This document shows, in pieces, positions 1-36,116 of a stretch of DNA of 36,116 nucleotides. The translations under genes were made by a program, and so were the position numbers. The notes below the pieces were generated by a model. That model was given only the letters and a program-made list of their open reading frames with translations. It searched no databases and had not been told where the DNA came from. This DNA comes from a virus (Duplodnaviria; Caudoviricetes). Position 1 is the first letter of the stretch, and each line of letters opens with the position of its first letter. The stretch covers positions 1 through 36,116 of the IMG/VR virus record IMGVR_UViG_3300036546_000221; one strand, given 5' to 3'.

Positions 1-693
1 CACCAGCGCAGCGGCAGCGCGATTCTGCGTAAAACCATTGACGGGAGCAGTACAACACTAGGTGAGGTTGTGCGGAACATACCTGAAAATGGTTCAGAGA
101 CGTGGCGCATTGCTATTGAGGGGACGCGCATACTGTGCAGTATTGACGGTGCGACGATTTTCGACGTTGACGACACTGCTATTTCAAGTGGTCTCGTCGG
201 GCTGCACTTCTACACGTATCCATACGATTCGACTGTCGACGGCCCCGTAGTTGACTCGTTCAAGGTTGAGACGCTGGACGAACCGGTTAACCACATAGTA
301 ACAATTGCCGGTGTGCGCCGCCCGCGTACCGGCGCGGTCGTTGCGGGTATTGTGCCGCTCCGCGCGGTTGATTTCAAGGCCACCGTGGGGGCTGATGTGA
401 TAGATACGTTTCTGAATACGCTTGAGTTTGCCGACACACATACGATTAACGGTATACAGATGCCCGCCGTGGTTGACAGCCCTGTTTTTGCAGAGCGGCA
501 GGCGCGGAGCCAGAACGACTATGCGGACGGCATATACACCGACCGCAAAGTTGTGTACGTGTCGGCTTCGGCGTTTGGCGTACGGCCCGCGCTGGGCGAA
601 CAGCTTGTGCTCGACGGCGCGCGGTTTATAGTAACCGAGTGCACCGACGAAATGGGCATGTATGCTATAACGGTTGAGGCGAGCGAGTTTTAA
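1..693 (+). CDS. Head-closure/head-tail joining protein (gpFII/Gifsy-2-like C-terminal domain) with an N-terminal ConA/LamG-like beta-sandwich; 5' truncated by the window
   Basis: Frame is open from base 1 (HQRSGSAILRKTIDG...). The C-terminal ~108 aa (DFKATVGADV..FLNTLEFADTHTING..LVLDGARFIV..DEMGMYAITVE) match the usual head-closure pattern, and the gene lies just before gpZ. Confidence 0.65.
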   Translation, partial: HQRSGSAILRKTIDGSSTTLGEVVRNIPENGSETWRIAIEGTRILCSIDGATIFDVDDTAISSGLVGLHFYTYPYDSTVDGPVVDSFKVETLDEPVNHIVTIAGVRRPRTGAVVAGIVPLRAVDFKATVGADVIDTFLNTLEFADTHTINGIQMPAVVDSPVFAERQARSQNDYADGIYTDRKVVYVSASAFGVRPALGEQLVLDGARFIVTECTDEMGMYAITVEASEF

Positions 694-1310
694 TGGCTAT
701 ATCTGTTTTCCAGTTGGGCGCGGCTGATGTTGAGCGCGCGCGTGCACAGCTGGGGCACATAAAGGGCGGTCCCGAACGCGCTATTGCGGCTGCGCTGAAC
801 CGCGCGGCGGACATGGCTATGGCCGAGGCCGTCCGCAAGGTGCGTGATATCTATACGATTAAGGCGCGCGACGTGCGGCAGACGATGCACATAAGCCGCG
901 CGCGGCCCGGCGACACAACGCCGACGGCTATTATCAGCTCAAAGGACGGCGCGCTGCCGCTGGACAGGTTTAAAATGCGGCCTACGCGCCCGCCCAAAAA
1001 ACGGCGCGAGGTGCAAATTGAGGTACGCAAGGGCCGTACCCGCGGCATGGGGCGGCGCAATTTTGTTGCGCAGATGCCGAGCGGCAAAATAGGTGTTTTT
1101 GCCCGTACCGGAGAATGGCGCACAATGCGTGCTGGCCGTTATGCCGGGCAGGTGCGCGAGGCAATAAAACTGTTGTATGGCCCGGCAATCCCTGTTATGT
1201 TGGGCGTGCCTGATGTGGCTGATGCTGTAACCGCCCGCGCGGGTAGCGTGGTGCTCGACAGATTGGAGCACGAAATCGGGCGCTTATTTGATAAGGGGCG
1301 CAAACGATGA
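693..1310 (+). CDS. Minor tail protein Z-like (tail completion)
   Basis: Basic protein with RAIAAALNRAA, FVAQMPSGKIGVFAR and IKLLYGPAIPVML motifs; neck gene position. Confidence 0.8.
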   Translation: MAISVFQLGAADVERARAQLGHIKGGPERAIAAALNRAADMAMAEAVRKVRDIYTIKARDVRQTMHISRARPGDTTPTAIISSKDGALPLDRFKMRPTRPPKKRREVQIEVRKGRTRGMGRRNFVAQMPSGKIGVFARTGEWRTMRAGRYAGQVREAIKLLYGPAIPVMLGVPDVADAVTARAGSVVLDRLEHEIGRLFDKGRKR

Positions 1311-1774
1311 TTGAGTTGTGCAATGCCATTGAGGCGCATATAGCCAATGCTGTCAAGGACCTGCGTATGGCGTACCCGCGCGGCGAAGCCCGCCCGCCGC
1401 AGGTTGTGCATGGTTTTTTGCCGCCCAAACAGCGCGGTAATGATGCCGATGATGACGCGCCGTTTATTATTGTGCGCCCTGTTGATGGCAGCGATGGCGA
1501 ACAGGATAGTACCGTAACCATCGCCCTGATTTTTTCGGCGTATGCCGAGGATGAGCGGGGGGTTGACGAGGTTTTGCATGCATTATGGCGCGTGCGCAAT
1601 AGTTTGCTGGCAACGCGTATACTTGAAAACCGTTTTAAGATGCGGCTGCCGCTTGACTGGCGGGTATACGAGGACCAGCCCGCGCCGTATTGGTTCGCGG
1701 CAATGGTGACGCGCTGGGTTATTAACCAGCCACAACGACAAATGGAGGGCTTTGTATATGGCTCAGAAATCTAA
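1307..1774 (+). CDS. Tail terminator/completion protein
   Basis: PFIIVRP...PAPYWFAAMVTRW pattern; lies between gpZ and the sheath; ATGA overlap. Confidence 0.6.
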   Translation: MIELCNAIEAHIANAVKDLRMAYPRGEARPPQVVHGFLPPKQRGNDADDDAPFIIVRPVDGSDGEQDSTVTIALIFSAYAEDERGVDEVLHALWRVRNSLLATRILENRFKMRLPLDWRVYEDQPAPYWFAAMVTRWVINQPQRQMEGFVYGSEI

Positions 1775-2030
1775 CAAAAAAACGGTACCCGCAAAACGTG
1801 AGCGGCTGGTGTATTGCGGGCCTAACCTGCCCGGCGGTCGCCTGCCCGCTTTTACCGTTTTTGCCGGTGGCATCCCCGGCAACGTGCAGGCAATCATTGC
1901 CGAGTGCGCCGACGTGCGCGGGCTTATTGTGCCCGTTGACCGTCTGGCCGTAGTGCGTGCGCGGGTTGCAGACCGCACCACCGCCGAGGCGGCGCTTTAC
2001 GCGGCTGTGCGCAAACATTTCAACGTCTAG
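1758..2030 (+). CDS. Small pre-sheath hypothetical protein
   Basis: GGAGG RBS before ATG 1758; VYCGPNLP motif typical of this position. Confidence 0.6.
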   Translation: MAQKSNKKTVPAKRERLVYCGPNLPGGRLPAFTVFAGGIPGNVQAIIAECADVRGLIVPVDRLAVVRARVADRTTAEAALYAAVRKHFNV

Positions 2031-2041
2031 GAGGCTAGGCA

Positions 2042-3487
2042 ATGGCTTATAAACACGGCGTCCATATCTATGAGCAGCCTACCAGTATTGTGCCGCCCGT
2101 GCGCACGTCTGCCGGTCTGCCCGTAGTTTTCGGCACCGCGCCTATAAACATGGGCGATGTTGCCAACGTAAACAAACCTGTGCTGTGCTACACGTACACC
2201 GAGGCAGTGCAGGCTATGGGCTACAGCAACGATTGGGCAAGTTTCACTCTGTGCGAGTTCATAAAATCGCATTTTGCGCTGTTCGCCTGCGCGCCTGTCG
2301 TTCTGGTAAACGTACTTGACCCCGCGCAGCATACTGCCAGCGTGAGCGGTGAGGCGGGCACTGTAACCGGCGGCAAGTATGTGCTGGCCCAGCAGGGCGT
2401 ATTGACCGGCACCGTAGTTGTTAAAAACAGCGACGGTACCACAACGCACGTGCTCAACACCGATTATACCGTCGCGTTTGACGACGACGGAACAACCGTT
2501 ATCAGCATAACCGATGGCAGCTCCATTGCCGAGGGTGCTATCATCACGGTTGACTACGACCACCTCGACGCAACACTGGTTACAACCGACGACATCATCG
2601 GCGGTATCGACGTAACCACCGGCGCACCTGAAGGGCTGGAACTGGTTAACGAGATCTTCCCTCGTTTCCGCCTTATACCCGGACTTATTTGCGCGCCCGG
2701 CTGGTCGCATGAGCCTGCCGTTGCCGCTGTGATGGCTGCCAAGGCGGGCAATATCAACAGCCATTTCAAGGCGGTTGCGCTGACAGACGTACCCACGGAC
2801 ACCGTGAGTAAGTACACGGATGTTGCGGCATGGAAAAACAACAACAACTATGTCGACGAGCTGCAGGTTGTGTGCTGGCCTAAGGTTAAGCTGGGCGACG
2901 AGGTTTTCCACCTGTCGACGCAGCTTGCTGGCTTGATTGCGCAGACAGATGCGGCCAACGAGGACGTGCCGTATGTCAGCCCGTCGAATAAAAACCTGCA
3001 GATGGTGGCCGCAGTTGTCGCCGATGGCACCGAGGTGTGGCTCGGCCCCGATGCCGCCGCATACCTCAACGGGCAGGGCATTGTGACCGCTTTGAATTTC
3101 ATCGGTGGCTGGAAATGCTGGGGCAACCGCACCGGGTGTTACCCCGGTGTGACCGATGTAAAGGACGCCATGTTGCCCATCCGGCGTATGTTTAACTGGA
3201 TAGGCAACACGCTGGTGCAAACTTTTTGGCAGAAGGTTGATTACCCCATCAACCGGCGCCTCGTTGAGACCATCGTAGACAGCGCGAATATTTGGCTCAA
3301 CGGGCTGGCCGCCCGGCAGTTTATTCTCGGCGGGCGTGTGGCGTTCCTGCCCGAGGAAAACCCGGCAACCGACCTCATGGACGGGATTATCAAGTTCCAC
3401 GTCTATGTGACGCCGCCCAGCCCCGCGCGTGAAATTGATTTCATCCTCGAATACGACCCGCAGTACCTTGAAACGCTGTTTGGTTAG
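2042..3487 (+). CDS. Contractile tail sheath protein
   Basis: MAYKHGV start, VVFGTAP, WGNRT, PIRRMFNWI, TPPSPAREIDFILEYD; 481 aa. Confidence 0.95.
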   Translation: MAYKHGVHIYEQPTSIVPPVRTSAGLPVVFGTAPINMGDVANVNKPVLCYTYTEAVQAMGYSNDWASFTLCEFIKSHFALFACAPVVLVNVLDPAQHTASVSGEAGTVTGGKYVLAQQGVLTGTVVVKNSDGTTTHVLNTDYTVAFDDDGTTVISITDGSSIAEGAIITVDYDHLDATLVTTDDIIGGIDVTTGAPEGLELVNEIFPRFRLIPGLICAPGWSHEPAVAAVMAAKAGNINSHFKAVALTDVPTDTVSKYTDVAAWKNNNNYVDELQVVCWPKVKLGDEVFHLSTQLAGLIAQTDAANEDVPYVSPSNKNLQMVAAVVADGTEVWLGPDAAAYLNGQGIVTALNFIGGWKCWGNRTGCYPGVTDVKDAMLPIRRMFNWIGNTLVQTFWQKVDYPINRRLVETIVDSANIWLNGLAARQFILGGRVAFLPEENPATDLMDGIIKFHVYVTPPSPAREIDFILEYDPQYLETLFG

Positions 3488-3497
3488 GAGGTAGGCA

Positions 3498-4022
3498 ATG
3501 GCAAATAACGTACCCGAAAAACTTATTAACTTCCGCGTGTATTTGGACGGTGCCGACATGGTCGGCATTGCCGACGCGCAGCTGCCCTCGCTCGAGGCGA
3601 TGACCGAAACCGTTAAGGGCGCGGGTATTGCTGGCGAGGTTGACAGCCCCGTATTGGGGCATTTCGGCAGCATGACATTAACCCTCAACTGGCGCACCAT
3701 CACCGGCAACGCCATTGAGCTTGCCAAGCAACGGGCGCACAATCTGGAACTGCGCGGCGCGCAGCAGGAGTACGACGCGGGCAACGGCACGTATAAGACC
3801 GTGCCTGTCAAGGTGACCTGCCGCGCGGTGCCGAAAAAGTTTGACCTCGGCAAGCTCGACGTGGGCGCCAGCACCGAATCGCAAAGTGAGTTTGAGGTGT
3901 CCTACATCAAGTTGTTTGTGGACGGCGAGGAAAAGGTTGAACTCGACAAGTTCAACTATATTTACAAGGTAAACGGCGAGGACATTCTCGCAGAAGTGCG
4001 GCAGGCGCTGGGCCTGAACTAG
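3498..4022 (+). CDS. Major tail tube protein (P2 FII-like)
   Basis: PEKLINFRVY, GAGIAGEVD, ELDKFNYIYKVNGED; follows the sheath. Confidence 0.93.
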   Translation: MANNVPEKLINFRVYLDGADMVGIADAQLPSLEAMTETVKGAGIAGEVDSPVLGHFGSMTLTLNWRTITGNAIELAKQRAHNLELRGAQQEYDAGNGTYKTVPVKVTCRAVPKKFDLGKLDVGASTESQSEFEVSYIKLFVDGEEKVELDKFNYIYKVNGEDILAEVRQALGLN

Positions 4023-4036
4023 GGGGGGCGCGGATA

Positions 4037-4315
4037 ATGGAACGCATTGAATTTGCAAAGCCGGTTACTATTGAGGGCACGGAATACACGGGTCTTGACC
4101 TGAATTTCGATAAGCTCACCGGCGACGATATAATCGCCTGCGAGCGCGAGTTTACGGCTACTGGTGGCGTTGCCACGGTGCACGAACTGTGCAAGGGTTT
4201 TCTCGCAATCGTGGCGGCCCGCGCTGCCGGTGTTGCGCCTGATGTAATCCGCGCGTTGCCCGCGCGCGAGTTCAGCAAAGTGACGGTTGTCGCGCAAAAT
4301 TTTTTGCTCGACTAG
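4037..4315 (+). CDS. Tail assembly chaperone (P2 gpE/Mu gp41-like)
   Basis: 92 aa between tube and tape measure; ends NFLLD over a TTTTTTG slippery site. Confidence 0.88.
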   Translation: MERIEFAKPVTIEGTEYTGLDLNFDKLTGDDIIACEREFTATGGVATVHELCKGFLAIVAARAAGVAPDVIRALPAREFSKVTVVAQNFLLD

Positions 4316-4470
4316 GGTTAACACGGCGGCCCGCGCAAACCGTGCGGGCCGTTTCTTGCATGTTAGCCCGTGCCAAGACGTACACTCCGGTGTCGTATTG
4401 GTTAACCGTGCCGCTGTGTGATTTGGGGTTATGGGTTGAGGCTGTAAAGGAGGCGGAACCGCGTGGCTAA
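4300..4470 (+). CDS. -1 frameshift extension of the tail chaperone (E+E'-like)
   Basis: TTTTTTG at 4300-4306; the -1 frame is open to TAA 4468-4470 (FFARLGLTRR...YWLTVPLCDLGLWVEAVKEAEPRG); hairpin at 4327-4351. Confidence 0.8.
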   Translation, partial: FFARLGLTRRPAQTVRAVSCMLARAKTYTPVSYWLTVPLCDLGLWVEAVKEAEPRG

Positions 4471-6763
4471 AATCTATCAAGTAGCGTTTGAGCTTGCCGG
4501 TAAAGTAGCGGGAAGTTTCAATAAATCAATGTTGACGGCCAGCGGCCACCTTGACAAGCTGGGCGGGCGCATTGCCGCATTGCAACGGCAGTCTGCTGAT
4601 ATTGATAATTTCCGTCGCCTGAAACAGCAGGTCGGCGCAACGGGTGCCGAGTTTGCCGCCGCCGAACGGCGCGTTGCCGAGTTGGCGGCAGAAATACGGA
4701 ACACCGACAACCCCACAAAGGGGTTGCAGCGTAGTTTTGAGGCGGCGAAAACAAAGGCCGGAAAGCTGAAAGCCGCACTTGCCGACCAGCGGCAGGAGCT
4801 GCACCGCGTGCGCGAATCGTTGCGCAGTGCGGGCATATCGACAACCAACCTGGTTGGGCAGCAGGAAAAATTAGCACAGTCTGCAGAGCGGGCGCGGCGG
4901 GCGCAGGAAAAATTGCGGACTGTTATCAGTAAACAGGAGCAGCTCCGTAACCGGCGTGCGGACCTGCAGGGGCAGCTCGTCGGCGCTGCGGGCATGGCGC
5001 TGGCAATGGCGGCACCTATACGGGCGGCCATGCAGTTTGAAAGCGCCATGTCGGACGTCAAAAAGGTTGTTGATTTTGAGACACCGGCGCAGTTCCGCGA
5101 AATGGGGCAGGATATCCTCAAGATGTCGCAGCGTATACCTATGGCTGCCGACGGCCTAGCCGCCATTGTTGCGGCGGCAGGGCAGGCGGGTATAGCCCGC
5201 ACAGAGCTTGCCGCGTTTGCCGAATCCGCCGCGAAAATGGGCGTTGCGTTTGACATCACGGCTGACGAGGCCGGTACACTGATGGCAAAGTGGCGCGCGA
5301 GTATGGGGTTGACGCAGGGGCGTGCCGTAGCGCTGGCCGATGCTATTAACCACCTTTCAAACAACATGGCCAGCAACGCGGCAGAGGTTGCCGAGGTTGT
5401 GCGGCGGCAGGGTGCGCTTGCGCAGGCAAACGGCCTTGCCGAGCAGCAGACGGCGGCCCTCGCCAGTGCGCTGATTGCTGGCGGTGCTGGCCCTGAAATT
5501 GCCGCTACCGCGCTTAAAAACCTGACGCTCGCGCTTTCGGCAGGCACGGCGGCAACGGGGCCGCAGCAGGAGGCGTTTGCCGCGCTCGGGTTGGAAGCGG
5601 GCGCAATGGCACAGATGATGCAGGACGACGCGCAGGGTGCCATAATGACCGTCATGGAGGCATTGCGCGAACAGCCCGCCGATACGCGCGGCTCGCTGGC
5701 ACAACTGTTGTTCGGCAAGGAAAGCTTGGGCGCCATTGCCCCGCTGATGCAGAACCTTGACAGCCTGAAAAGCGCGTTTGACATGGTTGGCGATGCTACG
5801 CGCTACGCTGGCAGTATGCAGGCTGAATACAACGAGCGCAGCAAAACCACGGCCAACGCGATGCAGCTCATGCGCAACCGTGTTGCCGCGCTGGGTATCA
5901 ATATAGGTACCGCGTTGTTGCCCGGCCTGAACGCCGTGCTCGGCGTGTTGGGGCCGATAGTTTCCGGTGTGGCGGATCTTTCCGCGCGTTTCCCGCTGTT
6001 GACGCAGGTTATTAGCGGCGTGACAATAGGGTTGATTGCGCTCAAGGTCGCCAGCATTGCGGGCGGCTATGCGTGGACGTTCCTCGCCGACGGCGCGCTT
6101 ATGGTGCGCAAGGCGGTGCTTTTGGTGCAGTCCGGCGCGCTACTGGCCAAGGGGCAAATCATTGCAACCACGGTTGCCACAAAAGCATGGGCGGCGGCGC
6201 AATGGCTGATTAACGCGGCCATGACGGCAAACCCGATAGGGTTGATTATTGCTGCCGTTGCCGCGCTCGGTCTGGCGGCGTACGCTATTATCAAGCATTG
6301 GGACAAGGTGCGCGAATTTTTCGCGGGCCTGTTTGACTGGTGGCTCGATAAACTGCAGGCGGTTATAGGTTTTGCCGGTAAAGTTGCCGGGTTGCTGGGG
6401 CTGGGCGGCGGCGGTGATGCCGCACCGGCGGCCACCACGGCAGCGGGTATGCAGCCGGTGGCCGCGCACGCCAAGGGCGGTATATTCAGCCGCCCGCATT
6501 TGGGCCTCGTTGCCGAGGCTGGGCCGGAGGCTATTGTGCCGCTATCGGATAAGGCGCGCGGGTTGGATGTGCTGCACGGCGCCGCGCGGGCGCTTGGTGC
6601 CGGTGGTGGCGGTGGCGGCATCAACCTCACGTTTTCGCCTACTATAAACGTTGGCAGCGGCGATGCCGAGGCGGTAAAACGCGGTGTCCGTGCCGGTGCC
6701 GACGAGATGGTCGCAAAACTCAAGGCGGCTATGCAGCAGGAGCGGAGGCTCAGTTATGCCTAG
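4463..6763 (+). CDS. Tail tape measure protein (TP901-type core)
   Basis: Ala-rich, 766 aa; FESAMSDVKKVVDF core; NPIGLII hydrophobic stretch; AKGGIFSRPHLGLVAEAGPEAIVPL C-terminus. Confidence 0.93.
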   Translation: MAKIYQVAFELAGKVAGSFNKSMLTASGHLDKLGGRIAALQRQSADIDNFRRLKQQVGATGAEFAAAERRVAELAAEIRNTDNPTKGLQRSFEAAKTKAGKLKAALADQRQELHRVRESLRSAGISTTNLVGQQEKLAQSAERARRAQEKLRTVISKQEQLRNRRADLQGQLVGAAGMALAMAAPIRAAMQFESAMSDVKKVVDFETPAQFREMGQDILKMSQRIPMAADGLAAIVAAAGQAGIARTELAAFAESAAKMGVAFDITADEAGTLMAKWRASMGLTQGRAVALADAINHLSNNMASNAAEVAEVVRRQGALAQANGLAEQQTAALASALIAGGAGPEIAATALKNLTLALSAGTAATGPQQEAFAALGLEAGAMAQMMQDDAQGAIMTVMEALREQPADTRGSLAQLLFGKESLGAIAPLMQNLDSLKSAFDMVGDATRYAGSMQAEYNERSKTTANAMQLMRNRVAALGINIGTALLPGLNAVLGVLGPIVSGVADLSARFPLLTQVISGVTIGLIALKVASIAGGYAWTFLADGALMVRKAVLLVQSGALLAKGQIIATTVATKAWAAAQWLINAAMTANPIGLIIAAVAALGLAAYAIIKHWDKVREFFAGLFDWWLDKLQAVIGFAGKVAGLLGLGGGGDAAPAATTAAGMQPVAAHAKGGIFSRPHLGLVAEAGPEAIVPLSDKARGLDVLHGAARALGAGGGGGGINLTFSPTINVGSGDAEAVKRGVRAGADEMVAKLKAAMQQERRLSYA

Positions 6764-6965
6764 CGTTTACAGCACTGTGCAGGGTGATACATGGGACATT
6801 ATTGCGCTGCGCGTGTACGGCAGCGAGAAGGGCATGGACGTGCTCATTAACGCGAATCCGGCCTACCGTGAAACGGTGTTTTTTGGTGCGGGTGTGGTGC
6901 TGGCAGTGCCCCCCGCACCTGCCACCGTAAACGCCAACCTGCCGCCGTGGCGTAGGGGTGCATAG
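6756..6965 (+). CDS. Tail protein X (P2 gpX, LysM-like)
   Basis: YSTVQGDTWDIIALRVYG...LINANP...LPPWR; GGAGG RBS before ATG 6756. Confidence 0.9.
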   Translation: MPSVYSTVQGDTWDIIALRVYGSEKGMDVLINANPAYRETVFFGAGVVLAVPPAPATVNANLPPWRRGA

Positions 6966-7964
6966 ATGCAGGCGCGGCGCACAGAGGTGCAGATTTATTA
7001 TGAGGGTGTCGACATAAGCGCTGAGCTTTCCGGCTACCTCGAATCAATGGAATATACCGACAACGCCAGCGGCAAGGTTGACGACCTGACACTGCGGCTG
7101 GACAACAGCGACGGCGTATGGTCCGGCGACTGGATGCCGGGCAAGACCGACCGCATACGGGCAACCATTGTGCAGGTTGAGGATGGCAGGGCTGTGGCGC
7201 GCCTATACTGTGGTGAATTTCAGGTTGACGAGATAGAGTGCAGCGGCTGGCCGCTGGTTGCAGCATTGCGCGCGGCCAGTGTGCCGGTTAACACGGCAGT
7301 ACGGCGCGAAAAAAAGAGCCGTGCTTGGGAGGCCGTGCAGTTGTCCGGCATTGCCGCCGAGGTTGCCGAACTGGCGGGGCTGGCACTGGTATATGATGTT
7401 GCCGCCGATACGCAGTATGACCGCGTGGACCAGCGGGACGAAAGCGATTTGGCGTTCCTGCAACGGCTGTGCAAGGACGCGCAGTTGGCGCTCAAAGTAA
7501 CCGACCGGCAAATAATCGTTTTTGACGAGGCGGAGTACGACGCGAAAGCGCCGGTTGCCACCATAACGCCCGCTGATATTGATGCGTTCGGGTTTAAAAC
7601 GCAGGCGCACGACGTGTATAAAGCGTGCAAAATAACGTATTTTGACCCGCAGGACAAACAGCTAAAAGAGTACACGTATACCGCACCGGGTATCCGCGCG
7701 GGGCACACGCTTGTGCACCGCATGCGGGTTGGCAGCATTGCCGAGGCTGAAAGGTTGGCACAAAAAATGCTTCGTGATAAAAACAAACATGAGACAACAG
7801 CGGCAGTCAGTATGCGGGGCAATACGGGGCTGGTTGCCGGTGTCAATGTTGCGCTGGCCGGTTTCGGCAATTTCGACGGCAAATATGCCATAACTGTTGC
7901 GAAACACGTTGTTGAGAACGGCTATACGACGGCGCTTGAACTGCGGAGGGTGTTTGATGATTAG
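6966..7964 (+). CDS. Baseplate hub / late control protein D (P2 gpD-like)
   Basis: YTDNASGKVDDL, DQRDESDLAFLQRLC, GFGNFDGKY motifs. Confidence 0.9.
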   Translation: MQARRTEVQIYYEGVDISAELSGYLESMEYTDNASGKVDDLTLRLDNSDGVWSGDWMPGKTDRIRATIVQVEDGRAVARLYCGEFQVDEIECSGWPLVAALRAASVPVNTAVRREKKSRAWEAVQLSGIAAEVAELAGLALVYDVAADTQYDRVDQRDESDLAFLQRLCKDAQLALKVTDRQIIVFDEAEYDAKAPVATITPADIDAFGFKTQAHDVYKACKITYFDPQDKQLKEYTYTAPGIRAGHTLVHRMRVGSIAEAERLAQKMLRDKNKHETTAAVSMRGNTGLVAGVNVALAGFGNFDGKYAITVAKHVVENGYTTALELRRVFDD

Positions 7965-8529
7965 CGAATTGGACGAGCGCGTACGCGCGCTTGAATCGTT
8001 GTTGGCAAACGTGGTGCGCATCGGCGTTGTGGTATCAACCAACCCGGCGGCGCATACCGTACGCGTGGCGTTTGGCGACCGTGATAATATCGTATCTAGC
8101 CCGCTTCCGGTGCTGGTTCCCAAGGCACACAGCGATAAATTTTACAGGCTGCCCGACGTTGGCGAGCAGGTTCTGTGCGTGTTCCTTCCTTCTGGCGTCG
8201 AGCAGGGGTTCGCCATTGGCGCACTGTATAGCAGGGCCGATGCAACCCCTGCCGCATCGCAGGACAGGCATATTGTGCAGTACGCCGACGGAACGCGCAC
8301 CGAGTACGACCGCGCCAGCCATACGATAACGATAACCATAGGCGACACTGCCGCGACGCTGGACAGGGAAAAAGTTTTGTTGACGGCGGGCGGCGTGCAG
8401 GTTTTGATTGATGGCACGGGGTTGCACACTACGGGAGGCGGCGTCACCCACAACGGCATCAATATTGGCGACACGCACGTCCACGGCGGTGTGCAGGTTG
8501 GCAGTGATAACACCGGCGGCCCGGCGTAA
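7957..8529 (+). CDS. Baseplate spike (gpV-like)
   Basis: NVVRIGVV, LPDVGEQVLCVF, C-terminal HxH motif (THVHGGV). Confidence 0.9.
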   Translation: MISELDERVRALESLLANVVRIGVVVSTNPAAHTVRVAFGDRDNIVSSPLPVLVPKAHSDKFYRLPDVGEQVLCVFLPSGVEQGFAIGALYSRADATPAASQDRHIVQYADGTRTEYDRASHTITITIGDTAATLDREKVLLTAGGVQVLIDGTGLHTTGGGVTHNGINIGDTHVHGGVQVGSDNTGGPA

Positions 8530-8533
8530 CCTG

Positions 8534-8562
8534 TTGCAAAAAACCGGCGGGCGCGGTAGTGT
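8534..8562 (+). promoter_or_regulatory. Putative sigma70-type promoter inside the tail operon
   Basis: TTGCAA-N17-TAGTGT in the gpV-gpU gap. Confidence 0.4.
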
Positions 8563-8587
8563 GGGGAAAACGTAAAGGGGTGTAGCC

Positions 8588-8977
8588 TTGCTCGGTTATC
8601 TTGGAAGTCTGGTTTTTTCGGTATCTGCCGACAACGTCAAAACATTTGACGCCCTACAGCGCGGCGCGAGTGCCCGCTGGGCGGAACACCAGATACACGG
8701 CAAAAAACCCGTACTCGAATTTATCGGCCCTGATGCTGACAGCCTGTCATTTACAATGCGGCTCGATATTGCGCACGGCGTAAACCCGCTGGAAGAAATC
8801 GCGGACATACGCGAGTTTATAACTACTGGCGAGGTGCTGCCGCTGGTTTTGGGCGAACGGTTTATCGGCGATTTTGTAATCAAATCGTTCGATGAGGCAT
8901 GGACGCGCATAGACGGGCGCGGCAATGTGCTGATTGCCGATATAAGCGTCACATTACAGGAGCACAACTATGCCTGA
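8588..8977 (+). CDS. Tail tube initiator (P2 gpU-like)
   Basis: LGSLVFSVS, RWAEHQIHGKKPVLEFIGP. Confidence 0.85.
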   Translation: MLGYLGSLVFSVSADNVKTFDALQRGASARWAEHQIHGKKPVLEFIGPDADSLSFTMRLDIAHGVNPLEEIADIREFITTGEVLPLVLGERFIGDFVIKSFDEAWTRIDGRGNVLIADISVTLQEHNYA

Positions 8978-9284
8978 GTTTGACGTTACCGCGCAGCTGA
9001 CGGGCGTAGATTTTGGCGCAACCGGCGTTGCCGAGGTGCTGCAAAACGTGCGCACCATATTAACAACGGAACGTTACAGCGTACCACTCGACCGGCAGTT
9101 TGGCATAAACGCCGATATGTTGGATGAACCGCTGCCCCGCGCAAAGGCCAAACTTTCCGCAGAAATCATAGCGGCCATACGCCGCTATGAGCCGCGCGCC
9201 CGTGTGACAGGCATCAGTTTTTCAGGTGACGGCATGGATGGGCGGCTGATACCTACTGTGAGGGTGTATGTCGATGCTGAATAA
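8970..9284 (+). CDS. Baseplate wedge protein gpW/gp25-like
   Basis: QNVRTILTT..SVPLDRQFG, AIRRYEPRARV. Confidence 0.9.
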   Translation: MPEFDVTAQLTGVDFGATGVAEVLQNVRTILTTERYSVPLDRQFGINADMLDEPLPRAKAKLSAEIIAAIRRYEPRARVTGISFSGDGMDGRLIPTVRVYVDAE

Positions 9285-10380
9285 CCTGCCGGACGTTGAT
9301 TTTACAGTAAAGGACACGGCCACTATAGAAGCCGATGTCATCGGGCACTACGAGGCCGCGACGGGTAAAAAACTATACCCGGGCGACCCCGTGCGCCTGT
9401 TCCTTGAGTCTGTGGCATACCGCATAGCGCAGCAGCGCACCTTGATTGATTTTGCCGCTAAGCAGAATCTGCTTGCATATTCAAGCGGCGATTTCCTCGA
9501 CCACCTCGGCGCGCTCGTGGGCACGGCCCGCAACCCCGCGCAGCCCGCGCTTACAACTGTGCGTTTTACGCTGTCTGCCGTGCAGGCCGGTGTCGTCACA
9601 ATCCCCAAGGGCAGCCGCGTAACGCCGGATGGCCAGTTGTTTTTTGCCACCACGGCGGCGGGAACCGTACCGCCCGGCGAGATGTATGTTGACGTGCAAG
9701 CTGCGTGCCAGACGGCGGGCACAGCGGGAAACGGTTTTGTAGCCGGGCAGATTGCCGTATTGGTTGACCCCGTGCCGTATGTGGCCAGTGCCGTCAACAC
9801 GACGACAACGGCGGGCGGCGCCGACACCGAAAGCGACGATAATTACAGGTTGCGTATATCGCAGGCGCCGGAGCAGTTTAGCGTTGCGGGGCCGTACCGG
9901 GCGTATGAGTATTGGGCGCGTACGGCGAACCAGGCCATTATTGATGTGTCGGTGTACTCGCCTACGCCGGGCGTTGTGCAGGTGCGCCCGCTTATGGTTG
10001 GTGGCACGCTGCCGACGCAGGATATACTCGACGCCGTTGATGCCATAGTTTCGGCTGATGATATCCGCCCGCTGACTGACAATGTCGAGGTTCTGGCGCC
10101 GGAAACGGTTACCTATGACATAACGGCGACGTACTACCTCGACGCGGACACAGCAAGCCCCGCAGCGGTGCAGGCAACCATTGATGATGCGGTTGCCGCG
10201 TTCCAGTTGTGGCAGTCCGGAAAGCTGGGGCGTGACATTAACCCGTCCGAGCTGGTGCGGCGCATACGTGATGCGGGGGCAAAACGTGTTACGGTGACGG
10301 CACCTGTGGACACGCCGCTCGAGGTGTGGCAGGTTGCGCAGGTTGGCACGGTTACGGTGACATACGGGGGGCTTGAATAA
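9268..10380 (+). CDS. Baseplate assembly protein J
   Basis: GDPVRLFL, LDHLGALVG, GGADTESDD, FSVAGP, RPLTDNV. Confidence 0.93.
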   Translation: MSMLNNLPDVDFTVKDTATIEADVIGHYEAATGKKLYPGDPVRLFLESVAYRIAQQRTLIDFAAKQNLLAYSSGDFLDHLGALVGTARNPAQPALTTVRFTLSAVQAGVVTIPKGSRVTPDGQLFFATTAAGTVPPGEMYVDVQAACQTAGTAGNGFVAGQIAVLVDPVPYVASAVNTTTTAGGADTESDDNYRLRISQAPEQFSVAGPYRAYEYWARTANQAIIDVSVYSPTPGVVQVRPLMVGGTLPTQDILDAVDAIVSADDIRPLTDNVEVLAPETVTYDITATYYLDADTASPAAVQATIDDAVAAFQLWQSGKLGRDINPSELVRRIRDAGAKRVTVTAPVDTPLEVWQVAQVGTVTVTYGGLE

Positions 10381-11045
10381 TGGCACGCGAATTGCAGGAC
10401 GTTACACTGCTTGACATCCTGCCGGGCAGCATTGCGCACGACGAGGACGTGCAGGCCGCAGCCAGTGCGCTGGGTGTTGCAATGTCCGATGTGGAGCGTG
10501 ACATATCGCTGGCCTACCTGTTTTCGCGCATTGATACCCTGCCCGAGGACGTGCTGGACCACCTCGGTTATCAGTTTCACATAACCGGCATTGAGGGGTG
10601 GCGGCTGGCGGCAACGGTTGCCGAAAAACGTAACCTTGTGCGTACGGCAATTGAGATACACCGGAAAAAGGGCACGAAATATGCAGTTGTGCGCGTGCTC
10701 GATTTGCTGGGTATGCGCGGCGTGGTTTCCGAGTGGTTCGAGTACGGCGGCAATCCGTACACGTTCAAAATCGATATTGACGTTGTGGGCTACCCCATCA
10801 CTACAGAGGTGCTCGCGCTGCTGGATGACCTAGTGGGCGAGTACAAGAGCGCCCGCAGCCACTACGAGGTTGACCTCGGATTGGCACAGCGGTCAAAAAT
10901 TTATCTCCCCGCATGGATGCAGACGGGCCACGTGGACACGCTGTACCCCGGTATAGCGGGTGCGCTGGCCGTGACGACCCCCGTTTACCACGGGCAGGGC
11001 TACCACACATGGGACATTGTGCGCCTGTTCCCCGAGGCGACGTAA
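10380..11045 (+). CDS. Tail protein I (P2 gpI-like)
   Basis: LDHLGYQFH, HRKKGTKYAV, EWFEYGGNPYTF, YKSARSH. Confidence 0.9.
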   Translation: MARELQDVTLLDILPGSIAHDEDVQAAASALGVAMSDVERDISLAYLFSRIDTLPEDVLDHLGYQFHITGIEGWRLAATVAEKRNLVRTAIEIHRKKGTKYAVVRVLDLLGMRGVVSEWFEYGGNPYTFKIDIDVVGYPITTEVLALLDDLVGEYKSARSHYEVDLGLAQRSKIYLPAWMQTGHVDTLYPGIAGALAVTTPVYHGQGYHTWDIVRLFPEAT

Positions 11046-11131
11046 ACTATCGAGGCTAGCGGCGAATTTTACGCAACGGGCGCAACGGTACAGGTTAATA
11101 CGATGACAATCTACCCGCAGGAGGTCTAGGG

Positions 11132-12037
11132 ATGGCCGATTTTTACACGATACTGACGAACACTGGCCGCAGCAAATTGGCGGCGGCACAGGCAGCGGGC
11201 ACGGCGGTGCAGCTGTCGCATATGGCGCTGGGTGACGGCGGTGGCAGCTACCACACACCGGACCCCACACAGACGGCGCTCGTTAACGAGCGTTACAGAA
11301 ACGCGCTTAACAGCGTGGCGGTTGACCCGCAAAATGAATTTTGGCTCGTGTGCGAACTCGTTGTGCCGTCCGCGACCGGCGGTTTTTATATTCGGGAGGT
11401 CGGCGTTTTTGACGTTGACGGCGACCTGATAGCGGTTGGCAAGTACCCGGAAACGTACAAGCCCACACTCGCCGACGGCGTAGCAAAAGATCTGCACATC
11501 AAAATGATTTTTGAAACGTCCAACGCCGCCAGCGTGTCTATTTCCGTTGACCCGTCCGTTATACTGGCCAGCAGGGATTACGTTGACGAGCATGCAGCAG
11601 TCAACGCAACCGAAACAACGAGCGGCCACATAGAACTGGCCACCGTTGCCGAGGCGCAGGCGGGAACTGACACAGAGAGGGCGGTAACACCTGCGGGGCT
11701 GGCTGCTGCGTTGTCAGAAATCGACCTCACAGGATACGTACAGAGCAGCGAGTTTACGCAGAGTCTGGGCGAAAGCGGCTGGCAACGGCTGCCCAGCGGG
11801 CTGATTCTGCAGTGGGGCACCGGTTCTGTATCAACTGGAGTCGCCACAGAGGTAACGCTGCCGATCGCCTACCCGAACGCGCAGCTGTCTTGCGTTGCTG
11901 TTATCGGCATTGACTACGGTTCTGCCGGCAACGACGCCATCGCTGTATACAACAGGATGGCAGGCAAGTTCACCCTGAAGGGAGAACACTCCGGTTCAAC
12001 AGTAATGCCATATTCATACATCTCCATCGGCTACTAA
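11132..12037 (+). CDS. Short tail fibre (DUF3751-type N-terminus, gp53-like C-terminal domain)
   Basis: TILTNTGRSKLA, GGFYIREVG, YPETYKP; ELATVAEAQAGTDTERAVTP fibre motif; GWQRLPSGLILQWG. Confidence 0.88.
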   Translation: MADFYTILTNTGRSKLAAAQAAGTAVQLSHMALGDGGGSYHTPDPTQTALVNERYRNALNSVAVDPQNEFWLVCELVVPSATGGFYIREVGVFDVDGDLIAVGKYPETYKPTLADGVAKDLHIKMIFETSNAASVSISVDPSVILASRDYVDEHAAVNATETTSGHIELATVAEAQAGTDTERAVTPAGLAAALSEIDLTGYVQSSEFTQSLGESGWQRLPSGLILQWGTGSVSTGVATEVTLPIAYPNAQLSCVAVIGIDYGSAGNDAIAVYNRMAGKFTLKGEHSGSTVMPYSYISIGY

Positions 12038-12049
12038 GGAGGCCGCGCA

Positions 12050-12565
12050 ATGAAATACAGCCCTTCAACAAACGCATTCTACCATCCCGCAGTTCACGGC
12101 CATGCCATTCCTGCCGATGCCGTGGCCGTCAGTCCCGAAGAGCATGCCACACTGCTGGCCGCACAGGCGCGTGGTGAAATCATCAGACCCGACGAAAACG
12201 GCCAGCCCGTGGCGGTTGCACCCGCGCCGCATGTGCCGACCCGCGCCGAACTGCTCGCCGCTATAAACGCCGAAAAAAACCGGCGGCGGGACGGCGGGTT
12301 TACCGTTGACGGCGTGCTGTGGGACAGCGATTATGCCGCGCGGCTGGCGTATGCCGAGGTGCGCACCGCGTTTGATGCCGACCCCGCGTACACAGTAGAG
12401 TGGAAGGCCAGCGCGGGCCAGTGGGTTACACTGGACAAGGCGTTGTATGATGCCGTGCGCGCAGCGGGCGCAGCGCATATAGCCGCAGCGTTTGCATGGC
12501 AGCGGCAGAAAGAGGAAGAACTGGCGGCCCTGCCCGACGGCGAGCTGGGCACGTTCACCATTTAA
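12050..12565 (+). CDS. Tail fibre assembly protein (DUF4376-like C-terminus)
   Basis: YSPSTNAFY..IPADAV..GEIIRPDENGQPV; WKASAGQWVTL; follows the fibre gene. Confidence 0.8.
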   Translation: MKYSPSTNAFYHPAVHGHAIPADAVAVSPEEHATLLAAQARGEIIRPDENGQPVAVAPAPHVPTRAELLAAINAEKNRRRDGGFTVDGVLWDSDYAARLAYAEVRTAFDADPAYTVEWKASAGQWVTLDKALYDAVRAAGAAHIAAAFAWQRQKEEELAALPDGELGTFTI

Positions 12566-12672
12566 CCGCACGGGGTTGTGGTTGCGCCGTGTTTAATTGG
12601 TTGCCGTAACCTTGCCCCGCATTGCGTTATAGGTTATACCTAAAAGAAAACCGCAAGGGGGGGGGTGTATGT

Positions 12673-12987
12673 ATGGCACCGCGCCAGCCACAGCTTGACC
12701 AGACGACAATAGATATTATCAAAGCTACGGTACGCGAAGCGGTGCGCGAGGCAAACACGGAACACAAGTGCATCGTAGGGCTGTCGCCGGACGACCGCAA
12801 GGTTTTTGACCAGCTGCGGGTCATGCTTGTTGAGCACAACCCTACAGAATTGCGCGAAAACCACGAGTTTATTAAGTGGGTGCGCAGCGTCCGCAACAAG
12901 GTGGGCAACGTGTTCATCGGCGTTGTTGTCGTAGCCCTCACAACATGGGCGGGCATAAAATTATTCCCGTCTATTTTCCACAAATAG
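12673..12987 (+). CDS. Membrane protein with one C-terminal TMD (possible holin/antiholin)
   Basis: VFIGVVVVALTTWAGIKLF hydrophobic segment; first gene of the lysis cluster. Confidence 0.55.
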   Translation: MAPRQPQLDQTTIDIIKATVREAVREANTEHKCIVGLSPDDRKVFDQLRVMLVEHNPTELRENHEFIKWVRSVRNKVGNVFIGVVVVALTTWAGIKLFPSIFHK

Positions 12988-12998
12988 GAGGCGTTACC

Positions 12999-13178
12999 AT
13001 GATTGATTACATCACACAGAACTGGAGCGGCATTGTTGCCATTGCCACCGCAGCCGTCACGCTGGCAAGCGCCATTGCTGCACTCACCCCTACACCCAAG
13101 GATGACGGCATTGTCAAGGTGCTGTATAAACTGGTTGACTGGCTGGCCCTGAACGTAGGGAAAGCCAAGGACAAATAA
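12999..13178 (+). CDS. Small holin-like protein
   Basis: AGGAGG RBS; MIDYITQNWSGIVAIATAAVTLASAIAALTPTPKDD...LALNVGKAKDK, a TMD plus basic tail. Confidence 0.7.
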   Translation: MIDYITQNWSGIVAIATAAVTLASAIAALTPTPKDDGIVKVLYKLVDWLALNVGKAKDK

Positions 13179-13182
13179 GGCC

Positions 13183-13413
13183 ATGTTTAAATGGCTTGAC
13201 GTGCTGGCAAGGATCGCGCAATTTGTGCTGGGCCTTGTGCAGCAGAGCAGGCGGGAGGCGCAGCAACGTGAAGTACAGGAAGAAAGCCGCCGCATTGATA
13301 GTGACCCTGTTGCTGTTTTCCGTGAGCGTTTCGGGGTGCGTGACGACGGGCGGGCAGGCGGAACCGGCACCACTACCGCCGCGCCCGACACTGGAAAGCA
13401 TGACGGAAAATGA
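13183..13413 (+). CDS. Inner-membrane spanin (Rz-like)
   Basis: N-terminal hydrophobic helix then a charged helical region; overlapped by a lipoprotein gene. Confidence 0.6.
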   Translation: MFKWLDVLARIAQFVLGLVQQSRREAQQREVQEESRRIDSDPVAVFRERFGVRDDGRAGGTGTTTAAPDTGKHDGK

Positions 13414-13489
13414 ACAGGGCGGCATATGCATTGACCGGCAGGACACTGCCGAGTTGCTGCATTATATTGACGCTCTGGAACGGAGGTAG
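13268..13489 (+). CDS. Outer-membrane lipoprotein spanin (Rz1-like)
   Basis: GGAGG then GTG 13268; MKYRKKAAALIVTLLLFSVSVSG-C lipobox; Pro-rich PAPLPPRP. Confidence 0.75.
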   Translation: MKYRKKAAALIVTLLLFSVSVSGCVTTGGQAEPAPLPPRPTLESMTENEQGGICIDRQDTAELLHYIDALERR

Positions 13490-13492
13490 CCT

Positions 13493-13915
13493 ATGGCTGT
13501 TTATAAATGCCAGTTTTTCAACATAAAAGAACTCGTGCCGCGCGCGTTTTACGAGCACTACGGCGATACCGACCGTGCGTGGATGGTATTCGACCAGCGT
13601 GCGTTGCGCGCACTGGACGAACTGCGGCGGGTGTTCGGCGCGTGCACCGTTAACGACTGGCCGTTTGGCGGCACAAATGAATACCGGGGCTACAGGCCGC
13701 CCGGCTGCACGGTAGGCGCTGCGCTGTCCCAGCACCGTTTCGGGCGGGCGTTTGACTGCCATTTCCAATATGCTACGGCTGCCGATGTGCGGCAGTATAT
13801 CCGCGAGGAGCACGCCAACATCGCGGGCCTGATAACCCGCGTTGAGGATAACGTGAGCTGGCTCCATTTCGACACTGGTAACCATTATCCCGGCATTCGG
13901 TTTTTTGCGCCCTGA
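13493..13915 (+). CDS. Endolysin, peptidase M15 family
   Basis: GYR...SQHRFGRAFD...WLHFD zinc-peptidase motifs. Confidence 0.85.
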   Translation: MAVYKCQFFNIKELVPRAFYEHYGDTDRAWMVFDQRALRALDELRRVFGACTVNDWPFGGTNEYRGYRPPGCTVGAALSQHRFGRAFDCHFQYATAADVRQYIREEHANIAGLITRVEDNVSWLHFDTGNHYPGIRFFAP

Positions 13916-16371
13916 CGCTTGCGCTGCCGTGTACGGTATATATGGTGTGCCCATCCGGGCTTGTAACCCCGCTGTTTAGCAATGGCAAGCAAGTCCTGCA
14001 GCGTTTCGGCCTGCCCCTGTTCGCGGCGCATGGCCGCACGGCGTGCCATAATGACGGCTGGGTCTATTTCCTGCAGTTCGCCGTCAACCTCCTCAAGTGC
14101 GCGCGGTTTTGGTGTATACTCATATCCGCATTGCGGGCATTTAGGTGCGGGGTTGTGTACGGCAAAGCACTGCGGGCACTGCTTAAAACGTTCGTCGGCA
14201 TCCTTTTTGCCGCCGCTTTTGCCCTGCTTGCCGTCCAGTGACCATTCGCGCTCCTCCTCGGCCAGCCCGTGCCGTTCGAGGTTCCCGACGTGGTCGAGTA
14301 TAAAGCTGCACGCTTTGCCGGGGTGCGTGCGCAATACACGGCCTACCTGTTGCAGGTGCAGACTGAGGCTGTGCGTAGGGCGCAGCAGGATTGCAGCCGT
14401 CACGACGGGCAGGTCAAAGCCCTCATTGATTATTTCGCAGCTTGTGAGCACCCGTATTGTACCGTTGCCGAGGTCATAAACCCTTTTTTTTCGCTCGTGG
14501 TCCGTGAGCGTGCCGTCAATGGTGGCCGCCGGTATGCAGGCCGCGCGGAACGTCTCGGCAACGTGTTCGGCGTGGGCAACGCTGGCGCAGAACGCGACGG
14601 CAGGTGCGCCGTGGCATATTTTGCGGTAATGTGCCACGGCGTCGCCGGTTATGGTCGGTTTATCCATGCGCGCCGCCGTTTCCCTGCGTGCGAAATCGCC
14701 GCCTTGCTTGCGTATGCCGGACAAATCCGCGCGGCTGGGCGGCGCATAGTATACGGGGCGCGATAAAAAACCGCGCGTTATCAGCTCGTGGACAGGCGGC
14801 CCCAACACCATGTCATCAAACACGCCGCCGCAATCGATACCCAAACCCTGCCCGTCAAGCCGTGCCGGTGTTGCCGTCACGCCCAGCACACGCGCCGCCG
14901 GGTATGCGCTTAAAACCCTGCGCCAGCTGCCTGCAGTGGCGTGGTGGCACTCGTCAACCACAATCAAGTCCGGCGGCGGCGCTATATGTGTACGCCGCAC
15001 AAGCGTCTGCACGCTGGCCACCTGCACCGCGCGCGTATAGTCCGGTGTGTAGCGTGGCGATATTAGCCCGTGGCGTACCCCGCACTCGGTCAGTGTGTCG
15101 CTGGCCTGCCGCAAAAGTTCGTCGCGGTGCACCAGTATATATACGCGGTTGCCCTTGGCGGCTGCCCCGTCGGTTATGTGGGCAAAGCAGACGGTGTTGT
15201 GCGTTACGGTAAAATCGCCCAACAGAAAAAGCCTGTCTGCACCGTCAATTTCGAATCCGTAATACCGGCCAACGCCAACAGGCTCAACGCGTATACCGGT
15301 GCGCAATACGTTTTTTTTCTGTTTGCGTGGCTGGGCCTGCCTGCGTGGCACTCGGCACGGCACCGTATCTAAGTGGCCCGATATGGTTATCGACCAATAT
15401 TCATGACGCGCACCTGTGTTGGTGCAAGTTTTTTTTACAGGACGAACATACGCGGCAAAACCTAGCGACCTAGCGAGGAAAACCGTATCCATAGCAAGCG
15501 CCCGCTGCTTGAAAACTATACTCCAGTGTCCATGGTGCAGGTATCCATCAGTGTCTATCAGGCCAGCCAGTAGTTGTAACCTGTCCTGCCTGCTGGCCGT
15601 CTTGTAAGCGTGCGGAATGTGCTTGTTGAGTATCAAGTCTAGTTCGCCAAGCGCTTTTTTGATGTGGTTGCTTTTGTAGCCACGTCCAACAGCGCTATTG
15701 TTTGGCCTAGTTATTGTGTATTGCGGCACTTTGTCGGTGTCGTGTATGCGTACGTTGTGGCCTATTGATTCAGCATATGCAATCCACTCGGCCACCACCT
15801 CGGCGTCCACGTTGCAAATGCTCGCCGTGCGTGAATTGCCATCACCGAGCCACACGCCAAGGATGTATGGCGGCAGTGGCAATTGCCTTTTTTCGCCCAA
15901 ATCTGGGAAGTCGACACCCGTGCGCCAACCTTTTGCGGCATGCTTGAATTTTTTGCTTGATGATATGTATTCGCTGATAGTTATGTTTGCCACATCGCCA
16001 GCATTAAAACGCTGGCCGCTTGCTGACATAACGCTATTCTTTCCGCTTATAACTAGGCTCAGAACGTGGCTTGCATTAACCGTATACGGCTCGCCCTTTG
16101 TTGGTGTTATGCGGTACATTTCCTCGGTGCCGGTACACTTTGACACAACGCTGCGCGGGCCACTATCAGGCCCCATTAATACATCACCTACTGTTACGTT
16201 TTCTGCTGTCTTAATTGTTCCGTCGTACATAAGCACTGGTGTACCTGCGGCCAGACATTTCCCTCCGCCGGTGCCCAGCACAAGGCACGGAGCTTTACAA
16301 CCCCGTGCGTATGACTGCCGCAGCGCATCAACAGCCCGCCGCTGATAATCGCGTAACTGGTAGCGCATCAC
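13885..16371 (-). CDS. SF2 DEAD/DEAH-box helicase (RadD/UvsW-like) precursor containing an intein
   Basis: LRDYQ Q-motif, GTGGGK|T Walker A, DECHH, TATP, EGFD, QQVGRVLR, C-terminal CPQC/CPQC zinc finger. Confidence 0.92.
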   Translation of the reverse strand: MMRYQLRDYQRRAVDALRQSYARGCKAPCLVLGTGGGKCLAAGTPVLMYDGTIKTAENVTVGDVLMGPDSGPRSVVSKCTGTEEMYRITPTKGEPYTVNASHVLSLVISGKNSVMSASGQRFNAGDVANITISEYISSSKKFKHAAKGWRTGVDFPDLGEKRQLPLPPYILGVWLGDGNSRTASICNVDAEVVAEWIAYAESIGHNVRIHDTDKVPQYTITRPNNSAVGRGYKSNHIKKALGELDLILNKHIPHAYKTASRQDRLQLLAGLIDTDGYLHHGHWSIVFKQRALAMDTVFLARSLGFAAYVRPVKKTCTNTGARHEYWSITISGHLDTVPCRVPRRQAQPRKQKKNVLRTGIRVEPVGVGRYYGFEIDGADRLFLLGDFTVTHNTVCFAHITDGAAAKGNRVYILVHRDELLRQASDTLTECGVRHGLISPRYTPDYTRAVQVASVQTLVRRTHIAPPPDLIVVDECHHATAGSWRRVLSAYPAARVLGVTATPARLDGQGLGIDCGGVFDDMVLGPPVHELITRGFLSRPVYYAPPSRADLSGIRKQGGDFARRETAARMDKPTITGDAVAHYRKICHGAPAVAFCASVAHAEHVAETFRAACIPAATIDGTLTDHERKKRVYDLGNGTIRVLTSCEIINEGFDLPVVTAAILLRPTHSLSLHLQQVGRVLRTHPGKACSFILDHVGNLERHGLAEEEREWSLDGKQGKSGGKKDADERFKQCPQCFAVHNPAPKCPQCGYEYTPKPRALEEVDGELQEIDPAVIMARRAAMRREQGQAETLQDLLAIAKQRGYKPGWAHHIYRTRQRKRQGAKNRMPG
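15196..16257 (-). mobile_element. Intein (354 aa) with LAGLIDADG homing endonuclease
   Basis: Starts CLAAGTPVLMYDG; block B NASHVL; YILGVWLGDG and LLAGLIDTDG; ends DFTVTHN before T(+1); lies between K and T of Walker A. Confidence 0.95.
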
Positions 16372-16568
16372 TGTGCCCGCTTTTCTGCCGCCGCTATGGT
16401 TTCGTCAATTTTTATCAGCACGCGGTATTGCGGGCTGGTGCGGCCAGTTTCCCAGCGGTACCACGTGGAAAACGGCAGGCCGCACCGTTCGAGCAGTGCT
16501 TTTTTGTCCCAGCCGATAGCCGCAGCCCGGCTTTCAAAATCTGTCAATATATCCTTAACAGTCTGCAT
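16368..16568 (-). CDS. Cro-like XRE helix-turn-helix regulator
   Basis: 66 aa; LLERCGLPFSTWYRWETGRTSP; GGAGG RBS; coupled to the helicase start. Confidence 0.8.
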   Translation of the reverse strand: MQTVKDILTDFESRAAAIGWDKKALLERCGLPFSTWYRWETGRTSPQYRVLIKIDETIAAAEKRAQ

Positions 16569-16599
16569 AATGCCTCCGTGTATGGGTTAATTTCGTTGC

Positions 16600-16628
16600 A
16601 CATTAGCAAAGGCACGGCACAATTGCAA
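16600..16628 (-). promoter_or_regulatory. Promoter of the cro-helicase operon
   Basis: TTGCAA-N17-TAATGT. Confidence 0.6.
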
Positions 16629-16654
16629 GGCATAAAAAAAAACAAAAAAACCGC

Positions 16655-16743
16655 TTGCCATTGCTTTGCAGTTTTGCTAGTTATGGTGCCACGGACGGCA
16701 TACAGCCGGACAACACACAACTGAAAAGGAGCAACACACCATG
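16655..16743 (+). promoter_or_regulatory. Repeated promoter-leader module, copy A
   Basis: TTGCCA-N17-TAGTTA, CACGGACGGC..GCCGGAC leader and GGAGCAACACAC RBS; similar to copies at 24024 and 30445. Confidence 0.65.
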
Positions 16744-17982
16744 ACGAAAATAGTTAAATTGACGGCAGAAAACGTAAAGCGGCTGCGCGCCGTTGAAATC
16801 ACCCCCGACGGCAACCTTGTTGTCATTGGTGGCAGGAACGCACAGGGCAAAACCAGCGTGCTTGATTGCATAATGTATGCGCTTGCGGGCGGCAAAGCCT
16901 TGCCCGCAAAGCCGTTGCGTGACGGCGAAAAGAAAGGAAAAATCATTGCAGAGCTTGACGATTTTATAGTTACGCGCACGTTTACCGAGGCGGGCGGCGG
17001 CACGCTCAGGGTCGAAAACAAAGAAGGCGCGCAATTCAAAAGTCCGCAGGCAATACTTGACGGGCTGACTGGTCAGCTGGCCTTTGACCCGCTGGCCTTT
17101 TCCCGCATGGAGCCGCGCAAACAGCTTGACACGCTGCGTGAACTCGTTGGTCTTGATTTCGAGGAATATGACGCCAAACGCAAGGCACTCTACGATGAAC
17201 GCACAGCGGTAAACCGTGATGGCAAGGCCCTCGCCGCGCAATACGATGCCGCGCCACACCACGACGACGCGCCGGAAAATGAAACGCCTCTTTCGGAACT
17301 GCTTGAAGAACAAGCGCGGCTTGATGATGCCCAGCGTGCGCATGACGAGGCTGTGCGCACCTCTGACACGCTTGTTGGTATGGAGGCAGATTTGATTGAT
17401 GACATTGCAGACCTTGAAATGCGCATTGCTGGAAAGCGCGAAAATCTTGACGAGGTGCGCAAAAAAATCAAACGGCAGGCCAAAATTATAACTGAACGAC
17501 CCGATATGGGCGGGCAGCTTGCCGAAATACGCCAGCGTATTGCAACAGCAGACGAGGCCAACCGCAAGGCGCGCGAAAACAAAAAACGCGCCGAGCTCGC
17601 CGCACTGCTTGACGAGAAGCGCGCCGAGTCACATCGGTTGGGCGAGGAAATCAAAGCTATTGATAACTCAAAAGCGGCCAAAATTGCTGCGGCGACGTTC
17701 CCCATTGACGGCCTTTCGATAGGTGACGACGGCGTGCTGTACAATGGGATCCCGCTTTCACAGGCCAGCGCAGCCGAGCAACTTCGCGTTTCTGTCGCCA
17801 TAGGCATAGCGGCAAATCCCAAACTGCGCGTCATGCTCATACGCGACGGCAGTTTGCTTGATGATGAGTCGCTCGCAACCATCGCAAGTATGGCAAACGA
17901 TGCAGACGCTCAGGTGTGGATTGAACGTGTTGGCAAGGGTGCCGAATGCTCGGTCATCATTGAGGACGGCGCCGTCGAGTAG
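16741..17982 (+). CDS. SMC/RecN-like ABC ATPase (AAA_23) with coiled coil
   Basis: ENVKRL, GGRNAQGKTS Walker A, long coiled coil, SQASAAEQ signature, MLIRDGSLLD. Confidence 0.85.
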   Translation: MTKIVKLTAENVKRLRAVEITPDGNLVVIGGRNAQGKTSVLDCIMYALAGGKALPAKPLRDGEKKGKIIAELDDFIVTRTFTEAGGGTLRVENKEGAQFKSPQAILDGLTGQLAFDPLAFSRMEPRKQLDTLRELVGLDFEEYDAKRKALYDERTAVNRDGKALAAQYDAAPHHDDAPENETPLSELLEEQARLDDAQRAHDEAVRTSDTLVGMEADLIDDIADLEMRIAGKRENLDEVRKKIKRQAKIITERPDMGGQLAEIRQRIATADEANRKARENKKRAELAALLDEKRAESHRLGEEIKAIDNSKAAKIAAATFPIDGLSIGDDGVLYNGIPLSQASAAEQLRVSVAIGIAANPKLRVMLIRDGSLLDDESLATIASMANDADAQVWIERVGKGAECSVIIEDGAVE

Positions 17983-18031
17983 TAAACTATGGGGCGGGAA
18001 ACCGCCCTTACATACACAGGAGTAACACACC

Positions 18032-18847
18032 ATGAAACCAGGCATATACCACGGGCTGAGCAACGCGGATTACCACAGCGGCGAGGGCATATCGAAAACC
18101 GGCCTCGACCGCATCAACCGTTGCCCGGCGTTTTACCAGCACTGCAAAACACAACCCCACAAGGAAACCCCCGCGCTTGTTTTTGGGCGCGCGGTGCATA
18201 CCGCCGTGCTTGAGCCGCATCTGTTTGCCGCCGAGTATGCGGTTGTGCCGGATATTGACAGGCGCACAAAGGCGGGCAAGGAGGAGTACGCCGCTTTCAT
18301 CGTCGACAACGGCGACAAAACCATACTGACCGCCGACCAGTACGCACGGGCCGAGGCTATACAGACCGCCGTTTATGCACACCCCGCCGCAGCGGCGTTG
18401 CTTGGCGGGCAGGGGCTTAATGAGGCGAGCATATTCTGGCACGACGAGGCAAGCGGCGTACTGTGTAAGTGCAGGCCGGACAGGCTGCGCGATGACAACA
18501 TCATTGTGGACGTAAAAACAACGACGAACGCGAGCCACGAGCATTTTATACGGGACGCGTACAACTACCGATACCACGTGCAGGCGGCGTACTATATGGA
18601 TGGTGTCGGTGCCGCAACGGGTAACGAGCCGCCAGCCTTTATTTTCCTCGCCGTCGAGAGCGAGCCGCCGCACCTCGTGGCGTGCTACATGGCCGATGAT
18701 GATATGCTGATGTTGGGGCGTGACGAGTACCGCCTGAATCTGGATGCATACGCGGCATGTATGCGCACCGGCGTATGGGGTGGCTATGGCGACAGGGTGC
18801 AGCCGCTGGGGCTGCCCGCGTGGGCACTTAAAAAATTGGGGTTGTAA
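18032..18847 (+). CDS. RecE/exonuclease VIII-like PD-(D/E)XK nuclease (DUF3799)
   Basis: YH..ISKTGL, FGRAVHTAVLEP, KCRPD, DVKTT, YHVQAAYY. Confidence 0.9.
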   Translation: MKPGIYHGLSNADYHSGEGISKTGLDRINRCPAFYQHCKTQPHKETPALVFGRAVHTAVLEPHLFAAEYAVVPDIDRRTKAGKEEYAAFIVDNGDKTILTADQYARAEAIQTAVYAHPAAAALLGGQGLNEASIFWHDEASGVLCKCRPDRLRDDNIIVDVKTTTNASHEHFIRDAYNYRYHVQAAYYMDGVGAATGNEPPAFIFLAVESEPPHLVACYMADDDMLMLGRDEYRLNLDAYAACMRTGVWGGYGDRVQPLGLPAWALKKLGL

Positions 18848-18848
18848 T

Positions 18849-19166
18849 ATGTATCGCGAGATTCCCGTTGACACCGACATTGAACAGTACGAAACGCTGA
18901 TGCGCGTATTGCGGCGCGCATATGCGCAGGCCAGCACGGGCAAGGGCCGGGAACGGCACGCCGCAGAGAACGAACCATTCAGTGAGCAGGTTATTTGCGA
19001 GGTTACACGCCGCCTCGGCACCGGCTACCCGCTGGGGCAGGCTGTCAAAAAAATATACGAATCGCAGCGGCTGGGCGGCCCGCGTGGCGTGCACGAACTG
19101 CTCGGGGCTATAAACTACATTGCCGCCGCCGTTATCGTTATGGAGGAATGTGCCGATGCTGAATAA
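18849..19166 (+). CDS. Phage protein, possibly all-alpha NTP pyrophosphatase-like
   Basis: QASTGKGRERHA...GQAVKKIYE...ELLGAINY; the fold assignment is tentative. Confidence 0.5.
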   Translation: MYREIPVDTDIEQYETLMRVLRRAYAQASTGKGRERHAAENEPFSEQVICEVTRRLGTGYPLGQAVKKIYESQRLGGPRGVHELLGAINYIAAAVIVMEECADAE

Positions 19167-19251
19167 AATTATCTGCCTGCTGCGCGGGCACCGTTGGGTG
19201 GCGTACAAGGGCCGCACGACCTGCCTGCGCTGCGGTAAAACTAACTACTAG
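19156..19251 (+). CDS. DUF1660-like small Cys/His protein (31 aa)
   Basis: MLNKIICLLRGHRW...CLRCGK; GGAGG upstream; absent from the ORF track. Confidence 0.6.
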   Translation: MLNKIICLLRGHRWVAYKGRTTCLRCGKTNY

Positions 19252-19262
19252 GGGGCTATACC

Positions 19263-20213
19263 ATGACAGCAATTAACATACGGACGGCAGAACGCGAGGG
19301 CGCGCGATTGGTTGTGGGTATTGCCGGTGTCAGCGGCAGCGGTAAAACATACACCGCCCTGCAGCTGGCCTACGGCATGGCAAACTACGATGCATCAAAA
19401 ATAGGTTTCCTCGATACCGAAAACCGACGCGGCAGCCTGTATGCCGACGCACTGCGCAACGGTGACGGCGAGGTGCAGCGTTTCATGATAGGCGACCTCT
19501 ATGCCCCGTTCAGCCCGGCGCGATACATTGATGCCATACAGGCGTTTCAGCAGGCGGGCGTTGAGGTGCTCATAATAGACAGCGTGACCCACGAATGGGA
19601 GGGGCCGGGCGGTTGTGATGACATAGCCCACGGCGGCAATGGAAAGATGGCAAACTGGAAACTGGCAAAAGCGCAGCACAAAAAATTCATGACAGCCATG
19701 CTCCAGTGCGACATGCACGTCATATGCTGCATACGTGCCCGCGAAAAAACCGATTTCAGCGACACGAAAAATCCCGTTAAGTTGGGCGTACAGCCGGTGC
19801 AGGAAAAAAACTTTATGTTTGAAATGACCGCATCGTTGCTCATGTGGGACGAGGGCAGGGCGCAACAGGTGTTGAAATGCCCCGCCGAACTGCGGCATAT
19901 ATTGGGGCGCGAAAACGGTTATATCACGCCTGCCGACGGTGCCGCCCTGCGGGCATGGGTTGACGGCGCAAAACAGCTCGACCCCAGCGTTGAACGGTAC
20001 CGCAACCGGCTGCAGAGCGTGACGGACAGGGGCGCCGAGTATGTTAAACAGTGCTGGCAGCAGACACCGGCCAACGTGCGCGGTGCACTTGGCGATGCAT
20101 TCCGCGACCAGCTGTTTGCAGCCGCAACGGCATACGATGAGCAGGCGGCGGCACACGGCGCCAGCACGGACGACATTAACGACAAAATACTCAAAGGGGG
20201 CGGAGATGTATAA
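19263..20213 (+). CDS. Sak4-like (AAA_24) single-strand annealing ATPase
   Basis: GVSGSGKT, LDTENRRG, IIDSVTHEW; next to the RecE-like nuclease. Confidence 0.85.
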   Translation: MTAINIRTAEREGARLVVGIAGVSGSGKTYTALQLAYGMANYDASKIGFLDTENRRGSLYADALRNGDGEVQRFMIGDLYAPFSPARYIDAIQAFQQAGVEVLIIDSVTHEWEGPGGCDDIAHGGNGKMANWKLAKAQHKKFMTAMLQCDMHVICCIRAREKTDFSDTKNPVKLGVQPVQEKNFMFEMTASLLMWDEGRAQQVLKCPAELRHILGRENGYITPADGAALRAWVDGAKQLDPSVERYRNRLQSVTDRGAEYVKQCWQQTPANVRGALGDAFRDQLFAAATAYDEQAAAHGASTDDINDKILKGGGDV

Positions 20214-20451
20214 TTTTAACGTGCGCTCCGGGCGGCCCGAGTGCCCGGTGTCAATGACGTTGTTATTGTTCATGGTTGCCGTACTTTTCCTGTGTGTGGT
20301 GAATATTGCGCATGGTAATTTTTTTCTTGCAGCAATGAATTTTTTCACATGCTCGGTTTCGGCGCAGCTTGCCCGCGATGCGCAAAAGGCGCATATTGCG
20401 GCAATCCATTTTCAGCGGATATTAGATGTGTCGGGGGTGCTCAATGTCTAA
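20206..20451 (+). CDS. Small membrane protein
   Basis: Two hydrophobic segments; overlaps both neighbouring genes. Confidence 0.5.
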   Translation: MYNFNVRSGRPECPVSMTLLLFMVAVLFLCVVNIAHGNFFLAAMNFFTCSVSAQLARDAQKAHIAAIHFQRILDVSGVLNV

Positions 20452-20695
20452 CCCCACACCCCAAGAGATACAGGACATATTGCACTATATCGGCGAGCAG
20501 GTGTGCCTCGCAATTGAAAAACACCCCAAATTTATTGCTGGCACGGCTACAGCGCCGACAATCCTACTCGAAGAGCTGGGCGAGGCGTGCCAAGCAATAA
20601 ACGATGGCGATATGCAGGACGCCGTTACCGAATTGCGGCAGGCGGCGTGCGTTATAGTCCGCTGGATACACAGCATCGAGCAAGGGGGCGTATAG
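20444..20695 (+). CDS. MazG-like nucleotide pyrophosphohydrolase
   Basis: ILLEELGEACQA...TELRQAACV (EExGE...ELxQ). Confidence 0.7.
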   Translation: MSNPTPQEIQDILHYIGEQVCLAIEKHPKFIAGTATAPTILLEELGEACQAINDGDMQDAVTELRQAACVIVRWIHSIEQGGV

Positions 20696-20697
20696 CC

Positions 20698-20889
20698 GTG
20701 TACCATATACCCACAAAGGCCACGGCGGTTTATACCGGCGGCGGCATGCGGCTGCAGGGGCGTATATATACCCGTGATAAATTTGGGGTTTATGTGGCGC
20801 TGGAGCCTAACGCGCACGACCTATACACGGTAGGGCCGGTGCCGTATGCCGTTTTCTTCGCTAGCGGTTCGGGTTGGAGTTTGCTATAA
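20698..20889 (+). CDS. Hypothetical protein
   Basis: GTG start after AAGGGGG; fills the gap up to the hairpin. Confidence 0.45.
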   Translation: MYHIPTKATAVYTGGGMRLQGRIYTRDKFGVYVALEPNAHDLYTVGPVPYAVFFASGSGWSLL

Positions 20890-20920
20890 AAAAAGCCCCG
20901 TGCACAATGGCACGGGGCTT
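20888..20920 (-). terminator. Intrinsic terminator
   Basis: 11-bp stem followed by a T run on the minus strand. Confidence 0.75.
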
Positions 20921-20952
20921 AGCGCGGAGCGCGGACAACGGAAGCAACACAC
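20888..20952 (-). ncRNA. Predicted small regulatory RNA 1 (~65 nt) complementary to the early-gene RBS motif
   Basis: Minus-strand TTGCGT-N17-TACAGT (20987-20959); no ORF; ends in the terminator AAGCCCCGTGC-loop-GCACGGGGCTTTTTTT. Confidence 0.55.
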
Positions 20953-20992
20953 AAGCAAACTGTATGCCAAAAAAAGAAAGGACGCAACACAA

Positions 20993-21388
20993 ATGTCGGA
21001 AAAAATCATACAGACACAAATTTTGAAGGCCCTTGGCGCGCGGCGTGATGTGCGCCTGTTCCGGCAGAACGTTGGTAATGGATTTATGGGGCGTGTTGTC
21101 GGGCAGGGTGACGGCATAGTCACGCTCGAGAACCCGCGCCGCGTTCAGTTTGGGTTGTGCCCTGGCAGTCCGGACCTCGTAGGCTGGCAGGCCGTCACTA
21201 TAACACCTGATATGGTTGGTAAAAAGTTTGCGGTTTTTACGGGCATAGAGGTCAAAGCACCGCGCGGGCGCGTGCGCAACGAACAGGAAAATTTCATCCG
21301 CGTTTTGCGCAGCTTTGGCGGCACGGCAGGTATAGCCCGCAGCGTTGCCGATGCCGAGTCGCTGCTCATCGGCGGGGGTCTGCGCTGA
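20993..21388 (+). CDS. VRR-NUC nuclease
   Basis: MSEKIIQTQI, FRQNVG, GSPDLVG, GIEVKA...EQENF. Confidence 0.9.
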   Translation: MSEKIIQTQILKALGARRDVRLFRQNVGNGFMGRVVGQGDGIVTLENPRRVQFGLCPGSPDLVGWQAVTITPDMVGKKFAVFTGIEVKAPRGRVRNEQENFIRVLRSFGGTAGIARSVADAESLLIGGGLR

Positions 21389-24039
21389 TGCAGCAGGTTA
21401 ATAAAATCGAATTTGAAAAAATAAAAGCGGCGGCGAACATCAACCCGTTGCCCATCGTTGAGCGGCTAGTCCCCGGCGGCACAATACGCGGCGCTGAATA
21501 CGTCGCACGTCTGCGCGCCGATGACCACGACCCCAGCTTTAAATTTAATTTGACCGATGGCGTATGGTCTGATTTTGGCGCAAACATCAGCGGCGATATT
21601 ATAGACCTGTACGCGCACGTGCACGGCTACGACAACACGGGCACGGCGGCGCTCGCGTTGGGCGATGAAATAAACGCCTTGCCGCCCGATGCCCGCAAGC
21701 CGCTGCAGGTTGACAGGCGCGACCGCTATACACACAGGCCGGTGCCCCAAAATCCGCCCGCGTTTAACCTGCAGCACTGGCAGCACGGTTTCCCCCGTCC
21801 CGAAAACGTATGGACGTACCGCGACGCAGACGGGCGCCCTATAGGCTATACATGCCGGTTCGACCTGCCCGGTGGAGGCAAAGATGTTTTTCCCGCAACT
21901 TGGTGTTATGACAGCGTGAAACGTATGGAGCGCTGGGCGTGGAAGGGTTTTTCCAACCCCCGCCCGCTGTATGGGCTGGATATAATAGCCGGTCTGGCAC
22001 AGCAATACCCCGTGCTGGTTGTTGAGGGCGAGAAAACATGCGAGGCCGCGCGCAGGCTGTTGCCTAGCGTGCCCTGTATAACGTGGCCCGGCGGAAGCAA
22101 GGCCGTTAAACATATTGATTTTTCACCGCTTGCTGGCCGCCGGGTATTTATATGGCCAGACGCCGACCCGCAGGGCGAAGAGGCAGCAAACGCCATTGCG
22201 GGCCGCCTCCGTAATGTGGCGGCTGAGGTGAAAACCGTTACCCCGCCCGTTGGTGTGGCTAAAGGATGGGATTTGGCCGACGCGCTGGCCGAGGGCTGGA
22301 CGTCGGAACAGACCATTGATTACCTGCGCACGCACACCGCAGCCGTTGACAGTACCGCCGCAGAGATTGCGGTACAGCGGCATGATGACAGGCGCGCAAC
22401 AGCAACATGCGTCGACCGTGGCGGCTGGCCGTTTACGCCGCTTGGCTACGACCACGGGACATATTTTTACCTGTCAACCCTGACGGGGCAGGTTGAAAAG
22501 ATAACCAGCACCGCGCACACGGGTGCAAACCTGCTGCGGCTGGCTGGTCTAGACTGGTGGGAGATGAACTACCCGGGCAAAACCGGCGCATCATGGACAC
22601 GGGCCGCCGATGCCTGCATGCAGGCGTGCCATGAGCGAGGCGTGTATGACCCCGACAGGGTGCGCGGGCGTGGCGCATGGGAGGATGACGGGCGCGTCGT
22701 CCTGCACCTCGGCGACCAATTGGTCGTTGACGGAGAGGGCTACTGTATTGCCGACATACCCGGCAGCAGGTATGTTTACGAAATGTCCCGCCCGTTGGGG
22801 CTGGAATGGGACAGCATCGTGCCGCTTGGGGCGGGCGAGGCCGTGCAATTAATGATGTTGTGTAATATGTTGTCGTGGGAAAAACCAGTTTATGGCATGT
22901 TGCTGGCCGGTTGGTGTGTGGTAGCGCCCGTATGCGGGGCGTTGTCGTGGCGTCCCCACATATGGGTGACGGGGCCGTCCGGTGCCGGTAAAAGCTGGAC
23001 ATATGACAACATATTGCGGCGCACGCTTGGGAAATTTGCCCTCGCCTGCCAGTCAAACAGCACCGAGGCAGGGCTGCGGCAGGCGCTGAAGGCAGACGCC
23101 ATGCCGATAATTTTTGACGAAGCCGAGGGCGAGGACCAGCAGGACAGGCGGCGGATACAAAACGTCCTCGAGTTGATGCGGCAGGCCAGCAGTGAAAACG
23201 GCGCGGCCATAATAAAGGGGAGCGCAAACGGCGAGGCCATGCAGTACCGCATCCGCAGCTGCTTTGCGTTTTCGAGCATAGGTGTGTCGGCAGTACAGAA
23301 AGCGGACGTAAGCCGCCTCGCTGTGCTGTCCCTGCGCAAATATGACGGGCCGGACAGGGCCGAACGGTTCCGCGATATACAGCGGTTCCATGCAGCGCTG
23401 TTTACGGGCGATTTCGTGCCCCGCCTCCACAAACGAACAATCGGGCTGGTGCCTACGCTGTTGCATAATGCCGATGTTTTTGCCGACGCCGCCGCGCTTG
23501 AGCTCGGCAGCCGCCGCTATGGTGACCAAGTGGGCGCGCTGCTGGCCGGTGCCTACAGCCTGCAAAGTGATGCGCGCGTAACACCCGCCGAGGCGGCGGA
23601 GTGGGTTGCGGGGCAGGAGTGGGGTGAAACGATGGACAGCGCCGACGACGACGACGAAAACCGTTGCATTGAGCTGGTTTTGCACAAACAGTTGCGCGTT
23701 GAAACACAGAGCGGGGTTGTTACCCGCACCGTTGCCGAGCTGGCACGCGTTGCGCTGAAAATGCGCTACGACACCGTGCAGGCGCTTGATGCTATAGTGG
23801 CAAACGATACGCTCGCACGGCACGGCGTATGCGTTGACGCCGATGGTTATATATGCATTAGCGACAGTCACCCCGCCATTGCCGACACGCTGCGCAACAG
23901 CGCATGGGCGCAGACATGGCCGCGCCTGCTGCGCCGTATAAATGGCGCAACACAGCGTGATGATGTTGATTTTGGCGGCAAGGCCGGAAGGGCAACCGCA
24001 ATACCCGCCGTCGAGCTTTTTTCTTGCAAAAGTGCTTGA
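21388..24039 (+). CDS. Primase-helicase (degenerate zinc-binding domain, TOPRIM, P-loop helicase)
   Basis: RPLYGL, VVEGEK, WPDAD, KGWDLAD; GPSGAGKS Walker A; IIFDEAE Walker B. Confidence 0.9.
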   Translation: MQQVNKIEFEKIKAAANINPLPIVERLVPGGTIRGAEYVARLRADDHDPSFKFNLTDGVWSDFGANISGDIIDLYAHVHGYDNTGTAALALGDEINALPPDARKPLQVDRRDRYTHRPVPQNPPAFNLQHWQHGFPRPENVWTYRDADGRPIGYTCRFDLPGGGKDVFPATWCYDSVKRMERWAWKGFSNPRPLYGLDIIAGLAQQYPVLVVEGEKTCEAARRLLPSVPCITWPGGSKAVKHIDFSPLAGRRVFIWPDADPQGEEAANAIAGRLRNVAAEVKTVTPPVGVAKGWDLADALAEGWTSEQTIDYLRTHTAAVDSTAAEIAVQRHDDRRATATCVDRGGWPFTPLGYDHGTYFYLSTLTGQVEKITSTAHTGANLLRLAGLDWWEMNYPGKTGASWTRAADACMQACHERGVYDPDRVRGRGAWEDDGRVVLHLGDQLVVDGEGYCIADIPGSRYVYEMSRPLGLEWDSIVPLGAGEAVQLMMLCNMLSWEKPVYGMLLAGWCVVAPVCGALSWRPHIWVTGPSGAGKSWTYDNILRRTLGKFALACQSNSTEAGLRQALKADAMPIIFDEAEGEDQQDRRRIQNVLELMRQASSENGAAIIKGSANGEAMQYRIRSCFAFSSIGVSAVQKADVSRLAVLSLRKYDGPDRAERFRDIQRFHAALFTGDFVPRLHKRTIGLVPTLLHNADVFADAAALELGSRRYGDQVGALLAGAYSLQSDARVTPAEAAEWVAGQEWGETMDSADDDDENRCIELVLHKQLRVETQSGVVTRTVAELARVALKMRYDTVQALDAIVANDTLARHGVCVDADGYICISDSHPAIADTLRNSAWAQTWPRLLRRINGATQRDDVDFGGKAGRATAIPAVELFSCKSA

Positions 24040-24124
24040 CGGCGGCAAGGCGATTTGCTACTTATTAAGCACGCAAGGCGGCGAGGGCCGCACGGAACAA
24101 TAAACACATGGAGCAGCACACATG
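24024..24124 (+). promoter_or_regulatory. Repeated promoter-leader module, copy B
   Basis: TTGCAAAAGTGCTTGACGG (19 bp identical to copy C); TTGACG-N17-TACTTA; GCGGC/GCCGC hairpin; GGAGCAGCACAC RBS. Confidence 0.7.
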
Positions 24125-24304
24125 GCATACGCAATTAAGAACAAGAAAACTGGGCTTTACTTCGCTGGGTTCAGTGGCGGCGAGGCCGTTTGGGACGACA
24201 CCCCATGCACATACGCCGACAGGCTGCACGCACAGACGCAAGCCGACGCGCTGCGCATGTTTGACAGGGGCGTACAGCGCAAGCCGGTGCGGGTGGTGCA
24301 GTAA
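24122..24304 (+). CDS. Hypothetical early protein
   Basis: Good RBS; first gene after promoter B. Confidence 0.65.
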   Translation: MAYAIKNKKTGLYFAGFSGGEAVWDDTPCTYADRLHAQTQADALRMFDRGVQRKPVRVVQ

Positions 24305-24395
24305 CACGACGGCGCCGCCAAACGGCGGCGCTGCTATCGAGGCCCGCGCGGTGCCAGCGTAGCAAAACCGCGCAAAACACACAGGAGCAACACAC

Positions 24396-24605
24396 ATGAA
24401 AACGACCGAACGCGTACACGTCTGTAAAAACTGCGAGTCTATCGTTGATGTTGACGATGCCAGCCGATGCTCGTTTTGCGGCACGCCTGCACTTGTTATG
24501 CCCCGCAACACGGCCAGTAGCATAATATGGAACGAAAACATCGAACGCATGATGCGCTGGTGCAAAGCCGGGCGCATCATGCCGGATGCGGAGGGCGGGA
24601 AATGA
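24396..24605 (+). CDS. Zinc-ribbon hypothetical protein
   Basis: CKNC...CSFC; AGGAG RBS. Confidence 0.6.
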   Translation: MKTTERVHVCKNCESIVDVDDASRCSFCGTPALVMPRNTASSIIWNENIERMMRWCKAGRIMPDAEGGK

Positions 24606-24862
24606 GCATATCGTGCGACTGCTACTACGACGGCGATAAATACGACGAGTACTATTATGTACCCGACAACTTTACAAAACTTGAAACCAAGAGGCGCAAG
24701 CGTTGCATTAGCTGTAAAGGGCTTATGAAGCATGGCGAAACCTGCGTCCGGTTTAACCGCGCACGGGCTGCACGCTGCGAATATGAAGAAAACAGGTTCG
24801 GCGAAGCGGTTCGGCTTGCGCCCGGAAAAGCCACAGGGAAACAACATGTCCCGCAAGCGTAA
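24602..24862 (+). CDS. Cys-containing hypothetical protein
   Basis: ATGA coupling; SCDC and RKRCISC motifs. Confidence 0.55.
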   Translation: MSISCDCYYDGDKYDEYYYVPDNFTKLETKRRKRCISCKGLMKHGETCVRFNRARAARCEYEENRFGEAVRLAPGKATGKQHVPQA

Positions 24863-25643
24863 AACCAGCTGTCCTGTATGCGGCGGGCCGAAGTTTGCGG
24901 GCAGCCCGTGCCGGTCGCGCGTATGCATAGCGCTGCGCAAGCTGCCGCCCACCGCTGTACGCGATTGGCGTATTATGGCCGTTCCATCATCGCTTGCGCT
25001 TATAATCGGCGCGGCGGTTGTTGAGCAGCACGTTGATGATGCCGCCCGCGCAGCAGCGCAACGCATAGTTAAATGGCATGACAAGGTGATGGCCGCCACA
25101 CGCGAGCAATTGCCCGTTACGATGGATTTTATCAACACGCAACGGCATTTTATAGAACGGCTGTTGGCAACGACGTGGGGTGAGGGCAAGCCCAGCCATA
25201 TTGTGCGGGTTGCCGATGCTACACAGCGGCTCATGTTGGACACGATAAGCCACCTCGAGGACAAGGGCATACCCACGGAGACAATAGCCCCGTGGCGGTG
25301 GCAGGAGTGCGCCCTGAACGCCCTCTTGCGCCTGTTTGACGCGGACGGCGAACAGATAGACGCGGCGGAAGAGGACTATTTCACGCTGTACGCCGCAATA
25401 TGGGGTGAACGTGAGCCGGTGCGCCCTGTTGTAAAACTGTACGAGCTTGGCGGGCGGTTCATCGTGGCGGCATACGGCAGGCAGGAGGCACGCGACATTA
25501 TCCGGCGTGAGTACGGGCTGGTACGGCTGGACGTTTCCGGTTGTGCAGGCGGCGCGAAAATCTACTACGGGAACGAGGAGATAACATATGGCGAACTCAA
25601 AACACGGCTTGCACACGGGGCCGTTATACCGATAGGGGGTTAA
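24846..25643 (+). CDS. Hypothetical protein with N-terminal Cys cluster
   Basis: CPVC..C....C; long ORF in operon order. Confidence 0.6.
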   Translation: MSRKRKTSCPVCGGPKFAGSPCRSRVCIALRKLPPTAVRDWRIMAVPSSLALIIGAAVVEQHVDDAARAAAQRIVKWHDKVMAATREQLPVTMDFINTQRHFIERLLATTWGEGKPSHIVRVADATQRLMLDTISHLEDKGIPTETIAPWRWQECALNALLRLFDADGEQIDAAEEDYFTLYAAIWGEREPVRPVVKLYELGGRFIVAAYGRQEARDIIRREYGLVRLDVSGCAGGAKIYYGNEEITYGELKTRLAHGAVIPIGG

Positions 25644-25644
25644 A

Positions 25645-25896
25645 ATGCTTTGCAAAGAATGCCCGGAACTGTTACCGTGCACAACGCCTGATGGCACTGA
25701 TTGCTACGGTGCAAAACTGTGGGGCGGCGGCGGGCGCGTTATGCCCGTGCGGCTCATAAGCCGCTGTAAATACCCCGAAAAAGCCAAGGAGGCGGCTATG
25801 CGCGGATACAAGCGCCGCAACATGCAGGCGGCGCAACCCAAGGGACAGCCTGTAAAACAGGCAAATCTCATTAACATGGGGGGCGGTTATGAGTGA
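25645..25896 (+). CDS. Hypothetical Cys-rich protein
   Basis: GGGGG RBS; tightly packed between neighbours. Confidence 0.55.
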   Translation: MLCKECPELLPCTTPDGTDCYGAKLWGGGGRVMPVRLISRCKYPEKAKEAAMRGYKRRNMQAAQPKGQPVKQANLINMGGGYE

Positions 25897-26464
25897 TAAT
25901 GTGCAGGAACACGTCCGGCAGGTTTACCGCTGCGCCCACGTACCCGATGTCGAGCTGATTATGCACATTGACCCACGGGGCAGGCGCAATCATGTGAGTA
26001 TTGAAATCGCCATAGGCGACTACATGAATAGCACGAGCGCCGACATTGTGCTGTCAAACGGCGATGCCGTAGACCTCGCACGGCGCATCCTCGCGCATTT
26101 CGGCGGCGAAAAACGGCTGAAACGTGTCTACCTCGCCGGGCCATACTCGCATACCGACCCCGAAGTGCGCGCCGCTAGGGCTGCGGCACTGAACCGCAAG
26201 GCGGCGTGGCTCATGATGCAGGGGTTGTGCGTTTTTTCGCCTATTACACACGGCGTAGCGCTGCTGGATTATTTCCCGTACAATGAGCGCGGCTGGGCGT
26301 TCTGGGGCGAGCAGGACAGGGCGCACCTGTTGGCATGCGATGAATTGCACGTTTTATGCCTCGACGGCTGGCGCGAATCGCGCGGCGTAACCGATGAAAT
26401 CCAATGGGCAACTGAGGCCGGTATGCCCGTAATATACCACGACTGCGAGGGACGCGATGAATAA
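25889..26464 (+). CDS. DUF1937 / nucleoside 2-deoxyribosyltransferase-like protein with N-terminal extension
   Basis: VYLAGPYSH, VFSPITH, LDGWRESRGVTDEIQWA. Confidence 0.8.
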   Translation: MSDNVQEHVRQVYRCAHVPDVELIMHIDPRGRRNHVSIEIAIGDYMNSTSADIVLSNGDAVDLARRILAHFGGEKRLKRVYLAGPYSHTDPEVRAARAAALNRKAAWLMMQGLCVFSPITHGVALLDYFPYNERGWAFWGEQDRAHLLACDELHVLCLDGWRESRGVTDEIQWATEAGMPVIYHDCEGRDE

Positions 26465-26969
26465 AGTTATTATTATTGGCAGGCTGGGCGCTGACGTCGA
26501 GCTGCGGTACACGCAGGCCGGTGCGCCGGTTGCTAATTTCAGCGTAGCGACCGACGAGAGCTATACCGACCAGCAGGGCAACAAGGTGGAAAAAACCGAG
26601 TGGCACCGCATAATCGTGTTCCAACGGCAGGCCGAAAACTGCGCGCAGTATATCGGCAAGGGTAGCCTCGTGTGCGTTGAGGGCAGCATCCAGACGCGCC
26701 AGTGGCAGGACCAGAACGGACAGCAGCGGTATACCACGGAAATCAAAGCCCAGCGCGTCCAGTTCCTCAGTACCCGCAGCGACGGCCAGCAACAGCAACC
26801 GCAGCAGGGCGCACAGCCGCAGCAGAACACCAGACAAGCACCGGCACAACAACGGCAGCAGGCACCGGCACCGGGTGGCGGGTTTAACGGCCCGGCAAAC
26901 AACACGGCGCCCGCCTTCCCGTCCGAAGTCGGCGGAATGGACGACGTGCCTTTTAGCTCAGAGGTTTAG
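26457..26969 (+). CDS. ssb: Single-stranded DNA-binding protein
   Basis: MNKVIIIGRLG, TEWHRI, GKGSLVCVEG, Gln-rich linker, DDVPF. Confidence 0.97.
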   Translation: MNKVIIIGRLGADVELRYTQAGAPVANFSVATDESYTDQQGNKVEKTEWHRIIVFQRQAENCAQYIGKGSLVCVEGSIQTRQWQDQNGQQRYTTEIKAQRVQFLSTRSDGQQQQPQQGAQPQQNTRQAPAQQRQQAPAPGGGFNGPANNTAPAFPSEVGGMDDVPFSSEV

Positions 26970-26996
26970 GAAAACCTCTATAAAAACCTACTAGAC

Positions 26997-27039
26997 ACCA
27001 AACCCCTTTTAAAGCAATATGCCTTAAAAGGGGTTTGGT
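26997..27039 (+). promoter_or_regulatory. RBS-sequestering hairpin of the HNH gene
   Basis: Perfect 16-bp inverted repeat ACCAAACCCCTTTTAA / TTAAAAGGGGTTTGGT ending at the base before ATG 27040. Confidence 0.75.
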
Positions 27040-27441
27040 ATGAAAGAAAAGTGTTGTTTTAAGTGTGGCTTGGTTAAGCCGCTTACAGAGTTTTACAAGC
27101 ACCCAAAGATGGCAGACGGACATGTAAACAAATGCAAAGAGTGCAACAAGAGGGATGTCCGCAAAAACAGGCGCGATAAAGTTGAGTACTATCGAGAATA
27201 TGACAGGGAGAGGGGCAACAGGCAAGGGGTGGACGTTGTGCGCAAATACAGGGCAAAGAACCAAGCAAAGTATCGTGCTCACTGTAAACTGAACAATGCT
27301 TTGCGTTATGGGAAAATACAAAAACAGCCATGCGAAATATGCGGAAGCACAGAAAACCTTGAAGCTCACCATGAAGACTACTCGCGGCCTCTGGATGTCA
27401 TTTGGCTTTGCTCGGCCCACCATTCATGGTTACATGGATAA
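27040..27441 (+). CDS. Free-standing HNH-type endonuclease (AT-rich, probably mobile)
   Basis: CFKC...CKEC; CEICG...HHEDYSRPLDVIWLCSAHHSWLH; visibly lower GC than flanks. Confidence 0.8.
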   Translation: MKEKCCFKCGLVKPLTEFYKHPKMADGHVNKCKECNKRDVRKNRRDKVEYYREYDRERGNRQGVDVVRKYRAKNQAKYRAHCKLNNALRYGKIQKQPCEICGSTENLEAHHEDYSRPLDVIWLCSAHHSWLHG

Positions 27442-27491
27442 TAAATAACAACCGGAGCGTACACAATGCACAACAGGCGGCAGGGATAGAC

Positions 27492-27713
27492 GTGTTGCGG
27501 CCAGAACAGCGGCGGGCGCTGTTTGCCATGTTGCCGCGTGTAGGCTGCCCACGTGCGCCACGTTGTGCACGCATCGCATGGCTGAACGGGTGGCGCTTTG
27601 CAAACGCCATGCCGCCGGTCGCAAGCATGAACGATTTTACACCACAAGAGGTCGCGCTATTACAGCGCGAAATATACTTGACAACCCACAGCGGAGGACA
27701 ACATGACTATTAG
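27492..27713 (+). CDS. Hypothetical protein
   Basis: In-frame GTG after CAGGGA; start uncertain. Confidence 0.35.
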   Translation: MLRPEQRRALFAMLPRVGCPRAPRCARIAWLNGWRFANAMPPVASMNDFTPQEVALLQREIYLTTHSGGQHDY

Positions 27714-27888
27714 CACCGAACAAAAAAAAGTTATGGACCGCATAACCCTGCTCGCCGAACAGCTGCGCGCCGAGTTTGCAACCATCGAGCGCAGGCACAA
27801 CAAGGCCGCCGCGCGGCGCGCCCGCAAGTTAACCCTCGAGCTGGATGCGCTCCACAAACAGTTCCGAAAACTGTCAATGTCAATGTAA
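27703..27888 (+). CDS. Histone H1-like (Hc1-family) small basic protein
   Basis: NKAAARRARKLTLELDALHKQFRKLS resembles the Hc1 motif NKAAGxRARKxxLELxKxxKxFRKxS; GGAGG RBS. Confidence 0.75.
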   Translation: MTISTEQKKVMDRITLLAEQLRAEFATIERRHNKAAARRARKLTLELDALHKQFRKLSMSM

Positions 27889-27894
27889 CCATGC

Positions 27895-27924
27895 AAGCCC
27901 CGTACCGAACGGGGCTTTTTTTTT
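27895..27924 (+). terminator. Intrinsic terminator
   Basis: AAGCCCCGT-ACCGA-ACGGGGCTT followed by a T run. Confidence 0.85.
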
Positions 27925-27969
27925 ACCCGCGCATGTGCTACGCTGCAAAAAACCGCAAGGGGGGTTGTT

Positions 27970-28944
27970 GTGCCCGCAATGATACAGCCTGCCGAGGCTA
28001 AACGTATTTTTAGTATTTACAAATCATTAGGCAGCAGCGTTGCAGCCGCCGAGCAACTAGGCGTTGGACATAGCACCGTTTTGCGGCACGTCGAGGCGCA
28101 CAAGGCGTACACGTTGGGCAAGCCGTTGATAAAAAAACACCGCACGCGCGTTGTGGCCTGCGGCGATATGCATTGCGGCGCAAAAAGTGGCTTGACACCC
28201 CCCGTGTGGTGGTACCCTATAGAACCAGATATGCCGCCAGAACGCCGCATGTGGGCTGAGCTGCAGCGGGAAACGTGGGCGCAATATACCGCGTGGCTTG
28301 AGGCGCTGCAGCCCATTGATGTGTTAATCGTCAATGGCGACTGTATAGACGGGCCGGGGCGGCGCAGCGGTGGCACGGAGCTCATCACGCCCAGCATGAC
28401 GGAGCAGGCCGAAATAGCCGCCACGTGCATACGCGAGGCGAGGGCGCGCCGTGTCTATATAACGCACGGTACGCCCTACCACACCGCACTGGACGGCGAG
28501 GACGTGGAGGCCATAATTGCCCGCGAGGTTGGCGGCAGCGTGCACGACCACCTATGGCTGGACGTTGACGGCGTTGTTTTTGACGTCAAACACAAGGTCG
28601 GCAGCAGCGGCATACCGCACGGGCGCAACACAGCGGTAAATAAAGAAAAATTATGGAATGACCTTTGGGCAGAAATAGGCGGCGCGCCGAAAGCCGATGT
28701 TTTTTTGCGTTCGCATGTCCACTACTACCGCAAAAGCGAGGACCCTACATATATGGCCATGACGTTGCCCGCACTGCAGGCACCGTTAACTAAATACGGC
28801 GCGCGCCAATGCAGCGGCGTTGTCCATTGGGGCGTGGTGTATTTTGATGTGTACACGGGCACAGGCCCCGCCCTTCGGCGGGTTGAGGCTAACACATTGA
28901 TACGTTACCTGCAGGCGTGCGCGCCGGTTCTGGTGCGGGCATAA
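27970..28944 (+). CDS. Calcineurin-like metallophosphoesterase with N-terminal HTH
   Basis: GDMHCG, NGDCIDG, HGTPYH, VKHK, RSHVH; AAAEQLGVGHSTVLRH HTH. Confidence 0.85.
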   Translation: MPAMIQPAEAKRIFSIYKSLGSSVAAAEQLGVGHSTVLRHVEAHKAYTLGKPLIKKHRTRVVACGDMHCGAKSGLTPPVWWYPIEPDMPPERRMWAELQRETWAQYTAWLEALQPIDVLIVNGDCIDGPGRRSGGTELITPSMTEQAEIAATCIREARARRVYITHGTPYHTALDGEDVEAIIAREVGGSVHDHLWLDVDGVVFDVKHKVGSSGIPHGRNTAVNKEKLWNDLWAEIGGAPKADVFLRSHVHYYRKSEDPTYMAMTLPALQAPLTKYGARQCSGVVHWGVVYFDVYTGTGPALRRVEANTLIRYLQACAPVLVRA

Positions 28945-28969
28945 AAAAGCCCCCACGTAACGTGGGGGC
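28943..28969 (-). terminator. Intrinsic terminator at the convergence point
   Basis: GCCCCCACG-loop-CGTGGGGGC plus T6 on the minus strand. Confidence 0.8.
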
Positions 28970-29006
28970 CAACCTAGGTTGCCCTTACGGGACTTGGATG
29001 TGGTAT
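28943..29006 (-). ncRNA. Predicted small RNA 2 (~64 nt)
   Basis: Minus-strand TTGACG-N17-TAATGT (29041-29013); no ORF; CCC-GUAA-GGG and CAACCUAGGUUG stems; then a terminator. Confidence 0.55.
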
Positions 29007-29037
29007 TTTTTTACATTACGGCATCATAAAATAATCG

Positions 29038-29199
29038 TCAAGCCCGCACCGGCCTGCCGTACCGGTCATACCCGCGCCGCTCGCAGTACATGGCGCACCT
29101 AATCGGGCAGCCAACAGCAAAACACATGCGCATGGGCAGCGTTTTCTTTTCCTGTTCGTTCTGGCAGTAGGTGGTCAGCGGTTTATTGGCGGTCAGCAC
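29038..29199 (-). CDS. Small Cys-rich hypothetical protein (53 aa)
   Basis: GGGGAG RBS then GTG; MLTANKPLTTYC...CFAVGCPIRCAMYC; below the ORF-track length cutoff. Confidence 0.45.
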   Translation of the reverse strand: MLTANKPLTTYCQNEQEKKTLPMRMCFAVGCPIRCAMYCERRGYDRYGRPVRA

Positions 29200-29201
29200 A
29201 G

Positions 29202-29555
29202 TTACTCCCCGCCGCTATTCGCGGCGTTTATAATTTCTTCGTCCCTCGCCAACTCGGCGTCCAGCCTGCTTGTGTACCGGCTGATGTACGATGGGATTTT
29301 TTCAAGGTAGGCATACAGCATTGATTCCACATCAGCTGCAAAACTGCCGTCTAAACGCAACCGCTCTGCGGCAGCACGCAGTGCAAATTCTCTGCTGGCG
29401 TTTAAGATTTCGTCACCAATCCCAGCGTGCAGCCCTGCACTCGCACGCGCCTCGTCCCTATCCTGCCGCACAACAAGTGCGCGCTCAATATCAAGAGTTT
29501 CGACAGCATACTGCGCAGCCTCGGCTACATATTGACTAAGCGTTTTGTTTCTCAT
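29202..29555 (-). CDS. Hypothetical protein
   Basis: GGGGAG RBS; ends NAANSGGE. Confidence 0.65.
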   Translation of the reverse strand: MRNKTLSQYVAEAAQYAVETLDIERALVVRQDRDEARASAGLHAGIGDEILNASREFALRAAAERLRLDGSFAADVESMLYAYLEKIPSYISRYTSRLDAELARDEEIINAANSGGE

Positions 29556-29557
29556 AA

Positions 29558-29884
29558 CTACTCCCCGCCGCCGTTCGCGGCTTCATTCAGCATAATGTAA
29601 ACGTCTGTCAACGCTTCCCGCCCACACTGCCCGTCCTCGCTGATTTTTCGTGCGGCGTCGGCGGTAAATACCGAGCCAGCTCCGTTTTCTGTCGCGTCTT
29701 CAACCTCTACGTTGCGCTCGTCTACAACCTGAACAACTCGCACCAACCCCCCGCCATATGTCGCCAATGAGCGCGGCGGGTAAACCTCGCCAACGCGCTT
29801 AACAATTTTCTCGCGCTCCTTCTCAAAGGCATTAACCTCCTTACAAAGGAACAAGTACGCCCTGTGCCGCTGATGATTTGTCAT
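29558..29884 (-). CDS. Hypothetical protein
   Basis: GGGAG RBS; ends EAANGGGE. Confidence 0.65.
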   Translation of the reverse strand: MTNHQRHRAYLFLCKEVNAFEKEREKIVKRVGEVYPPRSLATYGGGLVRVVQVVDERNVEVEDATENGAGSVFTADAARKISEDGQCGREALTDVYIMLNEAANGGGE

Positions 29885-29971
29885 GGTGTTTACTCCCTGC
29901 CCCGCACCATATTGAGGGCTAATGTTTCCGCCGGGCGCGCACTACACCCGCCCGGCTTCTTGGTTTTTCCG

Positions 29972-30349
29972 CTACCAACGGCTTGCAACAAATTCGGCTA
30001 TTTTTTCAGCGTATGCGGCAATGTTGCGGCATGTTATGCGCTGTGTTGGCCGCCTGCACTCGCCGCGGTAAATGGCCGTTACAAACCAGCCAGTTGCCCC
30101 GCGCTCAAGCGTAAAATGTGTGCTTTCAGGCGTGCCCTTATATGCGCCGGGGAACTCCTGTGCGTTCATATCGCAATCAAAAACAAGTCCCGCCCAGTCT
30201 TTTTTGTACATCAAACCCTTGAGGCGCTGTTCAATACCGCCGATAGCCCATTCAACATCTGCCGCAACGATTGTGCGCACACTGGCGCGGGCCTGCGCGT
30301 CGTTAATGGCGGCGGTCAGTTTCTCTGTGCGCGTTACGTTGATTTTCAT
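29972..30349 (-). CDS. Hypothetical early protein
   Basis: First gene after promoter C; AAGGAG RBS. Confidence 0.75.
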   Translation of the reverse strand: MKINVTRTEKLTAAINDAQARASVRTIVAADVEWAIGGIEQRLKGLMYKKDWAGLVFDCDMNAQEFPGAYKGTPESTHFTLERGATGWFVTAIYRGECRRPTQRITCRNIAAYAEKIAEFVASRW

Positions 30350-30445
30350 GATATTGCTCCTTGCTTTTTATGTCCCGTCCGGCTTTCCCGCCGTCCGTGA
30401 CTAATAAATAGCAAAACAGCAAAACACCGTCAAGCACTTTTGCAA
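30347..30445 (-). promoter_or_regulatory. Repeated promoter-leader module, copy C
   Basis: TTGCAAAAGTGCTTGACGG; TTGACG-N17-TATTTA; CACGGACGGC..AGCCGGAC; AAGGAGCAA RBS. Confidence 0.7.
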
Positions 30446-30479
30446 AAAAATATGCCCCCGCCTGAAAAAAGACGGGGGC
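30444..30479 (-). terminator. Probable terminator
   Basis: GCCCCCG/CGGGGGC stem followed by ATATTTTTTT on the minus strand. Confidence 0.55.
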
Positions 30480-30485
30480 CGGTGG

Positions 30486-30725
30486 TTACGATTCGTTGCC
30501 GGTTTCCCATTCGCGCTCATAAACTCGCTGACAGCACGCCGCTATATGTGCGCACACGGCCTCGAGGTCCGCCCGTTCCATGCCGGGGCCTAGCTGCCCG
30601 GCAGCTGCCTTTATAGCCGCCACGGATACAAACTCGCTGCGCCCGTTGAACGGGTGCACTGTGCGCAATGCCGCCCGTGCCCGCGCCACGGCATCGGTAA
30701 AATCAGGCCGCGCCATCGCGTTCAC
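30486..30725 (-). CDS. Hypothetical protein
   Basis: GGAGG RBS; operon packing. Confidence 0.55.
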   Translation of the reverse strand: MNAMARPDFTDAVARARAALRTVHPFNGRSEFVSVAAIKAAAGQLGPGMERADLEAVCAHIAACCQRVYEREWETGNES

Positions 30726-30924
30726 GCACCACCTCCCGGCGGATTATACACCACACGCCAGCCGCCACTATACACAGCGACACAGGCCAAAAAACCGATA
30801 TAACCAGCACGGTACCGACGCCGACGTCAACCGAGTATGCCGCAGGGCCACAATACAGGCATACAGCAAACAGCCACAGGGCGATTACCGCATACGTAAT
30901 GCCAATTATAGTCCAGACGTCCAC
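30703..30924 (-). CDS. Small two-TMD membrane protein
   Basis: Two hydrophobic helices with a FWP motif; GGAGG RBS. Confidence 0.65.
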   Translation of the reverse strand: MDVWTIIGITYAVIALWLFAVCLYCGPAAYSVDVGVGTVLVISVFWPVSLCIVAAGVWCIIRREVVRERDGAA

Positions 30925-30950
30925 AATAGCCTCCGGTTTTTAGGGGTTGT

Positions 30951-31028
30951 TTACCATGTGCGCGCTGTTTTTATAACTATAGGGCGCCAGTCACGGTTAC
31001 ATATTGCAATATCGTGGTACCGTTCCAT
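30951..31028 (-). CDS. Possible 25-aa microprotein
   Basis: GGAGG RBS then ATG; MERYHDIAICNRDWRPIVIKTARTW. Confidence 0.35.
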   Translation of the reverse strand: MERYHDIAICNRDWRPIVIKTARTW

Positions 31029-31042
31029 TGTGGCCTCCGTTT

Positions 31043-31471
31043 TTACCAGCCGCGCTCGCGGCTATATTTTCGCAGGTTTTCCCATGCGTAACTGTCGGCG
31101 TACATATCCAGCGGTATGTAGTTCGCGTCGAGCTGGTACGCCTCGTCGCCAACCATCCACGGGTCGCCGAGGGGCCGCCAGTCTATGCACCCTGTTGAGC
31201 GTTGCCGCCGGTTAAACTCGTTGCGGCACTCCACATTGCCGCACGTGCGCTGCACGGACATTTTCTGCGTGGTGTACAAACGCATGCAGACAGCACAGTA
31301 CCGCGACTCGGTTTTTGCCCTGTCGCGCTTTTTCCGCATGCTCTGCCGGTGCCGTTCGGTTGTTATGCGGTGCTGGCACACCCGGCACCGGTATTGCCGC
31401 GCACTGCCGGGCTTAAACATCTTGCCACATACCGGGCATTTTTTTTCGGGCAGGTTGTAGTATTTCGGCAT
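31043..31471 (-). CDS. Zinc-finger hypothetical protein
   Basis: CPVC..CRVC..CAVC..CGNVEC. Confidence 0.7.
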   Translation of the reverse strand: MPKYYNLPEKKCPVCGKMFKPGSARQYRCRVCQHRITTERHRQSMRKKRDRAKTESRYCAVCMRLYTTQKMSVQRTCGNVECRNEFNRRQRSTGCIDWRPLGDPWMVGDEAYQLDANYIPLDMYADSYAWENLRKYSRERGW

Positions 31472-31788
31472 TACTGCGCTACCTCCGTGGCGCCGGGCAC
31501 CAACGGCTCATAATTGTATGTCCTGAGCGCCTCGCTTGTGCTGTGGGTGATTATTTCCTTTGCGGCCCAGGAATCGAGGCTGCTGTTTTTGGCTATATGT
31601 TTGGCACCGGCATGCATAGCCTCAGCAGCCGCGCAGGCATACAACCATGCCAGCGTTGCGACAATATCGCGCTCGTCGGCGTCGGCTGAAACTTTGATAC
31701 CATCGGCACGCGCGTTGGTTTTAACGCTGCCGTCGGCCTGCAGCTCAACATTTATGTATATATTGCCATTTGCCATCGTTGCCCCCAT
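31471..31788 (-). CDS. Hypothetical protein
   Basis: TAATG coupling to the next gene. Confidence 0.6.
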   Translation of the reverse strand: MGATMANGNIYINVELQADGSVKTNARADGIKVSADADERDIVATLAWLYACAAAEAMHAGAKHIAKNSSLDSWAAKEIITHSTSEALRTYNYEPLVPGATEVAQ

Positions 31789-31793
31789 GCGTT

Positions 31794-32201
31794 TTAAAAT
31801 TGCCGCCCTTCGGCGTCCACATAAACAACATACCGCCCGCCGTCACCACGGCTGTGAATTTGCGCCTCAACCTCGCCACGTACAACATGGCTGAGCAGGT
31901 GCTGCACTATGCACCGCTGTGCGGGCAAAACCCTGCCGCAGCACAGGCACCGCATGGTTGCATCGCCGGTACCAACCGGCACAACCAGCGGCGTATACGG
32001 CTGCGCCGGTGTGTAGGCGTGCGCAGTGCCAGCCGGTGTGGGTTGTGTGTTGTTGCCGCCACCGCGTAGCAGGCCGCGTGCGTGCTGTGTTGCCGCGTGC
32101 AGTACATAGCCGCGCAGCGACATGCCGCAGGCCGTGGCAGCTTCCCGCAAACTGGCGGCGGTTGCCCCGTCCGTAACCTCGATTTTTATGTGTGTTGCCA
32201 T
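31794..32201 (-). CDS. Ribbon-helix-helix (DUF1778-like) protein 3 with C-terminal CxCC/CxxxH motif
   Basis: HIKIEVT...LREAATACGMSLRGYVLHAA. Confidence 0.65.
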   Translation of the reverse strand: MATHIKIEVTDGATAASLREAATACGMSLRGYVLHAATQHARGLLRGGGNNTQPTPAGTAHAYTPAQPYTPLVVPVGTGDATMRCLCCGRVLPAQRCIVQHLLSHVVRGEVEAQIHSRGDGGRYVVYVDAEGRQF

Positions 32202-32218
32202 ATGTTGCCCCGTGCCCG

Positions 32219-32644
32219 TCAACCGGGAAGGCTGTCGAGTGTATTTTCAATATCAGTAATGCGATTCTCGAGCCGCAACACTTTGTTGCGAAGATCGATT
32301 ATATCAACCTCACTGCTTGGAACAGTAGGGCCATCATTGACGCACACATTTGCTTTCAAGCGTGCGTTCTCGGCGCGCAGTTGGTCAAGCAAACCGCACG
32401 TTTCGCATGCCGTCTTGTCCTTGCGCCCCGCACCGGCGTGCACTACTGTTCTGTCGGTGCCGAATGCGCTTTCAACAGCATTATCATCAAACCCCCAAGG
32501 CTCACCGGCGAACAGCCGCGCCGTGTGTTTGGCGGCGGCATAAAGCGTGTACTGCCGCAGCGACATGCCGCAGGCCGTGGCGGCAAAGCGCAGCCCCTTT
32601 CCGATAACATCGTCTGTGCATTTAATCTGTATATGGGTTGTCAT
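32219..32644 (-). CDS. Ribbon-helix-helix protein 2 with coiled-coil C-terminus
   Basis: HIQIKCT...LRFAATACGMSLRQYTLYAA; CETC; heptad repeats. Confidence 0.65.
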   Translation of the reverse strand: MTTHIQIKCTDDVIGKGLRFAATACGMSLRQYTLYAAAKHTARLFAGEPWGFDDNAVESAFGTDRTVVHAGAGRKDKTACETCGLLDQLRAENARLKANVCVNDGPTVPSSEVDIIDLRNKVLRLENRITDIENTLDSLPG

Positions 32645-32662
32645 ACATACGCCTCCTGCCAC

Positions 32663-33043
32663 CTAAAACGGCGGCTCTTCGTCCATTACAAGCGCGTTAA
32701 TAGCCGCATCAGTCATACCATCCGCCAGCAGGCGCTCGCGCAGCTTTTGCGCCACATACTGCAAATCGCTGATTTCATTCTCAAGCTGCTGCAGGCGTTC
32801 GGCGTTGTCTACGGCCCTTCCGCCCACCTGTTCAATGGCTGTAAGCGGCCCGCGTCTGCGCATACTATCGGGGCGCGTGGGTTTTGCTGCCCCCTGTAGG
32901 CCGCTATTTTCGATGATCATAGCGGCGTGCTCAATGGCAGCATGCAAACAGAAACCCAACACCGGGGATTGTGTGAGGGCTGCGGCAGTTTTCAGGTATG
33001 CGTATTCCTCGCCGGTGAGGTCGCGCAAAACGATACTGGGCAT
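32663..33043 (-). CDS. Ribbon-helix-helix protein 1 with coiled coil and acidic PF tail
   Basis: SIVLRDLTGEEYAYLKTAAALTQSPVLGFCLHAA; ends DEEPPF; GGAGG RBS. Confidence 0.6.
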   Translation of the reverse strand: MPSIVLRDLTGEEYAYLKTAAALTQSPVLGFCLHAAIEHAAMIIENSGLQGAAKPTRPDSMRRRGPLTAIEQVGGRAVDNAERLQQLENEISDLQYVAQKLRERLLADGMTDAAINALVMDEEPPF

Positions 33044-33101
33044 GATAAAAACCTCCATATAGTGTTATCACCGGGGCGGCACGGCGCCTGCCCACGTCCA
33101 A

Positions 33102-33130
33102 AAAGTAGCAAGCCGTAAACAATTTTGCAA
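33102..33130 (-). promoter_or_regulatory. Promoter of the RHH operon
   Basis: TTGCAA-N17-TACTTT. Confidence 0.55.
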
Positions 33131-33203
33131 GCAAAAAAGTTAAAAAAGTGCACAGGTGTGCGTTTATAATATTAACAATTGTTATAGCGGTGGGTTACAT
33201 GCG

Positions 33204-33445
33204 TTACCCACAACATTAACAACAATAACCCACAAGGTTTACAACTTTAACGCACAACGGTGCATGCTTTAACGCACAGTGTTAACAGGTGTAACCCACA
33301 AGGGCACACTATGTCGCCAACAACTGTTAACGTTGTAACGCACAGTGTTAACGCCTATAACCTACATATGTAAAAAAAGTAACCCACTCTGGTACACTTT
33401 GTGGGCAACAGGTGTAACCCACATATGTAAAAACAGTAACCCATA
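33204..33445. repeat. Degenerate 22-bp-phased iteron-like array (core TAAC[C/G]CACA)
   Basis: Cores start at 33204, 33226, 33248, 33270, 33292, (33314 degenerate), 33336, 33358, 33380, then 33415 and 33437. Confidence 0.85.
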
Positions 33446-33599
33446 TAGTGCACAATGTATGCGCGTGTGCACTATGTTTGCGCACACTATGGCACAAAAA
33501 AGCCCAAAAAGCGCAACTACAGTGCTACTAGTGCTCTCGCCCGATTGCCATATATGCCGCATGGTTAATGCTCAAAGTTTACATAACTCTGGGGTTACT

Positions 33600-33800
33600 T
33601 TCAAAAACATAGACCTTATGTAAAACACATAAAACCCCAACCCCCTTTTTTCCCCATGTATCTTATTTTTTTTTTACCCCATATATATAATCCTTTTTAA
33701 AGTAGATATATATATAATAAGGGGCTTAAATTGCTTAACTTTTTTCCGGTTTACTAGTGCTTTTTTTGGGGTTTACTTTTATGCAAAAAATCATGCGTAA
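33600..33800. other. AT-rich segment, possible DNA-unwinding element
   Basis: Poly-T runs and ATATATATA tracts in an otherwise GC-rich genome, next to the iteron-like array. Confidence 0.5.
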
Positions 33801-34034
33801 CTTATTGCAATTGCTGGCTATAATGCCGCAGGACACTAGTACTCCTAGTCAAAGCTGCCGGTATCATTGCTGTTTTTTTGCCGGCACTGTGTAAAGCGTT
33901 GAAATATTTAACCGCACAGCGTATCCCCATGCCATTTTTGCAAAACACACATAAGCCGCCGTAATGCAAAACTTTATGGCGTTTTTACTAGTTGTTTCGG
34001 CACACCTGCACGTGCTGGCTGCTGCAAAAAACAA

Positions 34035-34063
34035 TTGCAATTGTGCCACGGCGTGCGTATAAA
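34035..34063 (+). promoter_or_regulatory. Promoter of the PAPS-reductase/MTase genes
   Basis: TTGCAA-N17-TATAAA; shares TTGCAATTGTGCC with the cro promoter. Confidence 0.5.
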
Positions 34064-34121
34064 ACACGGAACAACACCCGTGCAGGCAGGTACGCCGCAG
34101 GGGAAACGCGTAGGTACGTGC

Positions 34122-34865
34122 ATGGATAAAAACAACGTAATATCGCTGTCGGGCGGGAAGGACTCAACCGCAATGTTGATAGGCATGTTGGAACGCGGCG
34201 AACGCGTGCACAGTGTGTTTTTTTTCGATACTGGTTGGGAGTTCCCGCAAATGTATGAACACCTCGACAAGCTCGAAGCGTATACCGGCGTAAAAATAAC
34301 ACGGATTCACCCCGAAAGGCCGTTTACATACTGGATGCTCGAAAGGCCAGTTATTGCGCGCAAGGGTGAAAATAAGGGCAAAGTGCACAGGGTTGGAAAC
34401 GGCTGGCCATCAGCACGCCGCCGGTGGTGTACGCGTGAAAAGGTGCGGGCAATAGGGGTTGCAACAAAAGGCATACCAAATCCGGTTGACTGCATTGGTA
34501 TAGCCGCCGATGAAGTGCACAGAACGCAAAAGAAGAGGCTGCTGTCACGCGGCGATACCGTGCGTTACCCGCTTATAGAATGGGGCATGGATGAGGCTGC
34601 GGCACTGGCATATTGCCAAAACCACGGTTTTGATTGGGGGGGGCTATATAAACATTTTCGGCGCGTTTCCTGTTATTGCTGCCCGCTACAGCGCATCGGC
34701 GACATACGTACGTTGCGGCGGCACTTTCCCGAACTGTGGCAACAGATGTTGGAATGGGACAGGGCTATTGATAGCAACATAGGTTTTTACAATTACGACA
34801 CGGTGCATGACCTCGAGCGTAGGTTTACCGAGGAAGACAGGCAGTTTAAACTATTAGGGGCATAG
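34122..34865 (+). CDS. PAPS reductase family (PP-loop) protein
   Basis: SLSGGKDS, FFDTGWEFP, RRWCT..K, GIAADE, RVSCYCCP. Confidence 0.9.
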   Translation: MDKNNVISLSGGKDSTAMLIGMLERGERVHSVFFFDTGWEFPQMYEHLDKLEAYTGVKITRIHPERPFTYWMLERPVIARKGENKGKVHRVGNGWPSARRRWCTREKVRAIGVATKGIPNPVDCIGIAADEVHRTQKKRLLSRGDTVRYPLIEWGMDEAAALAYCQNHGFDWGGLYKHFRRVSCYCCPLQRIGDIRTLRRHFPELWQQMLEWDRAIDSNIGFYNYDTVHDLERRFTEEDRQFKLLGA

Positions 34866-34919
34866 CAATGCATAAAAAAATAGACAAACTGCGCGGCTAT
34901 GTGGCCGCCGGGTGAACAA

Positions 34920-35663
34920 ATGAAACCGTATTTTGAGACCAAGCTGGGTCGCCTGTATAACGGCGATTGTCTCAGCGTGCTGGCAGAGATCGAGGACGAA
35001 AGCGTTGACATGATCTGGACAGACCCGCCATATGGACACAAAAACCACGACGGCGACCTCAACGCACAATTAAACAAACACCGCGGCATACAAAGCAAAC
35101 CTATTGCCAACGACGACGCCGAGGGGTTTCGTGCTGTGCTGGATGGAATGCTGAATCATGCGGCGCGCATTATGCGGAAAACATCGTCGGTCTGCTGCTG
35201 CTGTGGTGGTGGTGGCCCTAGACCCACGTTCGCCTACGTTGCTAACAGGATGGACACGGGCGGCCTGCAGTTTTTTCATTCCGTAATCTGGGACAAGCGG
35301 AACCCCGGTCTCGGTTGGAGATATCGGCGGCAGCACGAAATGGTCATGGTTGCACACCGTGAGGGCGGGAAGCTGGCCTGGGCGAGCGACGACGTTACAA
35401 TGCGGAACATCATCAGCTTTTCACCCCCTAGGAACAGGCTGCACCCCAACGAAAAACCACTCGACATGGTAAAGCTGTTCATATCGCTCCACACACAACG
35501 GGGCGACCTCGTTATTGACCCGTTCGGCGGTAGCGGCACAACAGCCGTTGCTTGTGAAGAGCTTGGCAGGCGTTGGGTGTGTATTGAGCTGGATGAAGAG
35601 TATTGCCAGATAACAAAAAACAGACTCACAAGGCCGGTGCAGCCGAGCCTACTCGCGTTGTAG
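34920..35663 (+). CDS. DNA N6-adenine/N4-cytosine methyltransferase (beta class)
   Basis: GDCL, TDPPY (motif IV), HPNEKP, DPFGGSGTT (motif I). Confidence 0.93.
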   Translation: MKPYFETKLGRLYNGDCLSVLAEIEDESVDMIWTDPPYGHKNHDGDLNAQLNKHRGIQSKPIANDDAEGFRAVLDGMLNHAARIMRKTSSVCCCCGGGGPRPTFAYVANRMDTGGLQFFHSVIWDKRNPGLGWRYRRQHEMVMVAHREGGKLAWASDDVTMRNIISFSPPRNRLHPNEKPLDMVKLFISLHTQRGDLVIDPFGGSGTTAVACEELGRRWVCIELDEEYCQITKNRLTRPVQPSLLAL

Positions 35664-35759
35664 CCCATTTTTCGCACGAGGTTTAATTCTGGCGGGCGAT
35701 AGCATGCCAGCCTATACAGCTTGCTACCCTGCAAGCAAATAAACGCTTACGGGGCGAAT

Positions 35760-35918
35760 ATGGAAGAAAACAAACTACAGCCGGGTAAACACTGCCTCGC
35801 CTGCCCGTATGCCGTGCGGGTGCCGCTATATAACCCGTTCCCGTGGGTAACCGGCGGCATGGCATACCGCATACGGTGCGGGCTAAAAGCGTGTGCGCGT
35901 GGCGGGGGCGCCACATAA
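35760..35918 (+). CDS. Small Cys-containing hypothetical protein
   Basis: GGGG RBS; CLACPY...CGLKAC. Confidence 0.4.
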   Translation: MEENKLQPGKHCLACPYAVRVPLYNPFPWVTGGMAYRIRCGLKACARGGGAT

Positions 35919-35978
35919 CCCCAACGGCGTAGCGTGCCCGCTTGTTAACATTTGTTAACACGGGCCGCCGCGCTGTTT

Positions 35979-36116
35979 GTCTTGGTTATTACTGGTTATT
36001 ACTGGTTAGTCTTGGTTACTACTGGTTATTACTGGTTAGTCTTGGTTACTACTGGTTATTACTGGTTAGTCTTGGTTATTACTGGTTATTACTGGTTAGT
36101 CTTGGTTACTACTGGT
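35979..36116. repeat. Tandem 10-bp repeats (GGTTAnTnnT) in a 30-bp higher-order unit; runs off the window end
   Basis: 13 full units from 35984 in the order GGTTAYTACT-GGTTATTACT-GGTTAGTCTT. Confidence 0.95.

Follow-up and report, generated by a model that had tools for sequence, protein, structure and literature searches.

Gene content and organization of the window

The window, by which we mean the whole stretch of DNA analysed here, is a 36,116-base linear virus record (G000, 73% complete) that occurs in shale-gas metagenomes; partial relatives were seen in runs from the subsurface, soil and sludge. The first 13.9 kb (1-13.9 kb) contain lysis genes and a contractile-tail module, and the minus strand carries a helicase gene and an XRE-type HTH gene (16368..16568), the latter divergent from an early promoter at 16655-16683. 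The plus-strand early operons encode an SMC-like ATPase, a RecE-like nuclease, an AAA ATPase, VRR-NUC, a primase-helicase, SSB and an Hc1-like protein, with the VRR-NUC and primase-helicase genes at 20993..24039. The terminase and head region that is missing from the window is supplied by a close relative, record G006. No tRNA was found in the window, nor any Rfam family at gathering score. The sequence-only reading had described a phage with no visible CI. An XRE-type HTH protein is in fact encoded, although searches of both records, G000 (73% complete) and G006, detected neither an integrase nor an S24 repressor domain.

Three early promoters resemble one another (16655-16683 and 24036-24064 on the plus strand, 30433-30405 on the minus strand; TTGACG/TTGCCA-N17-TAnTTA), and their -10 elements are without the usual last T. 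TTGCAA/TTGC repeats lie beside them, as they do in phages with a related HTH protein, and these may be operators. Several other features of the genome deserve mention. The helicase (13885-16371, minus) contains an intein with a homing endonuclease (Hint and Hom_end domains), and the terminase of G006 appears to carry an intein too. Two tandem σ54-like motifs lie ahead of the terminase region of the close relative (L257:5918-5969, minus). The last gene of an early operon, at 27703-27888, encodes a histone H1-like protein of the Hc1 family. Direct and inverted AT-rich repeats at 33170-33450 are origin-like, and a 10-base tandem array is found near the packaging end (35965-36114).

A candidate RNA unit on the minus strand ahead of VRR-NUC

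Directly after the stop codon of a 63-aa plus-strand gene lies an intrinsic terminator of the minus strand (20888..20920) with an 11-bp stem and a U7 tail. A U-tailed terminator had been noticed here from the sequence alone, and it proved to be the best terminator-like match in 14000-33000 (11 pairs, of which 8 are G-C, and T7). It is an orphan, facing the minus strand without a minus-strand gene that feeds it; the closest likely minus-strand genes are 8 kb off and have their own terminator at 28970. The RNA predicted to end at this terminator is about 65 nt long (20888..20952, minus), its 5' end being a presumed one. We confirmed the sequence that had been given for an RNA running from 20952 to 20888, and all other sequences and coordinates in the sequence-only reading were right. 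The unit folds with z = -4.07, and the fold consists of the terminator and a weak 5' stem. Two modules can be told apart ahead of the terminator: module 1 (20941..20952, minus), a seed that matches the RBS motif of early genes, and module 2 (20926..20943, minus), 18 nt that match the Shine-Dalgarno (SD) sequence and AUG of the tail-assembly chaperone gene.

The candidate unit is preceded by a weak σ70-like promoter, TTGCGT-N17-TACAGT (20959..20987, minus). Although its elements lie where they had been placed before (TTGCGT at 20987-20982 and TACAGT at 20964-20959, with a spacer of 17), only 7 of the 12 positions match the consensus and the promoter is absent from the list produced by our consensus scan. 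Furthermore, this -35 element is not independent evidence, because TTGCGT is simply what the RBS spacer of VRR-NUC reads on the opposite strand, and the candidate promoter is unlike the phage's three strong early promoters. Overlapping it at 20969-20954 on the minus strand is an exact match to the σ54 -24/-12 consensus pattern; there are three exact matches to this pattern in the window, where 0.2 are expected, and the other two are inside late genes. Since σ54 elements sit at -24 and -12 (PMC4591121), +1 would be expected near 20943, and a start at this point would drop most of the early-gene seed. The candidate RNA may have either promoter type and either 5' end.

Indirect signs of conservation of the locus in relatives

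The signs of conservation of the locus are indirect. Contigs from three of four runs (two studies) contain the intergenic stretch without gaps, while the wider stretch differs from the window at 49 of 899, 21 of 1442 and, in the third, 118 of 1238 bases. In one relative, an over-called 180-aa frame (P0127) shows no change in the 39 codons covering 20876-20992, whereas of the 10 codons immediately upstream 5 differ; the 39 identical codons fix 59 of the 106 bases of 20887-20992. A relative with an 88% identical VRR-NUC keeps a peptide that is compatible with both promoter readings, and P0130 is compatible with the σ54 -24 bases. Protein scans with SMC, primase and VRR-NUC and a search with a 20-nt pattern returned no close relatives of the sRNA locus, or only distant ones. 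None of the datasets listed as containing the stretch is an RNA dataset, which carries no information on expression.

Module 1 matches the ribosome-binding sites of early genes

Module 1 consists of 12 nt complementary to the SD-to-AUG spacer that is common to the first genes of the early operons. A search of both strands (72 kb) gave three copies of AGCAACACAC, which all lie on the plus strand, at 16730, 20943 and 24386; GGAGTAACACAC at 18019 and GGAGCAGCACAC at 24110 were present as claimed, as was CGGACAAC at 16707 and 20932, which has one additional copy in coding sequence at -7347. The predicted target sites on the plus strand comprise two in the leader of the SMC-like ATPase gene (16707..16739; gene 16741-17982) and one each ahead of the RecE-like exonuclease gene (18019..18030; gene 18032-18847), gene 24122 (24110..24121) and gene 24396 (24384..24395). 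The leader of gene 30349 (30345..30385, minus) is a weaker target. Two further RBSs are possible targets, that of the HNH-like gene 31471 (31475..31488, minus; 14 bp with 4 G-U, weak when structure is counted) and, weakly, that of the endolysin gene (13479..13490, plus; 12 bp with 3 G-U). Two-site pairing had been proposed for the SMC leader (leader A). Pairing of 12 + 8 bp is indeed predicted there (-24.2 kcal/mol), but GUUGUCCG is better explained by the chaperone target described below.

The 32 nt ahead of the terminator (20952-20921) form a continuous helix of at least 12 bp with 9 of 49 gene starts, against a shuffle mean of 1.1. Nine starts were reached in 1 of 3000 dinucleotide shuffles and in none of 3000 in which the xTCC cores were preserved; these 49 starts were picked by hand according to how strong their Shine-Dalgarno sequence is, at a stage when the motif was already known. 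When 54 starts were called automatically instead, 2 of 500 shuffles matched the top-5 score. The antisense strands of true early leaders scored similarly on a top-8 measure (-26.1 for 24369-24400 and -23.5 for 16717-16748, compared with -24.2 for the candidate). Since the antisense of real early leaders pairs equally well, an sRNA and a copied leader are not distinguished by the early matches alone. Relatives also gain or lose DNA at these places, with 373 letters inserted inside leader A (16721-16727) and a skip at 24089-24308, which suggests that the early-leader motifs may mark module or gene-cassette boundaries as well.

The longest predicted helix covers the start of the tail-assembly chaperone gene

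The sequence-only reading saw a repressor of early genes only. This was not borne out, in that the longest predicted helix is formed with a late gene, encoding a gpG-like tail-assembly chaperone (phrog_3140; 4037..4315, plus). Nucleotides 20943-20926 of the candidate pair with 4025-4042, from the SD through the AUG to codon 2, in 18 continuous base pairs of which 3 are G-U, and 3 more are gained if a bulge is allowed. Shuffled sequences of two types had a longest helix of 18 bp in 14 and in 24 of 3000 cases, and the chaperone helix is the best single helix among 18,042 genome windows. In a comparison with 341 terminator-ended units from 2.7 Mb of related loci, it scored -36.9 against a best of -28.9 and a median of -16.1, an extreme score that is favoured by the window having more starts (55) than most of the screened loci. 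Predicted binding at the chaperone site lies between -27 and -31.5 kcal/mol. The Hc1 gene at 27703 was also considered as the main target and falls behind 4037, with 10 bp and -19.6 kcal/mol.

The chaperone site is identical to the window RNA gene at 15 of 18 positions in the window, at 16 of 18 in L182 and at 17 of 18 in L181, the shared tail region of these relatives being 91% (L182) and 97% (L181) identical to that of the window. None of 400 shuffles reached 17 and 6 of 400 reached 16, whereas the 15 of 18 found in the window is ordinary on its own, since 58 of 100 shuffles reach 15 somewhere. The chaperone site has drifted away from the RNA in the window genome. Each difference at the site in L181 and L182 gives a G-U pair, and the single G-U of L181 is opposite the U of the AUG; as just two helix positions vary, both by transitions, this compatibility is weak evidence.

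It had been foreseen that the segment might be a decayed plus-strand copy of leader A. The early matches are compatible with such an origin, but the 17 of 18 match at the chaperone start in L181 is not explained by it, and a copied early leader therefore cannot account for module 2. On the plus strand, the copies of both modules are without a start codon, reading ACG and AAG where the targets have ATG, as would fit modules that must not serve as ribosome sites in early mRNA.

In all three genomes, the chaperone gene contains the heptamer TTTTTTG (at 4300 in the window), and its -1 frame has no stop before the tape-measure gene. At 4300-4360 of the window, the slippery site of this frameshift is conserved and the stem downstream is invariant. 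The hairpin at 4327-4351, past the chaperone stop codon, resembled a terminator through which repression could become polar. The larger stem, however, starts 8 nt downstream of the slippery site and is more simply a frameshift stimulator, and we do not claim polarity.

Analogous units in Pseudomonas-type phages

An unannotated unit of promoter, seed and terminator was present in six distantly related Pseudomonas-type phages, which were found through the AAA ATPase. Five are known as loci (minus strand; L007:2131-2235, L008:2098-2205, L009:436-528, L010:2023-2142 and L011:401-508), and the sixth is the cultured phage Amjad_SA (L258:22250-22346; record 44249-44345), described as lytic (PMC12968170). 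Neither an integrase nor S24 was detected in any of the four analogue genomes tested. The RNA gene is about 65 nt long, at 44279-44345 of the Amjad_SA record, and a divergent gene, primase-like in the loci where it was read, has the unit at its 3' end. None of the six units has an Rfam match, and a word search of the available text of the Amjad_SA paper did not return 'small RNA', 'non-coding' or 'terminator' (PMC12968170).

The promoter of these units is of σ70 type and conserved (TTGAC(A/T)-N17-TA(G/A)CCT). The terminator keeps all 6 of its core pairs (36 of 36 cells), 2 pairs being changed on both sides. The seed of 10 nt is invariant or changed once, and in each phage 3 to 5 early RBSs have a motif to which it is complementary. 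Scores of the units against their own genomes were compared with 300 shuffles for the four whole genomes (P = 0.003, 0, 0 and 0.013) and with 500 shuffles for the remaining two (P = 0.01 and 0.03). At one homologous target, the base opposite the variable seed position is A in L008 and L010, and G in both L009 and L011; the pair is U-G in L009, and in L011 the seed itself carries C, so that the pair follows a path from U-A to U-G to C-G. Covariation of seed and RBS in related phages had been suggested as a check; a joint change of seed and target was seen in one analogue, L011, but two other sites in that phage keep A and mismatch its changed seed. A model built from the Pseudomonas-phage unit (R1) found no match in the window at E <= 1, and these units are therefore analogues that are not detectably homologous to the candidate.

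Further candidate units in G038, G039, L003, L086, L038 and L054 were not significant against shuffles, and one in G037 was marginal (P = 0.06). Several regions of this kind have features of their own. L003:828-890 (minus) is syntenic with the Pseudomonas-type RNA and has the same terminator with a different, C-rich seed. L038:13590-13670 and L054:3984-4056 (both minus) are orphan terminator units divergent from an HTH-helicase block, and they share an identical 23-nt stretch. In L067, a phage with an integrase, a terminator-ended 3' region follows a lysis-type gene (14445-14525, minus; P = 0.06), and a 9-mer within it complements the RBSs of five early genes on both strands.

Interpretation of the locus

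On the basis of these comparisons, it is probable that 20888-20987 is the gene of a two-module sRNA of about 65 nt, predicted to act in trans and to repress the phage's own genes. A trans-acting RNA with several targets had already been proposed; it is still the best reading, and the case is stronger than was argued, but the targets are not early genes alone.

Four other explanations were weighed. The stretch might encode no functional RNA and be simply the plus-strand leader of VRR-NUC, built like the other early intercistronic regions in the order stop codon, GC hairpin, tandem GGA..CAACAC motif and SD. The hairpin would then only stabilise the mRNA or stop stray antisense transcription, and the motif would reflect a preference for unstructured leaders or a start-associated protein site. 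The leaders of 16741, 18032, 24122 and 24396 also have tandem ACAC motifs, two of them after a hairpin, and GGAGCAACAC spacers are used by related phages too; the equally good pairing of antisense early leaders with other early starts and the gain and loss of DNA at early leaders in relatives point the same way. Such a leader nevertheless leaves unexplained how a tail-gene start at a distance of 17 kb comes to match at 17 of 18 positions, why the U7 tail serves the minus strand alone, and the existence of promoter-bearing analogues with seed-target covariation, and we regard this explanation as unlikely.

Somewhat more doubtful still is an RNA made from the σ54 promoter that would start near 20943, act mainly on the chaperone and tie tail assembly to a host signal, the early match being promoter DNA. 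The exact match to the σ54 consensus at 20969-20954 is consistent with this proposal, the expected +1 is the first base of the 18-bp helix, and with a start near 20943 only 4037 (1 of 49 starts) retains a helix of at least 12 bp. Against it, the two other exact matches inside late genes indicate that the motif is commoner here than the shuffles say, TTGC recurs near all early promoters, and the 12-bp early match is left unexplained.

We think it quite improbable that the RNA is instead a cis-antisense RNA in the manner of λ OOP, acting on the early mRNA ahead of VRR-NUC and primase with its matches in trans being secondary. Its position opposite an early operon and directly before replication genes, its own terminator and its perfect complementarity in cis would all suit such a role; however, action in cis needs no match to distant starts, and none of the six analogues faces the leader of an early operon. 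Finally, it is scarcely credible that the plus strand is the functional one, its three GGA motifs luring away a protein, of CsrA/RsmA type or encoded by the phage, from the leaders to which it also binds, since, despite GGA repeats at 7-nt spacing (20926-20942), no plus-strand promoter or U-tailed terminator bounds the stretch and such a decoy does not need extended identity to one specific RBS.

As a two-module sRNA, the candidate would be made from the weak σ70-like promoter and would block 30S loading at the first genes of the early operons and at the chaperone. The recombination and early programme would be damped in this way, and the RNA may set a threshold for tail assembly; a blocked chaperone start would lead to loss of G and of its frameshift product GT. 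Early mRNA that crosses the locus upstream of VRR-NUC is the exact complement in cis of the candidate RNA and would titrate it. As no integrase or CI was found, lytic-cycle timing or a carrier state seems likelier than classical lysogeny, and we do not read the RNA as a replacement for CI or the phage as temperate. We put forward more tentatively, as possible but somewhat short of probable, a general scheme in which phages without integrase or CI tag chosen RBSs and encode one RNA against the tag. In the present phage the second module would gate the early programme together with tail assembly, with early mRNA as a sponge, making up an RNA-only timing or carrier-state switch that would have arisen more than once.

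The phage antisense RNAs described in the sections of a review covered here act on one operon (C4, sar, OOP, aQ and STnc6030) or on host genes (PreS and DicF) (PMC12197685). If the present reading is true, a single RNA recognising both the RBS tag that dispersed early genes have in common and the start of the tail chaperone gene would be a new way of timing the phage programme, and it would provide a testable answer to why some phages have start-associated motifs. A literature search by title and abstract start, covering mainly freely accessible papers, listed none that describes such an arrangement; the 38 uncharacterised phage sRNAs tabulated in the review's supplement lie outside this search. 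With an analogue in the cultured phage Amjad_SA, the early-gene part is testable now.

Comparison with known systems

The CI RNA of P4 is an antisense RNA comparable to C4, and both had been cited as precedents for the candidate; by sequence, fold and targets, the candidate belongs with neither. In the C4 antisense RNA of P1 and P7, short segments pair at two sites over the RBS, and the RNA, which has three stem-loops and is cut from a precursor by RNase P, controls the ant operon of a temperate phage (PMC5320573, PMC12197685). The candidate is like C4 in that two-site pairing covering the RBS, with 12 + 8 bp, is predicted on the 16741 leader. Unlike C4, with its three stem-loops and a' and b' in the loops, it has one firm hairpin, and it appears from its sequence to be self-contained, with its own promoter and terminator. 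Moreover, in place of an antirepressor operon, its predicted targets are recombination, small early and tail genes, in a phage where no integrase or CI was found. The Rfam C4 models gave no match at gathering score in the window, and C4 was not among the 13 matches at E <= 10.

The best Rfam match of the candidate is to the toxic double-hairpin sRNAs of betaproteobacteria (RF02278), which have CU-rich anti-RBS stretches (PMC5688073). The candidate is similar in size and has CU-rich anti-RBS stretches as well, but its score of 28.4 bits, which is due to the terminator, falls below the cut-off of 50, and it has no counterpart of the first hairpin, placing it outside this family.

OOP of λ is a short RNA encoded next to replication genes. 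It is an antisense unit with its own promoter that acts on the overlapping cII mRNA (PMC12197685). Both it and the candidate are thus short antisense units by replication genes, whereas the notable matches of the candidate are to distant starts.

Cluster K mycobacteriophages have a private motif at the RBSs of non-structural genes, and the authors of that work did not decide between an RNA and a protein as its binding partner (PMC3203893). In contrast to these start-associated sequences, those of the candidate phage are accompanied by a matching antisense unit. In the right parts of the two cluster K genomes searched, Angelica has a single reversed copy of the motif, inside gene 92, with no sRNA-like unit there, and Pixie has none; nothing extends the sRNA reading to cluster K.

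For the tail target, the nearest case is STnc6030 of phage BTP1, which acts on a tail-gene mRNA and brings about superinfection exclusion (PMC12197685). STnc6030 is antisense to the tailspike gene itself, whereas the candidate would act on the chaperone start in trans, through 18 nt, and would act on early genes as well.
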